From NCBI GenBank assembly GCA_000993565.1, contig LBWK01000002.1, forward strand, positions 4,121 through 68,120: 64,000 nt of DNA, given 5' to 3'. Source of the DNA: a candidate division WS6 bacterium GW2011_GWF2_39_15 (GTDB taxonomy: Bacteria; Patescibacteriota; Dojkabacteria; SC72). This document shows positions 1 through 64,000 of the stretch, in pieces. Under the pieces are notes generated by a model that was given only the letters and a program-made list of their open reading frames with translations, was not told the origin of the DNA and did no database searches. Position 1 is the first letter of the stretch. Each line of letters begins with the position of its first letter. The translations under genes were made by a program, and so were the position numbers.

Positions 1-654
1 TTGGCGGGATTCTTCCTCTTTGCTCTTTTTGTTTCGTTATATCTTTTGCTGGTTAGTAAAAAGGAGAGGCGGTTAATTCCGTTATCCATTGCGGTAATAT
101 CTTCTATTTTTATAATCTTTACATTTGCTCGTTTAAGTATCTTTCTTACCGTTCTTATTTGGCTGGTATTTTTTATGTATAAAGCGTGGGAATTGAGAAA
201 AGCTAATTTCTCCATTCTTCCGCTTTTCTTTGAAAGGTCGTTGAATCTGTTTACCTCTGCCGACACCAGTATTCAGGACCGGGTATCTTTGCTGAAAGCC
301 TCTTTTGATATGATTAAGAGGGATCCGTTAGGGATTGGAAGTTCACAGTTTGTGGCAAATCTTAAGGATTATAGCTTGTATACATCCTCGGGGATTACTC
401 TCTTGCAGCCTGTACATAATATTTTTACCCTGGTTTTGGTTGAACACGGTTTTATTGGAGGTCTTGGGCTAATTGTTCTTTTGGGTGCATTGTTCTTCGG
501 GAAATTATTCTCAACTAAAGGAATATATAGATTTGTGACGATTGGAGCAGGGATTCTTTTTGTAAGCATAGGAATGTTTGACCACTACCTGATAACCTTG
601 CCGCAGGGGTTGGTTTTCACTTCTTTATTTGTGTCTCTCCTACAGAAGGATTAG
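1..654 (+). CDS. O-antigen ligase/polymerase (Wzy_C) family membrane protein, 5'-truncated at window edge
   Basis: Polytopic hydrophobic protein; contains the Wzy_C signature 'HNIFTLVLVEHGFIGG' (H-N-x2-L-x4-E-x-G-x2-G). Confidence 0.6.
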   Translation: MAGFFLFALFVSLYLLLVSKKERRLIPLSIAVISSIFIIFTFARLSIFLTVLIWLVFFMYKAWELRKANFSILPLFFERSLNLFTSADTSIQDRVSLLKASFDMIKRDPLGIGSSQFVANLKDYSLYTSSGITLLQPVHNIFTLVLVEHGFIGGLGLIVLLGALFFGKLFSTKGIYRFVTIGAGILFVSIGMFDHYLITLPQGLVFTSLFVSLLQKD

Positions 655-1637
655 AGGATCTTAGTGAGAAGATATAGCAGATAGATTCCAACGATCACAA
701 TCCCGGAGACTCTGCTTAATGCCTTATTCCCTCCCAAAAGCTTCATCTCTATTAGGATGATTATAAGAATTATGAAATTGTAGATATTTGTGAAGTATAT
801 ATCTGCAATTGCTTCGTTATCCAACTTGAGGCTGTGAAAAACAGCCGGCAGACCGATCCCTATTCCCAGGTTGATAATATTTCCTCCGAATACATTCCCA
901 AGAATGATGTCGATATACCCTTTCTTTGCTGCCTGAATAGAGGCTACAATTGTTGGTAACGAGGTCCCGATACCCACGAGAGTTAGGCCGATTATATACG
1001 GGCTTACTCCCAGTGATGTGGCGAGTATAGGGGCTGAATACGTTAAAGAAAATGCGGCAAGAATGAGAATAATCATTCCTGATAGGATGGAGAGTATAAT
1101 TTTGGCTGTGTTTGTTTGTCCGGGGTTTGGTATATCCATTTCTGCCTTTTTAACATCTGATTTTCTTTCTCTGGATGAATATTGAAAGATGATTAAAGCT
1201 ATCATTGCGTAGGCGATTAGTATTAGAAAACCCTCAGGCTGTGAAATGTCGGCATTTGCTGCAAATGCCGTTACAAGTGCTGTTATTGCTAGATACAGAG
1301 GAATTTCTTTCTCAAATACATTATATTTAGTGATTATATCTGTAAGGAAAGCAGGGATCCCTAATGCAAGGCCTAAGTTTACGTAATTGGTTCCGACCAT
1401 ATTTCCTATAGCGATGTCTATGTTGAAAGGGTCGAAAAATACTATGGCAATGCTAACAGCAATTGTTGGAAGAATTCCTCCAAAGGCGACAATTGTGGAT
1501 CCGATTACTAATGGACTTAGCTTGAACCTTTTGGCAATTCCTATTGCTCCGTTTAAAACAAGGTTGGAAGCAAATATCAGGAAGAAGAGACTTCCAAGTG
1601 TTAACAGCAGGTTTATGATCAGCAGAGAGTTTAACAT
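651..1637 (-). CDS. Na+/Ca2+ exchanger (CaCA/YrbG-like) membrane antiporter
   Basis: About 10 TM helices with two internal alpha-repeat-like motifs (IGTSLPT..., LGNVFGGNIINLGIGIG). Size 328 aa fits CaCA. Confidence 0.65.
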   Translation of the reverse strand: MLNSLLIINLLLTLGSLFFLIFASNLVLNGAIGIAKRFKLSPLVIGSTIVAFGGILPTIAVSIAIVFFDPFNIDIAIGNMVGTNYVNLGLALGIPAFLTDIITKYNVFEKEIPLYLAITALVTAFAANADISQPEGFLILIAYAMIALIIFQYSSRERKSDVKKAEMDIPNPGQTNTAKIILSILSGMIILILAAFSLTYSAPILATSLGVSPYIIGLTLVGIGTSLPTIVASIQAAKKGYIDIILGNVFGGNIINLGIGIGLPAVFHSLKLDNEAIADIYFTNIYNFIILIIILIEMKLLGGNKALSRVSGIVIVGIYLLYLLTKIL

Positions 1638-1666
1638 GATGAGCTATTTTAGCAAAAGCTTTGGCT

Positions 1667-2107
1667 TTAGTTAACAGGTCTCTTTATTTTCTTTATATCT
1701 TTTACTGATAGCCAGGATGCCTGAGTTCCGTATCCCGTTTTATCTATCTGAAACGGGCGAATAGCTTTCGGATCTTTAAGGTGGATTATAATTGCATATC
1801 TTTTCCCTTTTATGTGTTCTTCTATTTCTTGAGAAATTCCTGTAGTCCCCAAGTCTTTTGCACTGAACCTTTTAATGAGGGTTTGTCTCTGCTTCTCGTT
1901 TAAGTCTTCAAACTGTTCAACTTTGGATATGGTAGCCTTGAGCGTAACGGGTTTGCCTGAATCTTTGAAGAAGATCGTTTCTCCTGCCTTAAGAAAGTTC
2001 CAAGGGCGGGCTTTATTTTTGTACCATCTGGTTTCTATAATCTTTTCTCGTGAGAGTATCTTCTGAGTTAAACCCCAGGATTTTCTCATTATTGCAATGT
2101 GCTGCAT
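1667..2107 (-). CDS. ASCH/PUA-like domain protein
   Basis: 146 aa; 'REKIIETRW' resembles the ASCH KxxExR core. Weak call. Confidence 0.35.
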   Translation of the reverse strand: MQHIAIMRKSWGLTQKILSREKIIETRWYKNKARPWNFLKAGETIFFKDSGKPVTLKATISKVEQFEDLNEKQRQTLIKRFSAKDLGTTGISQEIEEHIKGKRYAIIIHLKDPKAIRPFQIDKTGYGTQASWLSVKDIKKIKRPVN

Positions 2108-2108
2108 T

Positions 2109-2411
2109 CTATTTCACAATACTGTTTAACCAGTCCTTGAACTCTCCCCTTACTTTTTCTATCTCTATCATTCCTACGAAGTTTGTATAATCTATGTGGC
2201 TCTTAATAATCTTCTCAATCTCCTCGTACTTCTCCTCTTTTGTTTTAATTATTAATACTACCTCGGGTTCCTCAGTCACCTTACCTTCCCACTTGTAGAT
2301 ACATGTAATGGGGAAAAAGTTTACACAGTTTGCCAGGTCCTTATTCAGGAGTTCATTTCCTATTTCCCTCGCCTCTTCGTTATTGTTAAGGGTTACATAT
2401 ATAATTTTCAT
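2109..2411 (-). CDS. cutA: Divalent-cation tolerance protein CutA
   Basis: 100 aa; 'ANCVNFFPITCIYKWEGKV...EVVLIIKT' matches CutA1 conserved core. Confidence 0.7.
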   Translation of the reverse strand: MKIIYVTLNNNEEAREIGNELLNKDLANCVNFFPITCIYKWEGKVTEEPEVVLIIKTKEEKYEEIEKIIKSHIDYTNFVGMIEIEKVRGEFKDWLNSIVK

Positions 2412-2412
2412 C

Positions 2413-3129
2413 TTAAGGGAATAACAAGTTAGTTACTTCTGTTAAACTGTTTACAGAGACCGTTCCTTCGGGAAGTTCACCTGTTCTATAGACCTTCCAT
2501 CCATCTTCCCTGTTTACCCATATTAACTTTCTGAAACCTACCTCATAAGTTGAAATAATGTCTCCTTTGATATTGTCCCCTATTACATATGTTTTATCTA
2601 TATCTAATCCCATATGCTTAATTGCCTTTAACCAGTCTTTCCCGCTTTTGAACTTATTCGGAGTAACGTCTTCTATGTGTGTGAAGTATTTATCAAGCCC
2701 GGTAACCTTTAGCTTAAAGTTTATCCATCTTCTAAAGGCATGTGATACTAACCCTATCTTAATTCCCTCGCCGTTGCATCTATCCAGTAGTTCAAAACTT
2801 CCCTCCCTTACTCTTGGAACCGTTTTATACACTGTGAAGAATATCTCTGTACATTTGTTCACAATGCTTTGCGGAAGGGAGTACTTCTTCTGAAGAACGC
2901 CTATATTCATTGGCCAGTATCTATGAGGGTTGATCTTGGCGATTTGGTAGTTTGCTACAAAAGCTTCATCTAGAAGTGTTGAAATTGTCTCGTATTTATC
3001 TTTAGAGTAATCCGCCACCAACTGCTTTACCTTTGTTAACTGGCGGGTGAATATCGAATGAGTTTCTATGAGTGTGTCATCAAGGTCAAAAAGGATTGCA
3101 TTAAAGTCTTTATTCATAGTTATCACCAA
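2413..3129 (-). CDS. HAD-superfamily hydrolase
   Basis: Motif I 'ILFDLDDTLIET' (DxDxT) and motif IV 'VIGDNIKGDI'. Confidence 0.7.
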   Translation of the reverse strand: MVITMNKDFNAILFDLDDTLIETHSIFTRQLTKVKQLVADYSKDKYETISTLLDEAFVANYQIAKINPHRYWPMNIGVLQKKYSLPQSIVNKCTEIFFTVYKTVPRVREGSFELLDRCNGEGIKIGLVSHAFRRWINFKLKVTGLDKYFTHIEDVTPNKFKSGKDWLKAIKHMGLDIDKTYVIGDNIKGDIISTYEVGFRKLIWVNREDGWKVYRTGELPEGTVSVNSLTEVTNLLFP

Positions 3130-3629
3130 ATGTATGTATCAAGTAGGTCAAGGGGATAACGGGTTCCTTTATTGTACCTTTCAAATTCAATAAGTAGTTG
3201 CTTGCTTTGCAGTTGTACATTCCCTTTGAGTATTTCAGATAATGGAACCCAGACTGCATCCTTGATCTCAGGGTCGGTATGGGTTTTCCTTCTACCCGGT
3301 TTAATATCCCCTGTGAAAATAACTCTTAGAAATTCTTCATCTTCAGGACCGGGCTCTCTTTGGAATAATCCTAAAATCCCGTTTAGCTCTATTCTATAGC
3401 CTGTTTCTTCAAGAGCCTCTCTTATCACAGTTTCTTTAATCTTTTCGCTCCATAATACCTTCCCCCCGGGAATCCCTGCGCCGGGATACTTGCTTTTGTG
3501 AGTCCTGCAGAGCAAAACATTGCCCTCTTTTTCTAATATTACACCTGAAAAAACTAAAAACCTTGAAGTCATCCTTCCGCGTGGAATCTCAGTAAGCTTT
3601 TTATACTGCTGTGCAGTTATATATCGCAT
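3123..3629 (-). CDS. NUDIX hydrolase
   Basis: Nudix box 'GGKVLWSEKIKETVIREALEETGY' (GX5EX7REUXEEXGU). Confidence 0.8.
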   Translation of the reverse strand: MRYITAQQYKKLTEIPRGRMTSRFLVFSGVILEKEGNVLLCRTHKSKYPGAGIPGGKVLWSEKIKETVIREALEETGYRIELNGILGLFQREPGPEDEEFLRVIFTGDIKPGRRKTHTDPEIKDAVWVPLSEILKGNVQLQSKQLLIEFERYNKGTRYPLDLLDTYIW

Positions 3630-3635
3630 TAGAAA

Positions 3636-4037
3636 TTATAGCACAGAGCCCTGCTCGGGCTGAATGGACTTCTTTTGAAGGATATACCCGATACCCATTG
3701 TTATAGCTGGAATTACCAGGTATGTAAGACCGATGTCCTTAAAGTACTCCCCTACTGACATAGCCCATGGTCCTTTCATGAAGATGAGACAGTCAATTCC
3801 GATATTAACAAGGAAGAAAACGAGACCGAGAAAAATTCCTTCTTTGAGGAATCTTCCCCCTACTCCCTTGAAATATACAATTGAAAGAATCATTGTCGTT
3901 AATACTACAGTGACTGGCATTATAGATTCAAAAAATGGTCGATCACTTTCCCTAAGAGGAAATATCATAAATGCGACTACAAAAGGAACCAGCCAGAGAA
4001 TCAGAGAAAGAAGGAATGCTTGTTTTATAGATTTCAT
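3636..4037 (-). CDS. Small integral membrane protein, unknown function
   Basis: Four predicted TM helices; no recognisable motif. Confidence 0.4.
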   Translation of the reverse strand: MKSIKQAFLLSLILWLVPFVVAFMIFPLRESDRPFFESIMPVTVVLTTMILSIVYFKGVGGRFLKEGIFLGLVFFLVNIGIDCLIFMKGPWAMSVGEYFKDIGLTYLVIPAITMGIGYILQKKSIQPEQGSVL

Positions 4038-4211
4038 AGAATGATATTAGTTTATGGGATGATTAAAATCAATATGATTATGACCAAAGAGTCTCAGATT
4101 GGATTTTTTGATTGTTGAACTCTCCAACGATTTTAGGGCTCCAATATTCATTAAAGAGTGAAAGTTTTTGTGCAATATTTACTCCTGACATAGTTGTAAT
4201 GATTAAATATA

Positions 4212-4301
4212 TGGCGGAGAGGACAGGATTCGAACCTGCGGTACATTTTCATGTACGAACGCTTTCCAAGCGTTTCCTTTCGACCACTCAGGCACCTCTC
4301 C
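4212..4301 (-). tRNA. tRNA-Ser (anticodon GGA), 90 nt with long variable arm
   Basis: Reverse complement reads GGAGAGGTGCCTGAGTGGTCGAAAGGAAACGCTTGGAAAGCGTTCGTACATGAAAATGTACCGCAGGTTCGAATCCTGTCCTCTCCGCCA. Anticodon loop TTGGAAA; long extra arm; T-arm GGTTCGAATCC; encoded CCA. Confidence 0.85.
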
Positions 4302-4352
4302 ATAAAATACCCTGTATTATACACTTACACTTATGAAATATGATAGAGATCT

Positions 4353-6377
4353 CTAGTTGAATATCTCTTTAACCGTTATTAATATTCTTCCCTGTCTTTC
4401 CGGGAAGTATCTTAAAAATTCAGGGAAGTATTTAGGAGAAAACTCAACCTCTGTAGCTTTATCAGTATACTTCTTTGCTTTTAGTATCTTGCTCCCGTCC
4501 TTCCAGTTCTTACCCTTTATCTCTTTTATTATCTCATTTTTGTCTATTTTAGGCTTTACTTCTCCTTTTGCGACTACTTTAATCTTGATGCTGTTGCCTT
4601 TTACTTCTTCAACAGTGATCTCTTTCTGAATATTTTCATCCAATTCAAGATTAATATCCCCTTCCGTTTCAAAAAGATTTTGGTCTTGCGCCGATTTAGT
4701 TAATACTTCGTCCATTTTCGCTTCAATCTCTCCTTTTTTGAAATACATTGCGTTTCCTTTCATCTCAATTGTAACATTGACTACCTCAGCTTCGGCTCCG
4801 ACCGGAATATCCGATTTAGGGTTTCCATCAATGGCTGTTTTTAGTGTTGATGTGATTATTTCCCACCCGTTTTCCGTCCTACCGGCCAGTTCATCTTTTA
4901 ACTCCTTCTCTGTGCCTGTCTTAAGGCTTTTGACAATTTTATCCATGTCTGATTGAGAAAATACAGTATATTCTTCCTTCGATCCTCCAGTAAAGGCTCC
5001 GGTATTTTCCGCACTAAGCTCAGTGCTTGGATTATATCCTGTTACTGTGAACGCATTCCCTCCTGCCAGGTTATACTCTTCCCCTACCAGTGCCGCTCTA
5101 ACTGCGACATTCTCCTTGATGAAGAGTCCGCCCTCTCCTATTGTTACATCATTGGAAATTTCGTATTTAAGACCTCCTGATGATGTGAGTATTGTTCCGG
5201 CACTTAGTGTTACTGTAGGTTTTTCAGGAGATACACCCCAGTATTTTAGAGTGACAACCCCTTCCGCTTTATTTCCCCTGAATGCTTTACCTGTTGGAGT
5301 TGCCGTCCCTGCAGCCGTTTTACTCGCTTCCTCTTTCTTTACAGGAACAATACTATTTTCGTAATTAAACTCATTGGCTTTAATGTCACCATTAAAAATC
5401 TTTTCAACTGAAACGGGCTTACTCTCTATATATATCTTGGCTTTTACAAGTGGTGTCAGTTCGTAAATGAGCCATAAAGTTATAACAAGAGCTGCAAAGA
5501 GAGGTGCGAGAACCCTTATCAAGATCTTTTTTGAAGTGGAACTTGCAAGACCTGTGCTTAGTTTCTTAAAGAATCCTAAAATTGGTGACCCGTTTTGTGG
5601 CAGTCCTTTGACTTTTACTGGTGTAATTTTTTGGGCGGGGGTAATCTCAGCAGGCTCTTCATCTGTTGGCAAGGTGGTCATAAAAGCAATATCCCTTCCT
5701 ATTAGTGAAGGGTTTCCGGTTTTAATTGGTTTCTTTACAGGCTGGGTTAATGGCCTTGCTTCTTGAATATCCTCATCAAGGACTAATTCGAAGCCATCTT
5801 GCTGAATAACTTTTCCGGCTTTATTGTCCATGGAGTTTCGAGACCTCTCTATCGTTTCCTCGATTTTCTTTTGAAAGTCTGACTTCTCCTTTTCTACAAA
5901 TACTTCATTGCTGGGCGGTTTTATGGATCTCTCCTCTTTATTTTCAATTACCTCTTCGATTGGTTTATATCTGATATTTGAGCTATGAAGTTTTTCATCT
6001 CTTCTCTTTGTTCTTCTATTAAGACCCTTCTCTGATTCGTTCCAGTACTCGTCTAATATTGTTCCGGTTGCTTCAGTAACAGTCATTCCCGCCTCTTTGG
6101 CATTGCGTACTCCTACAGGGTTTTGTATAACTTGTGCTATTAAAGCCTTTCCTTTCTCGTCTGCACTGTCTAAAAGGACTTTCAGGTTTATAGGGCTGAT
6201 TAATATGTCGGTGGGGTCAGTAAAAGTGAGGATTATTTTGTCGGCATCTGATGAGTTAATCTTATTTATTATATCAATCAAATCATCATCTCTGCTTACA
6301 ACAAACTTCTCAATCTCTGATTTTATTTCTCTTACGTTTTCTCTATTCATTTTTCGTATTAAACTTCTTACTGTCAC
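4353..6377 (-). CDS. Large bitopic membrane protein: ~300-aa cytoplasmic N-domain, single TM, ~330-aa Gly/Thr-rich extracytoplasmic domain; unknown function
   Basis: The ORF-table start at 6377 is GTG; an ATG at 6350 lies 2 nt past the stop of the upstream actin-like gene. TM helix 'ILIRVLAPLFAALVITLWLIY'. C-terminal beta-rich repeats (GGLKYEISNDVTIGEGG..., AGGNAFTVTGYN...). Confidence 0.5.
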   Translation of the reverse strand: MTVRSLIRKMNRENVREIKSEIEKFVVSRDDDLIDIINKINSSDADKIILTFTDPTDILISPINLKVLLDSADEKGKALIAQVIQNPVGVRNAKEAGMTVTEATGTILDEYWNESEKGLNRRTKRRDEKLHSSNIRYKPIEEVIENKEERSIKPPSNEVFVEKEKSDFQKKIEETIERSRNSMDNKAGKVIQQDGFELVLDEDIQEARPLTQPVKKPIKTGNPSLIGRDIAFMTTLPTDEEPAEITPAQKITPVKVKGLPQNGSPILGFFKKLSTGLASSTSKKILIRVLAPLFAALVITLWLIYELTPLVKAKIYIESKPVSVEKIFNGDIKANEFNYENSIVPVKKEEASKTAAGTATPTGKAFRGNKAEGVVTLKYWGVSPEKPTVTLSAGTILTSSGGLKYEISNDVTIGEGGLFIKENVAVRAALVGEEYNLAGGNAFTVTGYNPSTELSAENTGAFTGGSKEEYTVFSQSDMDKIVKSLKTGTEKELKDELAGRTENGWEIITSTLKTAIDGNPKSDIPVGAEAEVVNVTIEMKGNAMYFKKGEIEAKMDEVLTKSAQDQNLFETEGDINLELDENIQKEITVEEVKGNSIKIKVVAKGEVKPKIDKNEIIKEIKGKNWKDGSKILKAKKYTDKATEVEFSPKYFPEFLRYFPERQGRILITVKEIFN

Positions 6378-7596
6378 TTATTTTATCAAGGGCAAAGAGA
6401 GTTAGCGATGCCGGAGTTATGTCATAGGTATATTTTAGCTCTTTGCTTTCGTCGGTGATTCTTGAAAGTCTGTTAGGGTATATAATTTCTATTCTAGGAA
6501 CTGAGGCAAAAGGTAGTAATTTAGTCCATGGGAATTCCATCATCACTTCTTTGATTTCAGGGAGGAGTGATCCTCCTCCGCAAAGATAGATCCTGCTCGG
6601 GAATGAGTCTCGTTCCTCAGCCGCTTCCAAAGCGGACTTAAGCGTTTTCATCCATACTTGTGCAGTTGGGTATGTAACTTTTTTCACCTGGCGTTCCAGT
6701 TTGCTATCCAATGTCTTTTCTGCGTATTTGATTTTTCGCAGTTCTGCATGTCTATAGTCTAGATTCAGTTCTTTAGCTATCTGTTTTGTAAATACACGTC
6801 CTCCAAATGCGAACATTTGAGTATCTACAACGCTTCCTCTTTGGACTACCGCAACATCAGTTGTGCCTCCTCCTATGTCTACAAATATCCCGGAAAACTC
6901 CTTGGCTCTTGCTCCCTGAAATGCTCTTGCGACGGCAAATGGTTGTGAGACAATTCCTAAAAGGTTTATCGAGAGGGACTTTGATACATTCTGTAGAGCC
7001 GAAGTATATGTTTTTGGAGCGAATGAAGCATAGAAATATAGTTTAACATCTTTGCCTCGGAATCCGACGAGTGAATCGACACTCATCCCCCCTATTTCCA
7101 TCCCGGTTATTGTTACATGAAGAATATCTATATCATCGTTTACCAGTCCCGTTCTCTTGGCTAGGTCCTCTTTCCCTGATTCGAGTATTTTATTGTGGAT
7201 TCTTGATATGATCTCAGCCTGCTCTTTTGGAGTGACCTCTTGTTCATGCTTCTGCTCTCTCTCGTAGTTCACAATTATTGAAACGCCTTGTATATACTCA
7301 CCCGCAATTCCCATCACGACATGTTTCGGGTGTCTATCAACGTCTATTCCATCCATGATCTCTCTCATTGCCAGTCGGCAGTTTTCCAGAACCGTATTTA
7401 GGTTCGTAATAATCCCTTTGTCCATAGCATTTTGCTGCTGCTGTATACGAGATACTTTTTCAACAATAATTTCCCCCTCTTTTATGGTAAAGAGGATGGC
7501 TTTTAGAACCTCAGTCCCGATATCAAGGGCAACTATTCTTTCGCCCGGTTGAATTTTTTGTTGTGATTTTTTGAACAGATTAGGCAGTGTAATCAT
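6343..7596 (-). CDS. Actin-like ATPase of the FtsA/PilM family
   Basis: 'IVALDIGTEVLKA' phosphate-1, 'FVDIGGGTTDVAV' phosphate-2, 'YLCGGGSLLP' adenosine motif. N-terminal 'LFKKSQQ' resembles PilM; length 417 aa fits FtsA. Confidence 0.65.
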   Translation of the reverse strand: MITLPNLFKKSQQKIQPGERIVALDIGTEVLKAILFTIKEGEIIVEKVSRIQQQQNAMDKGIITNLNTVLENCRLAMREIMDGIDVDRHPKHVVMGIAGEYIQGVSIIVNYEREQKHEQEVTPKEQAEIISRIHNKILESGKEDLAKRTGLVNDDIDILHVTITGMEIGGMSVDSLVGFRGKDVKLYFYASFAPKTYTSALQNVSKSLSINLLGIVSQPFAVARAFQGARAKEFSGIFVDIGGGTTDVAVVQRGSVVDTQMFAFGGRVFTKQIAKELNLDYRHAELRKIKYAEKTLDSKLERQVKKVTYPTAQVWMKTLKSALEAAEERDSFPSRIYLCGGGSLLPEIKEVMMEFPWTKLLPFASVPRIEIIYPNRLSRITDESKELKYTYDITPASLTLFALDKISDSKKFNTKNE

Positions 7597-7610
7597 ATGT
7601 AATTAGTATA

Positions 7611-9188
7611 TCATTTTTTTATTGAGACTTTCTCTGTAGCGTAGTGGTTCTTCTTAATGGTTTTACCAATCATCATCTCTGTCTGTGCCTGGACAAAAGG
7701 TATAAAGGCAAAGGTTAACATGTTTACTGTTACTAAAAGGGTTTCAACCATATCCAGGAACTTTCTGAAGAGACCCCACTCTTTAGGAAGGGGGGAAAGT
7801 TTGAGTCTGATTATATATATGGGGATGTTAAAAAACATAACCGAGGTTAGTATCAGGCTCATTATTTTGGGTAGATTGTAGGAGGCTGAACTGTATTGGA
7901 ACTCCGGGCTTACTAATGTGAGAATCGGAAGACCAAGCGTGAGGAGGTAGACGACAGTTCGGAAAATGAGCCTATCGTCAAACATAGCCATTGTTATTTT
8001 GATCCTTTTTGATAGAGGGATATTCTTATTCTTATACATTCCGGCAAAAGTCATTGGGAAAACTATTCCTCCCCATCCCCATCTGAGCTGTTGTTTGTAT
8101 AGAGACTTATGAGTTTTAACATAGGTATCATTTTCAACTGCGTCATTGTATGTTGGGATGTATACCTCTTCACCTGCAAAATCTCCGTTGAAACGAATGA
8201 GAGCATTGTAGTAGAAAGCGGTGTCGTCGTTTGGAATTTGTGGATCCCAGTACCCTACATCTTCAACGGTTTGGAGATTTGCGACATATGAGGACCAGGT
8301 CTCATTTATCTTTTTATGGAATACCCACTGGTTTAGTACTGCTAATGTTAAGAAGTTGGAAAAGGTTCGGATCAAGGTCGGGACACGGTATAGATTATTA
8401 TTAAAGGTATGAATACCTGTTGCGTAGAACTTTCTTAAGGGATTAATATCCGTTAAATATTTGTAGGTAATAGCGGATAAATATTTAGGATGAGGTCGTA
8501 AATCATTATCGCAGGTAATAAGAAGGTACTCATCAAGCCGTTCCTCTCTTTTTCTCACTCTTAAGCTGAAGTGTCTGCCTGCCCAGTTTATATTAGGGTT
8601 TTTAACTCCTGCTACTTCACCCTCAATATCAGCAGGGTGATAATATTTCACAACCTCCCTGAAATACTTTCCGTACTTTTCTTCAAGAATTGCTATGGTT
8701 TCAGAACTTTCCTCTTTGTATTTGCCTTCCAGCGCGAATACAAGAGATAGTTTCTGAGCCCCTACATCCTGCTTGCTCCACGCTTTTATTGAAGGCTCAA
8801 GCACTTCCAAGCCCTCTTTTACCACAGGACAGATAAAGACATATTTTACCTCTTTATACGGAAGTTGTTCCTTTTTCATTCTTTCTATCCAGTCTATCTT
8901 CATCTCCCTTCCCATTCTCATGTATCCGAGTGTAATTGCGACTACAAACTTAAGACCGCGAAGGGCCCAATATACGGTAAGGAAGGCTATATATATGACG
9001 AGGATTTCCGGGTATCCGGTTAACCCCACAACAAAAGGAAGAAGCAGGAAAAACCAAGTCACTAAACCGGGAATAGCTTCGAATATTTTGGTATACCATC
9101 TGGGAACATTTAACGGGTATCCATTAAATCGGTCTTTGAGTTTAACGTCTTCAGGATTTAATGTCTCTTGCGGAGTCCCTACGTCCAT
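7611..9188 (-). CDS. Processive family-2 glycosyltransferase (cellulose/chitin/hyaluronan-synthase-like) with N- and C-terminal TM segments
   Basis: 'ITCDNDL' (DxD), 'IPNDDTAFYY' (third Asp) and 'YKQQLRWGWGG' (QxxRW) in the order expected for processive GT2 synthases. TM helices flank the catalytic domain. Confidence 0.65.
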   Translation of the reverse strand: MDVGTPQETLNPEDVKLKDRFNGYPLNVPRWYTKIFEAIPGLVTWFFLLLPFVVGLTGYPEILVIYIAFLTVYWALRGLKFVVAITLGYMRMGREMKIDWIERMKKEQLPYKEVKYVFICPVVKEGLEVLEPSIKAWSKQDVGAQKLSLVFALEGKYKEESSETIAILEEKYGKYFREVVKYYHPADIEGEVAGVKNPNINWAGRHFSLRVRKREERLDEYLLITCDNDLRPHPKYLSAITYKYLTDINPLRKFYATGIHTFNNNLYRVPTLIRTFSNFLTLAVLNQWVFHKKINETWSSYVANLQTVEDVGYWDPQIPNDDTAFYYNALIRFNGDFAGEEVYIPTYNDAVENDTYVKTHKSLYKQQLRWGWGGIVFPMTFAGMYKNKNIPLSKRIKITMAMFDDRLIFRTVVYLLTLGLPILTLVSPEFQYSSASYNLPKIMSLILTSVMFFNIPIYIIRLKLSPLPKEWGLFRKFLDMVETLLVTVNMLTFAFIPFVQAQTEMMIGKTIKKNHYATEKVSIKK

Positions 9189-9192
9189 TTCT

Positions 9193-10863
9193 TTAAATGA
9201 TCACAGGTAATATTATCGGCTCTCTTTCAGTCTTTTTTCTTATATATCTGGCGATGTTTCTCTCCAATTCATCATAAAGGAGCTGTTCAGTTACTTTTCT
9301 GGAGTTTCTCATCTCCTGCAGCCATTTCCTGTGCACGTCCACAACAATATTCTCAATCTCTTTTAGAAGATTCTGGGAAGTTTTCATGTATACAAATCCT
9401 CTTGAGATAAATCTGGGACGCCCAAGAAGCTGTTTGGTCTTCTGACTAATATTTAAAATAACGCAGAACATACCGTACTGAGAAAGCTGAGCCCTATCTT
9501 TAAGGACTATATCTCCAATGTCACCTACTCCCAGTCCGTCTATAAGTATAGGTTTGGATTCTACCTTGATTCCTCTCTTTACGTTTGAGTTGTTTAATGT
9601 CCAAGTTTGTCCGTCTTCAGTTAATAGAATGTCGTTAGGATTATGTCCCCAATTTATATAGTTCTTTTTGCTCTGGTATCTAAAGGTTAAACTCCCGTGA
9701 ATTGGCATAATATACTTGGGATTAAGCATGCTGTTGAGTATTTTCATATCCTCCTGCAGACCATGGCCGCTTGAGTGTACACTTGCTTCCGCGTTGTTGA
9801 TCAGATCCATCCCCTGTCGAATAAGGAGGTCTGTCATTCTCCCTATCTTCTCTTCGTTACCGGGAACTTCAGATGCTGACATTATTACCAAATCTCCAGG
9901 CTTTCCTTTAATATAGAGGTGTTCTCCAAGTGCAATTCTGTTTAATGCTGCATATCTTTCACCCTGACTTCCTGTGCTTAGTATCATTATCTGATCATCA
10001 GGATAGTTCTTTATCTGTTTTTCTGTAATGAATATGCTGTCGTTAACATCTATGTACTTGTAGTATCGTGCCACTCTCATTGTTGTGTGCAGGCTTCGCC
10101 CGGATAGAACCACCTTTCTGTTGGTTTCCTGTGCAATTTTGATCATAGAGGCAAGTCGGGTTACAAGTGAAGCAAATGCCGCTACTATAATTCTTCCTTT
10201 ATGTTTCTGGATTATTTCTCTGGTTGTCTGTACTGCGGTTTGTTCGGGGAGAGCTCTTCCTTCTCTATATACGTTTGTACTGTCATAGAGTGCAAGGTCA
10301 ACCTTCCCTTTTATACTGTTTAAGGCCTCTATGTCCATTAACTCCTCGTCTATCTTGTAGTCTCCTGAGAAGAATATTGACCCTTCCGGAGATTTTACAA
10401 ATATCGAGAATGAATCGGGGATGCTGTGGGTTGTAGTTATGTACTGTATATCAAAGTCTCCAAGCTTGAATTGAGTCGTGTCTTTAATTTCTACAAACTT
10501 GACTCGTCTATCCAGTCCTTTTTCAATGAGCTTTTCCTTCATTATTGCTATAGCGAACGGTCCTGCATATATAGGAGGGAACCCTAAATCCTCAATAATG
10601 TATGGAATCGCCCCTATGTGATCCAAGTGTCCATGGGTTATGAGAATAGCTTTGATATTCTTTCTTTTTGCTTTTAGCTCTTTGATACTTGGAATGAGGT
10701 AATCAATGCCGTACATTTCTTGACCGGGGAATGAAAATCCTGCGTCTATAACCAGTATTTGATTATTGTATTCAATATAATTACAGTTTCTTCCACCTGT
10801 TTCGTTTGTACCAGAAAGGGTACAGAGGGTTAAGCCTCCATCTTTTCGTTTAAAATAATTCAT
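9193..10863 (-). CDS. rnj: Ribonuclease J (metallo-beta-lactamase/beta-CASP RNase)
   Basis: 'ILITHGHLDHIGA' HxHxDH motif; beta-CASP and C-terminal domain; 556 aa. Confidence 0.85.
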   Translation of the reverse strand: MNYFKRKDGGLTLCTLSGTNETGGRNCNYIEYNNQILVIDAGFSFPGQEMYGIDYLIPSIKELKAKRKNIKAILITHGHLDHIGAIPYIIEDLGFPPIYAGPFAIAIMKEKLIEKGLDRRVKFVEIKDTTQFKLGDFDIQYITTTHSIPDSFSIFVKSPEGSIFFSGDYKIDEELMDIEALNSIKGKVDLALYDSTNVYREGRALPEQTAVQTTREIIQKHKGRIIVAAFASLVTRLASMIKIAQETNRKVVLSGRSLHTTMRVARYYKYIDVNDSIFITEKQIKNYPDDQIMILSTGSQGERYAALNRIALGEHLYIKGKPGDLVIMSASEVPGNEEKIGRMTDLLIRQGMDLINNAEASVHSSGHGLQEDMKILNSMLNPKYIMPIHGSLTFRYQSKKNYINWGHNPNDILLTEDGQTWTLNNSNVKRGIKVESKPILIDGLGVGDIGDIVLKDRAQLSQYGMFCVILNISQKTKQLLGRPRFISRGFVYMKTSQNLLKEIENIVVDVHRKWLQEMRNSRKVTEQLLYDELERNIARYIRKKTEREPIILPVII

Positions 10864-10907
10864 GGGAGTATTATAGCATTAAAAGAGTCTCTATAAAGTC
10901 TCAACTA

Positions 10908-11480
10908 TTATTTATTACCAATCGTAATAAGGAATTTTATTATCTGCAGCAGGGTTGTTTTGTATTTTCCTACCTCATATTGTTCTCTTAGATTTTTGAA
11001 TTGTTGAGGTTTGTCGGAGGTATTTTGATATACAAGACGCTTTAATAATTGGGCAACTATTTTAGAGTGATCAGGATTTCCCTTGAAACTCCACCCCATG
11101 ACTTCTATAAAGTCCATAAGTCCTAGATAATGTCCTTCATTAATTTGCTCAATAGCTTGACTACCGTTGGCAACAAATTGCTCCGAATACAAAATAGTTT
11201 CGGCAGGATTAAAAGGTATGTATACCCAAAAGTGAGTTTTATTATTAAAGCCCAATTTATCAACATAGTTAGTGGTTGCACGGTCTTGTTTAGTAGCAAA
11301 TACTAAAGTTCCCAAATACTGACCTTGAGAAATATTTGCTATTTGTTCTATTCTAAGACCTTTGCCAGCGGTTCTAGATATACTATCGGCATTTTCACCT
11401 ATTAGTATTTCCAGATCGTGTTCGTCGAGTACACGTAACTCGTTATCTGAGGGGCCAGTTTTATTATTAAAAAAGCTCAT
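10908..11480 (-). CDS. Hypothetical protein (no recognisable domain)
   Basis: 190-aa ORF, good coding appearance; co-oriented, with 40-50 nt gaps to neighbours. Confidence 0.4.
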   Translation of the reverse strand: MSFFNNKTGPSDNELRVLDEHDLEILIGENADSISRTAGKGLRIEQIANISQGQYLGTLVFATKQDRATTNYVDKLGFNNKTHFWVYIPFNPAETILYSEQFVANGSQAIEQINEGHYLGLMDFIEVMGWSFKGNPDHSKIVAQLLKRLVYQNTSDKPQQFKNLREQYEVGKYKTTLLQIIKFLITIGNK

Positions 11481-11529
11481 ATCGAAGAAATCTTAAAATT
11501 ATTAATTAACATCTCGTATTAGTATCTAA

Positions 11530-12144
11530 TTATGGTTTAGCTGTAAGCCCTAGACTCAAAGCTAAATGAATTAGCCTGACTTGATCATCATGAGAAATTG
11601 TTTTCGGAAGTACATCATGTACTCCCATATATCCCGTTGAATTATCCTTCTTCCCGCTATCCACGAAGTCTGAGAGAATATTTGCAAGCACCAGTAGTAG
11701 TTGATTTATAGATTCTGGTTGTTCAGTGATTCTTCCATGAATTTCTTCTGCCGTATCAAGAACAATTTGGTTTTTATATCTATCAACAAAAGTTAGCTGT
11801 GGGAAGTTAAAGGCCATGGTGGTTAAGTTTCTTTTATGAACCTTCTCTACTGTTGCATCAAAATAATTGGGCATTTGATTAAAATAGAACATCGTAGATC
11901 CGAGTATTTCATTAATGGCGTACTCGCCGGACTTTAAATTCCATACACGATTTTGAAACACCCCACTTGAAAACCCATATGTCTCCCTATAGAAAAGTCC
12001 GAAAACCATATTTGCGAATAGTGTGGTATTAAAGTCATTTAACACCTCAGGCGACTCAGCAAGCTTGACAGCTAGATCAGCTACCTTGTCAGAATTGAAC
12101 CCTTCTCTTATCTTTGCGACATCAAATTGTTTGGTATCTCCCAT
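11530..12144 (-). CDS. Hypothetical protein (no recognisable domain)
   Basis: 204-aa ORF, co-directional with the rnj block. Confidence 0.4.
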   Translation of the reverse strand: MGDTKQFDVAKIREGFNSDKVADLAVKLAESPEVLNDFNTTLFANMVFGLFYRETYGFSSGVFQNRVWNLKSGEYAINEILGSTMFYFNQMPNYFDATVEKVHKRNLTTMAFNFPQLTFVDRYKNQIVLDTAEEIHGRITEQPESINQLLLVLANILSDFVDSGKKDNSTGYMGVHDVLPKTISHDDQVRLIHLALSLGLTAKP

Positions 12145-12209
12145 TATGGTTACTAATTAAATGAATATGCGTATTATAGGCCTATTTATGATATAATCTT
12201 GACATAGAA

Positions 12210-13169
12210 ATGACATATCCAAAAGTTACTGTCAAAAGTGGAAAAGATATTGATTCTATTAACTATCTTCATACTTATGAAGCGGCAAAAGCAGCCTTTT
12301 TTCAGTCCAAAAAGTACATCATTCTCCCCTATATTCCTATGCAGAAAAGAATAGCGGGAAAAACAATATTTCTTCCAAGAATATCTAGAAAAATGGGAGC
12401 CGGTATAAAATATACGGAGTTGATTGACTATATGAAGTTTCCCAAGATCAACGAAAACAAGTATAGGGAATATATAACCCGAAACTTTAAGGCATTCTGG
12501 AAAGACCTCATTAAAATACTGGGAGAAGAAAAACTGTCGCGGATCAAAAATATTGAGGTATGGATAACTCATATAGGATCCGGCGGGCGGGCTTTTACAG
12601 AGATGGGTGATAACAGTAGGATAGTTGTAATTATGAGGAAGGATATGATTCTCCAGCAAATCTTTTCTTTAGTTATAATGGAGGTACTCCCCTATATTGG
12701 CTACAAAGAATCATATACATGGGAAGAGACCACGGCTATAAGAGAATGGCTAGTAGAATCTACTGTCTTGAATAAATACTTCCCTGTGCATACTCCGATG
12801 CTTGATTCACTAAGAGAGAGGAAGCAGCAGGCGAAGTATTTGCTTGATAGTGATAAATATCTTCAAGAAATTGGAATAAAAGGATATGTAAAAATCCTTA
12901 ATAATGAGGTCTTAGTTGATAATACTAAGATTGTATTGGGAGAAAAGGAAACCTTACTTTTCTCCCTTCTGCTTTCTCGGAAGGGTGGTCTGGTTGATTA
13001 CGATATAATATTCAAAGAGGTATGGGGAAGTAATATTGAAAAGTTCTCTTTATATGCAATAACAAAACTTGTTGAGAGAATAAGGAAGAAACTTCTAAAT
13101 GCAGGTATTTCGGAGGATATAATTCATACGTATAAAGGTAAAGGATATTATATTGGTAGCAGTTTTTAA
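12210..13169 (+). CDS. Transcriptional regulator with C-terminal OmpR/PhoB-type winged-helix DNA-binding domain and non-receiver N-terminal domain
   Basis: C-terminus 'LGEKETLLFSLLLSRKGGLVDYDIIFKEVWGSN...LYAITKLVERIRKKLL...IHTYKGKGYYI' matches trans_reg_C. The N-terminal ~200 aa has no Asp-pocket receiver features. Confidence 0.6.
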   Translation: MTYPKVTVKSGKDIDSINYLHTYEAAKAAFFQSKKYIILPYIPMQKRIAGKTIFLPRISRKMGAGIKYTELIDYMKFPKINENKYREYITRNFKAFWKDLIKILGEEKLSRIKNIEVWITHIGSGGRAFTEMGDNSRIVVIMRKDMILQQIFSLVIMEVLPYIGYKESYTWEETTAIREWLVESTVLNKYFPVHTPMLDSLRERKQQAKYLLDSDKYLQEIGIKGYVKILNNEVLVDNTKIVLGEKETLLFSLLLSRKGGLVDYDIIFKEVWGSNIEKFSLYAITKLVERIRKKLLNAGISEDIIHTYKGKGYYIGSSF

Positions 13170-13197
13170 TATAGACTATATCTAGTGAGGAAAGTAT

Positions 13198-13410
13198 ATG
13201 CCAAGGGATAGAATTTTAAAAAGTGTTCCCGAATGGCTCCCAGAAGCCAAGATTTATGCTGAGTTTCAGGAAACTTTCACGCCACCGAGTGCTGCCCGGA
13301 TGTTGTATTTAGCTTTTGAGACTTTGATCAGGTTTTGTAAAGCAAAACGAAAGGATGAGGGCCTACCCTTTGATTTAAGCGAGAAGCATTTGAAACTATT
13401 AAGCGGATAA
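13198..13410 (+). CDS. Small hypothetical protein; reading frame appears to continue in another frame to 13640 (possible frameshifted gene)
   Basis: 70-aa ORF ending at TAA. A second frame opens at 13374 and stays open to TAG at 13640 (FKREAFETIKRIKHELSENHPRLQQYADGDWGMEFLEDERVTTVIVYGLNGAETQDKGIKVRMNENSGQHYELTMFSDNEGFVADYSNY) with no early start codon. Confidence 0.3.
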   Translation: MPRDRILKSVPEWLPEAKIYAEFQETFTPPSAARMLYLAFETLIRFCKAKRKDEGLPFDLSEKHLKLLSG

Positions 13411-13676
13411 AACATGAGCTATCTGAGAATCATCCGAGGCTGCAGCAATATGCGGACGGAGACTGGGGCATGGAGTTTCTTGAAGACGAAAGGGTTACTA
13501 CGGTGATTGTCTACGGTTTAAATGGAGCGGAGACTCAGGATAAAGGGATAAAAGTCAGAATGAATGAGAACAGTGGCCAGCATTATGAACTCACAATGTT
13601 TTCTGACAATGAGGGTTTTGTTGCGGATTATTCAAATTACTAGCAGACTGTTTTCTTTACTGTTTAGAGCCTTTTC

Positions 13677-13685
13677 TGTTATAAT
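13677..13685 (+). promoter_or_regulatory. Extended -10 promoter element (TGTTATAAT) for the valS leader
   Basis: TGn + TATAAT at 13677-13685; about 270 nt upstream of valS ATG. Confidence 0.45.
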
Positions 13686-13692
13686 CTACTCA

Positions 13693-13930
13693 ACCGCTAT
13701 TACGAAGCTTGTCCCTTCGGAGGTTCAGAGAGAGCTGCTAAGCTATCATAGGTTGGCAGGGTAAATACTGACAGAGGGTGAACTGTAAATACACTACCGT
13801 ATATTAAAATGTACGGACTGAGTGGCGCTATTCTTAAATAGTGCTAGAAAAAAGGTGGTACCACGGTATATCCGTCCTTAAATATGTATAAATGATAATA
13901 TTGTTTATATATATTTGCGGACGGTTTTTT
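13693..13930 (+). promoter_or_regulatory. T-box riboswitch leader (tRNA-sensing antiterminator) upstream of valS
   Basis: 13849-13877 AAGG-UGGUACC-ACGG-uauau-CCGU-CCUU forms a canonical antiterminator (A1 helix, 7-nt UGGUACC bulge, A2 helix). The T-box core GGTGGTACCACGG is at 13854-13866. The overlapping CCGUCC (13872-13877) pairs with GGACGG (13919-13924) followed by TTTTTT (13925-13930) as the competing terminator. An AGAGAGAG AG-box is at 13728-13735. A candidate Val specifier GUA at 13761-13763 is followed by AA. Confidence 0.6.
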
Positions 13931-13948
13931 AATTAAATACAAATAATA

Positions 13949-16261
13949 ATGAGAGACAGCAAAGCAGAAAATATGCCAAAAGCTTTTGATTCCAAATCTC
14001 AGGAAGAGAAGATATATAAACTGTGGGAAGAAAGCGGATACTTTAAACCTGAGAATGTAAAGAAATACCTTGAGGAAAGTAATGAGGAAATAAAGAGACC
14101 CTTTGTTATGACCCTTCCCCCTCCTAATGCCAACGGCGATCTGCATATGGGACATACATGCGGGTACTCGTTCCACGATGCAATGGGAAGGTTTAATCGA
14201 ATGACCGGCCACCCTACTCTCTTAATTGCAGGTAAAGATCACGCAGGAATTCAAACGGAAACGGTTTTCACAAAGAAACTTAAAGCTGAAGGGGTTGATA
14301 AGTGGGAGTTAGGGAGAGATGAATTTAGTAAAAGGTGTTATGAATTTTGTTTGAATGCTGCTGATAATGCTAGAAATCAGGAGAAGAGGATTGGTTTAAG
14401 TGCAGATTGGGAGAGGGAGTTTTTCACACTTGATCCAAGACTTACAGCCGTTGTTTATGAGACATTCTTTATGATGTATAAAGACGGCTTGATATATAGG
14501 GATAAGAGAATTATTAATCAGTGCCCTCATTGTAGAACTGCTTTGGCAGATGTTGATACATATCACAAAGAAATGCCCGGTATTTTTGCGTATATAGTCT
14601 ACCCATTTGTTGATGATAAGGATAAAAAGAGAGCAAAAGAGAGATTCGGAGTTGAGGGTATAACCGTTGCTACAACCCGGCCGGAAACAATGCTTGGGGA
14701 TACAGCTGTTGCCGTAAATCCTAAGGATGACAGGTATAGAGAGTTTATCGGGCATAAAGTTCTTCTTCCGATTGCAGATAGAGAGATTCCAATTATTGGA
14801 GAAGATACAGTTGATATTGAGACAGGAACAGGTGCTCTTAAAGTTACACCTGCCCATTCCCCTGTTGATTTTGAAATAGCAAAGAGACATAACCTTCTAA
14901 TCGTCAACGTAATTAATGAAGAAGGAAAAATGTCCGGTGATATACCGGAACGGTTTAAAGGAATGGAGACAATAGAGTGCTCAAAGGCACTTGTTGATGA
15001 GCTGGATAAGCTGGGTTTATTTTTGAAGATTGAAAGAATTAAGCATGAGGTTGCAGTATGTGAGAGATGCGATACTCCAATCCAACCGATTATCTCCAAC
15101 CAGTGGTATGTAAATACTAAACCACTTGCGGAAAAGGCTCTTGATGCTTTAAAAAATGGAGATACAACTGTTATCCCTGAAGGTCAGCAAAAAGCCTTAA
15201 CTTTCTTCTTTGAAAATATTCAACCATGGTGCATTTCAAGACAGTTATGGTGGGGGCATAGAATTCCTATATGGTATAGCGGGAGCAAAGAGCTACATGA
15301 CTGGATGAGGGATAATCCGGGTAAAACGACTCAGGATTTTGAGAAGGAGGTTGGTAAGGAAGCTCATGGAAGTGGAAAGATATTTGCAAGCGTTGAAAAG
15401 CCGGAGGTTGATCCTGATTGGAACAACGAGAAGAGTTTGCTGTTTGAAGAAGAAACAGATGTTTTTGATACCTGGTTTAGTTCAGGTCAATGGCCGTTTT
15501 CAACAACAACTGCAATTAACGGTTTTGACGAGTACTACCCTACCGATGTAATGGTTCATGGAAGAGATATTCTTTTCTGGTGGAGTGCAAGAATGATGAT
15601 GCTTGGTTTGTATCGAACGGGTAAGGCACCATTCCATACAATATTCTTACATGGAATTATAAACGCGCCGGATGGATCGAAAATGTCTAAATCCAGAGGA
15701 AACACTGTTTCCCCTGTTGAGCTATTTGATAAATACGGAGTTGATTCTCTTCGTCTCTGGTACTACTCTGATGCCCTTCCGGGAGCAAATGCTCCACTTC
15801 GAGAGGAGAAGATTAAGGGGAATAGGAACTTTGTTAACAAGATATGGAATGCAAGCAGGTTTGTAATGATGAATATTGATGATAGTGAGATGGAGGGTGT
15901 CAAAAAGAAACTTGAAGAAGGACATTTCGAAGGCGGAAGAGTGAAGATGACTAAGGAACATATAAAAAAGGTTATCAACTATCTTACAAAGCATCAGTAC
16001 AATCTGGGTGCGGAAGAGATAAGGGAGTTCTTCTGGCATGAATACTGTGATAAATGGATAGAAGAGGTAAAGAATGAGATTAAAGAAGAGGAAGTTGGAA
16101 CTGAGAAGAGATTAAATCTTCTTACTGAGCTTGTTTACCTTCTTAAGGAGAATCTAAAGGCCATGCATCCGTTTATTCCTTATATTACTGAATCTGTATG
16201 GCAGGAATTGGTACTGATGGGGTTAGCAGAGGGAATATTGATGATAGAGCAGATTGTCTGA
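13949..16261 (+). CDS. valS: Valyl-tRNA synthetase (compact form lacking C-terminal coiled coil)
   Basis: 'PPPNANGDLHMGH' (HIGH), 'GKDHAGIQTE', 'KMSKSRGN' (KMSKS); 770 aa. Confidence 0.85.
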   Translation: MRDSKAENMPKAFDSKSQEEKIYKLWEESGYFKPENVKKYLEESNEEIKRPFVMTLPPPNANGDLHMGHTCGYSFHDAMGRFNRMTGHPTLLIAGKDHAGIQTETVFTKKLKAEGVDKWELGRDEFSKRCYEFCLNAADNARNQEKRIGLSADWEREFFTLDPRLTAVVYETFFMMYKDGLIYRDKRIINQCPHCRTALADVDTYHKEMPGIFAYIVYPFVDDKDKKRAKERFGVEGITVATTRPETMLGDTAVAVNPKDDRYREFIGHKVLLPIADREIPIIGEDTVDIETGTGALKVTPAHSPVDFEIAKRHNLLIVNVINEEGKMSGDIPERFKGMETIECSKALVDELDKLGLFLKIERIKHEVAVCERCDTPIQPIISNQWYVNTKPLAEKALDALKNGDTTVIPEGQQKALTFFFENIQPWCISRQLWWGHRIPIWYSGSKELHDWMRDNPGKTTQDFEKEVGKEAHGSGKIFASVEKPEVDPDWNNEKSLLFEEETDVFDTWFSSGQWPFSTTTAINGFDEYYPTDVMVHGRDILFWWSARMMMLGLYRTGKAPFHTIFLHGIINAPDGSKMSKSRGNTVSPVELFDKYGVDSLRLWYYSDALPGANAPLREEKIKGNRNFVNKIWNASRFVMMNIDDSEMEGVKKKLEEGHFEGGRVKMTKEHIKKVINYLTKHQYNLGAEEIREFFWHEYCDKWIEEVKNEIKEEEVGTEKRLNLLTELVYLLKENLKAMHPFIPYITESVWQELVLMGLAEGILMIEQIV

Positions 16262-16579
16262 AGTCCGGTTTGTGATGTTACTTACACTTTTCAGGTACTC
16301 TGTAAGAAACCTATTTAACATTAAGTAGCTTTTTTCGTTTTCAATAAGTCTACTTGTTATCTTCATTAGCTCTGTATAATTCGTGTTACTTTCGTCCTTT
16401 TTGATTTCGTCCAAGACATCTTTAGTAATGGATAAATCTAAACATATTTTCAAAACCTCATAATACTTATCTATGAAGTCGTTCTGTATTCTTTCTAAGT
16501 TATCACCCCAGATAGATCGATCTGAAAGGATTAGAAATATCTTCCTTTGTAATTCTTTATTTATCTCCTGATTACTCAT
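16223..16579 (-). CDS. Hypothetical protein
   Basis: 118-aa ORF; 3' end overlaps valS stop convergently by ~39 nt. Confidence 0.3.
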   Translation of the reverse strand: MSNQEINKELQRKIFLILSDRSIWGDNLERIQNDFIDKYYEVLKICLDLSITKDVLDEIKKDESNTNYTELMKITSRLIENEKSYLMLNRFLTEYLKSVSNITNRTSDNLLYHQYSLC

Positions 16580-16598
16580 ATAAATAAACTAAAGTACT

Positions 16599-17138
16599 TT
16601 AAGCTGATTGAGTATTTGTAACCCAATCTTTTGGAACACCAAGAGATCGTGGCTTATTAGATGACTGACCCGTTTGATTATTCCCTACAGTTTTTCCGAG
16701 TAGCCAAGCTAGAATATATTCAATATTAGTCATATTTTGCCCTTTTTCATCCCTGCCCGTCCATCTATCTACAACAAGAGCTCCAACAAATGAAGAAGCT
16801 TTTGCCCCTATCCAAAGTAATCTTGCAAATATTGTTCTAAAGAAACCTCCCTGTGGCACAATGTTGTTTCTGATAAGTTCCCATGTATCTTTCTGCTCAG
16901 GATTTAACTTTCTAGCAGTCTCTTCGATAATTGGTGCGGTATCTTCTTTTATCTGATCAACGATTTTCTGTGTTTCCCCTATTGCGTATGTAGCAGCTGT
17001 CTCGGCAACTGCTTCTGTTGCCCCGTCTTTGACTCCATTGTAGGCCTCTTTAATGCCAAAAAAGTTTGATTCGGAAATCTTTCTTGCAAAGCTTTGTGCA
17101 AATGAACCTGCAAATGTTTTCTTCTTGTCGTCTGGCAT
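16599..17138 (-). CDS. Hypothetical protein with central hydrophobic segment
   Basis: ORF table starts at TTG 17165; first ATG is at 17138 (MPDDKKK...). Hydrophobic 'FFRTIFARLLWIGAKASSFVGALVV'. Confidence 0.35.
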   Translation of the reverse strand: MPDDKKKTFAGSFAQSFARKISESNFFGIKEAYNGVKDGATEAVAETAATYAIGETQKIVDQIKEDTAPIIEETARKLNPEQKDTWELIRNNIVPQGGFFRTIFARLLWIGAKASSFVGALVVDRWTGRDEKGQNMTNIEYILAWLLGKTVGNNQTGQSSNKPRSLGVPKDWVTNTQSA

Positions 17139-17242
17139 ATCTAGTATGTATGATAAGTTATACAAGTATGATTATATACATGGGGCTATAGTATGTCAAG
17201 TTATACTTGTATGATCTGTCCGGTAGTGGTATTATATATAGT

Positions 17243-17365
17243 ATGAATAAAAAGAAATGGAAAAAAGTTGGTAAAATAGCATTAATCCTTGCTCTTGCAG
17301 GTGTCACTACTTATTTAATTTCAAGACAAATGGGTAAAAAGAATGAAGAAAGTAAAAAGAAGTAG
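17243..17365 (+). CDS. Possible 40-aa single-TM micro-protein
   Basis: MNKKKWKKVGKIALILALAGVTTYLISRQMGKKNEESKKK; overlaps next ORF by 23 nt. Confidence 0.25.
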   Translation: MNKKKWKKVGKIALILALAGVTTYLISRQMGKKNEESKKK

Positions 17366-17567
17366 TGTAGTTGAACCTGAATTTTACGGAACTGCTACTG
17401 TCGGAACAAAAGGTCAAATTGTTATCCCAAATGAAGTTAGAAAGAGATATGATATAAAAACAGGTGATAAACTGGTCATTTTTAGTGGTGAGGGCGGTGT
17501 GATAGCAATCATGAAGAGTGATAAACTGAATGATCTTCTTAAAGGAATATCTGCTATTGCAAAGTAG
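17343..17567 (+). CDS. AbrB/MazE/SpoVT-family swapped-hairpin DNA-binding protein
   Basis: 'TVGTKGQIVIPNEVRKRYDIKTGDKLVI' matches the SpoVT/AbrB looped-hinge-helix fold; 74 aa. Confidence 0.55.
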   Translation: MKKVKRSSVVEPEFYGTATVGTKGQIVIPNEVRKRYDIKTGDKLVIFSGEGGVIAIMKSDKLNDLLKGISAIAK

Positions 17568-17671
17568 GATTTACATCTTTTTATGTCTTTTATATAATCA
17601 ATTATCGGAAGTGAAAGTCAGAAATTCTCGGCGCTACTGCGGGGTATAAGTCGTAGTATTATATGCTAGGA

Positions 17672-18130
17672 CTAACGCGACGATGGAGGGGTGCCGGCCT
17701 CCCTCTTCCACAACAGTTTGAACTTATTCAGCTCCTTTTGTTTAACTCTGAATCCTGTTAAAACATAATTTCCTCTATTTTTCTTTTGTGATAGCTGTAA
17801 AACAATTATGTAATCTCCCTCAGGGAGTAATTTGTGCAATACTATATTTCCGTGTCTGTTTGAGGAATTTTTATAAATAGCGTCTGGGGAAATGATTATT
17901 TGGCTTAAATATTGGAGCAGATACTCGTACTCCCGAGCCGTTCTCTTATCATAGAGATGTTTCAAACCAAATGTCGAAATGTATACTCTTTTGGTTTTAA
18001 TCTTTAGAAAATCCAAAGGCAGTTTAAATGTAGTGAGAAATATTCTCTTCCGTACACAAGAAGACTCTTTCGGAGTAAGAAAGATATGTTGTTTATGGAT
18101 ATTGAATAGTTTATGCTTCACTCCTACCAA
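17672..18130 (-). CDS. Hypothetical protein
   Basis: 152-aa ORF convergent with the AbrB-like gene; no motif recognised. Confidence 0.3.
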   Translation of the reverse strand: MVGVKHKLFNIHKQHIFLTPKESSCVRKRIFLTTFKLPLDFLKIKTKRVYISTFGLKHLYDKRTAREYEYLLQYLSQIIISPDAIYKNSSNRHGNIVLHKLLPEGDYIIVLQLSQKKNRGNYVLTGFRVKQKELNKFKLLWKREAGTPPSSR

Positions 18131-18170
18131 TTTACGTGATAGAAATGAAGAAATTATGAATCAGTAGAGA

Positions 18171-20324
18171 CTATTTTATTTGCGAAAATGCCTCTCCAGG
18201 TTTAGCATCGCCCAGTACTCTGTAGATGCTTGTATCATTATCTCCAATTCCTAGTTCTTTTTCAGATGCAAGCATACCCTCCGATGTAATTCCGAGTAGT
18301 GTTCTGCTTTTTATTACTATTGCCTTTCCTTCTGATGTGAGTTTTGATCCAACAGGGAAATATACAACCTTATCACCTTTTTTTAGGGTAAGGTCGCTGG
18401 TTATCACTTCAGAGTTTTTCTTTCCAATGTTCACAATATAGACACCAAGTTTTTCGGAGTTAGGATGCACCCTTTTCTTTCTTATCTCTCCTACTACTAC
18501 TTGGGTGACGCCTGCCCCTGTTATGTTTTCTATAAGTTCAGCCTCATCTTCTTTCTTTAGTTCTTCAGTATATTCAAGTTTTTCGAATAGTACTTCGGTT
18601 TTTTCTATCTGAGTCCCCGCAACTATTTCAGCAAAGTTCCAATTGTTAATATATTGGGTAACAACACCCTTTTCTTCAAGCTCAATATTCTGGTCGTATT
18701 CATTTTCTATCTTTAGATATTCTCTTACCTTTTCCGATGAAAATGGGAGATATGGCTTAAGAAGTATTCTTAATGCATTAACAATCTGAATTGAATTGTA
18801 GATGGTATTTCCTGCATTCAGTCTATCGTTCTTCACTCTCTCCCATGGTGTATTGTCATTAAAGTACTTGTTTGCGAATTTGCCCAATTCGAGGATACTT
18901 TCTATTGATTGTACAAACTTGCACTCTTCAATGTTCCGACCTGTTTTCTTAAATGTAGTGTTTATCTGTTCTCTGACTTCATCGCTTAATACCCCCTGGG
19001 GTACTACTCCGTCAAACTTTGAGTTAGTGAATGTAAGAACTCGGTTGATAAAATTACCGAGGTTTGCCACCAGTTCGTTATTATTTGCATCTATAAAATC
19101 TTTCCAAATGTATTCCCGGTCATGATTTTCAGGGGCATATTTAACAAAGAAGTACCTGAGAAGATCAGGATTATATCTTTGAAGAACTGATTCAAGAGTT
19201 ATTCCTGTTTTATCACCTTTAGACATTTTCTTTCCCTTGTACATAAGCATCTTGTTAGCAGGAACATCGTACGGGAGATTTAGGGGTTTTGTAGTGGTCT
19301 CTCCTGGAAGTTTATATTTCTCGACGAGTTCAGAGTTAGCATATTTTTGATTGTAAGCAACTATTTCTGCGGGCCAGATTACAGTATGGAAAGGTACATT
19401 GCCTCCTGCAATGAAGTAGTAGTGTTTGCAGGAAGGGTCTTTCCAGAAACTTTCCCAAAGAGAAGGATCGCCCTGCTTTTGTGCCCACTCAATTGCGGCA
19501 GACAGATATCCGACAACAGCTTCAATCCACACATATACAACCTTTTCCTCCCACCCTTCTACTGGAACGGGTATTCCAAAATTCAAGTCTCTTGTAACGG
19601 CTCTTGGTTCGAGTCCCTGCTTTAACCAACCTCTTGTAAACTCACGAACCCACTTTCTCCAAGGCTCATCACTTGTTTTTACCCACTTTGATATTTCAGG
19701 CTGCAGTTTTGAGAGATTGAGGTAGAAATGGTCGGTTTTCTTTAGCTTCGGCTTAGAATCCGAAAGCGTACTATACGGATCAATTAAATCTTCAGGATTC
19801 AGATATGCTCCGCACTCCGGACACTCATCCCCCCGGGCGTTTTGAGCTCCGCATTTGGGGCAAGTACCTCTTACATATCTGTCTGGGAGATATCTTTTAA
19901 CTTTTGAATCATAATACTGTTCGGACTGCTTTACCTCTAGATATCCAAGTTCCTTTAGTGCCAGAAAGATGTTTTGTACAACGGTTTTGTGATTCTCGGT
20001 TGTAGTTTTTGTGTAGTTCTCATACAAGAGTCCAAGTTTTTTGAATGTTTTGACAATTTCCTGATGTGCTTCCTCTGCATATTTTGCAGGTGTTGTTCCT
20101 ACCTCTTCCGCCTTAAATATTACAGGAGCTCCATGGCTGTCGCTTCCCGAAACCATAAGAACTCTATTTCCTTTAAGTCTGTGATATCTGGCAAACACAT
20201 CTGTTACGATATTCTGTCCTGCCAAATGTCCAAGGTGAATATTCCCGTTGGCATAAGGCCAAGACACTCCTATAAATATTTTTTCTTGCTTTGAGTTCGC
20301 AACTTGCATAATCGCATTATACAA
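18171..20324 (-). CDS. metG: Methionyl-tRNA synthetase with C-terminal EMAP/Trbp111-type tRNA-binding domain
   Basis: 'ANGNIHLGHLAG' (HIGH), Zn knuckle 'CPKCGAQNARGDECPECG', 'KKMSKGDKTG' (KMSKS), C-terminal OB-fold 'VVVGEIRKKRVHPNSEKL...'. Confidence 0.9.
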   Translation of the reverse strand: MYNAIMQVANSKQEKIFIGVSWPYANGNIHLGHLAGQNIVTDVFARYHRLKGNRVLMVSGSDSHGAPVIFKAEEVGTTPAKYAEEAHQEIVKTFKKLGLLYENYTKTTTENHKTVVQNIFLALKELGYLEVKQSEQYYDSKVKRYLPDRYVRGTCPKCGAQNARGDECPECGAYLNPEDLIDPYSTLSDSKPKLKKTDHFYLNLSKLQPEISKWVKTSDEPWRKWVREFTRGWLKQGLEPRAVTRDLNFGIPVPVEGWEEKVVYVWIEAVVGYLSAAIEWAQKQGDPSLWESFWKDPSCKHYYFIAGGNVPFHTVIWPAEIVAYNQKYANSELVEKYKLPGETTTKPLNLPYDVPANKMLMYKGKKMSKGDKTGITLESVLQRYNPDLLRYFFVKYAPENHDREYIWKDFIDANNNELVANLGNFINRVLTFTNSKFDGVVPQGVLSDEVREQINTTFKKTGRNIEECKFVQSIESILELGKFANKYFNDNTPWERVKNDRLNAGNTIYNSIQIVNALRILLKPYLPFSSEKVREYLKIENEYDQNIELEEKGVVTQYINNWNFAEIVAGTQIEKTEVLFEKLEYTEELKKEDEAELIENITGAGVTQVVVGEIRKKRVHPNSEKLGVYIVNIGKKNSEVITSDLTLKKGDKVVYFPVGSKLTSEGKAIVIKSRTLLGITSEGMLASEKELGIGDNDTSIYRVLGDAKPGEAFSQIK

Positions 20325-20366
20325 TATATTCTGTTATAGTAGCTATTAAGATAGTTTTACTGCCCA

Positions 20367-20933
20367 ATGTCAGTCAAAAGCAAAAAAACAATTAACCTGT
20401 TGGACTCAATAGGAACCCCAAGTGATACATGGACGGCGATTTACCTTTGGGTCTTTAACATCGGAAGATACATAATGCTAGGCATCGAAATCGTTGTTCT
20501 GGCAGTTTTCTTCTCAAGGTTCGTACTTGATAAACAGAACCATGATTTAACAGAAGAGATAAATGATAAAACAGTTATTCTGTCTAACAAGGCTTTTAGA
20601 GACGATGAGGTTAGGTATCGGAACTTGCAAACCCTGCTTTCCGATGTAACGACATTAAGTGAAGACCAGCCCCTTAATTCCGAACAGATCTCTGCTTTGA
20701 CAAGTGCTGTTCCTAATGGATTAACACTTGATAAATTTGCTTTTTCAGATACCAAAGTTTCCATGTCCCTGCTTGGTAGTAAGCTTAATGTGATAAAGGA
20801 TTATGAGTTTTCACTTAGACAGAATCCTAGGTATAAAAATGTTAATTTCACGGTTTCCAGATCAGGTATTAACAAAACCGATTTCGATGTATCAGTATCG
20901 TTTGCGTTAAACTTTGAAGAGGATCAGAAATAA
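20367..20933 (+). CDS. PilN-like bitopic protein (type IV pilus/competence assembly)
   Basis: Short cytoplasmic N-term, one TM helix, coiled-coil periplasmic region; size and topology fit PilN. Call is by architecture only. Confidence 0.4.
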   Translation: MSVKSKKTINLLDSIGTPSDTWTAIYLWVFNIGRYIMLGIEIVVLAVFFSRFVLDKQNHDLTEEINDKTVILSNKAFRDDEVRYRNLQTLLSDVTTLSEDQPLNSEQISALTSAVPNGLTLDKFAFSDTKVSMSLLGSKLNVIKDYEFSLRQNPRYKNVNFTVSRSGINKTDFDVSVSFALNFEEDQK

Positions 20934-21532
20934 TGGCAAGTTCAAAGGGGATAGACTACTTAAAAATTATTAACGGTTCTGTTCAGAGTAAAACGTATAG
21001 TTTTGTTATCTTTACTGTGATTGTTGTTATAGTACTTTTGATTGGTGCCGTTAGGCCGACACTTCTTACGATTACTAAGATAAATAAAGATATCAAAGAG
21101 AAAAAGCTTATAAACACTCAGCTTGATACGAAACTTCAGAATCTTTCAACACTAAGTAACCAATACGGTAGTATTAAGAGTGATGCTGATACTCTGCCTC
21201 TAATGTTTCCGACACAGGGTAATTTCAGTCTGTTCATGTCTAATATTGAGGAAATATCAAAAGCTAACGGATTTACCCTAAATGGAATCAATTTTAATAA
21301 GAATGATGATTTTATAATGAAGTTGAAAGTGCTAAAGCCATGGAGTGCGAGAATTACCGTTTCAGGTAAAAAGGCTAATATTATAAAGTTGTTAAAAGCT
21401 TATGAATCAATGCCAATGTACCCTGTTGTTAATCAGCTATCATATAGCAATAAGCAGGATGAGAGTAATCAGACAACGTTTAGTATTAATCTAATCGTTT
21501 TTCGAATTGATGATCCAAATTTTTATAATTAG
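20933..21532 (+). CDS. PilO-like bitopic protein
   Basis: Start overlaps the stop of the upstream gene (ATAATGG); N-terminal TM, coiled coil, C-terminal alpha/beta domain; 199 aa. Confidence 0.4.
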   Translation: MASSKGIDYLKIINGSVQSKTYSFVIFTVIVVIVLLIGAVRPTLLTITKINKDIKEKKLINTQLDTKLQNLSTLSNQYGSIKSDADTLPLMFPTQGNFSLFMSNIEEISKANGFTLNGINFNKNDDFIMKLKVLKPWSARITVSGKKANIIKLLKAYESMPMYPVVNQLSYSNKQDESNQTTFSINLIVFRIDDPNFYN

Positions 21533-21537
21533 TAGCT

Positions 21538-21777
21538 ATGAAAACTAATGCAATGCCGATTCTCGTGCTTCTTTTGATTGTGGCGGTTGTCTGGATAGTA
21601 TTTAGCGTATATTTTAACAGTAATGAACTGGATATTGACCCGAATGCAACCAGCTATATGCAGCATATTAATCCAAGCTTCTTAACCGATGGTTTAGATG
21701 ATTTAGCCAAAAGGAGCGAAAAGAATCTTCCAGTGTCTCCTTCCGAGTTTCTTAATCTTGTTGCAGACGAAAAATAG
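21538..21777 (+). CDS. Small single-TM protein
   Basis: 79 aa, N-terminal TM helix, follows PilO-like gene by 5 nt. Confidence 0.3.
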   Translation: MKTNAMPILVLLLIVAVVWIVFSVYFNSNELDIDPNATSYMQHINPSFLTDGLDDLAKRSEKNLPVSPSEFLNLVADEK

Positions 21778-21778
21778 A

Positions 21779-22870
21779 CTAGCTGCTTATGTAGTTGTTC
21801 AACTTCTTTGCAGATGATTTCTCTTTGAGCTTTTTTAACGCCTTTGCCTCAATTTGTCTAATTCTTTCTCTTGTTACACCAAACTCCTTTCCTACCTCTT
21901 CAAGAGTTCGGGTTACGCCATCTTCAAGTCCGAATCTCAATGAGAGCACTCTTCTCTCTCTTTCTTGGAGGGAATCGAGAATCTCGTGAATCTGGTTTTT
22001 TAAATACTCAAGAGTTGCATATTCCTCAGGTGATTGTGACCAGTCATCGGGAATAATGTCTAAAAGCTGACTATCTTTTTCGTCGCCAATAGGAGTCTGG
22101 AGAGAGGACGGATTTTGTGAAATCTTTTTAATTTCAACAACCTTCTCGGTTTCGATATCCATCTCTTTAGCTATCTCTTCGTCTGTAGGCTTTCTTCCAA
22201 GCTTGGTAGTCAAGGTTGCATTAACCTTGTTAAATTTGTTTATCGTTTCAATCATGTGTACTGGTATACGAATGGTTCTAGCCTGGTCTGCAATTGCTCT
22301 GGTAATTGCTTGTCTTATCCACCATGTTGCGTATGTTGAGAATTTGAAACCTCTCTGGTAGTCAAACTTTTCTACAGCCCTCATTAATCCCATATTACCC
22401 TCCTGTATAAGGTCAAGGAGCTCCAGGCCGCTCTTGGCATACTTCTTGGCAATACTTACAACAAGCCTCAAGTTTGCAGTGATGAGTAGCTGTGAGGCTT
22501 CTCTATCACCAGCCTCAAGTCTCTTTGCAAGGATAACTTCTTCTTCTCCCGTGAGTAGAGGAATCTTTCCTATCTCGTACAAGTATGACCTGATTGCATC
22601 TGTTGAGAGATTGGATTGAATAGTTTTCAAAATACGGATTTTCTTTTCTAGGGTGAGTTCCTCTCCCGAAGGCCCGCGTCTCTCCTCTTCCTCAGCCTCA
22701 ATTACCTCTATACCTTCCTGCTGTAATTTTTGGAATACACTATCTACAAGTTCAATATCCTCTTCTAAAGTGGGTAATTGGTTTAAAATATCGTCTTGTG
22801 TAAGAAACCCCTGCTCCAGGCCTTTTTCAATTAACTTCTTAATTGCGGTCTGATTGCTGTCTGCCTTCAT
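21779..22870 (-). CDS. sigA: RNA polymerase primary sigma factor (sigma-70 family)
   Basis: '[17 protein letters not shown]' region 2.1, '[16 protein letters not shown]' region 2.2, '[37 protein letters not shown]' regions 2.3-2.4, C-terminal region 4 HTH. Confidence 0.9.
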
Positions 22871-22896
22871 CTTTTTGACTATGGTATAATTTATAT

Positions 22897-23253
22897 ATGG
22901 TAAAAAATAGGGTCAGTAAAAATAAAGAGAAAATTTCAAAAGATAATCTTAACTTCTTTATTGAGGCTATAGCCAGGTTTTGTGATAAATGCGGAACCCC
23001 TTATAGTGTCGATAATTTGCAAATTATTCAAGATAATGATTTCTCGAGCATTATACACTTCTCTTGTAATAATTGTAAATCCCGCCATATTGCAACGTTC
23101 GTAAAGCCTATAGGTGTAAGTAGCAGAATGCCTGTAAATAGCGACCTCTCTGTCGATGAGATAGCTAAGTTTGCTAAGTATAATGAAGTCCCTGCTGACG
23201 ACATATTATCAGTCTATACTCTCCTTTCAAAGAATCCTGTGATAAAGCTTTAG
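22897..23253 (+). CDS. Hypothetical protein with CxxC...CxxC zinc-ribbon-like motif
   Basis: 'CDKCG...CNNCKSRH'. Confidence 0.3.
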
Positions 23254-23255
23254 AG

Positions 23256-26200
23256 TTATTTTGTATTCCAAATAATATTGTATTTCAGATCCGAAGTGAG
23301 TTTGGTCTGGCTTAGTAACTGATTTAGTACACCGTCCATCGTGTCATTATTCACAACTGCCCAGGTATCCGGGTATGTAATGTTGATTGAGGTTGGGTCA
23401 TCAAACGTTCCGGGTTGTTTATAGATGTTGAGTGCAAGACTTATATCCTCATTATTAACTGTAATAGGTTTGTAAGTACTGTTTTTGCCTATATTGTATT
23501 TAATTTCAAAATTTCTGGATGATTGAATTGGTACATTAAGCCATCCGCCGATAACCTTGTACCCTTTTTCTAAATATATCTGGTAATCGCTGTCACTAAA
23601 TCCTTTAACGGATTTTATCTGAGCATTTTCCGGCATATAGACTCTAAGGTAGTTTGAATAATCTCCCTGAGGATATATCTTGGAAGTTGCAGTGTTTCTT
23701 ATTGCAAGTTGATATGTATAATCAACGCTTTCGGTATCGAAAATATCTATATTTATGGATCTGCTCCTCTCAATCTTATTATTTACCTTATTAGCTCCCC
23801 AGTTCCATTCAATTGAGAACGGAGCGGACTTGTAATCATTGAGAAGTGTTCCTGACCATCCATTTTCACTTAGATATTCAAAAGCATCGCGGTTTTTAAG
23901 GTATATATTTAAATGCTTCTGTTCTAGTGAATCCATCACTACCGTACTAATTTTTGAATATTCAGGGACTTCAGCTGTTAGAAGTTTCTGGAGGGATGTG
24001 TTTGCCAGGTTAGCAAGAAATGGAGCTTTAAGACTTTCCCCCGGCTTAAACTCTTTATGAAGAGCCGATATCTTGTCATCAAGATTATCTGCAGTAATTG
24101 GCTGAGTTTCTCCCGGAATTATTACCTCGCCCCATACTCCGAGAAGACTTTTCAGAACTTCCGTGTCTATGGTTATAACTCCGTCAATTTTAACTCCCGG
24201 GTCAATTTCGTTGAGTAGTTTTTCATCTAGATCCGACACCCCTTTAAGATCCGGATCCCAGTTAGATAGTGAAAAGGTTTGAAGATCAACCCCAAGGGCA
24301 CGTTTCATCGAGAGAGGTGTCGACATCTTTATATCTGCATTGATAAGTTCACCGTCAATATTGTAGATATCATCTACTTTTAGTTCTCTTATCTGTCCCC
24401 CTTCAAATGCAACAAGCGCATAGCTTGACGGCCACCCTCCGGTGCTTCTTAGTTCCGCAGGATTCTGAAGCAGTATTAGATATCGTACCCGTTGTTCAAT
24501 TCCCAATATGTCAGGAAGAAATGTGACAACTTTTTCCAATGGAATTATCTGTTCTCCTAGTTGGTCATTATATGATTTTAACTGGGCGATATAGTTTTGT
24601 AGTGATACAGGAAAAGTATTTGTCTTTACTGTATCAATTAAATCTGAAGCTATATTTAAATCGTAGACACCTTTTTGGAGGAGGGATCTGTTCTGTTTAA
24701 GTGACACAAGATAGTCTCGATACTCACGGCTTGATGATGGAAGAGTATTTTGAAAGTTCAAAGCGGGTTTGAAGTTCGTGAGATACATGGCAAGCGGCTC
24801 AACTGCGGAAGCGACATCCTTTGCACCACTTACTGCGTACTGTGAGGCAAATATCAGCTGAGATACATTATCGTAGGTGTCCTGTGCTCCTGTAACGGCA
24901 AACATCCACTTTGTTCTGCCAAAAGCCCCGCTTACCTTGTCAATATACTCCTCGGATTTCTCCAAGCTTTTTTCTGCTTTGGTTAGTTCCAGTTGAGAGG
25001 CTTGTTCCTTGGCTGCCATCAGGTTTTTATAGGCAAGATATCCTCCTGCTGATACTGTGAGTATTGGGTAGAGCACAAAGATGATGAAGAGGAATGCAGC
25101 AATCCCTATTATAACCAGTTGAGCAATTTTCCCTTTGGTCAGGCTACCTTTGAACTTTTCCCAGCTGTTAGTGGAGGATCTTGTTAATAGCTTGAATGGA
25201 CGGGATAGAATATCAAAAAAGTCGCCAAGCGGAGTCTTTACACTTTTCACCCTGATAGTTTCTTCGGATTTCTCTTGAGGGGCTGGTTTCTCAAGGCTCT
25301 TTTTTATTATTTGACCTGTTTTAGGGTACAGCGTTTCTATTGTCTCTACTATTGACTGCTCTAATGTAATAGCCTGTTTCCAGCCGTAGTTGCTGGCATT
25401 TGGAGCCGGTGTGTAGTGTTCAAAGCTTATGTATTCCTCTTTATTGGTTGCCGGTCCGAATTTAATCTCGCTTATTTCGGGATTTATCTCCAGAAGCTTG
25501 TAGGCGAGAGAGAGGGTAGTATAGTCGTGATTATTGGCAAGAGATATAACTTCCCCCTCCGTTTGAGAAGAGAAGGTGAGCTTAAGTATTCCGTATATAG
25601 CATCGTCGATATTGAGAAGGTAGTGAAGCTCAAGTCCTTCACCGGCAATTGTGATATATCCTCTGTTTGAGCTTTCAGAAATCATATCATTGAGTATGGG
25701 ATCCCGCAGGGTTTCGATTTCAGTACCAAGAAGTGTTCCCAGCCGGATTATTCTTGCGTTGAGCTTGGATTTATCCCTGTATTCCGCTGTCAAAGTCTCA
25801 CAATATTTCTGAAGCTCAATGGCTGAGTATGGTGACGGAGCAGATAGATTATTATTAAGAATATGGGCTGACAGCTGTTCGTTAAGCTTGATTGTTGTTA
25901 TCAGAGCAAACTTTGAATCGCTTTTCTGTGAAGCCTTCAAAGTGTGGTTCAGGTAATTGGACTCCTCCAAAAAATCTTTGCTAGAGAAGCTTCTTTGAAT
26001 ATTCAGGTATTCTTCAAGAATGTAGTATACATAATCAATTCTATTTATGGTTTTAAATAGGGACTCGATTCCAGTAAAGTCTATGAAGTCGGCTGTTCCG
26101 AGTTTTTTGAGCTCGGAAATATACTTTTTAGACTCCGAGTTGAAGTGGTCAACAATAATTACCTTTCCTCCTTGTTCAAGGAGTGTTTTAGCAAGCTTGA

Positions 26201-26276
26201 ATCCTAATGGATTTCCTCCATGGACTAGGAGGGAGACAGTAGTACTTAATTTTACGTCGCTATATTTGCTTGCCAT
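23256..26276 (-). CDS. 1006-aa fusion protein: N-terminal NAD(P)-binding Rossmann (epimerase/dehydratase-like) domain, single TM, ~600-aa extracytoplasmic domain
   Basis: 'VSLLVHGGNPLGFKLAKTLLEQGGKVIIVD' glycine-rich NAD-binding loop; TM 'IAQLVIIGIAAFLFIIFVLYPIL'; long C-terminal non-repetitive domain. Confidence 0.45.
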   Translation of the reverse strand: MASKYSDVKLSTTVSLLVHGGNPLGFKLAKTLLEQGGKVIIVDHFNSESKKYISELKKLGTADFIDFTGIESLFKTINRIDYVYYILEEYLNIQRSFSSKDFLEESNYLNHTLKASQKSDSKFALITTIKLNEQLSAHILNNNLSAPSPYSAIELQKYCETLTAEYRDKSKLNARIIRLGTLLGTEIETLRDPILNDMISESSNRGYITIAGEGLELHYLLNIDDAIYGILKLTFSSQTEGEVISLANNHDYTTLSLAYKLLEINPEISEIKFGPATNKEEYISFEHYTPAPNASNYGWKQAITLEQSIVETIETLYPKTGQIIKKSLEKPAPQEKSEETIRVKSVKTPLGDFFDILSRPFKLLTRSSTNSWEKFKGSLTKGKIAQLVIIGIAAFLFIIFVLYPILTVSAGGYLAYKNLMAAKEQASQLELTKAEKSLEKSEEYIDKVSGAFGRTKWMFAVTGAQDTYDNVSQLIFASQYAVSGAKDVASAVEPLAMYLTNFKPALNFQNTLPSSSREYRDYLVSLKQNRSLLQKGVYDLNIASDLIDTVKTNTFPVSLQNYIAQLKSYNDQLGEQIIPLEKVVTFLPDILGIEQRVRYLILLQNPAELRSTGGWPSSYALVAFEGGQIRELKVDDIYNIDGELINADIKMSTPLSMKRALGVDLQTFSLSNWDPDLKGVSDLDEKLLNEIDPGVKIDGVITIDTEVLKSLLGVWGEVIIPGETQPITADNLDDKISALHKEFKPGESLKAPFLANLANTSLQKLLTAEVPEYSKISTVVMDSLEQKHLNIYLKNRDAFEYLSENGWSGTLLNDYKSAPFSIEWNWGANKVNNKIERSRSINIDIFDTESVDYTYQLAIRNTATSKIYPQGDYSNYLRVYMPENAQIKSVKGFSDSDYQIYLEKGYKVIGGWLNVPIQSSRNFEIKYNIGKNSTYKPITVNNEDISLALNIYKQPGTFDDPTSINITYPDTWAVVNNDTMDGVLNQLLSQTKLTSDLKYNIIWNTK

Positions 26277-26914
26277 TATTTGCTCTCCTTTATCTCTATA
26301 GGTATCGGGAATAGATAGGCTTTGACATTTAAGTTATACCCTTCTTCCACAACAATTGGAAACTCCAGATCTTCATATCCTGATTTATTAATTTTCAATG
26401 TGTATGACTTCGGATTTGCAAGGTATGCATTTATTGGGGCTCTGCTTGCATATTCACCGTCAATATAGACAGTGGCCTCTTCGGGTTCCGTCGTAACACT
26501 GAGGTATCCTTTATCATTGTTTTTTGGAGATTCAGTGTAGTATAGAATATATCCCGAAGTGATGTTTTCAGGGGCAATTTCAAGGTCAATGATAGCTTCG
26601 GTATTTCTTTCCAGTTCTATTTGCACAAATCTGTCTTCGTAGGCATCTGTTACATCAGATACTCTTTTGAGCCTGAATCGATACTCTCCCGGTTTTAGAT
26701 CTGATATTGTAACGGGGGTTTCTCCATAGCTTTTAGACTCAAGGAACACTTCAGCCTTCCCTTTCCTTGCGGTGATTGTAACTGTTGTATTGTTATAGAA
26801 TTGGTTTAAGTATGGGATTTGTGACACTAGCTTTTCAAAGGGTACGAAAAGTGCCGCTACTATTATTAGCACAGCAAGAACTATGAGTATTGTGGCAGTT
26901 TTTAAACTCGGCAT
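26276..26914 (-). CDS. PEGA-domain secreted/anchored protein
   Basis: N-terminal TM/signal; two PEGA-like units ('AEVFLESKSYGETPVTISDLKPGEYRFRL', 'ATVYIDGEYASRAPINAYLANPKSYTLKINKSGYEDLEF'). Confidence 0.5.
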   Translation of the reverse strand: MPSLKTATILIVLAVLIIVAALFVPFEKLVSQIPYLNQFYNNTTVTITARKGKAEVFLESKSYGETPVTISDLKPGEYRFRLKRVSDVTDAYEDRFVQIELERNTEAIIDLEIAPENITSGYILYYTESPKNNDKGYLSVTTEPEEATVYIDGEYASRAPINAYLANPKSYTLKINKSGYEDLEFPIVVEEGYNLNVKAYLFPIPIEIKESK

Positions 26915-26956
26915 ATTTTGATTATATGCTAGCCAATACGCTATGTCTACAAGATA

Positions 26957-28198
26957 TTAGTATGAGTATTTGGATTCCGGCGATTGAGCCTTTGATTTTT
27001 TGAGTGCTTCTTCCTTCTTGATTCTGGCTTTTTGGTTGATATAGATTATTCCGACAAGCAAAAGGAAAATTGTGAAAAGAAGAATGAAAAATTTGTAGGC
27101 ACCGGTTGTAAGGACGGCGATTAATCCAAATAGCATAGAGATTGAAGCTTCAATTAAAAGTATTTGGAGAGGAGAAAGGTTCATACTGTATAACTGATGA
27201 TGCAGATGAGAAGTATCATTGATTCTCATTAGTTCAATCAGATTCTTCGGCCTGTATTTTATATAACGGGAAACAAGTACATAGATAGCATCGATTAATG
27301 GAAGAGCAAGGATCATTATGGTGGTGGCAACCTTTGCCCCGTTGACGAGAGATAGGACGGCAATAATAAAACCATACATTGTTTTCCCAGTCGATCCGGT
27401 AAAAATCTTTGCAGGAGGCAGGTTGTAGATCATTGATCCTGCTATACCACCAATCATAACTATTGAAACAACCACAAGAAACGAGTTCCCTGTTCTTATT
27501 CCGAGAATAAAGAGGAGTAAATAAGCAACGATCATATTTCCTTCCAGCAGACCTCCAATTCCTCCAACCCATTTAGTTGCGTTGGTACAAAGCACAATCC
27601 AGGCGATTATAAGCAAGTCTCCGGGAAATACAAACCGCCATGCAATATTTAGAAAACTTGTGCTCCATTGCCACCAGTTTAAGTCCAGGGATCCGCCGAA
27701 TGGATTGTTAATATAAGAGAGATCAATTACAGAAGCGGCTATTATTATACTTGCAATCAACTGTGTCGCAAGCTGTATTGAAGGTAACAGGTTGTAAGTA
27801 TCATCTAAGAAGCCTGATACAAGGAGGAGTAGGCAGACAATTAAAAATGGTGTAAGGATATTTGATGAACCTAGAAATAAAGGGAGAGCAAGTAGGAGAG
27901 GAATTATAACTGCAATTCCTCCTAAAGCTGGTGTTATATCCTTGTGAATATGCTTTTCAGCGTTATCGTAAGGGTTTTTCTCCGCTTTTCTGGCCTTTCC
28001 CGGAAAATAAACGGCTTTTAATTTGAGTGCAAGTCTACCAACTAGAGGAGTTAGAATAAGGGAAAGTAGAAAAAATATTCCAAGCACCGGCAGAAATTGA
28101 AAGTACTTGAAGTAAACTTCAGGCACATTGGGTAGCATATCGGGCTTTAGTAGGAGGCTCTTCAGTAACAAGGTCGTTCCCTCAAGTATTCCGTTCAT
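26957..28198 (-). CDS. Glycosyltransferase family 4 polyprenyl-phosphate phospho-sugar transferase (WecA/MraY-like)
   Basis: 'GFLDDTYNL' (DDxxN Mg site) and 'NATKWVGGIGGLLEGN' (equivalent of N-x-x-N-x-x-DGxDGL); ~10 TM helices. Confidence 0.6.
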   Translation of the reverse strand: MNGILEGTTLLLKSLLLKPDMLPNVPEVYFKYFQFLPVLGIFFLLSLILTPLVGRLALKLKAVYFPGKARKAEKNPYDNAEKHIHKDITPALGGIAVIIPLLLALPLFLGSSNILTPFLIVCLLLLVSGFLDDTYNLLPSIQLATQLIASIIIAASVIDLSYINNPFGGSLDLNWWQWSTSFLNIAWRFVFPGDLLIIAWIVLCTNATKWVGGIGGLLEGNMIVAYLLLFILGIRTGNSFLVVVSIVMIGGIAGSMIYNLPPAKIFTGSTGKTMYGFIIAVLSLVNGAKVATTIMILALPLIDAIYVLVSRYIKYRPKNLIELMRINDTSHLHHQLYSMNLSPLQILLIEASISMLFGLIAVLTTGAYKFFILLFTIFLLLVGIIYINQKARIKKEEALKKSKAQSPESKYSY

Positions 28199-28653
28199 TT
28201 AAACATCTCAATAATTTTAAGTACATGCAAAGTTATTAAGATATTTGAAAGAGTGGATGAAAATACCATTATCTTGACGAGTGCTCTCTCTTTATTAAAC
28301 CATTTATATGCGAAAACAAAAGTCACCGCAAGTATAGCAAAAGCGAGAACAGGCAATAGAATAATAAAGTCCCTGCTGTATAGTTTTAATGCGTCATCAC
28401 TATAGAAGGTTACTAAGGGAAGTTTTTCAGGAAGGTTGTTATAATTGTAATATATGTAGTAGGACTGCAGAGCTAGCACAGCGAAGGAAATTGTATGCAT
28501 TATCCAAATTCCGCCATCCTTAGCATACCTCATTAACTCAAATATGGTTAATGAGTTTGCTATTGAACCTTTAACTTTGGAAAGAGAATTAGAAAAAGGC
28601 TGTTTAAAGCCTAAATCAAGTTGTGTAGCGCTTTCCTTTTTATCTTTTTTCAC
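28195..28653 (-). CDS. Small membrane protein, unknown function
   Basis: 152 aa, 3-4 TM helices, 4-nt overlap with upstream GT4 gene. Confidence 0.35.
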   Translation of the reverse strand: MKKDKKESATQLDLGFKQPFSNSLSKVKGSIANSLTIFELMRYAKDGGIWIMHTISFAVLALQSYYIYYNYNNLPEKLPLVTFYSDDALKLYSRDFIILLPVLAFAILAVTFVFAYKWFNKERALVKIMVFSSTLSNILITLHVLKIIEMFK

Positions 28654-28662
28654 GATTTCCCA

Positions 28663-29400
28663 TTATAACACTATTTGATTGGAGATAGCCTTAAAGTCTG
28701 AGGCTCTTAAGTTCTCAGGCCTTTTGTTGAGAATGTCCTCGGGTATCCCGCTTAAGTTATACCCTCTCAGGTTGTTTCGTAAGGTTTTTCTCGGGTTCCC
28801 GAATGCTTTCTTAACAATTGTAGTAAGCCTGTTTATATCTATTGTTTTGTCAATTTCCCTTGGAGTTATTTTGATTAATGCACTGTCAACCTTAGGTTTG
28901 GGTATAAAGTTTCCGGGTTTTATGTATTTCAGAATCTCTACATCGGCAAAGAATGAAGTCAAAATTGAGAGAATAGAAGATTTACCGTCTTTGGATATAT
29001 ACTTTTCAGCAACCTCTTTTTGGACTATAAAAAACATGGCTTTAATCTCGGAATACTGGACAAACTGAGTAATTATCGGTTTTGAGATGTTATAAGGAAG
29101 TGATCCATATAGGACAAGGGGTTGTGTATAGTTGTCCGGATTGAAATTAATCTTTAAAATATCCTCATTGATTACCTGTATACTCGGAACCTTCTGCTTT
29201 AGGAATTTGGCAAGCTCAGAATCCTTCTCGATAGCAGTAATATTGGAGGTCACATTCAGAAGCCTTTTAGTGAAATAGCCATCACCCGGACCAATTTCTA
29301 TAATTGACCCAGGATTTTCGGTGGCAACCTGCTCAACAATCCAATCAGCTAGATTCGGATTATTGAAAAAATTCTGGCCGAGTGATTTATTAAGTTTCAT
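28663..29400 (-). CDS. ksgA: 16S rRNA (adenine1518/1519-N6)-dimethyltransferase
   Basis: 'LGQNFF' and 'IIEIGPGDGYFT' motifs of the RsmA/KsgA family. Confidence 0.8.
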   Translation of the reverse strand: MKLNKSLGQNFFNNPNLADWIVEQVATENPGSIIEIGPGDGYFTKRLLNVTSNITAIEKDSELAKFLKQKVPSIQVINEDILKINFNPDNYTQPLVLYGSLPYNISKPIITQFVQYSEIKAMFFIVQKEVAEKYISKDGKSSILSILTSFFADVEILKYIKPGNFIPKPKVDSALIKITPREIDKTIDINRLTTIVKKAFGNPRKTLRNNLRGYNLSGIPEDILNKRPENLRASDFKAISNQIVL

Positions 29401-29405
29401 AGTAT

Positions 29406-30323
29406 TTATGCCCTAAAGTCCCAAATTCCTTTATCTTGCCTGTAAATGGTCTTACATTGCACGCACTGTGCTCTCTCTTCTGTAAATTGCAGACTACCAT
29501 TGCATTTTGGACAAATAAGTATATCTTCAAGTCTTTGGGCTTTTTGTGAACTTACTCCATTAATTTTTTTAGATATGAAAAAAATACTTGGTGCAATGCT
29601 TGTCCATCCGAGCAAAAGTTGCATAAAGGTTTCAAAAAATCTAAGAATGGCATTAGGAAGGTGTTTCTTAAGGAACGGAATTCTAAAGTATGAGACCCCG
29701 CATTTTTTCATTGGTACAAAGGAGTTTTCTTCCAGTAATCTTCTTATATGCTTAGGATGAAAGTTAAGGAAATATGTATCCTCGCCCTTAGTGCCCTCAT
29801 GATTGCCGTGTGTTGGCTGCTGATACGGTTCTGTGCTGAAGAAGCTTAAATTGGGTTTCAGCAGGTTTTTCAAGGCTGCTTTAATATGAATTTTATTTGC
29901 AAATTCCTGTATATAGATAGATTCCTGACTCATAACCCTTTTAAGCTCTTTGAAGTATGCTTCAGGTTTGTTGATGTGATGAAGTACTCGCACCATTAAA
30001 CCTCCATCAAAGGAGTTATCCCTAAACGGTAGGTTGTAGGCATTTGCAGCGATCAATATTGTATTTGGAAAGGTTTTTAAAATTTCTGATTGATTCTTTT
30101 GTAAAGTGAGAAGCGAGTAGTCAAGGATCACGGGATGCTCATATTTACTGTAATAAAGGTCCAAATTTCTTCCAAAGGAACCTCCTATATCAATGAACCA
30201 ATCGCCTTTAAGTTTTGCAAATGTTTTACGTAGTAGATGTCTCTCCGCATCATTTTCGTATGAGCGATCCTTCCAGTATTCTTTATAATCATATTTGTAT
30301 TGGTCGTAATCTGATACTTTCAC
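29406..30323 (-). CDS. Class I SAM-dependent methyltransferase with C-terminal Trm112-like zinc ribbon
   Basis: 'FIDIGGSFGRN' motif I, 'FDGGLMVRVLHHI' motif, C-terminal 'CPKCNGSL...CVQCK'. Confidence 0.55.
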   Translation of the reverse strand: MKVSDYDQYKYDYKEYWKDRSYENDAERHLLRKTFAKLKGDWFIDIGGSFGRNLDLYYSKYEHPVILDYSLLTLQKNQSEILKTFPNTILIAANAYNLPFRDNSFDGGLMVRVLHHINKPEAYFKELKRVMSQESIYIQEFANKIHIKAALKNLLKPNLSFFSTEPYQQPTHGNHEGTKGEDTYFLNFHPKHIRRLLEENSFVPMKKCGVSYFRIPFLKKHLPNAILRFFETFMQLLLGWTSIAPSIFFISKKINGVSSQKAQRLEDILICPKCNGSLQFTEERAQCVQCKTIYRQDKGIWDFRA

Positions 30324-32002
30324 GTTTTTACTTCTCTCAACTTAGCCATTAAGTCATTGATCTGGGCGAAAATTCTATCAACAGACTCATTATCTTTCAT
30401 ATTCTCAGCCAGCGCAAGTTTGACTCTGGCATTTGCAATTTTCTGCTGTATATCTATTTTAAGTATCCTTGAGTATATCTTATCTAGCTCTTCAGAAGTG
30501 GCTAGCTGACTTGATAATAGGATAATCTCTAAGTACTGTTGTAAGGATTTGTTCAGTTTCTTGTGTAACTGGCTTATTGACGCCCCTTTTAGCCCCTTCG
30601 CGATGTCAAGTATGCTTGTAACCATGCTGTTACCAAAGATAGTTAGGTCGTGATGGTCTGGGATTGAGACGGTCTCTCCGCTTAGAAGAATCTTGAGGTA
30701 GTACTCTTCAAAAGATAGTTTATCACTGCTCTCTTTTTGAGATAATCCATATCCTCTCTCCTGTATTTCTATCGCCGCCCTTTCTCCTACAATCTCTCTG
30801 AATTTTTTCTTATAGAAGTCCTCTTTACCTTTGTCTCTTACGTGTGTGAGAAGCTGTTTCGAGTAGTAATTAAGCTTTTCCAAATCTTCTTTAACTGTAA
30901 TGTCTAGAGTCTCATATTCGGACTGGATTAGATATGTATAAGCATCAGTGCGTTTCTCTGAAACCATCTGAGAGAATAGTCCGGGCTTATTTTGAATTAC
31001 TTCATCTATATCTTTATATGGTTTGGTATTGATCGCATAGCTGTTCATGCCTAGATCCTCGGCAATTGTAAACGCTCGTTGTAAGGCTTTCTGTCCTGCG
31101 AAATCACTGTCGAAGATAAAAAGAAGGTTCTTAGTAAATTGGGAAATCAGAGTAAGTTGGTCGAAGGTTAAACTTGTACCAAGCGGGGCTACAATATTTG
31201 TGACACCGTCTCTATGTGCGGCTATGACATCTGTAGTGCCTTCGCAAATGATACAAAGGTCCTGTTTTCTTATGTCTGGTTTTGATTGATGGAGGCCATA
31301 TACATTTTTAGACTTGTGGAATATATATGTTTCGGGAGTATTCATATACTTAGGACCATAGTTATCGTTTGGTAGTATTCTGCCTGTGAATCCGATTATT
31401 TTTCCTGAAGCCGATGTAATTGGGAACATGACGCGATTTATGAACTTGTCTCTGAATATCCCACCCTTTTCTATGAAAAGTCCCGAATCCAATAGCTGCT
31501 TATTATTTAGCTTATACCTTTCTCTAACCTTGTTCAGAACAATATTGTTTCCCGGTGCAAATCCGATTTTAAATTTCTCAATATCTGCATCGGTTATTTT
31601 TCTGGAATATAAATACTTCTTTACTTGATCGTTTGCCTTTAGTAATCGGAAGAATATCTCTGCGGCTAGTTTGTTCAAATCGTAGTACAATTTGAAAGGA
31701 TCATCTCTTTGAATTGTTTCTAGTTGTACCCCAGTTTCTTTTGCAAGTTTTTCCAAAGCTTCTCTGAAATCCAGCTTTTCAATTTCTTGAATAAAGGTTA
31801 TGACATCTCCCGATTTACCGCATCCAAAGCACTTATATATTTGGATGTCCGGACTCACATTAAAAGAGGGAGTCTTTTCGCTATGAAAAGGACATAGACC
31901 TACATAGTTCTTGCCTGCTTTTTTGAGTTTCACATACCTTTCGACGATACTGACAATATCAGCCTTCTCTTTTATAATCTCAACCTGATTGTTATCTGCC
32001 AT
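30320..32002 (-). CDS. dnaG: DNA primase
   Basis: 'CPFHSEKTPSFNV...CFGCGKSGDVITF' CHC2 zinc finger; TOPRIM 'ICEGTTDVIAA'; 560 aa. Confidence 0.85.
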   Translation of the reverse strand: MADNNQVEIIKEKADIVSIVERYVKLKKAGKNYVGLCPFHSEKTPSFNVSPDIQIYKCFGCGKSGDVITFIQEIEKLDFREALEKLAKETGVQLETIQRDDPFKLYYDLNKLAAEIFFRLLKANDQVKKYLYSRKITDADIEKFKIGFAPGNNIVLNKVRERYKLNNKQLLDSGLFIEKGGIFRDKFINRVMFPITSASGKIIGFTGRILPNDNYGPKYMNTPETYIFHKSKNVYGLHQSKPDIRKQDLCIICEGTTDVIAAHRDGVTNIVAPLGTSLTFDQLTLISQFTKNLLFIFDSDFAGQKALQRAFTIAEDLGMNSYAINTKPYKDIDEVIQNKPGLFSQMVSEKRTDAYTYLIQSEYETLDITVKEDLEKLNYYSKQLLTHVRDKGKEDFYKKKFREIVGERAAIEIQERGYGLSQKESSDKLSFEEYYLKILLSGETVSIPDHHDLTIFGNSMVTSILDIAKGLKGASISQLHKKLNKSLQQYLEIILLSSQLATSEELDKIYSRILKIDIQQKIANARVKLALAENMKDNESVDRIFAQINDLMAKLREVKT

Positions 32003-32018
32003 GCTATATTATATATCT

Positions 32019-32975
32019 TTATTTGGAGCAGTCTAATTGATTATCCGTAATGGAGCATTCTATGGACGCAGTTCCACTAGCGGAATTGATGACAAGCGGT
32101 ACTTCCTGATTATTAATGTATAATTTTGTAAGAGTTGGTTTTCCGGTAAGAAGCTGAAGTGATTTGGTTACGCTGTAATTTGCAGTCTTTCCTGGTGCAA
32201 CAGCCTGGGCCAGTTTCTGATTGTCATCGATATTTAATTGTAACCAGGTTGCCTCGCTAAGGACTTGTATGTATGCAACGAATTTTTTAGGTGCTGATAC
32301 AACCTCTTTTTTGACTTCTTTTTCCTGCTCCAGTTTATACACCACACGTATCGTTTTCACTGTGTTAAGGCCCGTTTCATTGTTTTTAGATTCTATTGTA
32401 ATTAGATTTTCCCCGGGAATGAATATGACTTCTTGTACAAAAGCACCTGAGTCATTTATCTCAACAACTTTTCCATTTATTCGAAGATCGCTTTTCTTGT
32501 CTGTTTTACCCTTGATCTCTGTTTTGGCGATATTTGTGACTGAATCATTTTGAGGTTCGGTTATGGTAAGTGAAGGATTTTGTTGCAATTGGTTATATTT
32601 ACTTATGGTATATATAAAGAAAGTCGTGATTGTGATGACCAGAATAGCAAGAACAATGTTAAGAGGTGTTATAAGTTCCTTGATGTTGATTCGGAGCTTT
32701 CTTTTATTTCTTAACGAAGAAGTACCCTTCTCTTTTAATGCCTTGTCTGAGCGTCTATAGAGGGCCAGCATCTTGTCAACATCTAGTCCAAGGTACTCTG
32801 AGTATATTTTCATAAAACCGTTTATGAAGACGTTAGAAGCGAACTGGTCATAATTTTCCGATTCTAACATCTTCAGGTATTTCTCCTGAACTTTAGTCTC
32901 CTGAGATACTTGGGAAATACTCTTACGAAGAGCCAATCTTCTTTTTTGCAGAATTTGTCCTGGAGTTAGCATCAC
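32019..32975 (-). CDS. RodZ-like cytoskeletal protein (XRE-type HTH + TM + C-terminal domain)
   Basis: N-terminal HTH 'LRKSISQVSQETKVQEKYLKMLE', single TM, C-terminal DUF4115-like beta domain. Confidence 0.5.
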   Translation of the reverse strand: MMLTPGQILQKRRLALRKSISQVSQETKVQEKYLKMLESENYDQFASNVFINGFMKIYSEYLGLDVDKMLALYRRSDKALKEKGTSSLRNKRKLRINIKELITPLNIVLAILVITITTFFIYTISKYNQLQQNPSLTITEPQNDSVTNIAKTEIKGKTDKKSDLRINGKVVEINDSGAFVQEVIFIPGENLITIESKNNETGLNTVKTIRVVYKLEQEKEVKKEVVSAPKKFVAYIQVLSEATWLQLNIDDNQKLAQAVAPGKTANYSVTKSLQLLTGKPTLTKLYINNQEVPLVINSASGTASIECSITDNQLDCSK

Positions 32976-32989
32976 AATTACTTATATAT

Positions 32990-35173
32990 TTATTGGGGCA
33001 GTTCGTCGTTACTATCACTTCCTAATATTTGTGAAGCACTGCTTATCAAAACCTTCCGTGGGTTACTACCATCCTGAGGTCCGATTGCTCCTGCTTCTTC
33101 AAGTTCATCCATTAATCTGGCCGCTCTATTATACCCGATTCTTAATTTTCTTTGTAAAAGGGAGGCAGAGGCCTTTTGCGCATTAATAATAACGTCAATT
33201 GATTGGCGGAATACCGGGTCATCAGCTCCCGCAGAAGTCCCGCCTTTGGCTTCTACAACTTGAGCCTTAGTTACTTCGTCTGTATATTCAACAATTTCTG
33301 TCTGATCTTTAATAAACTTGATTACATTATCCAGATCTTTGTTGTCAGTGAAGGCACCTTGTATTCTTATCGGTCTTGGGTGAGAAGGAGATTTGAAAAG
33401 CATATCGCCTTTTCCAAGAAGTGTTTCAGCTCCTATCTGATCTATTACCACCCTGGAATCGATTGCTGTCGTTACATTAAAAGCTACACGTCCAGGCATA
33501 TTGGCCTTAATAAGGCCAGTTATTACGTTCACGGAAGGTCTCTGGGTTGCGAGTATGAGGTGGATACCAACGGCTCTTGCCATCTGTGCCAGACGCACAA
33601 CCTTAGTCTCTACGTCAACTCCGGTCGATAGCATGAGGTCTGCCATTTCATCAATTACGATGATGATGTAAGGCATCGCACTAAAGCCCATCTGCTGGTT
33701 ATACTCTGTAATTTTTTTGACACCGGCCTGTTTAAGCATCCTATATCTTTTAAGCATTTCCTCAATCGCCCACTGTAGAGCATTAACAACTAGTTCCATA
33801 TCAGTAATTACAGGGGTTAGAAGGTGTGGGATACCGTTGTATGGAGCCATTTCCACCATCTTTGGGTCAACCAGTATAAAGCGAAGTTCATCCGGAGATT
33901 TAGACATAAGCAGTCCCATGAGCATAGAGTTGATACCTACGGACTTACCTGTACCTGTAGCACCCGCTACTAATACATGAGGAAGATCAACCAGGTCTCT
34001 GATAATCAATTTACCGGTCACATCCTTACCAAGAATTAGAGGGAGTTCGTATTTGGATTTATCTTTAAGCAATTGAGCAACCATCTCCTTCTCGTATACA
34101 TAGTTTGGTGTCGGATTGGGGGCTTCAATTCCTATAAGCGATGTTCCCGGTATTGGAGCTTCAATTCTAACGCTTGACGAAGGAGCGGCAAGTGCTAAAG
34201 CTAAATCATTTGTGAGGTTTCTCACCTTTGATACTTTAATACCGACACTTATGCTTAGTGCATACTGAACAACCGTTGGTCCTACTGATATTTCTGCGAC
34301 TTTGGCGAGGACTCCGAAACTTCTTAAAGTCTGTTCGATTATCAGGGCATTCTTTTTAAATACGTCCTTGTTTTGCGGCTGTACTATCGGATCCTGAAGC
34401 AAATCAAGGCTGGGAAAGGTCCAATTTGTATATTTTGGTCCCTGGCTTTCAAGTCCCATATCATTCTCATCCACAACTTTTTTAGGTGCTATATGTATAT
34501 GGTTTTCTGTACTTTTAGGAGCATCGTTTGCAAATATAATATCCTGCTCTTCTTCTCTCTTACTATCTAATCCGTTGATTATCCCGTCCATTCTCTTATC
34601 ATCCTGTTCAAGATCCTGGGGTTTAATATCTTCCAGAGATCCTTTGAATTCCAGTCCTCCTGTATTCTCAACAGTCTTTTCTATATAGTCGCGGATCTGA
34701 GAGAGCTTAATACTTGTAATTAATGATATCGAGACTACAAAGGATACAATTAGTACAAGGAACTCAATGAATCTGCCTAGATATGAAAGCAAAAACAGGT
34801 GAATATTGTATCCAAGCATTCCGGCTGGAAATTCAAACTGCGTTGGTGACTGTAATTGCTCATTTGGCACCCAGAAGGTTAAGAAGGCTGCAAAGGTAAG
34901 GGAGAAGAAGAGAAGTCCAAGTTGCAGCTTCCAAGATTTAAATATTGTTTTAGAGCTGAAGAACCGGAGTGCTAGATATAAAGTTGTGAACCCAAATACT
35001 ACGGAACTATATCCGAAGGTTGTAACAATAGATCTGAATAGATGTGAGTCAAAGAAGGGAGATATTATTAGGGCTATACTCAATATAGTTAGAATAATAC
35101 CAACAAATACCTTTGTCTCATCACTATTTATATTAATGTCTTTCTTTTTCTTTGAACCTTTTCTTCGTCCCAT
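32990..35173 (-). CDS. ftsK: DNA translocase FtsK/SpoIIIE
   Basis: N-terminal 4-5 TM helices; motor domain Walker A 'VAGATGTGKSV', 'IIVIDEMADL' Walker B; C-terminal gamma winged helix. Confidence 0.85.
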   Translation of the reverse strand: MGRRKGSKKKKDININSDETKVFVGIILTILSIALIISPFFDSHLFRSIVTTFGYSSVVFGFTTLYLALRFFSSKTIFKSWKLQLGLLFFSLTFAAFLTFWVPNEQLQSPTQFEFPAGMLGYNIHLFLLSYLGRFIEFLVLIVSFVVSISLITSIKLSQIRDYIEKTVENTGGLEFKGSLEDIKPQDLEQDDKRMDGIINGLDSKREEEQDIIFANDAPKSTENHIHIAPKKVVDENDMGLESQGPKYTNWTFPSLDLLQDPIVQPQNKDVFKKNALIIEQTLRSFGVLAKVAEISVGPTVVQYALSISVGIKVSKVRNLTNDLALALAAPSSSVRIEAPIPGTSLIGIEAPNPTPNYVYEKEMVAQLLKDKSKYELPLILGKDVTGKLIIRDLVDLPHVLVAGATGTGKSVGINSMLMGLLMSKSPDELRFILVDPKMVEMAPYNGIPHLLTPVITDMELVVNALQWAIEEMLKRYRMLKQAGVKKITEYNQQMGFSAMPYIIIVIDEMADLMLSTGVDVETKVVRLAQMARAVGIHLILATQRPSVNVITGLIKANMPGRVAFNVTTAIDSRVVIDQIGAETLLGKGDMLFKSPSHPRPIRIQGAFTDNKDLDNVIKFIKDQTEIVEYTDEVTKAQVVEAKGGTSAGADDPVFRQSIDVIINAQKASASLLQRKLRIGYNRAARLMDELEEAGAIGPQDGSNPRKVLISSASQILGSDSNDELPQ

Positions 35174-35422
35174 ATATCTATACTTATATTATCATAATTA
35201 CACTTTGACAATAGCACGTCCATCATATAATATTGGGTACCAAACTTCTAGCGAATAATGTTTTGACAAAGCATACTAAATGTGATAGGATTGCTCCGAT
35301 AATTTCCAATTTATGCAGTAAGGAAAACGCTTTTTTATAGGTTCAGAGTAAGAAGTATAGAGTTTTGATATTGATGAAGATATTTAAATATTTTGTTTAA
35401 TTTAAGGCCTTTTTAAACATTC

Positions 35423-38400
35423 ATGTCACAAGAACCTACACGCAATAGAGCCGGAAGAATTAATTTAGGTATCGGCTCTACAAGGAAGGTAGACTTTCCT
35501 AACCTCATCGATTCCCAGCTTAATTCCTTCAGGTATTTCGTAGAAACAGGTGTAAAAACTCTTTTCAATGAGATAAATCCTGTTAAGGATACTATGGAGA
35601 GAATGTGGACTCTTGAGTTTAAAGACTACCGAATCGGTGATCCTTACAGATCAATCGATGATGCAACTGATAAGGGGCTTTCATACGAAGCTCCTATTTA
35701 TTCTACAGTTCAGCTTCTCAATAACAAGACGGGAGAAATTAAAGAACAGGAAATCTTTGTCGCGGATCTTCCATTAATGACTAATGATGGTTTCTTTGTT
35801 GTAAACGGAGTCAGAAGAGTTGTAACTCACCAGATTGTACGAGCAGAGGGTGTGCTTTTTGAGGAGAACGAAGTTCTCCCTTCTAGAACACTTTATAAAG
35901 CTAGATTAATGCCTGGAAACGGACCGTGGTATGAATTTGAAGTGAGTAAGCACAATGTTATCTCTATCCGATTAATCCCTAAGAGACCAAGGGTTTTGAT
36001 TACAGAACTTTTCAGGGTATTCGGATATGAAACAGATGAAGAGATAAAGGCACTCTTCTCTTCAGTTGATACACATGAGGAATATAAGTATATAGAGTCT
36101 ACACTTGCTAGAGACTTTACAAAGAATAAGGAAGAGGCGATTGTAAGCGTATATAACAAGTTAAGACCAGATGAGTCTGTAACATTAGATAGTGCCGAGA
36201 AATATATTAAAGGACACTTCTTTAATATAAGAAAGTTTGATCTTGGAAAAGTAGGAAGATATCAAATTAACAGAAAGCTCGGAATGAATTATCCTGTTGA
36301 GGGTAATGATTCAAAGCTTCATGTCGATGACCTTGTTTCATTAATAAAGAAACTTATTGAAGTAAACAACGGCGTTGTTGCTCCTGATGATATCGACCAC
36401 TTATCAAATAGAAGAATAAGAAGTGTAGGTGAAGTTCTTCTAAAGCAGCTTGCTGTGGGAGTAAGAAGGTTGGAAAAGAATATTAAAGATAAGATGAGTA
36501 TGTACGGTCAGGATGCCAAGTTAACGCCATCTATGCTAATCAGCACAAAGCCTGTATCTGCAGCAATGCAGTCTTTCTTTGGAAGTAACCAGCTTTCTAC
36601 ATTCATGGAGCAGTCAAACATCCTTTCAGAGCTGGAAAACAAGAGAAAAGTAACAGCATCAGGGCCGGGCGGGCTTGTTAAGGAGAGGGCTACTTTCTCA
36701 GTTAGAGAAGTACATAACTCCCACTACTCAAGATTTGATCCGGTAACCAGTCCTGAGTCTCAGGCAATCGGAGTTGTTACGCAGCTTGCCATTCTTTCCA
36801 GGGTTAATGATTATGGATTTATAGAAGCCCCTTACAGAAAAGTTCTTCAAACAGCTAAGAATGACGGTAGAGATACTATAAATAGGTTGTCGCTTGAGAC
36901 AATTAAAGTAGGAAGTAAGACAATTGTTAAAGCAGGTCAGCTTATAACCCCTGAAATTGCAAAGCATTTAAAGGCTGAGGATAGAGTAAAGGAAATAAAG
37001 GTGGTTTCGTATATGACAGATGAAATTGTGTATTTTGATGCCCGAGATGAAGAAGAGTATTCAATTACATCTTCAACAGTTAAGTATGATCAATATGGAA
37101 ATATCCTTGATGCATTAGTCCCCGCAAGAAACAGGGGGCTTTTCATTTTGGAAGATGTACAAAATGTCTCATTCATGGATCTCATTGCTTCACAGCAGGC
37201 CGGTTTGGGTATGGCCCTTATTCCTTTTGTAGCACATGATGACTCAATGAGAGCCCTTGCAGGTTCAAATATGCAGAGGCAGGCAGTTCCTCTTCTTAAG
37301 CAGGAAGCACCGTTAATCGGAACCGGTCTTGAAGAGGTTGTTGCCAGGCAATCTATCTGGTCAGTATTTGCAGAAGATGATGGTGTTGTTGAATATGCTG
37401 ATGCAACCAAGCTAACTGTTAAGTATAAAGAAGAGGGAAGAAAAGATTATGTATTAAGAAAGTTCTACAGATCAAATGATAATACATCTTTCTCACAGTA
37501 TGTAAGAGTTGAACCTGGTCAGAAGTTTAATAAGGGTGATGTGCTTGTTGACGGACCTACAATGATAAACGGTGAGCTGGCTATCGGTACAAACCTTCGA
37601 GCCGCTTTGATGTTCTATGATGGATATAACTACGAGGACTCCGTAATCATCTCCGAGAGAGTTGTTAAGGATGACCTCCTCACTTCAGTTCATATTAGAG
37701 AGCATACTGTTGAGGTCAGAGATACAGAATTAGGAGCTGAAATCATCACAGCAGATATTCCTCATGTAAATGAGAGAATTCTTCAGAAGCTTGATGACAG
37801 AGGTATTGTCAGAACCGGTGTGCGAGTTAAATCAGGAGATATTCTTGTCGGTGTTGTTGCACCAAGAGGCGAGCAGGAATTGACGGCAGAAGAAAGATTG
37901 CTGCGAGCAATCTTCGGAGAAGCATCAAGTGATGTTAGAGATAACTCGCTTAGACTTCCGCACGGAGAATCAGGAATTGTAATTCATACTCAGGTTCTTT
38001 CATCTGAAAATGATGATAAGCTTGCTCCGGGAGTGCTTCATGAGGTTAAAGTCTGGGTTGCAAAGACCAAGAAGATCTCTTACGGAGATAAAATATCTGG
38101 AAGACACGGAGACAAGAATACAGTTGCTGCAATCAAGCCTGTTGAAGATATGCCGTTTACGGCAGATGGTGAACCGGTTGATATTGTCTTAACCCCAACC
38201 TTTATTAAGAGAATGAACATGGGACAGGCAGTTGAGGTGCACTTTGGTGAATATGCTTCAATGCTTGGTGAGAAACTTGCATTCCCTCTTTTTGAGGATA
38301 TAAATATGGAATGGGTTGAGACCCAGATGAAGAAAAACGGTTTCAAGATGGAGCAGAAAGTGGATCTATTTGACGGAAGGACAGGTGAGAAGCTCCCAAG

Positions 38401-38809
38401 AAAAATAACAGTCGGAATGAAGTATATACTTAAGCTTCATCACATTGCAGACGAGAAAGTTCATGCCAGATCTACTGGACCATACACTGTTGTAACTCAG
38501 CAGCCGTTGGGTGGAAAAGCTCAAATGGGAGGTCAGAGATTCGGAGAAATGGAAGTATGGGCTCTTGAAGCACACGGAGCTCCCGCTACCCTGCAGGAGA
38601 TGCTCACGATTAAGTCTGACGATGTGAAAGGAAGATCTTCAGCATATAAAGCAATCATTCAAGGAGAGAAGATAGAGAATGTTAACGTACCTGAGTCATT
38701 TAAAGTTCTAATCAAAGAACTTAATGCACTCTCGCTGAAAATTGATTTAATTTCAAGTAAACCTCAGGTTGTAGAGGTAGAACAGAACAATGATGAACCG
38801 ACAGAGTAA
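35423..38809 (+). CDS. rpoB: DNA-directed RNA polymerase subunit beta
   Basis: 1128 aa; conserved beta motifs throughout (e.g. 'GPGGL', 'NMQRQAVP', 'RFGEMEVWALEA'). Confidence 0.95.
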   Translation: MSQEPTRNRAGRINLGIGSTRKVDFPNLIDSQLNSFRYFVETGVKTLFNEINPVKDTMERMWTLEFKDYRIGDPYRSIDDATDKGLSYEAPIYSTVQLLNNKTGEIKEQEIFVADLPLMTNDGFFVVNGVRRVVTHQIVRAEGVLFEENEVLPSRTLYKARLMPGNGPWYEFEVSKHNVISIRLIPKRPRVLITELFRVFGYETDEEIKALFSSVDTHEEYKYIESTLARDFTKNKEEAIVSVYNKLRPDESVTLDSAEKYIKGHFFNIRKFDLGKVGRYQINRKLGMNYPVEGNDSKLHVDDLVSLIKKLIEVNNGVVAPDDIDHLSNRRIRSVGEVLLKQLAVGVRRLEKNIKDKMSMYGQDAKLTPSMLISTKPVSAAMQSFFGSNQLSTFMEQSNILSELENKRKVTASGPGGLVKERATFSVREVHNSHYSRFDPVTSPESQAIGVVTQLAILSRVNDYGFIEAPYRKVLQTAKNDGRDTINRLSLETIKVGSKTIVKAGQLITPEIAKHLKAEDRVKEIKVVSYMTDEIVYFDARDEEEYSITSSTVKYDQYGNILDALVPARNRGLFILEDVQNVSFMDLIASQQAGLGMALIPFVAHDDSMRALAGSNMQRQAVPLLKQEAPLIGTGLEEVVARQSIWSVFAEDDGVVEYADATKLTVKYKEEGRKDYVLRKFYRSNDNTSFSQYVRVEPGQKFNKGDVLVDGPTMINGELAIGTNLRAALMFYDGYNYEDSVIISERVVKDDLLTSVHIREHTVEVRDTELGAEIITADIPHVNERILQKLDDRGIVRTGVRVKSGDILVGVVAPRGEQELTAEERLLRAIFGEASSDVRDNSLRLPHGESGIVIHTQVLSSENDDKLAPGVLHEVKVWVAKTKKISYGDKISGRHGDKNTVAAIKPVEDMPFTADGEPVDIVLTPTFIKRMNMGQAVEVHFGEYASMLGEKLAFPLFEDINMEWVETQMKKNGFKMEQKVDLFDGRTGEKLPRKITVGMKYILKLHHIADEKVHARSTGPYTVVTQQPLGGKAQMGGQRFGEMEVWALEAHGAPATLQEMLTIKSDDVKGRSSAYKAIIQGEKIENVNVPESFKVLIKELNALSLKIDLISSKPQVVEVEQNNDEPTE

Positions 38810-41800
38810 AAAAGAGAACTTTAAGGAGTTTGACGCCCTTAAGATCACATTATCTTCTCCGGAAGATATACTTAACTGGTCATATGGTGAGGTTACAAAA
38901 GCTGAAACCATAAACTATCGAACACTTAGGCCTGAACCTGAGGGTCTTTTCTGTGAGAAGATCTTTGGACCAAGTAAGAACTACGAGTGTTACTGTGGTA
39001 AATACAAAAAGATCAGGTATAGAGGAATAGTTTGTGATAAGTGCGGTGTTGAAGTTACAACACACGATGTAAGAAGAGAAAGAATGGGACATATCAAACT
39101 CGCCGTTCCTGCCGCTCATGTATGGTTTGCATACGGGGTTCCAAACAAGATGTCTATTGTTTTGGATATGTCTCATAAGCAACTCCTCTCAGTTATATAC
39201 TACACAAGGTATATGGTTGTAGGTCTGGATAACGATAAGAGAGCAACCGCCCTTACGAGACTGGATGAAATTAGAAAGGAAGAGTTTAACACTTTAGAGT
39301 CTCAATTGAATGAGTCTCTTAAGGTTGAAGAGGAAGGTTTTGCAAATGAGAAGAAAGTGATCGAGAAGAAAGAAAAAGACGGTAAAGCTAAAGAGTTCAA
39401 AGTTAATCAGCTTGAGCATAAGAAGAATCAGTCTCTTGCAAAGATCAGAAGAGAATATGCTGAACAGGAAGAAGTCTTGCAGGCCTTCTATACCAAACTT
39501 CAGGTAATTCTTGAGAAAGTTGCCGTCGGTACTATTATTACGGAAGATGAGTTTGTAGACCTTCAGGACAGAGAACTTCTGTTCTTTGAAGCTAAGATGG
39601 GTGCAGAAGCAATTGAAACGCTTCTTAAGAATCTGGATGTTGATGCTGAGATTTCCAAACTCAGGAAACTTGTTAAGTCAGAGAAGCTTGAAAAGAAATC
39701 AAATGTAATCAGAAGACTTCAATATCTTGAAGGATTCAAGAAGAATGGAATTGAGCCGGAATGGATGGTTATGAATATACTTCCGGTTATCCCTCCAGAT
39801 CTTCGCCCTATAATCCCTCTACCAGGAGGTAAGTTTGCCACATCAGACTTGAACGACCTGTATAGAAGAATTATTAATAGAAACAATCGTTTGAGAAGAC
39901 TTATTGATATAGGTGCACCTGAAGTAATTCTTAGAAATGAGAAGAGAATGCTACAGGAGGCTGTTGATGCTTTGATTGATAACTCACATCGACCAAGTAA
40001 AGCGATGATGAATAATAAGAAGCTTCCTTATCAGTCTTTAACTGATGAGCTAAGAGGAAAGAAAGGTATTTTCAGAAGGAATCTTCTTGGAAAGCGTGTT
40101 GACTACTCTGGTCGAGCAGTAATTATTGGAGACGCAACATTGAACCTAAACCAGTGCGGTCTTCCAAAATCAATTGCACTTGAGATTTTTAAGCCATTTG
40201 TAATAAGTGAACTCCTTAGAAGAGAACTGGCACCAAACATTAGGGTTGCTAAAGATATTATTGACTCAAATGAAGATGTTATCTGGGATATTCTTGAAGG
40301 GGTCATCAATAACAGACCTGTACTTCTTAACCGTGCTCCGACCCTTCACAAATATAGTATACAGGCTTTTTATCCTAAGCTAGTTGAAGGAGAAGCAATC
40401 AGAATACATCCGTTAGTATGTAAGGCATTTAATGCCGACTTCGATGGAGACCAGATGCCTGTTCACGTTTTGTTAACAGATGATGCTGTAAGCGAAGGTA
40501 GAGGAGTTATGTTAGCTGAAAGAAACATCGTTTCAATTGCTAACGGTAAGATGCTTGCTAACCCAGCAAAGGATATGCTTCTTGGATTCTTCCTCCTTAC
40601 AGATATGATTGAGGTTGAAAAGCCAAGGATTATGGGAACATTTGAGGATGTTATCCGTGCATATATGAGAAGGTCTATTGGAATTACAGAGCAAATTATT
40701 GCAAGAGGAAAAGGTCAGACATGGAGGACAACTCCTGGAAGAATCCTCTTTAACTCCGTCCTTCCATTGGAATATGAGTTTGTAAACGAGAGAATTGATT
40801 CAAGTACTGTAGGAAAGATAGTTGATAGTGTTAAAGCTAACTACCCATTAGAGGTAGTGGTAAAACTTCTCGATGATCTTAAATCATTAGGATTTAAGTA
40901 TGCTACAAACTTGGGATTCAGTTTTGCAATGGAAGACTGTGCTGTAGATTTCGATTTAGCAAGTCAGATTAAGGGTATGGAAGAGAAAGATAAGCAGCTT
41001 CAGGAGAACTATCTCCAGGGCCTTATCACTGATCAGGAAAAGAACAAGCTCTCCACAGATATGTGGAACGACTTCGCTGATGCGTCAGGAGAAGAAGCTT
41101 GGAAGAAACTTGATAAAAATAACTCAGTGTTCGAAATGATTCAGTCAGGTGCTAACGGTGGAAAGATTCAGGCAAGACAGATCTTAACCCTTAAGGGTAT
41201 GGTTAGGGATTCCTCAGGAAACTGGGTACCTCTTCCAATCAAAGGAAACTTCAGAGATGGTCTTAATGGATTCGAGTACTTTGTAGCCGCAAACTCAGGA
41301 AGAAAGGGTATTGCAGACCGATCACTCAGAACCTCTTCCTCAGGATATCTGACTAGAAAACTTGTTGATGTAGCTCATGAAGTTATAGTTAGAGAAGAGG
41401 ATTGTGGTGTTGCAGATGGTGAGGGCCTTAGAGTCTCTAGAAATGATGACAGAAGGCTTTCATACGAAGATAGAATATTTGGAAGGTATACTGCTGAGGA
41501 AGTTAAGGATGAAAAAGGAAATATCATTGTTCCAAAGAATGAGGCAATCAGCAGAGAGCTTGCCCAGGAAATTGACAAAGCAGGTATTGATAATGTTGTT
41601 GTGAGGACACCTATAACATGTAAGACACCTCTTGGAGTATGTCAGAAATGTTACGGGTTTGATCTTGAACAGAATAAAGTTATTGAGATGGGTAAAGCTG
41701 TTGGTGTTATTGCGGCACAATCACTCGGTGAACCGGGTACTCAGATGACTATGCAGACATTCCATAAAGGTGGTGTACAGAGAACTGACATTACACAGGG

Positions 41801-42692
41801 ATTGCCTAGAATTGAGGAGCTATTCGAAGCCAGGACACCTAAGAATGAGGCAGAGATGTCAACAGTTGACGGTGTTGCTAAAATTGAGACTCAGGAAGAT
41901 GGATCGGCAACAGTAACAATCAAGGGTAAGAGAACGTTAACTAGATTCTACATTGTTTCAGATGCTAAGAAGATCAATGTGAGTCATGAGTCAAAGGTAA
42001 AGAATGGTGAGGTAATGTATCTTGATCATGAAGGAGCAGAAAGACAGGCGCCATTTGCAGGAGACGTTACAATAGAAGGCGGACTTCTTAAGCTTCAAGG
42101 AGAGAAGAAAGCAGAGGAAACTCTAAGCATTCTTCCTGGACAGGCATTAGTAATTAACGATGGAGATGAAGTTTATGCAGGACAGCAGGTTACTGAAGGA
42201 TCTCTTGATCCTAAGAAGTTAGCTATGACAACAAAGATAATGACAGCTCAGAAGTATATACTGGATGGAGTACAGAAGGTATTTAATGAGCAGGGAGTAT
42301 CTATCTCTGATGTTCATATCGAGGTAATTCTGCGACAGATGGCAAGGCTTGGAAGAGTGAGAGAATCTGGAGATTCCAGCTATCTTGTAGGAGCACTTGT
42401 AAACAGGTTTGTAGGAGATGTTAAGAACGAAATGTTGGTTGCAGAGGGTAGGAATAAAGCATTAATACTTCCAAAACTAATGGGAATCAAAGCCTCAGCT
42501 CTTTATACAGAAAGCTTCTTATCTGCTATGTCATTCGAACAGCAGGTGAAGGTACTAACCGATGCCAGTATCTTAGGGAAGATAGACTATATAAGAGGTA
42601 TGAAGGAGAGTGTAATAATTGGTAAACCAATTCCATCCGGTGAGACCGCGAGGATAGAGGATAAAACCAAGTTAGAGGAGGTTAATATTTAG
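38790..42692 (+). CDS. rpoC: DNA-directed RNA polymerase subunit beta'
   Basis: 1300 aa; 'NADFDGD' catalytic motif, Zn-binding 'CYCGKYKKIRYRGIVCDKCG', 20-nt overlap with rpoB. Confidence 0.95.
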   Translation: MMNRQSKKENFKEFDALKITLSSPEDILNWSYGEVTKAETINYRTLRPEPEGLFCEKIFGPSKNYECYCGKYKKIRYRGIVCDKCGVEVTTHDVRRERMGHIKLAVPAAHVWFAYGVPNKMSIVLDMSHKQLLSVIYYTRYMVVGLDNDKRATALTRLDEIRKEEFNTLESQLNESLKVEEEGFANEKKVIEKKEKDGKAKEFKVNQLEHKKNQSLAKIRREYAEQEEVLQAFYTKLQVILEKVAVGTIITEDEFVDLQDRELLFFEAKMGAEAIETLLKNLDVDAEISKLRKLVKSEKLEKKSNVIRRLQYLEGFKKNGIEPEWMVMNILPVIPPDLRPIIPLPGGKFATSDLNDLYRRIINRNNRLRRLIDIGAPEVILRNEKRMLQEAVDALIDNSHRPSKAMMNNKKLPYQSLTDELRGKKGIFRRNLLGKRVDYSGRAVIIGDATLNLNQCGLPKSIALEIFKPFVISELLRRELAPNIRVAKDIIDSNEDVIWDILEGVINNRPVLLNRAPTLHKYSIQAFYPKLVEGEAIRIHPLVCKAFNADFDGDQMPVHVLLTDDAVSEGRGVMLAERNIVSIANGKMLANPAKDMLLGFFLLTDMIEVEKPRIMGTFEDVIRAYMRRSIGITEQIIARGKGQTWRTTPGRILFNSVLPLEYEFVNERIDSSTVGKIVDSVKANYPLEVVVKLLDDLKSLGFKYATNLGFSFAMEDCAVDFDLASQIKGMEEKDKQLQENYLQGLITDQEKNKLSTDMWNDFADASGEEAWKKLDKNNSVFEMIQSGANGGKIQARQILTLKGMVRDSSGNWVPLPIKGNFRDGLNGFEYFVAANSGRKGIADRSLRTSSSGYLTRKLVDVAHEVIVREEDCGVADGEGLRVSRNDDRRLSYEDRIFGRYTAEEVKDEKGNIIVPKNEAISRELAQEIDKAGIDNVVVRTPITCKTPLGVCQKCYGFDLEQNKVIEMGKAVGVIAAQSLGEPGTQMTMQTFHKGGVQRTDITQGLPRIEELFEARTPKNEAEMSTVDGVAKIETQEDGSATVTIKGKRTLTRFYIVSDAKKINVSHESKVKNGEVMYLDHEGAERQAPFAGDVTIEGGLLKLQGEKKAEETLSILPGQALVINDGDEVYAGQQVTEGSLDPKKLAMTTKIMTAQKYILDGVQKVFNEQGVSISDVHIEVILRQMARLGRVRESGDSSYLVGALVNRFVGDVKNEMLVAEGRNKALILPKLMGIKASALYTESFLSAMSFEQQVKVLTDASILGKIDYIRGMKESVIIGKPIPSGETARIEDKTKLEEVNI

Positions 42693-42717
42693 TTAATATT
42701 GTAGTATAATACCAGTC

Positions 42718-43140
42718 ATGCCGACGATAAATCAGTTAATAAGAAAACCTAGAAGATCTAAGCCTGATAAGAAGAGATTCAAAGCTTTGGGAACAAACTT
42801 TAATACTCTTAAGAAAAGGTATAAGAAAGCAGACAATCCTTTTAAAAGAGGAGTGTGTTTGCAGGTAAAGACCATGACACCTAAGAAGCCTAACTCAGCT
42901 TTGCGAAAAGTTGCTAAGGTTAGACTTTCTAATGGAATGGAAATAACCGCTTATATTCCAGGGGAAGGTCACAACCTTCAGGAGCACTCAGTTGTTCTTG
43001 TCAGAGCAGGAAGAAAGAGAGACCTTCCGGGTGTAAAATATATTGTTGTAAGAGGGAAGTATGATACACAGGGTGTAAAAGGAAGAAAGAAGGCAAGGTC
43101 CAAGTACGGTGCTAAGAAAGAAAAAGCAAAAGTAGAGTAA
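42718..43140 (+). CDS. rpsL: 30S ribosomal protein S12
   Basis: '[13 protein letters not shown]...[11 protein letters not shown]'; 140 aa with a Lys/Arg-rich C-terminal extension. Confidence 0.95.
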
Positions 43141-43164
43141 GTTTATATTTATTAAGTATTAGTT

Positions 43165-43632
43165 ATGAGAGGTAAGCAAGCAAAAAGAAAAGAACAGCAG
43201 AGAGATGTTAAATTTAACAGTCCTCTTGTTGCCAGATTAATAAGCAAAGTCATGCAGCACGGGAAAAAGAGTACTGCACAAGCTCTTGTATATTCAGCTC
43301 TCGATAATGCATCTAAGAAGTTCAAACTAGAGTCTGATAAGTTCCTTGAAGAGGTTGTTGCTAAAGTAAAGCCAACTCTAGAGGTCCGAAGTAGAAGAGT
43401 AGGTGGTGCAAACTATGCAGTCCCGGTGCCAGTTTCTACTGCACGACAGGAAACATTGGCTATCAGATGGATTGTTGATTATGCAAGAAAGAAGGGCGGT
43501 CAACCATTTGATAAACTCCTTGAAGCAGAATTAGTTGCTGCTTTTAATGGAGAAGGAGACGCAATGAAGAAGAGAGCAGATGTTGAGAAAATGGCGGAAG
43601 CCAACAAAGCATTTGCACACTTTAGATGGTAA
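43165..43632 (+). CDS. rpsG: 30S ribosomal protein S7
   Basis: 155 aa; 'VEVRSRRVGGANYAVPV' and C-terminal 'AFAHFRW'. Confidence 0.95.
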   Translation: MRGKQAKRKEQQRDVKFNSPLVARLISKVMQHGKKSTAQALVYSALDNASKKFKLESDKFLEEVVAKVKPTLEVRSRRVGGANYAVPVPVSTARQETLAIRWIVDYARKKGGQPFDKLLEAELVAAFNGEGDAMKKRADVEKMAEANKAFAHFRW

Positions 43633-43636
43633 TCCC

Positions 43637-44494
43637 ATGTATCCAATCCTACTGGCTTTAGGGGCGTCCTTTTTCTTCGGTTTTGAAAATGTTTTTATCA
43701 AACTCAATGTCCAGAAGAATAACAAGGCGAGTCTTCTTATGGCCAGGAGCCTGATTGGATTTTTTATCTCTTTGATTCTTGCTTATTTTTTCAGACAGGA
43801 TTTAGAGCTATGGCCAGTCATTATCACAGTGATCCTTGCTGCGATTTCTTTCTTTGCGTTTGTTTTCTACTACAAAGCTATTGATTTGGGTAACCCAAGT
43901 ATAACGGCAGCAATCGCAGTTAGCCGATTGGTCTTAATAACAATAATAGGAGTTTTTATACTTAAATATGCACTTGGGTATTTGAGTATCTTGTGGATAG
44001 TTATGATTATAACTGGGGTTGTTCTTTTAACGGTGGACTTTAAAAAGCTAAAGAGCAGGGGAAAGATCGAAAAAGCTGCAGTCAATGCTTTGATCTCCAC
44101 AGCTCTTTTTGGCATAGCTGTAGGATTTTTCTCTTACCCGATTAAACTCATAGGCCCTTATAATGTTCAGATGTTTTACACCCTAAGCCTTATAATATTT
44201 GCAGCTTTATATATGATCTACAGGGAGAAGGAATCGATTAGAGAAATAACATTGAACATGATTAAAAGCAAAGGGATTTTTCTAACTGGACTTTTTGGAT
44301 GTTTAGGGGGGCTTTCCTTTACAATAGCTTTGAACTTTGGAAATCCCAATATTTTAAATCCCATTTCTAGCTGCTCTCCGATAATTACAGCAATAATCTC
44401 ATATTTCCTGTTCAGAGAGAAACTGACTTTTCAGAAGTATATAGGTATCCTCATTACAACTCTTGGAGTTATTCTGTTAGGGTATTTCAAATAG
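43637..44494 (+). CDS. EamA/DMT-family transporter
   Basis: 10 TM helices in two 5-TM repeats. ORF-table start 43580 overlaps rpsG; the ATG at 43637 (MYPILLALG...) gives a non-overlapping start. Confidence 0.55.
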   Translation: MYPILLALGASFFFGFENVFIKLNVQKNNKASLLMARSLIGFFISLILAYFFRQDLELWPVIITVILAAISFFAFVFYYKAIDLGNPSITAAIAVSRLVLITIIGVFILKYALGYLSILWIVMIITGVVLLTVDFKKLKSRGKIEKAAVNALISTALFGIAVGFFSYPIKLIGPYNVQMFYTLSLIIFAALYMIYREKESIREITLNMIKSKGIFLTGLFGCLGGLSFTIALNFGNPNILNPISSCSPIITAIISYFLFREKLTFQKYIGILITTLGVILLGYFK

Positions 44495-44546
44495 TAAATA
44501 AGTTGAAATAGGTATCTCTGCCACGTAGAATAGCTTCTCGCTAGTA

Positions 44547-45482
44547 TTATTTTGTGCTCTCAATTCTTTTCCACCCGGTTTTTGGGACGCCTTTTCTTAG
44601 AATGATTCTCTCAATAAAGATACCTATCCAGGTAACAAGCCGTACGGGAAACATAAGAAGTGACCAGAAAAGCTCTTTTATATTTTTTGGATAGATAAGC
44701 ACAAAAAATGCATATGGTAGTTCAATCCAAAAGCTTCTGCTCTGCTTGTCTTTTTCAAAGATTCCAAGCTGTTTTAACTGTATAAATCCTCCTATGGACC
44801 TTAGTTTTTGAGTATAATAGTCTTTAAAAGTGGTAGGATATTTCACAGTGACTTTTGCTTTCGGGGCATATGCTATTTCAAATCCCTTCCTTCGTATCTC
44901 ATAGGACATATAAGCATCCTCAGTGAGTAAATCTTGTTGTAACTTTTTAATCAATCCCTTCTTTATTGATAATATATATCCGCTCATAGGGAAAAATCCT
45001 TTCCCAGAGATATAATAATCTTTAACTTTATCCAGGACGCGTGTTCTTCTATGATGAGCAGAATCTACTAGCAAGTGGCTCATATATCCGTAAAAACTAT
45101 TTCGTTTATTAGATGACACCGGCATTCCTGAGACTCCTCCGATTTTTTCGTTTTCATACGGTTTTAGAAGATGCTTTACAGAGTTTTTTTGAAAGAAGAC
45201 TTCTCCATCTGTGAGTATTAGGATGTCTCCTTTCGCTTCTTTGAATGCGAAATTTAGTGCATAGGGTTTTCCTCTGTGTGGATCAATTAGCTGTCTAAAC
45301 TTCTTACCCAGTCTGAGCGATTTTGTGGCCTTTAAACCTGCATGCAATGTTTCTTTGTCTGGTGAAATCTGAATTAGTTCAAAGTCTTTTGGAATTCCGG
45401 AATACGAAGACTTGGCTATTGATTCAATAACCTTGCCTATTGTCCCCGGCTCTTTATATGAAGTTATGATTACTGATAGCAT
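44547..45482 (-). CDS. Family-2 glycosyltransferase (non-processive type)
   Basis: 'LSVIITSYKEPG' N-terminal GT2 start, 'DILILTDGEVF' DxD-like region. Start trimmed from 45593 to the ATG at 45482 to avoid a 107-nt overlap with rplY. Confidence 0.6.
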   Translation of the reverse strand: MLSVIITSYKEPGTIGKVIESIAKSSYSGIPKDFELIQISPDKETLHAGLKATKSLRLGKKFRQLIDPHRGKPYALNFAFKEAKGDILILTDGEVFFQKNSVKHLLKPYENEKIGGVSGMPVSSNKRNSFYGYMSHLLVDSAHHRRTRVLDKVKDYYISGKGFFPMSGYILSIKKGLIKKLQQDLLTEDAYMSYEIRRKGFEIAYAPKAKVTVKYPTTFKDYYTQKLRSIGGFIQLKQLGIFEKDKQSRSFWIELPYAFFVLIYPKNIKELFWSLLMFPVRLVTWIGIFIERIILRKGVPKTGWKRIESTK

Positions 45483-45486
45483 ATGC

Positions 45487-46149
45487 TTATTCAGTTTTAT
45501 CTGTAGTCTCTCCTCCTGTCGCTTCACCCTCTGCTGGTGCTTCTGCACCTTCCTCTCCTTCAGCAGGAGTTGCAGTTGGAAGCTCTTCCTCAAGTTTCTG
45601 AAGTTGCGTAATTGTTACGATTGCACTCATTGCGTGCTCGTCGTTTGGTAGTGTCATACCCTTTGGTAGGGCAATGTCATTCATGGATATTGTTTGTCCC
45701 GGATGTTCTAGATTTGATATATCAATTTCAATCTCTGATACTAGATCTGCAAGTTTACACTTAACATCTACTGCTGGTAAGGCCTTAACAAGGATACCAA
45801 GATTATTTTTAACGGCAGGAGATATACCAGTAAGCTTGAATGGTATTGTAAATATCATCTCCTTATTTTCATCAATCTGGAAGAATGATACATGTCTAAC
45901 TTCATCTGTAATGGGATTAAAGTCGAAGTCTTTAACCACGGTTTTAATCTTTTTCCCGTCCAGTTCTGCATCAAGAATTGTTGTTGATGTTGCATGTGCT
46001 GCTAACCAGTTAGCTTCCTTTACTGTAATCTGTACATTGAATGACTCTGCTTTCTCATTGTATACGACTGCAGCTACAATTCCCTGCTTAAGAAGATGTG
46101 CTACTTTTCCGCCTGTAATTTCTCTTTTATTTAATACAATCTTTTCCAT
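45487..46149 (-). CDS. rplY: 50S ribosomal protein L25/general stress protein Ctc, with acidic C-terminal tail
   Basis: N-terminal 'LNKREITGGKVAHLLKQGIVAAVVY' L25 core; 220 aa with a Glu/Ala/Gly-rich tail. Confidence 0.7.
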   Translation of the reverse strand: MEKIVLNKREITGGKVAHLLKQGIVAAVVYNEKAESFNVQITVKEANWLAAHATSTTILDAELDGKKIKTVVKDFDFNPITDEVRHVSFFQIDENKEMIFTIPFKLTGISPAVKNNLGILVKALPAVDVKCKLADLVSEIEIDISNLEHPGQTISMNDIALPKGMTLPNDEHAMSAIVTITQLQKLEEELPTATPAEGEEGAEAPAEGEATGGETTDKTE

Positions 46150-46323
46150 ATTCAGTGAGTGAGTTTAGCAGAATTAGGTCTATTTGTCTACTAAAAATAT
46201 GGCTAATTCTGTATAATCATACCTATTGATCTTGTCTATTAGAATATGAAAAATATTGGTCTTGGTGTCCTCATTAATACTCGTGTTAGGAATAACACTT
46301 TTGTGCAAAATTATACGAAATCG

Positions 46324-46647
46324 TTAATAAATTGGAAGTCTTCCCTCTCTTCCTTCTTTAGTAATTTCTTCGACTTTTGCATTTATCCTGTCCATGATCA
46401 ATAGGGAGTCGTTTGTCCCTTTTACAATTGTAACGGCAGCCATATGGACTTGTTTCGCCATCTCTTCTGTCCCTTCTTTTGCTTCAAAAAGTGGGAAGAG
46501 TAGCTCGTTATCCGGAGTGTTTATAGCTATATACCAAAAGTCTGCGTCTTTCTTTCCCATTTCGTGATTAGAAAGAACTAACATAGTTACCTTATGATCC
46601 TTTCTCCACCATGGCCATGTTGTAGTGAATGCGGTTTCTTTGTCCAT
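46324..46647 (-). CDS. Hypothetical protein
   Basis: 107-aa ORF, no motif. Confidence 0.3.
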   Translation of the reverse strand: MDKETAFTTTWPWWRKDHKVTMLVLSNHEMGKKDADFWYIAINTPDNELLFPLFEAKEGTEEMAKQVHMAAVTIVKGTNDSLLIMDRINAKVEEITKEGREGRLPIY

Positions 46648-46703
46648 AATAATAAGAGTAATATCGCATGATTATACCCTCTTTGTGCCTTTCTATTCAA
46701 ATC

Positions 46704-46732
46704 TTGACTCTCTTTCACTGAGGTGATACTAT
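46704..46732 (+). promoter_or_regulatory. Sigma-70-type promoter of hrcA operon (-35 TTGACT, 17-nt spacer, -10 TACTAT)
   Basis: TTGACT 46704-46709; TACTAT 46727-46732. Confidence 0.5.
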
Positions 46733-46759
46733 CTAGCAATTAAATAAGTGGAGTGCTAA
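46733..46759 (+). promoter_or_regulatory. CIRCE-like inverted repeat (HrcA operator variant) CTAGCAATT-N9-GAGTGCTAA
   Basis: Right half GAGTGCTAA matches CIRCE consensus 9/9; left half matches 6/9; core TAGCA-N15-TGCTA. Located between the -10 and the hrcA ATG. Confidence 0.55.
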
Positions 46760-47485
46760 ATGCCAATATCAGAAAGACAAAAAAATATCCTTATGGCAAT
46801 CATAGAGGAATTTATGAGTAATGCTGATGAGATAGGATCAGTTGCTCTAATGAAGCGACATAATCTTGGAGTCAGTTCGGCTACTATTCGAAGTGAAATG
46901 GTCAGACTCATGGAAGAAGGTCTCCTTGAAAAGAGTCACATATCTTCCGGAAGGTTTCCGACAGATCAGGCAATTAGACTCTATGTAAAAGAAATAGCTG
47001 AAAAAAGAAGGATGTCAGCGGTTGACGAAGTTGAGATTAGGCAGGGGATATTTAAGGTGAGATTTTCTCAAGATCAGCTTATTAAAGAAATTCTTGATAT
47101 GTTAGTAAGGAAGTGTGATAGTGCCGCCTTCTTCCTCTCCGACGATGATAGAAGATATTACGGGGTCTCTTCACTTATGCATTATGAAGAGCTAAGGAAT
47201 GTAGAGATACTTCAAAGAGTATTAGATGTCCTTGAGGATAAGGATATTTTAAGAAAGATCTTTTCGAAGTACGACACCATGGACGTATCACTCCTGATTG
47301 GAGCCGAGACAGGAATAAAAGACCTTGAGAACTGTTCAATCGCTTTTACCAAGGTTGGACTTTTAAAAGGAAGGGCGGGGCATATGGGAATTATCGGGTC
47401 AAGGCGTCTCGACTATTCTAACGTAATGTCGACACTCTCTGTGATCAGGGATTCCGTAGAGAATTCTCTTAAGGGATGGAATTAG
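46760..47485 (+). CDS. hrcA: Heat-inducible transcription repressor HrcA (short form)
   Basis: N-terminal wHTH 'RQKNILMAIIEEFMSNADEIGSVALMKRHNLGVSSATIRSEMVRLMEEGLLEKSH'; first gene of hrcA-grpE-dnaK. 241 aa is shorter than typical. Confidence 0.75.
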   Translation: MPISERQKNILMAIIEEFMSNADEIGSVALMKRHNLGVSSATIRSEMVRLMEEGLLEKSHISSGRFPTDQAIRLYVKEIAEKRRMSAVDEVEIRQGIFKVRFSQDQLIKEILDMLVRKCDSAAFFLSDDDRRYYGVSSLMHYEELRNVEILQRVLDVLEDKDILRKIFSKYDTMDVSLLIGAETGIKDLENCSIAFTKVGLLKGRAGHMGIIGSRRLDYSNVMSTLSVIRDSVENSLKGWN

Positions 47486-47502
47486 TTCAATTTTAATTAA
47501 GT

Positions 47503-48057
47503 ATGAAGAGACAGAAGCAGATGAAACAAGATAAAGTACAGGATTTCGAGAAAAAGGTTCAGGAACTGGAGAAGGACCTTAAAGCCTTGGCCGGGACAAT
47601 AGACCGGGTTGAGGATGAAAAACTTGTTATGCAAAACCAGCTTAAAAAGGCGCTTGCCGATTATAGCAATCTTGAGAGAGACATTGAAAAGAGAGTCGAG
47701 CTGAGATCTTTACAAACCAAGATAAGTATTGCCAGAGCACTTTTAAATAGTCTTGATGATATTAACTTTGCACTGGTGAACTCTGAAAAACTCGATCTCA
47801 ATGATGAGGCAAAGAAATGGATTGAAGGTATAAAAGCAACTCTTTTTGATATTGAGAAAGCAGTTGCCCAGTTTAATATCACAAAAATGGATGTGAAAAA
47901 GGGTGATAAGTATGATTCAAATATGCACGAGGCATTAGCTACAGTGCCTGAAGGAGAAGCTGGAATGATCTATGACATCGTTCAACCGGGTTTTGTGTTG
48001 GGCGATATTATAGTTAGGCCTGCAAGGGTCGTAATTAGTCAACCTAAAAATAACTAA
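47503..48057 (+). CDS. grpE: Nucleotide exchange factor GrpE
   Basis: Coiled-coil N-terminus, C-terminal beta domain '...DIVQPGFVLGDIIVRPARVVI'; between hrcA and dnaK. Confidence 0.8.
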   Translation: MKRQKQMKQDKVQDFEKKVQELEKDLKALAGTIDRVEDEKLVMQNQLKKALADYSNLERDIEKRVELRSLQTKISIARALLNSLDDINFALVNSEKLDLNDEAKKWIEGIKATLFDIEKAVAQFNITKMDVKKGDKYDSNMHEALATVPEGEAGMIYDIVQPGFVLGDIIVRPARVVISQPKNN

Positions 48058-48074
48058 ATTATTATTAAACAACA

Positions 48075-49976
48075 ATGGGAAAAATATTAGGAATTGACCT
48101 GGGTACAACTAACTCAGTAGTAGCAGTAATGTCAGGTGGAAAACCGACGGTACTTGCTAATGCACAAGGGGGGAGATTAACTCCGTCAGTAGTCGCAGAG
48201 GATGATAAAGGTGAAATTCTTGTCGGGACACCGGCAAAAAATCAGTCGGTAATCAACCCAACCGGTACTATATATTCAGTAAAGAGATTGATAGGTCGAA
48301 AATGGAGTGATCCGGAGATTAAGAAAGATAAAGATGTTCTTCCTTTCGAAATGAAGGAGTCTAGCAGCGGTGGTGTTGAAGTTAAGATGGGAGGCAAGTG
48401 GTACTCTCCTCAGGAGATATCTGCGAAGATTCTTGCAAAGATGAAGAAAGATGCAGAAGCATACTTGGGGGAAGAAGTTAAAGAAGCTGTTATCACGGTT
48501 CCTGCGTATTTTGATGATTCTCAGAGACAGGCAACTAAAGATGCGGGAAAGATTGCAGGTTTTGATGTAAAGAGAATTGTAAATGAACCTACTGCCGCAG
48601 CACTTGCATACGGTTTGGATAATAAAAAAGATGAAACTGTTGCTGTATTTGATCTTGGAGGAGGTACATTTGATATCTCGATACTTGAAATAGGAGACGG
48701 GGTCTTTGAAGTTCTCTCCACAAATGGTGATACTCATCTTGGGGGTGATGATTTCGATGAGAAGATTATCCAGTATCTTGTCGATGATTTTAAGAATACA
48801 GATGGAATTGATCTTAAGGCGGATAGAACAGCTCTTCAGAGATTAAAAGAAGCTGGGGAGAAAGCAAAAATTGAGCTTTCTTCTTCCGAAAGTACTGAAA
48901 TTAACATCCCTTATATTACAGCGGATTCAAAAGGTCCAAGACATTTAAGAAAGACATTCACAAGAGCAGACTTGGAGAAATTAGTCTCTGATCTTATAGA
49001 AAAGACAGAGGGTCCGTGTAAGAAGGCTGTAAGCGATGCAAAACTCAAGTTTGAAGATATTAATGAAGTTCTTCTGGTAGGAGGTATGACCAGAATGCCT
49101 GCGGTTATCAAGAAGGTTAAAGAGATTTTTGGTAAGGAGCCTAATAAAGGGGTTAACCCGGATGAAGTAGTCGCTGTTGGTGCAGCAATTCAGGCGGGTG
49201 TGCTCGGAGGAGATGTTAAAGATATAACTCTTCTTGATGTAACTCCTTTATCACTTGGTCTTGAAACTCTCGGAGGAGTTATGACTAAGCTTATTGATCG
49301 CAACACAACAATTCCTGTTGAAAAGAAGCAGGTGTTTTCAACCGCGTCTGATAATCAGCCGGGAGTCGAGATTCATATCCTTCAGGGTGAGAGAGAGATG
49401 GCGGGAGACAACAAAACACTTGGAAGATTTACTCTTGAGGGTATTCCACCAGCACCACGAGGAGTTCCTCAGATTGAAGTTACTTTCTCAATTGATGCTA
49501 ACGGTATTTTAAATGTAAAGGCTGTAGATAAGGCGACTAATAAAGAGCAAAAGATTACTATTACCGCATCAACAGGCCTTTCAGATGCTGAAGTGGAGAG
49601 AATGGTTAAAGAAGCGGAAGAGCATGCCAAAGAAGATAAGGATAAGAAGGAAAGGGCAGAGACTAAGAATGAAGCTGATACGCTATGCTTTAGTGCTGAG
49701 AAGCTTCTGAAGGATAGTGCAGATAAGGTTGAAGCTTCTATGAAGGAAGAGATTGAGAAAATGATTAGTGAGCTTAAAGAAATGATCTCTAAGGATGACT
49801 TTGATAAAGAAAAGGTAAAAGAAGCCACTACCAAGCTCTCTGAAAAACTTCAGGAAATTGGGAAGAAGATGTATGAGGAGGCTGCAAAGGCTCAAAAGCC
49901 GGAAGAAGAGAAGAAGGATGACAAAAAAGAGGAGAAAAAGGAAGAGGAAGTTAAGGAAGGAGACGTAGTAGAGTAA
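48075..49976 (+). CDS. dnaK: Chaperone DnaK (Hsp70)
   Basis: '[13 protein letters not shown]', 'DLGGGTFD', '[11 protein letters not shown]'; 633 aa. Confidence 0.95.
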
Positions 49977-49994
49977 CCCTTAAGGAAACGGCGC

Positions 49995-50025
49995 AATTCA
50001 GGGGGGCAACTCCCTGAATTGTTTT
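49995..50025 (+). terminator. Rho-independent terminator after dnaK
   Basis: AATTCAGGG-gggcaact-CCCTGAATT stem-loop followed by GTTTT. Confidence 0.6.
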
Positions 50026-50091
50026 GTACAACCAAAATATTTATGATACTATCAATCGTAATAGTGATTATATGTAACTGCCCCTTGTAGT

Positions 50092-52371
50092 ATGCAAAAT
50101 CGAAACTTTAATAATACGATTGAAACTATCCAGCGGATATTGTTCCTATTGGCTCTTGTTGTTGTCCCTCTAAGTATTATTCCTTTTCCATGGGATTTAA
50201 CAGAGTATTCTATGTCTCTAGTTCTTTCTCTATTCGCTATCCCTATTCTCGCTCTGGAATTTGTTAAGGTAATATTAAGCGGCTCAATAAGCTATCCAAA
50301 GGGGAAAATAGATACTGCAATCATGTTTCTAATGATTGCATTCTCCGTCTCTACAGTATTTTCTAAATCTCCGGTAACCAGCTTTATGGGGTTTGATTCA
50401 AGGCTGGGAGATGGCTTGATAGGACTTCTAACTCTTTTTGTTTTCACATATTCGGCTAGAAACTTTATTCGAGGAATAGAGGGAATCATATATGCTTTAA
50501 TGTTTCTGCTCATAGGGATAACACTAGGCTCTATTATTAGTATATTTTCGTTCTGGGGTATGAACCCGCTAAGTTTTATCCCTGCCTTTAAAGAGCTGTT
50601 TACAACGGGTCTGCCTCTTTATAGCTCGGCTCGAATCTCTCTGATTATATTTAGTACCGGTATACTATTTTCAACGGGTCTTCTGATCTATGCCTTTAGG
50701 AAATACAATCTGGCATTGGTTATTACTACAATTGTGACCTTTCTTGTAAATCTTACAGCCCTGCTGCTCTATTCAATTGTTCAGGGATATGAACAGGTAA
50801 TATTGCTGATCGCAGTAATGGGAGCGTTATTAGTAATGCCTTTTTTCAGAAGAAAGCCGTTAAATAAGGTCTTCGTTATAACGATGATTGTAACACTGGT
50901 AACTTTGATTGTAGGTTTTCTTGTCCTGCGTATCCCTCAATTCAAGGATTTAGCGATTAGAGACTCATCAAACCTAATTACACAGGTTACAATCGCTCCG
51001 GAAGTCAGCTGGAAAATAGGAACAAATGCAGTGAGCGAATCTTTCTGGAACGGAATTGTAGGTTATGGTCAAGACACTTTTTCAATTGCATACAACCTCT
51101 ACAGGCCCTTAACAGATGAGATATTGGTTCTTAATAATACTAATTTCACATTCCCGAGTAATCAGGTTCTAAATGTCTTCATATCTTTGGGTATAGTTGG
51201 TTTGCTTGCGTTTGCATACCTTGCAGTGAAGATGTTTCTGCACCTTATTCAGGATTGGAAAGAGAGAGAATATCTAGAAGCTGAGGATTTCTTTGCACTA
51301 ATGCTTGACCTCCTTTCTCTGTATATAATTATCTCCTCTATTTTCATCTACTACTCATTCTTTGTATATCTGCTTCTTTTCTTCTGTATAACACTATCCG
51401 TAATACTTAGGCATATAAAAAAGGAAGAGAAAGGAGAAATGTTTGTGTTCAGCCTGGGTATGTTTGTACATAGGCCTAAAGAAGGACTAAATAATACTGC
51501 ATTGGTCGCCGTAATTATAGTTGCTCTTCCCATTCTTTGGTTGTATACACAGAGTTTTAAGTACTTATCTGCAGGTTTTAAGGTTCTTGAAGCTGAGAGG
51601 ATAACGTCTGAAGGAAGGGTGTTAAATGATAAGGATAAGCTGAGTGAAGAAGATAAAGAGAGTTTGATCGTGAAAGCTTCTAACCTTTATGGAGAAGCAA
51701 TAAATCAGGCTCCCAAAAATGAAGTATTTCATCGTAGAGCAAGTCTAATTATCACCCAGTATGTTGAACTCCTTGCGCAAAAATACAATAAGACGGATAT
51801 CGAATCCGAGAAAAAAATGATATTCGAAGATATTACGACATATGTTGAAATTGCCGTTGAAGAATCCAAGCTGTCCACTGATATTGCACCACGGGTATAT
51901 TCTAACTGGGGGACAAGAGCTAATGTATATTCAAAGCTTGTCGGGTTGGGACTCAAGTCTTACAGTAAAACAGCCCTTTCTACAATGCAGCAGGCGGCCT
52001 CATTGAATCCTCTTAACTACGAACTGTATTATAATGCTGCTCAACTATATGTGATAAATAACGATAATGATTCTGCCTTGAGGACGTTAAATCAGGTCTT
52101 TACCATTAATCCCGAACATATACCATCAAATGTTTTGGCAGGAGAGCTTTCTTTGAATGATAAAGATTATAAGCAGGCTGATAGATACTTTAATAAGGCT
52201 AAAGAGATCATGGATAAGTATGGAGAGAACGATTCAGAACTATATAAGTATGTTGTGAAGAAACTTACAGAGATAACACCACAGTTACCTAAGGAGACAG
52301 AACAGAGTGATAAGAGTGCAGAGAACGGTGATAAGATTGAAGATCAAACGCAGAAGAGTTCTCAGGACTAA
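50092..52371 (+). CDS. Polytopic membrane protein with degenerate O-antigen-ligase (Wzy_C)-like core and C-terminal TPR-like repeats
   Basis: More than 12 TM helices. 'SNQVLNVFISLGIVGLLAF' resembles the Wzy_C motif with His to Ser and Glu to Ser substitutions. C-terminal ~250 aa are soluble and helical (TPR-like). Confidence 0.4.
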   Translation: MQNRNFNNTIETIQRILFLLALVVVPLSIIPFPWDLTEYSMSLVLSLFAIPILALEFVKVILSGSISYPKGKIDTAIMFLMIAFSVSTVFSKSPVTSFMGFDSRLGDGLIGLLTLFVFTYSARNFIRGIEGIIYALMFLLIGITLGSIISIFSFWGMNPLSFIPAFKELFTTGLPLYSSARISLIIFSTGILFSTGLLIYAFRKYNLALVITTIVTFLVNLTALLLYSIVQGYEQVILLIAVMGALLVMPFFRRKPLNKVFVITMIVTLVTLIVGFLVLRIPQFKDLAIRDSSNLITQVTIAPEVSWKIGTNAVSESFWNGIVGYGQDTFSIAYNLYRPLTDEILVLNNTNFTFPSNQVLNVFISLGIVGLLAFAYLAVKMFLHLIQDWKEREYLEAEDFFALMLDLLSLYIIISSIFIYYSFFVYLLLFFCITLSVILRHIKKEEKGEMFVFSLGMFVHRPKEGLNNTALVAVIIVALPILWLYTQSFKYLSAGFKVLEAERITSEGRVLNDKDKLSEEDKESLIVKASNLYGEAINQAPKNEVFHRRASLIITQYVELLAQKYNKTDIESEKKMIFEDITTYVEIAVEESKLSTDIAPRVYSNWGTRANVYSKLVGLGLKSYSKTALSTMQQAASLNPLNYELYYNAAQLYVINNDNDSALRTLNQVFTINPEHIPSNVLAGELSLNDKDYKQADRYFNKAKEIMDKYGENDSELYKYVVKKLTEITPQLPKETEQSDKSAENGDKIEDQTQKSSQD

Positions 52372-52991
52372 CTCTTCCAGATAATTAGATTAGTTATCAA
52401 TATTCCGATATGTTTGTGTATTGTATATTTTGCTTCTTTGAAAAGTCCTAACCATTTCTTTGTAGGGTAGTAGTTAATCTCTTCGTACGGATTCTCTCTT
52501 CTTTTATCCAGCTCCAATCTCAGGTTTAGCATTTTATGTAGCCACTTCTGAATCGGAATAGGCAGATGCTGGAAGAAAGGAAATGCATAGTGCGGTTCAA
52601 TTAGAGTATTATAATCCGGGACAAGAATTAGAAATTTCTTCCCGACCCGCTCTATCTCATTGCATGTTTTTTGAAGAGCTTCGAATGGCTTTACATGCTC
52701 TAAAACCCCGATACAAACAACTGCATCAAACTCCTTATCCTTGAATGGTAACTCTCCCTTTCCGGTAATCTGAACATATTTAAAATCTTTTCTATGAATT
52801 TTGCCTTCTTTGAAAAGATCTACACCGGTAATAGGGTTAGTATTATTGAAGGTTTCAAATGTTAATCCTTCTCCGCACCCGACATTAAGAACGGTATCTG
52901 TCGGTTTTAGTCTCAACAGACTTACAATTTTGTCATACCTTCTCTGCTTCTGTTTAACCGGGTTGTAGAAGTTTCTTGGATGCAGATTCAT
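52368..52991 (-). CDS. Class I SAM-dependent methyltransferase
   Basis: 'VLNVGCGEG' motif I, 'FDAVVCIGVLEHV' motif II. Confidence 0.6.
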   Translation of the reverse strand: MNLHPRNFYNPVKQKQRRYDKIVSLLRLKPTDTVLNVGCGEGLTFETFNNTNPITGVDLFKEGKIHRKDFKYVQITGKGELPFKDKEFDAVVCIGVLEHVKPFEALQKTCNEIERVGKKFLILVPDYNTLIEPHYAFPFFQHLPIPIQKWLHKMLNLRLELDKRRENPYEEINYYPTKKWLGLFKEAKYTIHKHIGILITNLIIWKS

Positions 52992-52993
52992 AA

Positions 52994-53581
52994 CTATATT
53001 TTGGGTTTAGTTATATCTTTGTTGAAATTCTGGTAGTACATACTTTGTGTTACACTGCTATCTTTGTAATATTTGCTTCCCAGGGATTTATGTCCGTAAG
53101 GTCTGGAAACTTTTTGATCAACCTCTTCAAAAGCCATTTGTGCAATCTTCATACCTACATAAAGTTTTATAGGAAGAGGGGATAGATTAACCATTTCCAG
53201 AGTCATTCTTAAACAATTCCCAGGATCAAGAAAACCGGCAGTAGCGTGGATTATCAGACCGAGTCTTGCGAGAGAACTTTTCCCTTCCAGAACTCCAACA
53301 TGTTTATCGTCCACTCCAATTATCTCCTTTACATGAGCGAGCAGAAATCCTCCCGGCTCAAGAGTTATATCGCCGTTTTGTTCAAGAATTATCTTCTTCA
53401 TGAGGTCGTCTACAGGCTCTTTTACGTCTATTATAGAGTGTTTTTCAGTGTTAAAAACCATGAACTCATTACCAAGGTGAAGATCGTACGAAGAGGGTTG
53501 TAAAAAATCCTCGTTGAAAGGTTCAATGACAATTTCTTTTGTCTTCAGCTTGTTTTTGATTGATTTATCTGACAAAATCAT
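52994..53581 (-). CDS. dcd: dCTP deaminase
   Basis: 'MILSDKSIK...', 'SSLARLGLIIHATAGFLDPGNCLRMTLEMVN', 'IAQMAFEEV'. Start trimmed from 53698 to the ATG at 53581, matching canonical Dcd N-termini. Confidence 0.7.
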   Translation of the reverse strand: MILSDKSIKNKLKTKEIVIEPFNEDFLQPSSYDLHLGNEFMVFNTEKHSIIDVKEPVDDLMKKIILEQNGDITLEPGGFLLAHVKEIIGVDDKHVGVLEGKSSLARLGLIIHATAGFLDPGNCLRMTLEMVNLSPLPIKLYVGMKIAQMAFEEVDQKVSRPYGHKSLGSKYYKDSSVTQSMYYQNFNKDITKPKI

Positions 53582-53643
53582 GAGTATACTGTGTGTTAGG
53601 TTAGGATTGAAAAGTATAACATAATTTAAATTGGAGGAAATAA

Positions 53644-54057
53644 ATGAAGGTAAGGGGGAAGAACTACAATGTAATAATATGGGATTGGCTTTGGACATTA
53701 TATTCGAGAAAAGAGAGGTCTCTTTATGACTGGGTAAAAGAATATTTTGAGATGCACGGAAAGGAGACGACTAATTTTCTGGTAAGCTTTGCCAATGAAC
53801 CTGAAAAAAGGAAAAAATTGATTGAGAAGCATGAAATGGTTAAGTATTTTAAAGATATGATTATAGAGAGAGGGAATAAGAAAGATATGATAGGAAGGTT
53901 GATTGGGAAATATAATTTAGAAAAGAGCTCTATCTTGATTGTAGGAGATAATGTTGCCCATGAGGGAGTTGCAGCAGGGGAGCTAGGGATTGATTTTATG
54001 CATATTCGTGACTGGAAGAAGTTTCTTTCTGATGACCTTGGGTTTAGGTCTAAATAG
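53644..54057 (+). CDS. HAD-like small protein with non-canonical motif I
   Basis: C-terminal 'LIVGDNVAHEGVAAGELGIDFMHI' resembles HAD motif IV. N-terminal 'VIIWDWLWTL' lacks the second Asp. 3' end overlaps comF-like gene by 75 nt. Confidence 0.35.
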   Translation: MKVRGKNYNVIIWDWLWTLYSRKERSLYDWVKEYFEMHGKETTNFLVSFANEPEKRKKLIEKHEMVKYFKDMIIERGNKKDMIGRLIGKYNLEKSSILIVGDNVAHEGVAAGELGIDFMHIRDWKKFLSDDLGFRSK

Positions 54058-54741
54058 TGCAATGGCATGAATCTGAATATCCTCCCGTACAGCCTTTATT
54101 TCCTTAGTACATTCTTCTAAAGTCGCACCGGTTGTTACAATATCATCAACTAGGATTATGTGCTTAACCTCTTCGCTGATATATTTGCTGTTAAACCTGA
54201 ATGCCCCGAGAGTGTTTCTTACCCTATTCTTATGTTTAACTTCAGATTGCGGTCTATTATTTCTAATTTTCTTTAAACATCGGTTATTTATATCTATACC
54301 GGTCTCCTTTGAAATGGCTTCGGCGATTATTCGTGACTGGTTAAACCCTCTATTTAAATACCTTAGCCAGTATAGAGGTACTGGTACAAGAAGACACTCT
54401 TTTGCATTCCGTGTAAAGTGCTGTGTATTTCTTATATAAGTGAGAATATGAGGCAGTGCGATAATAAGGATCTCGTTCAGTAGTACTGTTGAATGTTTGA
54501 ACTTTATATACTTCACATATCTCTTGATTACTCGATTATATTCAAAACACACCATTAACGAGGTCAAATACTCTCTCTTGTTTATACATTTAACATGTGT
54601 TATATATCCTCCGGAGACTGTTCGGCATGAATAACACATCGGGAGCTGCGGGATGAAGTGCCTGCCACACTGATCGCATATCCACCTGCCATGCTTTAGG
54701 CATCCCAGACAGAACTTGAAGTTGAAAATATCCGCTTCCAT
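53983..54741 (-). CDS. ComF-family phosphoribosyltransferase-domain protein
   Basis: N-terminal zinc ribbon 'CLGCLKHGRWICDQCG...CYSC'; PRTase motif 'ILVDDIVTTGATLEE'. Confidence 0.65.
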   Translation of the reverse strand: MEADIFNFKFCLGCLKHGRWICDQCGRHFIPQLPMCYSCRTVSGGYITHVKCINKREYLTSLMVCFEYNRVIKRYVKYIKFKHSTVLLNEILIIALPHILTYIRNTQHFTRNAKECLLVPVPLYWLRYLNRGFNQSRIIAEAISKETGIDINNRCLKKIRNNRPQSEVKHKNRVRNTLGAFRFNSKYISEEVKHIILVDDIVTTGATLEECTKEIKAVREDIQIHAIALFRPKPKVIRKKLLPVTNMHKINP

Positions 54742-54821
54742 ATTCCTATTGTCTCAGGTAGGAATTAAATGTATATTAAATAGCCTTATACCTTACTTTG
54801 TCTTATAATACCTTTTGATAA

Positions 54822-56663
54822 ATGCGCATAAATAGAGGAATCTTAAAAACTTTATACAACGTAGTTAACTCGGTTGGTGCTATTACAATTCTCCTTTTAA
54901 TCATCAAGGTATTAGGGTTTGTTAAAGTTCGTATTATTGCGGAGCTTTTCGGTGTCTCCAGAGAACTTGATATCTTTTGGGCAGCTTTTACAATACCGGA
55001 TACAATATTTAATGTCCTTGTGGCTGGAGCCATTAATGCCGCTATTATCCCTGTTTTTACTAACCTCCTGCACACAGATGAGAGCAAGCTTAAGGATGTA
55101 TTCAAGAGACTTACACTTGTTTACACGTTGTTCTTTATTGTTATTTCCGTATCCCTTTTTGCTTTTTCCAATCAGGTAGGTGAGTTGCTTATAAGTTCGG
55201 ACAGCCTTCATAAGTTTTTAGGAACAAGTGACGGAATTAGCCTAGAGAATGTCAGGTTATTCTCTAACTTAATGAGAATAATGTTAATATCCCCAATTCT
55301 TCTGGGAGCTAGCAGTCTTATAAGTGCCTATCTTCAGGCACACAGGAGATTCTTTACTGCAACCCTAGCTCCACTTCTTTATAACCTGGGAATGATCATA
55401 GGCTCGCTTATCTTAGTAAAGTTTTCGAAATTGGGTATTTACGGAATTGCGTGGTCTGTTGTTATAGCGTCGGCATTCCACCTGGTTATTCAGATTCCTG
55501 AGTTTGCCCGTATATACAAGTCTGTTCCGGAGAAATGGACTGCTAAATTTGCCAAATTTGTCTCACACCTCTTTTCTAAAGAGATCCTCGTCGTATTTAA
55601 ACTGGCTCTGCCAAGAATCATCGGATTGCTTGGAGAGCAGGTCAATGTAATTGTTAATACTATTATCAGCTTTACTCTTTCCGCAGGTGCCCTTAGTGCG
55701 TATAAGTTTGCGCTGAGCCTGCATCTTTTCCCGGTTCAAATCTTTACAGGTGCAATATCACAGGTTGTACTTCCTAAGCTTTCTGAGGAACATGCAAAGG
55801 GTCAAAAGAAAGCCTTTATGAGAACTTTCAACGGGGCTTTAAAACAAACCCTCTTTGTAATTCTTCCCATCTCAGCGATGATTCTTGTTTTGAGGTTGCC
55901 CTTAGTTAGACTCGCTTACGGAGTCGGAGCTTTCGACTGGTGGGCAACAATTATTACCTCCTGGTGTCTGGCTCTTCTTGCTATTTCGATTGTTGCTCAG
56001 TCCGTTGTTGCAATTATTCTCAGGGCTTTCTATGCTATCCACGAAACGAGATTACCGTTAATTGCCACCTTTGTTTCCATAGTTGTTAATATCCTTTGCG
56101 GATACTACCTTACCAACTTCTTCAGCCACTACTGGGACTGGAGGCCGATACTCGCACAGATTGTTTCTCAGTTAACCTATATTGACGGAAAAACGCTGAT
56201 GCAGGTTTTATGGTCCTTTCTTCAGGATACATTCAGGTGGATGCAGACAAGGAATCTTTCAGATGCTTCTGTAGGAGGACTGGGTCTTGCATTGAGCTTG
56301 TCCTTTGCGGCGGAGATGTTTGTTGCGGGATGGCTTCTTCAGAAGAAGATTAAAGTGTTCAGCTGGAAATATACTTACAGACCGGTATTTAAGATGCTTC
56401 TTAATACAGTATTAATGACTGTAACAATGTATTATGTTTTCAAGCTTACAGACTTCAGTTTGGATACGACAAGAACTTTGTCAATTATAGGCGTTACCCT
56501 TATAACTTCTGTTTACGGAGGACTTGTGTATGTTGTCGGGGCAAAGGTTCTTAAAATCTCTGAACTTGATATAATTACACAGAAGTTTATTACAATTGCT
56601 GCCCCAATGATAAGCACAATCAAATCAGTTTTTAGGATGGGCAGAGATGAATCAAAAAAATAG
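54822..56663 (+). CDS. murJ: Lipid II flippase MurJ/MviN (with C-terminal extension)
   Basis: 14+ TM helices; N-terminal 'VGAITILLLIIKVLGFVKVRIIAELFGVSRELDIFWAAFTIPD' is typical of MurJ. Confidence 0.75.
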   Translation: MRINRGILKTLYNVVNSVGAITILLLIIKVLGFVKVRIIAELFGVSRELDIFWAAFTIPDTIFNVLVAGAINAAIIPVFTNLLHTDESKLKDVFKRLTLVYTLFFIVISVSLFAFSNQVGELLISSDSLHKFLGTSDGISLENVRLFSNLMRIMLISPILLGASSLISAYLQAHRRFFTATLAPLLYNLGMIIGSLILVKFSKLGIYGIAWSVVIASAFHLVIQIPEFARIYKSVPEKWTAKFAKFVSHLFSKEILVVFKLALPRIIGLLGEQVNVIVNTIISFTLSAGALSAYKFALSLHLFPVQIFTGAISQVVLPKLSEEHAKGQKKAFMRTFNGALKQTLFVILPISAMILVLRLPLVRLAYGVGAFDWWATIITSWCLALLAISIVAQSVVAIILRAFYAIHETRLPLIATFVSIVVNILCGYYLTNFFSHYWDWRPILAQIVSQLTYIDGKTLMQVLWSFLQDTFRWMQTRNLSDASVGGLGLALSLSFAAEMFVAGWLLQKKIKVFSWKYTYRPVFKMLLNTVLMTVTMYYVFKLTDFSLDTTRTLSIIGVTLITSVYGGLVYVVGAKVLKISELDIITQKFITIAAPMISTIKSVFRMGRDESKK

Positions 56664-57303
56664 AACACGTAAAAAGAGTAAAAGGCTGGGGCTCAGCTTT
56701 TTTGTGATAGCCCTTCCAATATCGTTCGTCATTTCAATACTGATTCTTTCCCTGGTACTCTTTTTTGTATTCAAAGGCAGTTATAACTCATGGGAGAGTA
56801 AATTTGAAAACGAGCATCTCTCCACTGACTTTATTAAGGTAAATAAAGATGATTTAAAAGATGTTGAGACTGCAATAGAAAAGTTTAAGAAAAGCACAAA
56901 GAAAACCGACTTTATTGAAATTAAAGCCTCTTCCTTTATTAATCTTATGGGCGTAAATATTAATGAAAATATCCCTTCGAGAATTAAAATAAAAAAGGCC
57001 TATGTAGAAACAAGGGATGGGTTCTGGAATATATACTTTAAGGCTGATATCAAAGGGGTGACCTCTCTCTGGTTCTACTTTGATTTAAATAAAGATAGTG
57101 TAGAAAGTACAGACTTGTATATAACGGATTTTAAGATAGGGGATTTTTCCGTGAAAGACTGGGGAGGAGACGGCCTTATCAACGATATAAACAGCGGTAT
57201 TAAGGATGCTATGGTTCTTTTAACACAAAAGGACTTTACAGGAAGAACTCTTAAAAACATAGAGCTTGATAAAGAGAATATCGTGATAAAAGGGGAAAAG
57301 TAG
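56647..57303 (+). CDS. Membrane-anchored hypothetical protein
   Basis: N-terminal TM then soluble domain; overlaps murJ stop by 17 nt. Confidence 0.35.
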   Translation: MNQKNRTRKKSKRLGLSFFVIALPISFVISILILSLVLFFVFKGSYNSWESKFENEHLSTDFIKVNKDDLKDVETAIEKFKKSTKKTDFIEIKASSFINLMGVNINENIPSRIKIKKAYVETRDGFWNIYFKADIKGVTSLWFYFDLNKDSVESTDLYITDFKIGDFSVKDWGGDGLINDINSGIKDAMVLLTQKDFTGRTLKNIELDKENIVIKGEK

Positions 57304-57306
57304 GTA

Positions 57307-57335
57307 TTGACAAGCAACTTCACGTCTAATAGAAT
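57307..57335 (+). promoter_or_regulatory. Sigma-70-type promoter of groESL (-35 TTGACA, 17-nt spacer, -10 TAGAAT)
   Basis: TTGACA 57307-57312; TAGAAT 57330-57335. Confidence 0.5.
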
Positions 57336-57362
57336 CTAGCAGTCTATCTTTTTAATTGCTAA
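57336..57362 (+). promoter_or_regulatory. CIRCE-like inverted repeat CTAGCAGTC-N9-AATTGCTAA upstream of groES
   Basis: Same TAGCA-N15-TGCTA core and same position relative to the -10 as the hrcA element; 7/9 matches per half to canonical CIRCE. Confidence 0.5.
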
Positions 57363-57387
57363 TAAATAAATTGTAAAACATATTAGA

Positions 57388-57681
57388 ATGGCAAATAAAG
57401 CAGTATTACAGCCCATTGGAAAACGCGTTGTTGTAACCGCAGATGTAGTTGAGGAGAAAACATCGGGAGGCTTGATCGTTCCGCCTAGTGCGAACGAAGA
57501 TAAGAAGCCTGCATCCGGAACTGTTGCGGCTTTGGGAATGGTAAATGATAAAGAGTTTAAATTCACGGTTAAAGTAGGAGACAAAGTATATTTCAAAAAA
57601 TACTCTCCGGAGGAAATAGAAATTGACGGTACAAAGTACCTTGTTCTTGAAGAAGAAGATATTCTTGCAATAGTTAAATAG
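57388..57681 (+). CDS. groES: Co-chaperonin GroES
   Basis: 'LQPIGKRVVV', mobile loop 'EEKTSGGLIVP'; 97 aa. Confidence 0.9.
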   Translation: MANKAVLQPIGKRVVVTADVVEEKTSGGLIVPPSANEDKKPASGTVAALGMVNDKEFKFTVKVGDKVYFKKYSPEEIEIDGTKYLVLEEEDILAIVK

Positions 57682-57696
57682 CCAAAATATATATAA

Positions 57697-59337
<1,641 letters not shown>

Positions 59338-59342
59338 TACTG

Positions 59343-59597
59343 ATGTCAGATTTGGTACTACAACAAGTTGCAGGTCTTAACGATGAAGATGGCAATCTTT
59401 CTACACGTATATATTCAGATGGGGTAACTGCCCATATGTTCATCCTGTCGAGAGTCCCGGTGCCTACAATGAATGGACTTAAGTGTTGTCTTTGGTTGTT
59501 GGTTGACCCTCTCACTGGTGGAGAGTATGAACAGTTACTGAGTGAATACTCTAGCTCCTTTAGGGAAGGGCTAGAGGTAAGGGGAAATCGTGTGTGA
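59343..59597 (+). CDS. Hypothetical ORF; the same frame continues past a single in-frame TGA to 59852 (possible pseudogene or recoding)
   Basis: 84 codons, TGA at 59595-59597, then 84 more sense codons in the identical frame to TAA at 59850-59852. Confidence 0.3.
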   Translation: MSDLVLQQVAGLNDEDGNLSTRIYSDGVTAHMFILSRVPVPTMNGLKCCLWLLVDPLTGGEYEQLLSEYSSSFREGLEVRGNRV

Positions 59598-59863
59598 CAA
59601 ACTAATCCACTCTTTGTAAATGGTGATAGAGAACAAGTCTCTTTTGGCTTTGAACCTGCAGAGAGTTTTTGGTTTAAAATTGAGGCAAATCTCACATGGT
59701 ATTTTGAGCATTGGGAAGAGTTGATGGGACATTTTACAGAAGGAGAAAGAAAAACTATCATAAGGGAGGAAACAGTTATACCTGCCATGCTCAGGCTCGT
59801 CGGTAAAGTAGGAATAGGGAAGGTTAAAAGTTTTCTCAGGAGTAAGCGGTAAAGGATTTTTAG

Positions 59864-60397
59864 CTAAATAAACTTTATCTCTTGTGCAACCACTTGTCCC
59901 ACGGAGTCTATTGATGCATTTGAGAAAATAAATCCATTCCCTTCCTTAACTAAGTATATTCCTGATTCTGAAAGTTTATTCTGTGCCACATATACAATTC
60001 CTCCGTCCCTTAATTCTAATGTATTATTCTTTATAATTTTGCTTTCCACGGCAAATACATATGTCCCCAACTCATATATCCATTTGGGTGCTGTATAGAA
60101 GAAGGTTGCTTGTGTACTTTCAAAGGAGAGTGATTTAGGTATTGAAGTGAAAAGTGGAACTTCATAGTATTTATACTCGCTTGCATTGTTATCATTTTGT
60201 AACAGCTGTGATGAGGTTGTACTCAATGCCTCTGAAATCTCATTGATACGGGAAAATGGAGAACTCTTTCCTCTCTCGTATCTTGAGACCATCTCCCAAG
60301 TTACACCTATTTTGTCTGCAAGCTCCTGCTGAGTCATCTCTTTTCTTTGCCTGTAATCCCGTATTTTCTGTCCGACTTCCTTGTATTTCATATACAA
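59864..60397 (-). CDS. XRE-family HTH transcriptional regulator with C-terminal beta-rich domain (possibly S24/LexA-like, non-canonical)
   Basis: 'EMTQQELADKIGVTWEMVSRYERGKSSP' HTH_XRE. The C-terminal ~100 aa resemble the peptidase-S24 fold but lack an obvious Ser-Lys dyad. Confidence 0.55.
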   Translation of the reverse strand: MYMKYKEVGQKIRDYRQRKEMTQQELADKIGVTWEMVSRYERGKSSPFSRINEISEALSTTSSQLLQNDNNASEYKYYEVPLFTSIPKSLSFESTQATFFYTAPKWIYELGTYVFAVESKIIKNNTLELRDGGIVYVAQNKLSESGIYLVKEGNGFIFSNASIDSVGQVVAQEIKFI

Positions 60398-60456
60398 GAA
60401 ATGGTAGTAGATACCGGATTGGTATTATATAGAATCTAATTTCTTATTTAACATCA

Positions 60457-60609
60457 ATGAAGGATGATTTAGTTAAACTCCTTGGGCTTATTGAGGAGCT
60501 GTTTTTCACTGTACCGAAGAGGGATAAAAACGAGATGAAGAAAAAAGTTGCTGAGATTGATAATGTTTGGGAAAAGATTAAAAAGAAAATATTAAAAATC
60601 TACGCCTAA
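60457..60609 (+). CDS. Possible 50-aa small protein divergent from the XRE regulator
   Basis: MKDDLVKLLGLIEELFFTVPKRDKNEMKKKVAEIDNVWEKIKKKILKIYA; not in the supplied ORF track (below its length cutoff). Confidence 0.2.
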   Translation: MKDDLVKLLGLIEELFFTVPKRDKNEMKKKVAEIDNVWEKIKKKILKIYA

Positions 60610-61030
60610 GTCTTCTTCTCTGTGAAAGTCTCGGAGTCACGATAATACTCCAGTTTTCTTTAAGCCACTGTTTTGAAAGAGTTAGCTCTTTTTCCAAACC
60701 TCTTTTTGTGAGATCTTTTTCCACTATGTTACCTCTATGTGGATCACTGTAGAGCTTAGGAAGTGGTGAGTTAAAACCGTGAGAATAGTGAACGATCTCG
60801 TGTGCAATGGTTGATATTAAAACGTGTTCAGGAATTTCGGGGCTCATAAAGAATCTCGTAAGAACAATCTTCGATTCACTGTCATCTCCTCTTTTGGATT
60901 TAATTGCTCCAAGCTGCCTGTATGAATGTTTGCCGAATCTGATACTTACTTTGTTCACCCTGGGAACATCTGCAAAGTACCTATTCCATATAGCTTCAAG
61001 AAGAACTATTAAATACTGATTATCTCTCAT
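60578..61030 (-). CDS. SprT-like/WLM-type zinc metallopeptidase-domain protein
   Basis: 'STIAHEIVHYSHGF' HExxH motif in a ~150-aa protein with SprT-like N-terminal layout. Confidence 0.45.
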   Translation of the reverse strand: MRDNQYLIVLLEAIWNRYFADVPRVNKVSIRFGKHSYRQLGAIKSKRGDDSESKIVLTRFFMSPEIPEHVLISTIAHEIVHYSHGFNSPLPKLYSDPHRGNIVEKDLTKRGLEKELTLSKQWLKENWSIIVTPRLSQRRRLRRRFLIFSF

Positions 61031-61053
61031 GGGCTATATTATATACGAAACTA

Positions 61054-61566
61054 TTAGGAATAAACGAAAGATTGTGACATTTGCATTCGGGAAGCCATTT
61101 GTTGGGATCTTTCTATGTATGCTTGGGCGAGTCCTTGTCTGCCTCTGTGACTAGCAGTTGCCCAATCTTGAAAGAACTCAAAAGGTGGCTTCAGGTCGTA
61201 TCCGTTTGCGGCTATCCAATGTATATTCCTGAACGTGAATGATTCGTAAAGCCCCTTTACACCGGGATTCTTTCTTTGGATCTCTTCTACAACATGACAT
61301 CCCACACATAAACATCTGCCATTTTTTATATTAGTATCCGGTTCTGACTTATGTTTTGCCGGGTAGTGAGCCATATTAACCGTGTATCCTTCATCAAAAG
61401 AAAGTGGGTGCCCGACCATGTACTCACCTATGCAATGATCCGCCTGGCATACACCGTGATCTCTTTTATACATCTCCCTAGCAACATCTCGTGTAAAGGC
61501 TAAGCCTGCGGCAATTGCTGCCGTGCTAGTCATCACTGCCATTAGTGTCTGGTTGAGTTCAAACAT
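61054..61566 (-). CDS. HNH (His-Me finger) endonuclease-like protein
   Basis: 'CQADHC...NMAHYPAKH...CLCVGCH' matches the Cys-pair + D/H-N-H arrangement. Local GC ~45% versus ~38-40% elsewhere. Confidence 0.4.
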   Translation of the reverse strand: MFELNQTLMAVMTSTAAIAAGLAFTRDVAREMYKRDHGVCQADHCIGEYMVGHPLSFDEGYTVNMAHYPAKHKSEPDTNIKNGRCLCVGCHVVEEIQRKNPGVKGLYESFTFRNIHWIAANGYDLKPPFEFFQDWATASHRGRQGLAQAYIERSQQMASRMQMSQSFVYS

Positions 61567-61987
61567 ATGTAAATTGTTAAAATTTATCCAGCAATAAATA
61601 ACAACATTACTGTTGCAGAAACAATTTTCAGGCCCGAATCTCTTAGAATTAAAAATAACATTTAAACGCTCCTTAGAAAATTATAGGCTGATAATGTCGC
61701 CGTAATAGTATAAGTTTGGTACTAGTTGAGATATACAAGTGAGTAGGATAAACATGCGGTCACTATAAGTAGAGAGATAGATAATTGGTCATATTGAGAT
61801 TGATAAAAATCGAGCTATGATTAGACATTCAGCATGATTGTTAGAGGCCTAATACCTTTAACTGTAGCGGAGATTGAATAGCCATGATAATATAGTAATG
61901 TAACTGTTTCTCCACGAAGTATATAAAATCCCACGATAAGTTAACTATTGCTTTTTTCCCTCTCGAAGATGCTATTATATCTGATAT

Positions 61988-63733
61988 ATGCAAATAACAA
62001 AGAAGGTAAAGCTGGGTGTACTTTTTAAAATTCTTAAACTTGTATACGGACTATTTCCTTTACAGGCAATAACCAGGGACTTTGTTTTTATAATAGTAAT
62101 TGCCTTGGAAATGTACGGTATCAAGGTGGGAGGACAGTTTATCGATGCTACAGCAAGGTTGTTAATTGACCATTTCGAGTTTACTTTCGCTTCCTATTTT
62201 ATTACCGATTCTTTCTTCTATCTTACATTAGGGCTAGGTATATGGATGTTAATATCGGCCTTAAATAGTCTAAGGAACTTCCTTTACGAATCTATCTTTA
62301 AAAAGGTGCAGTTTCATATGCAGAGTGCACTGCTGGAGGGTATTGCCAGAGCAAACCTTGAAGATGTTGAAAGAAAGGAGTTTCGAGACCTCTTGGAGTT
62401 TGTACCTAAGTTTTCTTATGAGAACATTCTTGCTACTTACCAGGGCTTTTCCGATGGTATTAAGTGGTTTATACGAGGTGTTGCGGCCATGTTTATTCTT
62501 TTCAGCTCACTTGGATTGCCTGCATTACTCCTTATAGTCTTTGTACTTCCTGAGAATCTTGCAGGACATTTGAATAGGAAGAAACGACATGACTACAATA
62601 ATTCCGAAGTAGAGAGGATGAAGAAGGTCAGTTATTTTGATAACCTGATTACCAGGCTCCCATTCTTTCCTGAGTTACGCGTAGACAACTCGGTGAGATA
62701 TCTTAAAGAGAGATACGAAAAAGACGGAGGGGCAGTTATGAATGGGTTTATTGAACTTTTAAAACATTACTACATAGATACTACTCTTTTTAATATCATT
62801 GGAAGACTTCTGCTTACGGGGTTTATCATATTTATCTTGGTTATATCGCTCATCCTGAAATTCTCAATCGGTAGTTTTAAGGCTCTCTATGATTACACGG
62901 TCACGGCATATGAGAGCTTTTTGGAATTTGTGGGAACGATACTTCGTGTTTCTACGTATCTTGATTACGCAGAGAAATATTTTGAATATATTGAGTACAA
63001 AGGCTTTGGAGATGTTATACACGGCGAAGGACTATTAAACGCTGAGACACCGGATCTAGAGCTCAAAGACCTTAGCTATATATATCTGGACTCTGGAAGA
63101 AAAGCTTTAAATGATGTGAACCTTAAGGTTGAAGCAGGGAAACACGTTGCAATTATCGGAAGTGACGGGTCCGGGAAGTCTTCTCTTGTCAGGATACTGT
63201 GCGGCCTTTATAGAATTGTTGACGGGAATTACATGATAGGAGGAATCTCTATTAAGGATCTTGCCAGAGGCGAGCTGAAGAAGAAAGTGAGTGTAGTGTT
63301 TCAGGAATTTGTTAATTATAATCTGAGTTTGAAAGAGAATATAACTCTCACTTCAGATAGGAAGCGTATAAACAGAATGCTTTACGATAAAGCATTAAGT
63401 ATTTCGGGGGTTGATAAGATGATGGAGAAGGAAGGTATACTTGAGCACCAGGTTCTGGGCAAGTATTTCTCAGGCGGACGCGAGATCTCTCCGGGGTATT
63501 GGCAGAGACTTGCAATTGCCAGAGCAATCTATCGAGACCGTGATGTATATATCCTGGATGAGCCATTTCTTCATATTGATGAGGAATCCAGAGGCAAAAT
63601 CCTTCAGTCACTTCTTTCATATATAGGCAACCTGCATTCACTCATTTACATTACACAGGAAGAAGATTTTCTGGACCTGTTTGATGATGTCTATGACCTA
63701 AAAAACGGTAAACTTGTTAAGAGGAGTAAATAA
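61988..63733 (+). CDS. ABC transporter, fused permease/ATP-binding protein (exporter type)
   Basis: N-terminal TM region; C-terminal NBD with Walker A 'GSDGSGKSS', signature 'FSGGREISPGYWQRLAIARAI', Walker B 'VYILDEP'. Confidence 0.75.
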   Translation: MQITKKVKLGVLFKILKLVYGLFPLQAITRDFVFIIVIALEMYGIKVGGQFIDATARLLIDHFEFTFASYFITDSFFYLTLGLGIWMLISALNSLRNFLYESIFKKVQFHMQSALLEGIARANLEDVERKEFRDLLEFVPKFSYENILATYQGFSDGIKWFIRGVAAMFILFSSLGLPALLLIVFVLPENLAGHLNRKKRHDYNNSEVERMKKVSYFDNLITRLPFFPELRVDNSVRYLKERYEKDGGAVMNGFIELLKHYYIDTTLFNIIGRLLLTGFIIFILVISLILKFSIGSFKALYDYTVTAYESFLEFVGTILRVSTYLDYAEKYFEYIEYKGFGDVIHGEGLLNAETPDLELKDLSYIYLDSGRKALNDVNLKVEAGKHVAIIGSDGSGKSSLVRILCGLYRIVDGNYMIGGISIKDLARGELKKKVSVVFQEFVNYNLSLKENITLTSDRKRINRMLYDKALSISGVDKMMEKEGILEHQVLGKYFSGGREISPGYWQRLAIARAIYRDRDVYILDEPFLHIDEESRGKILQSLLSYIGNLHSLIYITQEEDFLDLFDDVYDLKNGKLVKRSK

Positions 63734-64000
63734 TGGAGATAGTATATTGGATAATAGTTGCTCTTGGCTATTCAATATCTGTTTATGCCATCGGGTATGC
63801 CTTTGTTGTTGGGTTATCCTTTTTTAACGATGTTCCTTATGTCCCCTTGGAAAGGAAGGCAATTAAGTTTGCGGTTGAATGTTTAGAACTGAGTAAAGGG
63901 GATCGTTTTATAGACATAGGATCGGGGGATGGCAGAGTGGTAAGATATGTTTCTGGTAAATATCCCAGACTTAAGTCCTGTACCGGAATTGATAATTCCA
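63733..64000 (+). CDS. Class I SAM-dependent methyltransferase, 3'-truncated at window edge
   Basis: N-terminal TM then 'FIDIGSGDGRVV' motif I; start overlaps preceding stop (TAATG). Confidence 0.45.
   Translation, partial: MEIVYWIIVALGYSISVYAIGYAFVVGLSFFNDVPYVPLERKAIKFAVECLELSKGDRFIDIGSGDGRVVRYVSGKYPRLKSCTGIDNS

What the first reader, a model, noticed from the sequence alone, without database searches (positions are those of the whole stretch)
4353..10863. Tightly packed operon: RNase J / processive GT2 synthase / actin-like ATPase / bitopic giant protein
Four minus-strand genes sit with 4-nt and 14-nt gaps and a 2-nt gap or overlap. They are rnj, a QxxRW-type processive GT2 synthase, an FtsA/PilM-family actin-like ATPase, and a 674-aa protein with a 300-aa cytoplasmic domain, one TM and a Gly/Thr-rich outside domain. 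The actin-like gene is not next to ftsZ or pilNO (the PilN/PilO-like genes lie 13 kb away), so it is not in a canonical divisome or pilus context. A membrane polysaccharide synthase physically coupled to an actin-like ATPase and a bitopic partner would be an undescribed cytoskeleton-guided polymer synthesis or secretion module.
Basis: partly seen in the sequence, partly recalled or inferred. Interest (0 to 1): 0.7.

Follow-up and report, generated by a model that had tools for sequence, protein, structure and literature searches.

The report
Actin-like ATPase plus baseplate-like membrane partner
The four tightly packed genes are real, but only the last two always stay together in relatives: an FtsA/PilM-like ATPase and a membrane protein whose outer half is shaped like a phage baseplate wedge. 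I found no description of this pair, and the sugar-polymer synthase next to it is only an occasional neighbour.

Summary
The window comes from candidate division WS6 (Dojkabacteria) bacterium GW2011_GWF2_39_15. All four minus-strand genes exist as described:
- RNase J.
- A hyaluronan/cellulose-synthase-like GT2 with invariant DxD, DD and QQLRW motifs.
- An FtsA/PilM-branch actin-fold ATPase.
- A bitopic protein, more likely 665 aa than 674 aa.

Tight spacing is the norm in this genome, so it says nothing about coupling.

The two-gene pair is the evolutionary unit. In 74 of 74 informative species loci, and in seven different genomic contexts, the ATPase sits next to the bitopic protein. RNase J is a frequent neighbour. 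The GT2 lies beside the pair in only 5 of 69 species, all early-branching, plus one distant lineage where it is inverted. Elsewhere its orthologue sits among unrelated housekeeping genes or beside MreB.

The bitopic protein has a STAS-like cytoplasmic domain, a disordered linker, one TM helix and an ectodomain with the phage baseplate wedge fold (gp47/J). No tail genes are nearby.

One relative carries ftsQ-ftsA-ftsZ-ftsW right beside the pair, so the ATPase is a paralogue of FtsA, not FtsA itself.

The proposed "cytoskeleton-guided polysaccharide synthase" module is weakly supported. The conserved pair is the interesting result.

The parts
10870..10897 (-). Best sigma-70-like promoter match in the region (TTTATA-16-TATAAT with TG), 7 nt upstream of the rnj start
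   Evidence: It scores 10 of 12. The number of such matches in the region is not above shuffles, so this is only suggestive.
9193..10863 (-). rnj: RNase J (metallo-beta-lactamase, beta-CASP and RNase J C-terminal domains). A frequent neighbour of the pair, not part of it.
   Evidence: TIGR00649, 477.7 bits against a cutoff of 400. It is directly upstream of the pair in 61 of 69 species loci. It is absent next to the pair in L005, L170 and L171.
7611..9188 (-). GT2: a membrane-integrated synthase of the hyaluronan/cellulose-synthase type. It has two N-terminal TM helices, a GT-A domain, an interface helix and C-terminal TM helices. It is an accessory neighbour whose position varies between lineages.
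   Evidence: The AF2 model has pLDDT 88.9. Foldseek against the PDB gives 8sne, 7sp8 and 4p00 over the full length, with E about 1e-9.
8502..8510 (-). GT2 DxD motif (D227-N-D229)
   Evidence: D227 and D229 are invariant in 48 homologues.
8079..8093 (-). GT2 QQLRW motif (residues 366-370)
   Evidence: Q366, Q367, R369 and W370 are invariant. D321 and D322 of the N-D-D motif are also invariant.
6343..7596 (-). FtsA/PilM-branch actin-fold ATPase (417 aa), a paralogue distinct from canonical FtsA. First gene of the conserved pair.
   Evidence: hhalign to a canonical FtsA covers 333 columns at 97.9% probability, but to MreB only 77 columns. Identity across Dojkabacteria is 57-83%.
7561..7596 (-). 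Conserved N-terminal peptide of the ATPase (M-x-x-L-P-x-L/F followed by a basic cluster), a candidate membrane-binding or docking motif
   Evidence: L4 is invariant, and M1 and P5 are nearly invariant. The same pattern appears in the distant orthologues L167-L169. Its function is inferred.
6856..6879 (-). Phosphate-2 motif DIGGGTTD (residues 240-247). Phosphate-1 DIGT lies at 7513-7524.
   Evidence: D25, G27, T28, D240, G242-G244, T245, D247 and G340-G342 are all invariant. The nucleotide-binding site is therefore intact.
4353..6350 (-). Bitopic partner (665 aa), called BPJ in this report. Second gene of the conserved pair. Its start overlaps the ATPase stop by 8 nt.
   Evidence: The family has 2772 clusters (50% identity) at E <= 1e-30.
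5979..6314 (-). BPJ cytoplasmic N-domain (residues 13-124), an alpha/beta STAS-like fold. It is the most conserved part of the protein and contains the ISPINLKVLL motif.
5586..5972 (-). BPJ disordered linker (residues 127-255), rich in Glu, Lys and Pro
   Evidence: pLDDT is below 50. Mean pairwise identity is 27%.
5445..5537 (-). BPJ single transmembrane helix (residues 272-302)
4356..5444 (-). BPJ ectodomain (residues 303-665) with the fold of a phage or contractile-injection-system baseplate wedge protein (J/gp47/gp6 family)
4212..4301 (-). tRNA-Ser(GGA), immediately downstream. It marks the end of the protein-coding string.

Best explanation
The locus is a co-directional string of genes, probably transcribed together. 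It holds one true functional unit and two neighbours.

The unit is the last two genes. The first is an FtsA/PilM-branch actin-fold ATPase with an intact nucleotide site and a conserved hydrophobic-basic N-terminal peptide. The second is a bitopic membrane protein, called BPJ here. BPJ has a STAS-like cytoplasmic domain, a roughly 130-aa disordered linker, one TM helix and an ectodomain that is essentially a whole phage baseplate wedge protein (gp47/J fold).

Inferred mechanism: the pair works like PilM-PilN, FtsA-FtsN or MreB-RodZ. The ATPase assembles on the inner face of the membrane by docking on BPJ's conserved cytoplasmic domain. The wedge-like ectodomain oligomerises on the outer face. 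Together they give a membrane-spanning platform at the cell surface of these wall-bearing, probably episymbiotic bacteria.

The GT2 is a separate hyaluronan/cellulose-synthase-like enzyme that makes an unknown surface polysaccharide. It was parked between rnj and the pair in early Dojkabacteria and moved elsewhere in the large derived clade. It is not an obligate component. rnj is a housekeeping neighbour.

Shown here: gene identities, protein folds, the strict linkage of the pair, the variable linkage of the GT2 and rnj, and paralogy to FtsA. Inferred: physical docking, oligomerisation and the cellular role.
For: 1. Linkage. The ATPase gene is directly upstream of BPJ in 74 of 74 species loci with room to see it. 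The pair also survives in seven different contexts:
- rnj-GT2-pair (the window, L003, L006, L086).
- rnj-pair (L001, L167).
- rnj, then a divergently oriented pair beside ftsW-ftsZ-ftsA-ftsQ (L168).
- rnj, an inverted GT2, then the pair (L169).
- alaS and heliorhodopsin, the pair, then ruvX and mltG (L005).
- The pair followed by groES-groEL (L170).
- The pair followed by serS (L171).
They span divergence down to 60% GroEL identity and 35% RNase J identity.

2. Start-stop overlap or near-abutment of the two genes in most loci.

4. The cytoplasmic N-domain is the best conserved part of BPJ (47% mean identity, against 27% for the linker). The ATPase is more conserved still (62%). That fits a conserved cytoplasmic interface.

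5. The ATPase has invariant phosphate-1, phosphate-2 and adenosine motifs. It aligns over 333 columns with a canonical FtsA, yet it coexists with that FtsA in L168.

6. The GT2's position floats. Tight spacing is the norm in this genome.
Against: - No direct evidence of a physical interaction. A multimer prediction could not be run.
- BPJ's oligomeric state is unknown. None of the usual wedge partners (gp46/I/TssG-like proteins, sheath, tube) is encoded nearby.
- GT2 adjacency persists through the whole early-branching grade and recurs, inverted, in L169. In the derived clade the GT2 often lies near another actin homologue, MreB. A looser functional tie to cytoskeletal proteins is therefore not excluded.
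- In L168 the two genes of the pair are divergent, not co-transcribed.
- I could not check whether Dojkabacteria themselves carry a canonical ftsA or a dedicated pilM elsewhere in the genome.
Confidence: 0.55

Rival explanations
1. The GT2 synthase, the actin-like ATPase and the bitopic protein form one machine, in which the cytoskeletal ATPase positions or gates polysaccharide synthesis and secretion.
For: - The three genes abut (14-nt gap, 8-nt overlap) behind one promoter-like site.
- GT2 adjacency is retained in all early-branching Dojkabacteria on the ATPase tree, in complete genome CP129478 despite an inserted GIY-YIG gene, and in distant L169 with the GT2 inverted.
- In 14 of 80 metagenome loci the relocated GT2 lies next to a PEGA protein and MreB, another actin homologue.
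- The GT2 has a processive synthase fold.
Against: - Only 5 of 69 species loci have the GT2 beside the pair.
- In the derived clade all three genes persist but are unlinked. In HGW-Dojkabacteria-1 the GT2 lies at 688-706 kb and the pair at 42-60 kb of one contig.
- The commonest GT2 neighbours are a CCA-adding enzyme, a beta-CASP RNase and an eIF2B-like gene.
- The pair occurs with no GT2 nearby in L005, L167, L168, L170 and L171.
- valS and rnj are just as conserved as neighbours. Synteny here reflects slow rearrangement, not function.
- Tight spacing is the genome norm.
Confidence: 0.13
2. The pair is a cell-division or cell-wall accessory. The ATPase would be a second FtsA-type membrane tether. 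BPJ would play an FtsQ/FtsN/DivIB-like role, linking cytoplasmic filaments to septal wall synthesis.
For: - The ATPase is closest to FtsA by NCBIfam (TIGR01174, E 2e-24), by profile search of the PDB (7q6f, E 1.3e-14) and by hhalign (97.9%).
- In L168 the pair lies directly beside ftsW-ftsZ-ftsA-ftsQ.
- Other contexts include mltG and a LysM-M23 peptidase (L005), VanY (L167) and mltG again (L171).
- The ATPase is very strongly conserved, which suggests a housekeeping role.
Against: - The FtsA score is half the family cutoff, and no SHS2_FTSA domain is detected.
- No C-terminal amphipathic helix is seen.
- In 170 loci the pair is near ftsZ only once.
- A baseplate-wedge ectodomain has no precedent in divisome proteins.
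Confidence: 0.17
3. The ATPase is the type IV pilus PilM of this organism, and BPJ is an extra, lineage-specific component of the pilus platform.
For: - The Pfam PilM_2 match is above its cutoff (41 bits against 27).
- The best single-sequence PDB hit is Myxococcus PilM.
- NCBI names several orthologues PilM.
- The window has an orphan PilN-like gene with an N-terminal TINLL motif and a PilO-like gene, with no pilM next to them.
- Type IV pili are widespread in CPR bacteria (PMC6744442).
Against: - TIGR01175 scores 25 bits against a cutoff of 133.
- The PilN/PilO-like genes are 13 kb away and never abut the pair in any locus.
- BPJ shows no similarity to PilN or PilO (hhalign probability below 1%).
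- The PilM family reported as enriched in CPR genomes and often co-localised with the other pilus genes is described as carrying a GspL domain (PMC6744442). No GspL-type family appeared among this ATPase's Pfam or NCBIfam hits.
- No pilB, pilC or pilT was found among the window genes scanned against Pfam, which were most but not all ORFs.
Confidence: 0.15

Closest known systems
PilM-PilN(-PilO) inner-membrane platform of type IV pili, and the fused equivalent GspL of type II secretion
   Same: An FtsA-like actin-fold ATPase is encoded immediately upstream of a bitopic membrane protein whose cytoplasmic end is expected to dock on it. The gene order, the overlap of the two genes and the Pfam PilM_2 match are alike.
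   Different: PilN binds PilM through a short N-terminal INLLP peptide and has a small ferredoxin-like periplasmic domain. BPJ instead has a folded, roughly 110-aa STAS-like domain, a 130-aa linker and a 360-aa baseplate-wedge ectodomain, with no detectable PilN or PilO similarity. No pilus genes are adjacent.
FtsA with its bitopic divisome partners (FtsN, FtsQ/DivIB)
   Same: Among the structures and family models matched here, FtsA is the closest relative of the ATPase, apart from a near-tie with Myxococcus PilM in the PDB searches. The logic of a membrane-associated actin homologue coupled to a bitopic protein with a large outer domain is the same.
   Different: The ATPase falls below the FtsA family cutoff. 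It lacks a detectable SHS2 domain and a C-terminal amphipathic helix, and it is not next to ftsZ. It coexists with a genuine ftsQ-ftsA-ftsZ cluster in L168.
MreB-RodZ
   Same: A cytoplasmic actin homologue bound by the folded cytoplasmic domain of a bitopic protein with a linker, a TM helix and an outer domain.
   Different: The ATPase aligns with MreB over only 77 columns. A separate RodZ-like gene exists in the window (32019-32975). MreB exists elsewhere in Dojkabacteria.
Baseplate wedge proteins of contractile tails (P2 gpJ, Mu gp47, T4 gp6, diffocin TRI-2, T6SS TssF; Pfam PF04865)
   Different: Here the fold is the extracellular part of a chromosomal bitopic membrane protein. It is fused to a STAS-like domain and paired with an actin-like ATPase. 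No sheath, tube, spike or gp46/gpI-type partner is encoded nearby. The gene lies among housekeeping genes near yidC, jag and, in relatives, dnaA. It is not in a prophage.
Class I hyaluronan synthase, BcsA, chitin synthase and NodC (membrane-integrated processive GT2 enzymes)
   Same: The GT2 matches Chlorella virus HAS, Xenopus HAS1 and BcsA over its full length. It has the DxD, DD and QxxRW motifs and TM helices on both sides of the GT-A domain.
   Different: Identity is only 10-15%, there is no sequence hit in the PDB, and Pfam is just under its cutoff. There is no PilZ domain or other regulatory domain. The product is unknown.

Membership tests
RNase J (TIGR00649) | Metallo-beta-lactamase, beta-CASP and RNase J C-terminal domains; score above the family cutoff | tested here: met
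   477.7 bits against a cutoff of 400. Pfam RNase_J_b_CASP at 2.6e-41 and RNase_J_C at 7.8e-23.
Processive membrane-integrated GT2 synthase (HAS/BcsA/Chs/NodC type) | GT-A domain with DxD, a second acidic D-D/E-D motif, and QxxRW | tested here: met
   D227, D229, D321, D322, Q366, Q367, R369 and W370 are invariant in 48 homologues. QQLRW is located.
Processive membrane-integrated GT2 synthase (HAS/BcsA/Chs/NodC type) | GT domain embedded between TM helices that form a channel; full-length structural match to solved synthases | tested here: met
   AF2 pLDDT 88.9. Foldseek to 8sne, 7sp8, 8smn and 4p00 gives E 1e-9 to 5e-9 over 520-560 columns, with TM-scores of 0.40-0.50.
Processive membrane-integrated GT2 synthase (HAS/BcsA/Chs/NodC type) | Pfam Glyco_trans_2_3 above the gathering score | tested here: not met
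   25.6 bits against 27 for this sequence. Many homologues carry a precomputed PF13632 hit.
Processive membrane-integrated GT2 synthase (HAS/BcsA/Chs/NodC type) | Makes and translocates a polymer | not testable with these tools
   This needs biochemistry.
Canonical FtsA | Score above the TIGR01174 cutoff; SHS2_FTSA (1C) domain detectable | tested here: not met
   86.4 bits against 175.85. There is no PF02491 hit, whereas the L168 FtsA has one.
Canonical FtsA | Encoded in a ftsQ-ftsA-ftsZ context and is the genome's FtsZ tether | tested here: not met
   There is no ftsZ in the window. In L168 the orthologue coexists with a separate ftsQ-ftsA-ftsZ-ftsW cluster. FtsZ binding itself is not testable here.
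Canonical FtsA | C-terminal amphipathic membrane-targeting helix | tested here: inconclusive
   The C-termini end in a conserved YDITPASL..FAYDK followed by a short polar tail, with no obvious amphipathic helix. A conserved hydrophobic-basic peptide sits at the N-terminus instead. This is sequence inspection only.
Type IV pilus PilM | Score above the TIGR01175 cutoff; adjacent pilN and pilO | tested here: not met
   25.2 bits against 133. Pfam PilM_2 is above its cutoff but covers only profile positions 184-295 of 340. The downstream gene is BPJ, not pilN. The PilN/PilO-like genes are 13 kb away.
FtsA/PilM branch of the actin/ASKHA superfamily | Phosphate-1, phosphate-2 and adenosine motifs; FtsA-type architecture over the full length | tested here: met
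   DIGT, DIGGGTTD and CGGG are invariant. hhalign to an FtsA covers 333 columns at 97.9% probability. No structure was predicted for this protein.
Baseplate J / gp47 / gp6 wedge family (PF04865) | Wedge-protein fold | tested here: met
Baseplate J / gp47 / gp6 wedge family (PF04865) | Part of a contractile-tail or injection-system gene cluster (sheath, tube, spike, wedge partner) | tested here: not met
   None of these appears within 10 kb in any locus examined.
STAS domain | STAS fold and sequence family | tested here: inconclusive

The most novel reading that the evidence does not exclude
The ATPase-BPJ pair is an undescribed envelope-spanning machine, found across Dojkabacteria and in several deeply diverged, unnamed relatives. 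A phage baseplate wedge protein was captured and fused to a membrane anchor and a STAS-like domain. It now forms an oligomeric platform on the cell surface that is assembled, positioned or powered by a cytoplasmic actin-like ATPase. The platform could serve host attachment, pilus or surface-layer organisation, or, in early-branching Dojkabacteria, export of the polymer made by the adjacent hyaluronan-synthase-like GT2.
Probability: 0.25. Interest if true: 0.8.

Novelty: new variant of a known kind. Interest (0 to 1): 0.55.

Why it matters
Ultrasmall CPR/Patescibacteria bacteria have very few genes. A pair that is this conserved is therefore likely to matter for their cell biology. The ATPase is 57-83% identical across a class-level group. 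The partner family has 2772 clusters (at 50% identity) with E <= 1e-30.

The pair would add a new partner type to the recurring scheme of an actin homologue plus a bitopic adaptor (PilM-PilN, FtsA-FtsN, MreB-RodZ). It would also be a clear case of a phage baseplate wedge being reused as the outer domain of a cellular membrane protein, outside any contractile injection system.

In compact genomes, tight spacing and local synteny do not show functional coupling. The polysaccharide synthase is at best a loosely associated neighbour.

Tried and rejected
1. BPJ as a PilN- or PilO-like protein. hhalign of the BPJ profile against the window's PilN- and PilO-like proteins gave probabilities below 1%. 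Rejected.

2. The ISPINLKVLL motif of BPJ as a PilN-type INLLP peptide that binds PilM. It lies inside a folded domain. In distant L168 it reads SRVGLKTL. Not supported.

3. Looking for ftsZ or a canonical ftsA in Dojkabacteria. The window has no FtsZ motif. In about 170 fetched loci only L168 has one. Whole genomes could not be read, so this stays open for Dojkabacteria themselves.

4. A Foldseek search of AFDB50, to get the taxonomic spread of BPJ. The library was unavailable.

5. Naming the distant lineages L005, L167-L169 and L171. Cluster look-ups returned no names. A literature search for the assembly accession found nothing.

6. Literature searches for a cellular baseplate-J protein paired with FtsA or PilM in CPR bacteria. 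No description was found. The library covers open-access papers and preprints only.

7. Promoter and terminator scans. Counts were not above shuffles. Only the site upstream of rnj is noted.

8. Sequence search of the GT2 and BPJ against the PDB. There were no useful hits. Structure comparison was needed.

9. Tight spacing as evidence of coupling. Rejected after measuring the window-wide gap distribution.

Full report
**Source and observation**

The GT2 protein is 100% identical to UT34_C0002G0016 of candidate division WS6 (Dojkabacteria) bacterium GW2011_GWF2_39_15. Public contigs that carry it confirm the gene calls.

The four minus-strand ORFs are present:
- rnj (9193-10863) passes the RNase J family cutoff.
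- The 525-aa protein (7611-9188) carries QQLRW and a near-threshold Glyco_trans_2_3 match.
- The 417-aa protein (6343-7596) matches the Pfam FtsA, PilM_2 and MreB models.
- The last ORF has no Pfam hit of its own.

The gaps are 4 nt and 14 nt. The last gene most likely starts at ATG 6350, which gives 665 aa and an ATGAATAG overlap. An independent gene call agrees. tRNA-Ser follows at 4212-4301.

Tight spacing is not special here. The median same-strand gap in the window is 15 nt, and 61% of gaps are 20 nt or less. The best promoter-like site lies just upstream of rnj, but such matches are not enriched over shuffles.

**The bitopic protein (BPJ)**

A search found 115 homologues, nearly all from Dojkabacteria, and many carry Pfam Baseplate_J. 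The AF2 model, built from 47 sequences (mean pLDDT 79.3), has four parts:
- A confident alpha/beta N-domain (residues 13-124).
- A disordered linker (127-255).
- One TM helix (272-298).
- A confident ectodomain (301-665).

The ectodomain is not notably Gly/Thr-rich. None of the loci examined encodes a sheath, tube or wedge partner nearby.

**The ATPase**

All nucleotide-binding motifs are invariant. It aligns with a canonical FtsA over 333 columns at 97.9% probability, but with MreB over only 77 columns. It falls well below the FtsA and PilM family cutoffs. Profile search of the PDB cannot separate FtsA (1.3e-14) from PilM (1.6e-13).

A conserved hydrophobic-basic N-terminal peptide replaces the C-terminal amphipathic helix typical of FtsA.

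Locus L168 is decisive. There the orthologue (43% identity) and BPJ lie next to ftsW, ftsZ, a 430-aa FtsA with an SHS2 domain, and ftsQ. That FtsA is only 27% identical to the window protein over 150 aa. The family is therefore a paralogue of FtsA.

**The GT2**

The AF2 model (pLDDT 88.9) matches Chlorella virus hyaluronan synthase, Xenopus HAS1, BcsA and yeast Chs1 over its full length. The DxD, DD and QQLRW motifs are invariant. TM helices flank the catalytic domain. The product is unknown.

**Synteny**

Seventy-eight species-representative loci were fetched with the BPJ profile and analysed by BLAST.
- All 74 loci with enough room have the ATPase gene directly upstream of BPJ.
- Of the 69 loci with upstream sequence, 61 have rnj abutting the pair.
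- In 2 more, rnj is upstream with other DNA in between.
- 1 has neither rnj nor the GT2.
- Only 5 have the GT2 between rnj and the pair.

Complete genome CP129478 has rnj, the GT2, a GIY-YIG gene on the other strand, then the pair.

GT2 orthologues (44-57% identity) nevertheless occur throughout Dojkabacteria. In HGW-Dojkabacteria-1 the GT2 lies at 688-706 kb and the pair at 42-60 kb of the same contig.

The 80 metagenome loci fetched with the GT2 profile give these contexts:
- 44 loci: the GT2 is followed by a 389-aa unknown protein, a CCA-adding enzyme, a beta-CASP RNase and an eIF2B-like gene.
- 14 loci: it lies beside a PEGA protein, MreB and MATCAP.
- About 5 loci: it lies next to the pair. 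Three more have rnj directly upstream of the GT2 but no ATPase gene or BPJ.

A neighbour-joining tree of the ATPase, rooted on L005, puts all GT2-adjacent loci in an early-branching grade and the rnj-adjacent loci in one large derived clade. The simplest history is an ancestral rnj-GT2-pair order with one relocation of the GT2.

Distant L169 (ATPase 50% identical, RNase J 35%) has an inverted GT2 homologue (33% identity, E 1.6e-90) beside the pair.

**Breadth**

The BPJ profile finds 9934 clusters at E <= 1e-3, 7093 at E <= 1e-10 and 2772 at E <= 1e-30 among 1.84 billion representatives. Many of the listed matches are full length.

Further loci keep the pair in new surroundings:
- L167: rpsO, pnp, an AAA gene, rnj, then the pair.
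- L170: a WS6 OLB21-like genome, with the pair followed by groES-groEL.
- L171: the pair followed by serS.
- L005: alaS and heliorhodopsin, the pair, then ruvX and mltG.

They span divergence down to 60% GroEL identity. I could not name the distant lineages.

**Interpretation**

The ATPase-BPJ pair is the functional unit. rnj is a habitual neighbour, and the GT2 is an ancestral but dispensable one.

By analogy with PilM-PilN, FtsA-FtsN and MreB-RodZ, I infer three things:
- The ATPase docks on BPJ's conserved cytoplasmic domain. That domain is the best-conserved part of BPJ.
- The wedge-like ectodomain oligomerises outside the membrane.
- The role lies at the cell surface or envelope.

Division-related and pilus-related roles remain live rivals. 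The window's orphan PilN/PilO-like genes keep the pilus option open. BPJ itself shows no PilN or PilO similarity.

The open-access literature searched contains no description of this pair.

**Verdict**

The three-part "cytoskeleton-guided synthase" reading is only weakly supported. The conserved pair of an actin-like ATPase and a STAS-TM-baseplate-wedge protein is a new variant of the actin-plus-bitopic-adaptor theme and merits follow-up.

Noticed in passing
window 20367-21532 (+): An orphan PilN-like gene (N-terminus KKTINLLD) and a PilO-like gene, both with weak Pfam support (E 0.007 and 0.004). No pilM, pilB or pilC is adjacent. Two small genes of similar size occupy the same position beside rpoD in relative L001.
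   Followed up: partly
window 7561-7596 (-), ATPase residues 1-12: A conserved N-terminal peptide, M-x-x-L-P-F/N-L/F followed by Lys/Arg, precedes the actin fold. It is present even in distant orthologues (L167-L169). It could be a membrane-binding or self-docking motif, and it loosely resembles the PilN INLLP peptide.
   Followed up: partly
window 4212-4301 (-): tRNA-Ser(GGA), the only tRNA in the window, lies 51 nt downstream of the BPJ stop on the same strand.
   Followed up: no
window 12210-13169 (+): A 319-aa protein with only an OmpR-type winged-helix domain (Trans_reg_C) at its C-terminus and no receiver domain. It is transcribed divergently from the h204-h190-rnj-GT2-ATPase-BPJ string. 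It is conserved in close relative L006 and is also called on the public contig that carries the window's own locus (L172).
   Followed up: no
window 10908-12144 (-): Two small genes (190 aa and 204 aa) with no family hit lie upstream of rnj on the same strand, with gaps of 44-49 nt. A weak homologue (28% identity) occupies the same place in L006 and L008.
   Followed up: no
window 32019-35173 (-): A RodZ-like protein (HTH_25, Glucodextran_B and RodZ_C) lies next to FtsK. MreB is not in the window but exists in other Dojkabacteria (L085).
   Followed up: no
window 23256-28198 (-): A likely surface-polysaccharide cluster: a 1006-aa fusion of an NAD-dependent epimerase with DUF4012, a PEGA-domain protein and a GT4 (MraY/WecA-like) transferase.
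   Followed up: no
window 17343-18130: A PBECR3 (barnase/EndoU/colicin-like) nuclease gene (17672-18130, minus strand). A MazE-type antitoxin gene is called nearby on the other strand. This is probably a toxin-antitoxin pair.
   Followed up: no
L085 8001-13460, and 13 further metagenome loci (for example L094, L101, L116): In the derived Dojkabacteria clade the GT2 orthologue sits next to a 530-aa PEGA-domain protein (opposite strand), MreB and a MATCAP-family protein. This is a second recurrent adjacency of the synthase to an actin homologue.
   Followed up: partly
proteins P0328-P0349 and P0313: Some GT2 orthologues are ~795-aa proteins whose Pfam hits include additional GT2 families; in the loci the extra sequence lies upstream of the matched region. 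One cluster at 50% identity (55 members, 1.47-Mb contig) is labelled Methanobacteriaceae archaeon. That suggests either horizontal transfer or mis-binning.
   Followed up: no
L005 7775-8536 (-): A heliorhodopsin gene lies immediately upstream of the ATPase-BPJ pair in a distant relative.
   Followed up: no
L056 (record LNJE01000029.1): A BPJ homologue (33% identity) lies on a contig deposited as Candidatus Methanofastidiosum methylothiophilum. This is probably a Dojkabacteria contig mis-binned into an archaeal MAG.
   Followed up: no
window 44547-45593 (-): A second, smaller GT2 (348 aa; Glyco_tranf_2_3 at 74 bits, plus a Glyco_trans_2_3 match) elsewhere in the window.
   Followed up: no

What the first reader, a model, noticed from the sequence alone, without database searches (positions are those of the whole stretch)
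4353..6377. 674-aa bitopic protein with unusual architecture immediately after the actin-like ATPase
No recognisable motif. The N-terminal ~300 aa are cytoplasmic and highly charged. A single TM helix follows. The ~330-aa C-terminal region has repeated G-rich beta-strand-like segments (…GGLKYEISNDVTIGEGG… / …AGGNAFTVTGYN…) reminiscent of phage baseplate/tail-fibre-like beta structures. The start is either a GTG overlapping the upstream gene or an ATG 2 nt after its stop, which implies translational coupling.
Basis: inference. Interest (0 to 1): 0.55.

Follow-up and report, generated by a model that had tools for sequence, protein, structure and literature searches.

The report
Membrane partner of an FtsA-like actin
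This is a real, widely conserved but unstudied membrane-spanning protein that always sits directly after an FtsA/PilM-like actin gene in ultra-small (CPR) bacteria and some Chloroflexota; it probably links that cytoplasmic ATPase to the cell wall, and it carries one small beta-barrel domain also found in phage baseplates.

Summary
The ORF is a real gene. The true start is the ATG at 6350, giving 665 aa, and it overlaps the stop of the upstream actin-like gene by 8 nt.

- **Anatomy.** Cytoplasmic alpha/beta domain (res 10-105, the best-conserved part). Then about 150 aa of disordered, charged linker with short conserved motifs, one TM helix (about 275-297), and a confidently modelled 370-aa ectodomain (pLDDT 94).
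- **Baseplate likeness.** Only about 105 residues of the ectodomain (353-464) match anything known. This is the beta-barrel of baseplate wedge proteins of the J/gp47 type, also present in GlxA. The rest has no confident match.
- **Not a phage element.** The locus is housekeeping chromosome, with no sheath, tube or spike genes.
- **Synteny.** The family is Dojkabacteria-wide. In all 81 related loci that retain upstream DNA, the gene directly follows the same actin-like gene. Distant 540-614-aa relatives in other Patescibacteria and a Chloroflexota-like genome keep the pairing and sit directly before ruvX-mltG.

Best reading, by inference: a RodZ/PilN/FtsN-style bitopic adaptor that holds an FtsA-family ATPase at the membrane and couples it to the envelope, probably in division or wall growth. 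No published description was found. Binding and function are untested.

The parts
4353..6350 (-). Gene for the 665-aa bitopic protein. The start is the ATG at 6350 and the stop codon is 4353-4355.
   Evidence: ORF list. The start is set by the alignment of 42 homologues. There are 72 full-length homologues at E<=1e-86.
6036..6323 (-). N-terminal cytoplasmic alpha/beta domain (res 10-105). It has four parallel-type beta strands alternating with helices and the signature LTFxExxDLLISPINLKVLL...NPxGxRNAKxAG.
   Evidence: AF2 pLDDT is about 90, with strands E13-18, E38-43, E69-74, E90-92. It is the best-conserved region, at 53% mean pairwise identity against 20-25% for the linker. An HMM of this domain finds the N-termini of 14 distant members, nine at E 6e-8 to 2e-3 and five weaker, up to E=0.3. 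There is no Pfam or PDB sequence match. Foldseek gives only generic flavodoxin/Rossmann-like hits at E about 0.02-0.05.
5586..6035 (-). Long basic helix (res 106-126), then a disordered, charged linker (res 127-255). The linker carries short conserved islands: SxFQKKIEE helix (res 158-175), FELVLDEDI (res 190-198) and SLIGRDI (res 222-228).
   Evidence: pLDDT is below 50 for residues 127-154, 177-220 and 223-255. F159, D192 and D194 are at least 90% conserved in an otherwise variable region. The same hxhxxGGDI and hxGRDh motifs are visible in distant members P0190, P0200, P0210, P0214 and P0228.
5457..5585 (-). Juxtamembrane helix (res 256-267, PILGFFKKL) and the single transmembrane helix (about res 275-297, KILIRVLAPLFAALVITLWLIYE).
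   Evidence: This is the only hydrophobic segment in the protein (KD 19-mer maximum 2.38 at residues 276-277). AF2 predicts helices 256-267 and 271-298.
5295..5456 (-). Membrane-proximal long beta-hairpins of the ectodomain (res 299-352).
   Evidence: The ectodomain model has strands E6-14, E16-27 and E39-55 with pLDDT 84-98. Mean pairwise identity is 48%.
4959..5294 (-). Gly-rich beta-barrel (res 353-464), homologous to the barrel of baseplate wedge proteins (P2 J / Mu gp47 / diffocin TRI-2) and of GlxA. Signatures: ATGxAxxGxKAxGxV, VGEEYN, GGSKEEY.
   Evidence: PHROGs phrog_6 matches residues 370-460 at E=3.4e-7. Pfam Baseplate_J matches homologues over model positions 21-113 of 255. The Pfam GlxA beta-barrel model matches distant members. 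PDB profile hit 8v3w_E, E=1.4e-7. Foldseek superposes 9ki1_O over 105 columns at rmsd 2.9 A and 22% identity.
4356..4958 (-). C-terminal alpha/beta part of the ectodomain (res 465-665): a long helix, then beta-sheet/helix units, ending in the conserved FPxxLRxFPxRQGRI.
   Evidence: pLDDT is 86-98. It is conserved into the distant clades (HMM E down to 9e-6 for P0233; pairwise alignment to the Chloroflexota-like P0234 runs from the TM helix to the C-terminus). No confident PDB fold match.
6343..7596 (-). Upstream partner gene: a 417-aa actin-fold ATPase of the FtsA/PilM clade.
   Evidence: Pfam FtsA 59 bits, PilM_2 41 bits. TIGR01174 ftsA scores 86 bits, below its cutoff of 175. Nearest PDB sequences are PilM 3jc8 (E=1.9e-10) and FtsA 3wt0 (E=1.3e-7). 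The nucleotide-binding motifs DIGTE, DxGGGTxD and CGGG are invariant in 20 orthologues. Orthologues are 55-84% identical across the loci.
6343..6350 (-). 8-nt overlap (ATGAATAG) of the start codon with the stop of the actin-like gene.
   Evidence: Sequence read directly. In orthologous pairs the spacing is -35 to +7 nt in nearly all cases.
7611..9188 (-). 525-aa polytopic GT2-like glycosyltransferase in the same tightly packed gene string. It is present only in the sub-clade closest to this window.
   Evidence: Pfam Glyco_trans_2_3 at 25.6 bits, just under its cutoff. It is found between RNase J and the actin-like gene in 8 of 85 loci.
9193..10863 (-). RNase J gene, the first gene of the apparent four-gene string. 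It is the conserved upstream neighbour throughout Dojkabacteria.
   Evidence: Pfam RNase_J domains. The best promoter-like match on this strand in 3950-11100 lies at 10897-10870 (10 of 12, TG-extended). This is a consensus match only, and the number of sites is not above the shuffles.

Best explanation
The gene encodes the membrane-spanning partner of a divergent FtsA/PilM-family actin-like ATPase. The two are made from one transcript with overlapping stop and start codons.

The protein inserts N-in/C-out through one TM helix.
- Its conserved N-terminal alpha/beta domain sits in the cytoplasm on a flexible, charged tether of about 150 residues. That domain, possibly helped by the short conserved motifs in the tether, binds the actin-like protein and holds it at the membrane.
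- Its rigid 370-residue ectodomain projects into the cell wall. The ectodomain is built around a beta-barrel of the kind found in baseplate wedge proteins and GlxA.

The pair therefore works like MreB-RodZ, PilM-PilN or FtsA-FtsN. The nucleotide or polymer state of an actin-like protein inside the cell is coupled to a structure or enzyme outside it.

The most likely process is cell division or peptidoglycan growth.

**Shown:** gene reality, domain anatomy, barrel homology, strict gene pairing across deep lineages, and operon-like linkage to ruvX-mltG in relatives.

**Inferred:** topology, physical binding to the actin-like protein, and the cellular process.
For: 1. **Pairing.** The actin-like gene is the immediate upstream neighbour in all 81 loci that retain upstream DNA, out of the 85 then held: 80 GTDB species representatives plus 5 fetched earlier. 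The spacing is -35 to +7 nt. The same holds in four distant loci where the protein is only about 22% identical.

2. **Selection pattern.** The cytoplasmic N-domain is the most conserved part (53% against 42-48% for the ectodomain and 20-25% for the linker). This parallels the high conservation of the actin-like protein (55-84%). The N-domain is retained in distant clades.

3. **Membrane anchoring.**
   - The 56 Dojkabacteria actin-like proteins lack a C-terminal amphipathic helix (maximum hydrophobic moment 0.45 +/- 0.11; 0.35 in this window).
   - The orthologues in the other clades have one (0.71-0.79, like the E. coli FtsA membrane-targeting helix at 0.78, whose sequence I took from memory).
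   - So in Dojkabacteria the bitopic partner is the obvious way to reach the membrane.
   - These are also the members with the long motif-bearing linker.

4. **Intact ATPase.** The actin-like protein keeps intact nucleotide-binding motifs.

5. **Process.**
   - In the distant clades the gene is followed at 6-7 nt, or with an overlap of 4-8 nt, by ruvX and then mltG/yceG, and in three of the four loci then by LysM/CHAP hydrolase genes.
   - Public pipelines label the partner FtsA (IMG) or PilM (PGAP).
   - In Nanosynbacter TM7x a single 'ftsA' (TM7x_02800) lies away from ftsZ (TM7x_00785), and pilM is a separate gene (PMC10768705).

6. **Not another known pair.** A genuine RodZ (HTH_25 + RodZ_C) is elsewhere in the window. 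There are no type IV pilus genes at the locus.
Against: - No direct evidence of binding. The co-folding test could not be run.
- The N-domain has no informative fold match. It gives only generic flavodoxin/Rossmann-like hits.
- No ftsZ or other divisome gene is adjacent, here or in any fetched locus.
- I could not check whether these genomes carry a second, canonical ftsA next to ftsZ.
- In Dojkabacteria the neighbours are RNase J and sometimes a glycosyltransferase, not cell-wall genes.
- alaS-ruvX-mltG is a widely conserved string in its own right, so linkage to mltG may be positional.
- The ectodomain has no recognisable peptidoglycan-binding module (no LysM, SPOR, PASTA or POTRA).
Confidence: 0.5

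Rival explanations
1. It is an elaborated PilN-like alignment-complex protein. The actin-like protein is a PilM, and the pair belongs to a type IV pilus, competence or type II secretion-like machine.
For: NCBI's pipeline names several orthologues of the partner 'pilus assembly protein PilM'. The best PDB sequence hit of the partner is M. xanthus PilM (E=1.9e-10). PilM-PilN shares the same logic of an actin-fold protein plus a bitopic partner encoded just downstream. One distant locus has two N_methyl (pilin-like) genes about 4 kb upstream.
Against: No PilN, PilO, GspL or GspM match by Pfam in any of 42 members at E<=1, nor among the top 50 Foldseek hits for the ectodomain. No pilB, pilC or pilT genes appear at this locus or in the 85 related loci. 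CPR genomes have separate co-localised PilM/PilN/PilO/PilB/PilC clusters (PMC6744442), and TM7x has separate pilM and ftsA genes. PilN's cytoplasmic part is a short peptide, not a 100-aa domain plus a 150-aa linker (my own knowledge).
Confidence: 0.12
2. It is an extracellular glycan or surface-layer factor. The ectodomain acts on or binds a polysaccharide made by the neighbouring GT2 synthase, by analogy with the membrane-anchored, barrel-containing GlxA that works with CslA in Streptomyces. The actin-like protein positions it.
For: A polytopic GT2-like synthase lies directly upstream in the same gene string. The barrel matches the Pfam 'GlxA beta barrel domain' in distant members and GlxA structures by Foldseek (4unm E=8e-5). 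The window is rich in envelope genes (DUF4012-epimerase, PEGA, GT4, Wzy_C, MurJ).
Against: The GT2 gene is present in only 8 of 85 loci, and the pair is conserved without it. Only the barrel of GlxA is shared, with no copper-oxidase or kelch domain. No carbohydrate-binding or catalytic motif is conserved. The invariant residues are mostly Gly, Pro and Asn.
Confidence: 0.13
3. The two genes are neighbours for reasons of operon organisation only, and the proteins do not interact. The bitopic protein has an independent function, for example an adhesin or host-contact protein of an episymbiont.
For: No interaction data exist. CPR genomes are compact, with many overlapping unrelated genes. The ectodomain is large and could be a surface-exposed binding module.
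Against: Adjacency and order survive from Dojkabacteria to a 72%-GC Chloroflexota-like genome while all other neighbours change. The cytoplasmic domain, not the exposed ectodomain, is the most conserved part, which is the opposite of what is expected for a host-contact adhesin.
Confidence: 0.12
4. It is a remnant or domesticated component of a phage tail, tailocin or contractile injection system baseplate.
For: All significant fold and profile hits are baseplate wedge proteins or GlxA. One orthologue is named 'baseplate J/gp47 family protein' by NCBI.
Against: Only about 105 of 665 residues match. The Pfam match covers positions 21-113 of 255, and whole-ectodomain TM-scores are 0.21-0.25. The protein has a TM helix and a cytoplasmic domain. 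There are no sheath, tube, spike or gpI/gp48-type genes nearby. The window is core chromosome (RNase J, LeuRS, MetRS, RpoD, DnaG, FtsK, RpoBC, DnaK, GroEL). Synteny is stable across a class-level lineage. There is no PADLOC hit.
Confidence: 0.03

Closest known systems
MreB-RodZ (actin homologue plus bitopic adaptor)
   Same: The partner has the same overall plan: a folded cytoplasmic N-terminal domain, then a charged juxtamembrane or linker region, a single TM helix, and a beta-rich extracytoplasmic domain. It works with an actin-fold protein. (RodZ architecture is from my own knowledge. The window's own RodZ shows HTH_25 + RodZ_C.)
   Different: There is no HTH domain and no RodZ_C domain. 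The linker is much longer and the ectodomain much larger (370 aa). The actin partner belongs to the FtsA/PilM clade, not MreB. A true RodZ exists separately at 32019-32975.
PilM-PilN (type IV pilus alignment subcomplex) and GspL
   Same: An actin-fold protein without a membrane anchor of its own is encoded directly upstream of a bitopic protein that tethers it. The partner here scores for PilM_2 and for M. xanthus PilM.
   Different: PilN uses a short N-terminal peptide and a small ferredoxin-like periplasmic domain (my own knowledge). Here there is a 100-aa domain, a 150-aa linker and a 370-aa ectodomain with no PilN/PilO signal. No pilus genes are adjacent.
FtsA with its bitopic divisome partners (FtsN, ZipA)
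   Same: The partner is co-linear with FtsA over residues 21-309 (TIGR01174) and is called FtsA by IMG. Orthologues outside Dojkabacteria carry an FtsA-like C-terminal amphipathic helix. The arrangement of globular domain, long flexible charged tether and TM helix mirrors ZipA. FtsN binds FtsA through its cytoplasmic tail (PMC7613929, listed; the ZipA comparison is my own knowledge).
   Different: There is no SPOR domain and no ZipA FtsZ-binding domain. The gene is not in a dcw cluster or next to ftsZ. The FtsA score is well below the family cutoff (86 against 175 bits).
Baseplate wedge proteins of the J family (P2 gpJ, Mu gp47, diffocin TRI-2/CD1371, T4 gp6, T6SS TssF; Pfam PF04865, phrog_6)
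   Same: The beta-barrel of about 105 residues is homologous: sequence-profile E=1.4e-7 to TRI-2, phrog_6 E=3.4e-7, Foldseek rmsd 2.9-3.9 A at 20-23% identity.
   Different: The rest of the wedge protein is not recovered as a rigid match, including the helical core-bundle segment and the dimerisation domains. Those parts of the comparison are my own knowledge of wedge proteins. The protein is membrane-anchored, has a cytoplasmic domain, and is chromosomal with no tail genes.
GlxA of Streptomyces lividans (membrane-anchored copper oxidase; Pfam PF21110 barrel)
   Same: It is a cellular, membrane-anchored extracytoplasmic protein containing the same type of barrel.
   Different: No oxidase or kelch domain and no copper ligands were identified. 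Only the barrel is shared.

Membership tests
Baseplate J / gp47 family (Pfam PF04865) | Match to the family model above the gathering score and over most of its length | tested here: not met
   The window protein has no Pfam hit even at E<=1. Homologues score 17-31 bits (cutoff 21.1) and cover only model positions 21-113 of 255.
Baseplate J / gp47 family (Pfam PF04865) | Whole-protein fold equivalence to solved wedge proteins | tested here: not met
   The ectodomain-only model (pLDDT 94) gives TM 0.21-0.25. Tight superposition covers only 103-112 residues. Alignments longer than 330 columns have rmsd of 29-43 A.
Baseplate J / gp47 family (Pfam PF04865) | Shares the characteristic beta-barrel domain | tested here: met
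Baseplate J / gp47 family (Pfam PF04865) | Encoded among tail or contractile-system genes (sheath, tube, spike, gpI/gp48-type partner) | tested here: not met
   The neighbours are RNase J, GT2, an actin-like ATPase, tRNA-Ser and NUDIX. The rest of the window is housekeeping. The same holds in 85 related loci.
PilN (Pfam PF05137) / PilO / GspL-GspM | Sequence or fold match of the extracytoplasmic domain | tested here: not met
PilN (Pfam PF05137) / PilO / GspL-GspM | Encoded directly downstream of a PilM-type actin-fold gene | tested here: met
   The partner is equally FtsA-like.
PilN (Pfam PF05137) / PilO / GspL-GspM | Clustered with pilB, pilC, pilO or pilin genes | tested here: not met
   The only exception is two N_methyl genes about 4 kb away in one distant locus.
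RodZ | N-terminal HTH (HTH_25) and RodZ_C domain | tested here: not met
   No hit. The true RodZ is at 32019-32975.
FtsN / FtsQ-DivIB / ZipA type divisome anchors | SPOR, POTRA or ZipA_C domains, and location in a dcw cluster or next to ftsZ | tested here: not met
   No such Pfam hits. No FtsZ signature in the window or in any locus.
Actin-fold ATPase + bitopic adaptor pairs (functional class, not a sequence family) | Direct binding of the adaptor's cytoplasmic part to the actin-fold protein | not testable with these tools
Only indirect evidence is available.

The most novel reading that the evidence does not exclude
The pair is an ancient, previously unrecognised core module of the cell-division or wall-growth machinery. 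It is shared by Patescibacteria (CPR) and Chloroflexota.

In it, the lineage's only FtsA-family protein works through a dedicated bitopic partner. That partner's ectodomain is a new fold built around a baseplate-type barrel, and it engages the peptidoglycan machinery, for example MltG.

The module would functionally replace FtsN/ZipA-type anchors that these bacteria lack. In Dojkabacteria, the partner would have taken over membrane anchoring from the lost FtsA amphipathic helix.
Probability: 0.3. Interest if true: 0.75.

Novelty: new variant of a known kind. Interest (0 to 1): 0.55.

Why it matters
How CPR/Patescibacteria divide and build their envelope is largely unknown. They are a large share of bacterial diversity, with tiny cells and reduced genomes, and many canonical divisome parts are not annotated in them.

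This gene pair gives a concrete, testable candidate, for three reasons:
- it stays adjacent from Dojkabacteria to a Saccharimonadia-like lineage and a Chloroflexota-like genome;
- one member is what annotation pipelines call 'FtsA';
- in relatives it is linked to mltG.

Relatives appear to occur in lineages that include cultivable, genetically tractable Saccharibacteria.

It also corrects a misleading public label. 'Baseplate J/gp47 family protein' suggests a prophage gene, but only one small barrel is shared. The shift between having and lacking the amphipathic tail in the actin-like protein, set against the different linkers in the partner, is a small natural experiment in how actin homologues reach the membrane.

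Tried and rejected
**Tests that could not be run**
- Co-folding of the actin-like protein with the N-domain. I built 56 paired sequences from the loci and aligned 20 fusion constructs.
- A more divergent alignment (A2) was too variable to seed the genome scan, so I used A1 instead.

**Searches that came back empty**
- Pfam, NCBIfam and PADLOC on the protein itself: nothing.
- Profile against PDB sequences: only the barrel.
- FtsZ signature (GGGTGS/TG) in the window and all loci: none. The relation to ftsZ could not be addressed.
- Literature (5 searches, 5 papers opened): no description of this pair or of 'baseplate J' proteins in CPR.
- Cluster look-ups gave organism names for few distant relatives. 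The taxonomy of the distant clades rests on two neighbour-protein clusters.

**Readings considered and rejected**
- Prophage or tailocin remnant, rejected on context.
- Two fused genes, rejected because one continuous confident architecture is conserved in hundreds of clusters.
- GTG start at 6377, rejected because homologues start at the ATG.
Full report
**1. What is in the sequence**

- The mechanical ORF 4353..6377 (-) of 674 aa exists.
- In an alignment of 42 homologues, every sequence starts at the position of the internal ATG at 6350 (MNRENVREIKSEIEKFVV...), not at the GTG. The gene is therefore 4353..6350 and the protein is 665 aa.
- The ATG lies within the last codons of the upstream gene (AAA AAT GAA TAG, stop at 6345-6343), so the overlap is 8 nt.
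- Gene packing on this strand is tight. RNase J (9193-10863), a GT2-like membrane protein (7611-9188), the actin-like gene (6343-7596) and this gene are separated by 4 nt, 14 nt and -8 nt.
- tRNA-Ser(GGA) follows at 4212-4301.
- The best promoter-like match on this strand in the scanned stretch 3950-11100 lies just upstream of RNase J. It is a consensus match only.

**2. Anatomy**

AlphaFold2 with a 42-sequence alignment gave a model of mean pLDDT 78.

| Region (res) | Feature | Confidence / note |
|---|---|---|
| about 10-105 | alpha/beta domain, four strands alternating with helices | pLDDT about 90 |
| 100-125 | long basic helix | |
| 127-255 | disordered, except a helix at 158-175 | pLDDT below 50 for most of it |
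| 256-267 | juxtamembrane helix | |
| 271-298 | transmembrane helix | |
| 300-665 | structured ectodomain | |

- Hydropathy shows a single hydrophobic segment.
- There is no N-terminal signal peptide, and the long N-terminal part is lysine/arginine-rich. An N-in/C-out orientation is therefore the likely topology. This is an inference.
- A second model of residues 296-665 alone, with 63 sequences, reached pLDDT 94.2 and pTM 0.74. The ectodomain is one rigid, well-defined body.
- Its parts are membrane-proximal beta-hairpins (299-352), a Gly-rich beta-barrel (353-464) and an alpha/beta C-terminal part (465-665).
- Mean pairwise identity by region: N-domain 53%, ectodomain parts 42-48%, linker and TM 20-26%.
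- Short islands inside the linker are conserved. F159, D192 and D194 are at least 90% conserved. The motifs recur in distant members.

**3. What the ectodomain resembles**

- The protein itself hits nothing in Pfam or NCBIfam.
- PHROGs phrog_6 'baseplate wedge subunit' matches residues 370-460 (E=3.4e-7; 33 of 42 family members match).
- 31 of 42 members hit Pfam Baseplate_J weakly, always over model positions about 21-113 of 255.
- Some distant members instead hit the Pfam 'GlxA beta barrel domain'.
- A family profile finds diffocin TRI-2 (8v3w) among PDB sequences at E=1.4e-7 over 78 residues.
- Foldseek with the ectodomain model finds 14 PDB chains at E<=1e-3. Twelve are baseplate wedge proteins (phi812, diffocin, Mu gp47, cyanophage A-1(L), phiCD508, Milano, 7-7-1) and two are GlxA entries.
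- Good superpositions are confined to 103-112 residues (rmsd 2.9-3.9 A, 20-23% identity). Overall TM-scores are 0.21-0.25. The alignments of more than 330 columns have rmsd of 29-43 A.
- BFVD gives the same result.

**4. Where it occurs and what it travels with**

- The closest relatives (32-65% identity, full length) are from Candidatus Dojkabacteria (WS6).
- A profile search of 1.84 billion cluster representatives found 921 proteins at E<1e-30 and 7508 at E<1e-3. Most of the top 150, down to E about 1e-47, are matched over nearly the full profile; the remainder are fragments or partial matches.
- Eighty species-representative genomes carry it.
- Of the 85 loci then held (those 80 plus 5 fetched earlier), every one of the 81 that retains upstream DNA has the same actin-like gene immediately upstream (55-84% identical to the window's). 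RNase J lies before that wherever enough upstream sequence is held. The GT2 gene is inserted in only 8 loci.
- Start-stop spacing of the pair is -35 to +7 nt in nearly all cases.
- Walking outward from a distant member reached proteins of 540-614 aa. These keep the N-domain, the TM helix, the barrel and the C-terminal part.
- All four of their loci examined have an FtsA/PilM-like gene directly upstream. They have ruvX and then mltG(yceG) directly downstream, at 6-7 nt or with an overlap of 4-8 nt. alaS lies upstream in three of the four loci, and LysM/CHAP genes follow in those same three.
- One of these loci is 72% GC, and a neighbouring protein clusters at 90% identity with a Candidatus Limnocylindrales (Chloroflexota) protein. 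Another clusters with 'Patescibacteria group bacterium' proteins on contigs of about 0.9 Mb.
- The two-gene module is therefore much older than Dojkabacteria, and it keeps its order while everything around it changes.

**5. The partner**

- The 417-aa protein is an actin-fold ATPase with invariant phosphate-binding and adenosine motifs.
- It is about equally distant from FtsA and PilM:
  - Pfam FtsA 59 bits, PilM_2 41 bits;
  - TIGR ftsA 86 bits over residues 21-309, against a cutoff of 175;
  - PDB PilM E=1.9e-10, FtsA E=1.3e-7.
- Public annotation is inconsistent: FtsA, PilM, 'rod shape-determining'.
- The orthologues outside Dojkabacteria end in an amphipathic helix (hydrophobic moment 0.71-0.79). 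This is like the E. coli FtsA membrane-targeting helix (0.78; sequence from memory).
- The 56 Dojkabacteria orthologues do not have one (0.45 +/- 0.11; 0.35 in this window).
- The Dojkabacteria versions of the bitopic protein are the ones with the long, motif-bearing linker.

**6. Most likely mechanism**

The protein is the membrane adaptor of this actin-like ATPase. Its cytoplasmic domain, and perhaps the linker motifs, bind the ATPase. The TM helix anchors the complex, and the ectodomain reaches into the wall.

Known systems that work this way are MreB-RodZ, PilM-PilN and FtsA-FtsN/ZipA. The resemblance is one of logic and layout, not of sequence. Every membership test for those partner families failed:
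- no HTH or RodZ_C, and the real RodZ is at 32019-32975;
- no PilN/PilO signal;
- no SPOR, POTRA or ZipA domains.

The cellular process is less certain. Division or wall growth is favoured for three reasons:
- the partner is FtsA-like, and has an FtsA-type tail in other clades;
- the module sits in an operon-like string with mltG and wall hydrolases in relatives;
- in TM7x the only annotated ftsA lies away from ftsZ, while pilM is a separate gene (PMC10768705).

Binding, topology and process are all inferred, not shown.

**7. Rivals**

- **A pilus/PilN-like role.** It is weakened by the absence of pilus genes and of any PilN/PilO signal.
- **A glycan-related role with the adjacent GT2 synthase (GlxA analogy).** It fits this window, but the GT2 gene is absent from most loci.
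- **Mere adjacency without interaction.** This is hard to square with the depth of conservation, or with the cytoplasmic domain being the most conserved part.
- **A phage or tailocin remnant.** It is excluded by context. The window is core chromosome: LeuRS, MetRS, RpoD, DnaG, KsgA, RodZ, FtsK, RpoB/C, HrcA-GrpE-DnaK, GroEL, MurJ. There are no tail genes and no defence-system hits.

**8. Novelty**

- I found no paper that describes this pair or discusses 'baseplate J' proteins of CPR bacteria. The library searched is incomplete.
- The family is known only as 'hypothetical protein' or, misleadingly, 'baseplate J/gp47 family protein'.
- I rate it a new variant of a known kind of system (actin-fold ATPase plus bitopic adaptor). 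It has an undescribed cytoplasmic domain and an ectodomain that is new apart from one barrel.

Noticed in passing
window 7611-9188 (-): A 525-aa polytopic GT2-like glycosyltransferase (Glyco_trans_2_3 at 25.6 bits, just under its cutoff; faint PgaC/IcaA similarity). It is wedged between RNase J and the actin-like gene. It occurs there in only 8 of 85 related loci, so it is a lineage-specific insertion into a conserved gene string.
   Followed up: partly
window 6343-7596 (-), compared with L086 5700-6998, L087 5733-6998, L088 2206-3468, L089 6737-7999: The actin-like partner has an FtsA-like C-terminal amphipathic helix in the Saccharimonadia-like and Chloroflexota-like orthologues (hydrophobic moment 0.71-0.79). 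The helix is missing in all 56 Dojkabacteria orthologues (0.45 +/- 0.11). This may be a loss of self-anchoring compensated by the bitopic partner.
   Followed up: partly
window 32019-32975 (-) and 32990-35173 (-): A genuine RodZ homologue (HTH_25 + RodZ_C) with a Glucodextran_B-like domain inserted between the two. It lies directly downstream of FtsK and directly upstream of DnaG on the minus strand. This implies an MreB-type elongation system in this small genome.
   Followed up: no
window 23256-28198 (-): An envelope gene cluster. It contains a 1006-aa fusion of an NAD-dependent epimerase/dehydratase domain with DUF4012, a PEGA-domain protein (26276-26914) and a GT4 (MraY/WecA-type) transferase (26957-28198). 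DUF4012 is one of the families Meheust et al. 2019 list as enriched in CPR and Gram-positive bacteria (PMC6744442).
   Followed up: no
window 10908-11480 (-) and 11530-12144 (-): Two proteins of 190 and 204 aa with no Pfam match lie just upstream of RNase J. Genes of similar size with no Pfam hits on record occupy the corresponding position, on the opposite strand to RNase J, in a distant Dojkabacteria locus (L001 2267-3452).
   Followed up: no
window 12210-13169 (+): A 319-aa protein with only a C-terminal OmpR-type winged-helix DNA-binding domain (Trans_reg_C) and no receiver domain.
   Followed up: no
L062 (LNJE01000029.1) and many loci titled 'uncultured Candidatus Saccharibacteria': One homologue sits on a contig binned as the archaeon Candidatus Methanofastidiosum, which is probably a binning contaminant. 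Many loci whose proteins are typical of Dojkabacteria carry the record title 'uncultured Candidatus Saccharibacteria', so the titles are not reliable taxonomy.
   Followed up: no
window 4212-4301 (-): tRNA-Ser (anticodon GGA) lies 51 nt downstream of the gene's stop codon on the same strand. It marks the end of the protein-coding string.
   Followed up: no
window 50092-52371 (+) and 1-654 (+): Two Wzy_C/O-antigen-ligase-like membrane proteins. The first is fused to C-terminal TPR repeats. The second is inferred from its sequence only. Orthologous Dojkabacteria loci also carry a Wzy_C gene a few kb from the pair (L001, L005).
   Followed up: no

Follow-up and report, generated by a model that had tools for sequence, protein, structure and literature searches.

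We propose that the leader of valS in the window (the whole 64-kb stretch of DNA analysed here) is very probably a valine-specific T-box riboswitch with a minimal decoding module, which controls valS through transcription attenuation. The leader has a conserved and covarying secondary structure, an invariant GUC specifier and an invariant UGGU bulge, an antiterminator and a terminator that exclude one another, and a consistent link to valS. The regulated gene (13949 to 16261, on the plus strand, as are all features below unless stated otherwise) encodes 770 aa and was identified by NCBIfam NF004349 at 796.5 bits against a cut-off of 704, which agrees with the valS assignment made in the preliminary description; the ORF also matches TIGR00422 at 767 bits and contains Pfam tRNA-synt_1. 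An exact-product look-up of this valyl-tRNA synthetase (ValRS) returned no record. The closest valS loci, searched among one-genome-per-species contigs, belong to Candidatus Dojkabacteria (WS6) MAGs, with 80-84% protein identity, so that the earlier suggestion of a T-box in a CPR-type genome holds. The window carries a second synthetase gene, metG (18171 to 20324, minus strand), for which a scan of the window gave no T-box match.

The leader aligns across the full Rfam T-box model (RF00230) at positions 13688 to 13882 with 36.3 bits, corresponding to an E-value of 1.2e-6 in a 391-nt stretch and 1.9e-4 in the entire 64-kb window. Since this score lies far under the gathering score of 93, a default Rfam scan of the window reported only a tRNA and no T-box, and the match becomes visible only under an E-value threshold. 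The RF00230 search that had been recommended from the sequence is therefore positive as regards statistical significance and sub-threshold as regards score. Nine of ten related loci behaved similarly, scoring 32.6-52.6 bits, and L012 gave no RF00230 match at E 0.01 or better. Within the alignment, posterior probability is high over the 3' half, which covers Stem III, the T-box sequence and the antiterminator; over the 5' half the distal loop is deleted and a long Stem I is forced onto the sequence with low posterior probability. As a whole, the leader folds to a lower energy than 200 of 200 dinucleotide shuffles (z = -3.97).

In addition to the window's leader, we identified 17 others that are not identical to it or to one another; valS follows directly after 16 of them, whereas in L019 a small ORF intervenes. 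Dojkabacteria-type genomes account for ten of these leaders and metagenome contigs for seven, and the leader occurs, for example, in the complete Dojkabacteria assemblies PHAO01000001.1 (734 kb) and JACPFP010000003.1 (507 kb); with duplicates removed and the window included, the family comprises 18 different leaders. Together with the significant RF00230 match, these relatives support the original proposal of a T-box leader acting on valS by competition between terminator and antiterminator. In a metagenome scan, a pattern derived from the pseudoknot and the T-box sequence recovered 73 contigs. The human-gut Firmicute valS T-box, which has a canonical build and shares the pseudoknot motif, accounted for 54 of these, more Dojkabacteria-type valS leaders for 10, and leaders of other synthetase genes (proS, alaS and others) for the remainder; a proS leader, L101, displays CCG in its apical loop and has a terminator. 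Against our reading, the element is missing from about 15 Dojkabacteria valS loci whose upstream region is complete, and these have just a promoter following a divergent gene. Six valS loci from other CPR groups gave no match.

A covariance model built on the proposed structure (R1) scored the 18 leaders at 107-163 bits, the window's copy at 120 being among the lowest in the family, and found one match over the 64-kb window. With the same model, other short-Stem-I leaders reached 36-66 bits, the ileS-type leader L055 reached 39 bits, and canonical Firmicute valS T-boxes did not exceed 35 bits.

We evaluated base pairing for the in-register helices on a model-guided alignment. Standard pairs filled 97.9% of 482 cells compared with 81.4% in shuffles (0 of 500 shuffles reached the observed value), and 19 of the 27 pairs showed two-sided changes; because this alignment was fitted to the structure, these figures lean towards it. 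When the 3' partners were slid by 1-3 columns as a control, pairing fell to 35-48%. Given a plain MAFFT alignment and no further aid, RNAalifold predicted the 5' 5-bp hairpin, helix IIA, Stem III and antiterminator helix A2. This independent prediction and the slid controls argue that the covariation signal is real. Linker lengths differ between members, and MAFFT alone consequently mis-registers the 5' strand of Stem II, helix IIB and the linker hairpin X, which the covariance model mended in some rows only; these three elements were therefore analysed by script and left out of the 27-pair count.

Transcription of the leader likely starts at about 13692, downstream of a promoter-like site (13656 to 13685) consisting of TTTACT, an 18-nt spacer and an extended -10 element, TGtTATAAT, with 10 of 12 consensus matches and the TG ahead of the -10. 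An equivalent TGnTATAAT is present in all 18 leaders, lying 6-9 nt ahead of the first helix in 17 of them and 17 nt ahead in L023.

At the 3' side of the leader, the conserved purines GAG (13820 to 13822) correspond to the 'RAG' motif, whose role has been described previously (PMC11297988, PMC7583486). Stem III follows at 13824 to 13845 and is supported by covariation: each of its nine pairs undergoes a two-sided change in some member, and 98.7% of its cells are paired. The antiterminator (13852 to 13879) is the best-aligned part of the Rfam match. Its helix A1, AAGG/CCUU (13852-13855 with 13876-13879), is 100% paired in the family, and its helix A2, ACGG/CCGU (13863-13866 with 13872-13875), which encloses a 5-nt loop, is 95.8% paired, with A2 pair 191-216 formed as G-C by 10 members and as A-U by 8. 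Between the two helices lies the 7-nt T-box bulge UGGUACC (13856-13862), of which the UGGU, complementary to the tRNA 3' ACCA, is invariant in 18 of 18 leaders. The antiterminator recognised in the preliminary description is thus present in every element. Compared with the 14-nt T-box consensus AGGGUGGNACCGCG, the window has AAGGUGGUACCACG at 13852-13865, identical at 12 of 14 positions; the G-to-A change at position 12 of the T-box sequence is compensated in its pairing partner.

Folding identified an intrinsic terminator hairpin at 13872 to 13924, in which CCGUCC (13872-13877) pairs with GGACGG (13919-13924) beneath a long AU-rich upper stem, with a run of six U (T6 in the DNA) directly 3' of the hairpin at 13925-13930. 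Positions 13872-13879 are common to the 3' half of the antiterminator and the 5' half of the terminator, which makes the two structures mutually exclusive, and the terminator is calculated at -25.1 kcal/mol against -5.3 kcal/mol for the antiterminator; this confirms the shared-strand arrangement that had been noticed in the sequence. The same organisation extends through the family. All 17 leaders that are complete at the 3' end have a G+C-based hairpin followed by a U-run (U4 in L019, U5-8 in the others), although for L002, L012, L049, L061 and L112 the terminators were read from the sequence, the finder script having halted at internal T-runs. The 12 terminators that were folded whole range from -23 to -34 kcal/mol and the antiterminators from -4 to -6 kcal/mol. 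The terminator hairpin ends 18-35 nt ahead of the start codon and contains no ribosome-binding site.

These features bear on whether the same aptamer might act mainly on translation or at another level, through a sequestering hairpin, Rho or RNA stability, rather than by intrinsic termination. The literature couples a short Stem I with translation, and all previously described T-boxes with an ultrashort Stem I act in this way. A 2020 review holds that transcriptional T-boxes generally need a long Stem I with an elbow-binding double T-loop, since little time is available for tRNA capture, and that control of translation, which is slower and reversible, is where a truncated Stem I is found (PMC7583486). 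This requirement for an elbow platform constitutes a kinetic objection to our main reading, in which the kinetic competence of the leader is presumed. Nevertheless, we consider an output mainly at these other levels quite unlikely, given that every complete member has the G+C-based hairpin and U-run, and that the position of the hairpin leaves the ribosome-binding site uncovered. In L019, the separate ORF between leader and valS could not be bridged by translational control of valS, and this arrangement fits transcriptional control instead.

Upstream of Stem III, the leader contains a Stem IIA/B H-type pseudoknot (13772 to 13795), recognised from the complementarity of its two helices. Helix IIA, CAG/CUG (13772-13774 with 13783-13785), is 100% paired and changes to CGG/CCG in L025. 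Helix IIB, GGUG/CACU (13777-13780 with 13792-13795), differs in sequence in nearly all members with complementarity retained; single-sequence shuffle p-values for IIB are weak (0.005 to about 1), and the case for this helix is therefore the complementarity kept under sequence change. In four members without hairpin X the script clipped the 3' stretch and the IIB pairing was read by eye, and L049 offers only a weak 3-bp CUU/AAG option. The pseudoknot includes the F-box-like conserved stretch ACUGUAAA. Beyond it, the centroid fold shows an extra linker hairpin, X, at 13797 to 13816 (CCGUAUA/UGUACGG). Hairpin X is found in 14 of 18 members, with compensating changes such as CCAUA/UAUGG and CUGUG/CACAG (pairings read by eye and unscored), and is missing from L019, L029, L049 and L110.

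Stem II (13725 to 13771) is composed of a lower helix, an S-turn and an apical hairpin. The lower helix, UCAG/CUGA (13725-13728 with 13768-13771), is fully paired over 4 or 5 bp in all 18 leaders, in at least 10 different sequences, and the apical hairpin (13735-13759) is present in the centroid fold. Alignment to the family places the S-turn strands at 13729-13734 (AGAGAG) and 13760-13767 (GGUAAAUA). The family consensus, 5' AAGAA opposite 3' AGUAGAA, is the loop-E GAA/AGUA arrangement that also occurs in the Stem II consensus of Rfam. The preliminary description had called attention to an AG-box, and the AGAGAGAG run is indeed located at 13727-13734. Because its AGAGAG aligns with the family AAGAA opposite AGUAGAA, this run supplies the 5' strand of the S-turn in Stem II rather than the AG bulge of a Stem I.

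The window's S-turn is the most degenerate copy in the family, and the base following its specifier codon is a C; on both counts the window's leader is among the weaker members, a point against the main reading. We therefore considered whether it could be a decaying relic of a family that functions elsewhere, one that has lost tRNA sensing and would, at most, terminate partially and constitutively. In favour of a relic are the pyrimidine that follows the codon, the degenerate S-turn, an R1 score of 120 bits that is among the lowest, and the repeated loss of the element in the lineage. This explanation is very doubtful, however, since every helix remains intact, as do the GUC and the UGGUACC bulge, the RAG purines, the terminator and the spacing of the promoter, and both strands of the S-turn have stayed purine-like in character. 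In addition, a -25 kcal/mol terminator that could not be overridden would silence an essential single-copy gene.

The Stem I module (13694 to 13723) comprises a base helix, a K-turn-like junction and a 5-bp hairpin. The base helix, CC/GG (13694-13695 with 13722-13723), shows a change of base pair 1-30 from C-G to U-A in three members. It is followed by a 7-nt 5' loop, GCUAUUA (13696-13702), opposite GA (13720-13721), and then by the hairpin CGAAG/CUUCG (13703-13707 with 13715-13719). Besides being predicted unaided by RNAalifold, this hairpin appears in the single-sequence MFE fold of the window's leader, and all five of its pairs show a two-sided change in some member. Its 7-nt terminal loop, CUUGUCC (13708-13714), holds the valine codon GUC at loop positions 4-6 (13711 to 13713), which matches valS. 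A Val specifier upstream had been anticipated, and while GUN triplets do exist in the leader, this GUC is the one that is invariant: it is kept in 18 of 18 leaders while the three preceding loop bases vary, giving a family loop of NNN-GUC-R. The base after GUC is A in 15 leaders, G in one, and C in the window and L001. The location of GUC agrees with the TBDB definition of apical-loop specifiers as bases 2-4 counted from the 3' end of the loop, and the codon conforms to the preference of T-box specifiers for C at the third position (PMC7583486).

The junction at the base of Stem I resembles a K-turn in part. Among the signature positions, all 18 leaders have A9 (2b) and A28 (1n), 17 of 18 have G27 (2n), and position 1b is U in 16, G in L014 and C in L110. 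The junction loop has 4-5 nt across the family, compared with 3 in a canonical K-turn. With three of the four signature bases, this putative K-turn is non-canonical, which counts against our main reading given that the K-turn has been called essential in short Stem I-Stem II conjugates (PMC7583486). Stem I also has no AG bulge and no distal-loop platform of interdigitated T-loops, so that, unlike canonical transcriptional T-boxes, the leader lacks a contact with the tRNA elbow.

The Stem I that had been expected, with a K-turn and an internal specifier loop, is missing, and in its place a covarying 5-bp hairpin offers a GUN codon in its terminal loop. With this codon and the significant, if sub-threshold, RF00230 match, the outcome named beforehand as refuting the original proposal did not occur. 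A canonical T-box with a long Stem I at approximately 13693-13778, in which AGAGAG would form the AG bulge and an internal specifier loop would hold a Val codon such as the GUA at 13761-13763, is hardly tenable: the RF00230 model does align the region in this way, CUUGUC (13708-13713) can pair with GGCAGG (13755-13760) in the window and GUA lies near the specifier position of the model, but that pairing is confined to the window, with the same columns mostly unpaired in the other 17 leaders, the Rfam alignment drops the entire distal loop at low posterior probability, the GUA is the conserved GUA in the S-turn of Stem II, and the short GUC hairpin covaries at five of five pairs. The long Stem I imposed by Rfam was accordingly rejected, its pairing being unconserved in the family alignment.

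These data allow us to suggest a mechanism for the valine-specific T-box. Transcription would begin at about 13692, and the nascent RNA would display GUC in the terminal loop of the 5-bp Stem I hairpin. By analogy with solved T-box-tRNA complexes (PMC7583486, PMC10651847, PMC11297988), the apical GUC would pair with the anticodon of tRNA-Val(GAC), after which the Stem II S-turn would dock on the codon-anticodon duplex, its purine string reinforcing the duplex from the minor-groove side. The IIA/B pseudoknot would stack below Stem II, where it may set the geometry and hold the S-turn in place. A specifier in an apical loop, together with an S-turn and a IIA/B pseudoknot, is enough for tRNA binding, as structures of short-Stem-I ileS T-boxes show (PMC7583486, PMC10651847). 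If the tRNA is uncharged, Stem III, the RAG purines and the UGGU of the bulge would capture its ACCA end with discriminator A, and the captured tRNA would stabilise the antiterminator and allow valS to be transcribed. If the tRNA is charged or absent, the far more stable terminator (13872-13924 and U6) would form and transcription would stop. Several parts of this model are taken over from solved T-box structures and genetics, namely that tRNA would be bound, that the S-turn would dock, that charged and uncharged tRNA would be told apart, and in which direction valS would be regulated.

The identity of the presumed ligand follows from the two invariant motifs, in that UGGU calls for A73 as the discriminator and GUC for an anticodon GAC. 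Bacterial tRNA-Val has A73. There was no tRNA-Val gene within the window or among the 45 fetched loci, so that GAC as the anticodon and A73 as the discriminator are assumptions.

In its discriminator half and output the leader is a canonical transcriptional T-box, and in its decoding half it belongs with the ultrashort class. With canonical transcriptional T-boxes (RF00230; Bacillus subtilis tyrS; the Firmicute valS leaders L050, L047 and L048) it shares the T-box sequence, the 7-nt bulge in which UGGN pairs with NCCA, helices A1 and A2, Stem III with its flanking purines, the competition between terminator and antiterminator, the U-tract, the Stem II GAA/AGUA S-turn, the IIA/B pseudoknot, a specifier ending in C and control of an aminoacyl-tRNA synthetase gene. 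This leader and the human-gut Firmicute valS T-box even have the IIA/B motif CAGA-N6-ACUGUAAA in common. In contrast to the canonical form, the Dojkabacteria leader is found in a CPR lineage rather than in Firmicutes, has no long Stem I, internal specifier loop, AG bulge, double T-loop platform, elbow contact or canonical GA-motif K-turn, and scores 33-53 bits against the gathering score of 93.

The ultrashort class is known from actinobacterial ileS leaders that sequester the Shine-Dalgarno sequence (PMC1262725, PMC7583486, PMC12990946), for which later papers cite Sherwood et al. 2015. As in these ileS T-boxes, of which Mycobacterium tuberculosis (PDB 6UFG) and Nocardia farcinica (PDB 6UFM) provide structures, the specifier of the valS leader is in an apical loop right before the 3' strand, there is the same reliance on the S-turn of Stem II and on the IIA/B pseudoknot with no elbow platform, and the decoding module of about 100 nt and the discriminator core are the same. 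The differences are that the pair of codon and gene is GUC and valS here and AUC and ileS there; that an intrinsic terminator and U-tract take the place of a Shine-Dalgarno sequestering hairpin; and that the valS leader has a putative, non-canonical K-turn, in most members an extra linker hairpin, and a host from a different phylum. Another reduction of the full T-box is seen in the glyQS-type T-boxes of Bacillus and Geobacillus, which have the same transcriptional output. There, the long Stem I and elbow platform are kept and Stem II and IIA/B are dropped, the reverse of what is found in the valS leader.

T-boxes have been described chiefly in Firmicutes, with scattered occurrences in Actinobacteria, Chloroflexi, Deinococcus-Thermus and two delta-proteobacteria (PMC2494555; TBDB). 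A full-text literature search found no report of T-boxes in CPR/Patescibacteria or in individual CPR phyla; Sherwood 2015, Battaglia 2019 and Vitreschak 2008 entered this search through the papers that cite them, and one of the three might list a terminator-type ultrashort T-box. With the reservation that the originals of Sherwood 2015 and Vitreschak 2008 are represented here by citing papers, a valine T-box of a CPR lineage in which a terminator accompanies a short Stem I appears new relative to described T-boxes.

In a rough neighbour-joining tree of ValRS, built without support values, the T-box-bearing lineages are basal and paraphyletic in the Dojkabacteria group and the T-box-less clades are nested among them. 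This topology suggests that the element is ancestral in Dojkabacteria with several losses, rather than recently transferred. We would go further only tentatively, with somewhat less than even confidence, and suggest that these leaders may represent an unrecognised class of T-box that terminates co-transcriptionally without elbow contact, is old in Dojkabacteria and also serves other synthetase genes in uncultured bacteria, as in the proS leader L101. If this is true, transcriptional T-boxes do not in general require an elbow platform, and the riboswitch may, in its older form, have had this minimal decoding module. A natural family in which an ultrashort Stem I is combined with an intrinsic terminator also makes the kinetic argument directly testable.

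For their amino acids, CPR organisms are thought to rely on other organisms. If the charging of tRNA-Val is sensed directly at the gene for an essential synthetase, one such organism could monitor its amino-acid supply in this way. With RF00230 scores of 33-53 bits, where the gathering score is 93, members of the family would escape Rfam-based annotation and TBDB-style pipelines, and the distribution of T-boxes in uncultured phyla is therefore probably underestimated.

The T-box bulge UGGUACC is near-universal, and the valS leader of the window retains it (13856-13862). Within the family of 18 Dojkabacteria-type valS leaders to which it belongs, UGGUACC is replaced by UGGUAAC or UGGUAUC in 11 (L012, L014, L019, L025, L029, L058, L060, L061, L106, L110 and L112). 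Ten of these altered-bulge leaders also carry GCGN/NCGC in antiterminator helix A2 in place of ACGG/CCGU, the exception being L014, which keeps ACGG. In one Dojkabacteria-type genome (L019), an ORF of about 130 amino acids without assigned function (about 2083-2480) separates the terminator of the T-box leader (1867-2007, + strand) from valS, which starts at 2499. In that genome the leader would control a two-gene transcript.

The valS gene of the window (13949-16261, + strand) encodes a short ValRS of 770 amino acids, which aligns to positions 2-685 of an 860-position NCBIfam profile and in which the Pfam C-terminal coiled-coil domain was not found. Given its length, the end of the profile match and the missing Pfam domain, the C-terminal, tRNA-binding coiled coil usual in this enzyme seems to be absent from the Dojkabacteria ValRS. 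Two kilobases away on the opposite strand lies metG (18171-20324, - strand), the product of which has a C-terminal tRNA-binding domain; neither Rfam nor R1, the covariance model built on the Dojkabacteria-type valS leader family, gave a T-box match for this gene. In several relatives metG is directly downstream of valS, with a promoter alone between them. The sole tRNA gene of the window is tRNA-Ser(GGA) (4212-4301, - strand). Three relatives (L058, 9579-9745; L106, 5126-5293; L112, 6794-6957) have it as a pair with tRNA-Arg(UCU), at distances of up to about 4-8 kb from their valS leader. This recurrence indicates that local gene order around the leader is conserved. Several families of microRNA precursors from plants and animals (e.g. 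mir-1277, 29 bits) weakly matched window positions 13871-13927; these matches were rejected as an artefact produced by the terminator hairpin, which is long and AU-rich.

A leader identical in plan to those of Dojkabacteria valS precedes proS (TIGR00408, 597 bits; from 285) on a metagenome contig (L101, 70-227, + strand). Its short Stem I (AGAGG/CCUCU) presents the terminal loop UACCCGG, followed by GGAG, with CCG or CCC (Pro) as the loop codon. The bulge reads UGGUAAC, the IIA/B pseudoknot is present and U7 follows the terminator; Stem II is small and lacks an S-turn. It has been proposed in the literature that only A/U-rich codons require Stem II, and the absence of an S-turn beside an all-G/C codon fits this idea.

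On a 1.01-Mb contig, a T-box-like leader (L063, 1730-1870, - strand; R1 66.5 bits, RF00230 52.6 bits) has the short Stem I CUGGA/UCCAG with the loop GUCGCGA; placing the specifier at bases 2-4 from the 3' end of the apical loop gives GCG-A. Its Stem II is strongly reduced, and a terminator is present. The ORFs downstream (84 and 150 amino acids) matched no NCBIfam family. Another leader (L118, 445-602, - strand) has the apical loop CACCUAA, with CUA-A, possibly for Leu; its helix A2 contains an insertion, U8 follows its terminator, and the contig ends before any recognisable downstream gene. The G+C-rich ileS leader (L055, 1401-1575, - strand; L113, 4597-4771, + strand), in which a 6-nt apical loop holds AUC-A and a U-tract is not obvious, belongs to the ultrashort class already known for ileS. 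At the junction it reads GC-GCCAUUAU ... GA-GC, a non-canonical shape that it shares with the Dojkabacteria valS leaders.

Three leaders of alaS (NF002436, 540 bits; L065, 9726-9882, - strand; L067, 563-756, + strand; L072, 2428-2585, - strand) have a truncated Stem I and no U-tract. GCC-A lies in an internal loop, which a 4-bp helix with a GAAA tetraloop closes off at the top. Immediately upstream of the AUG, the 9-nt CUUAUUAGG is the exact complement of CCUAAUAAG, which lies on the 5' flank of Stem III and takes in the RAG purines. This complementarity suggests an unusual manner of sequestering the ribosome-binding site.

The pseudoknot motif CAGA-N6-ACUGUAAA of the Dojkabacteria leaders recurs in a gut Firmicute, in a valS T-box of canonical build with a long Stem I (L050, 3374-3498, + strand) that is also present on 53 other human-gut contigs. 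This sharing may mark a signature of valine leaders or a vestige of common descent.
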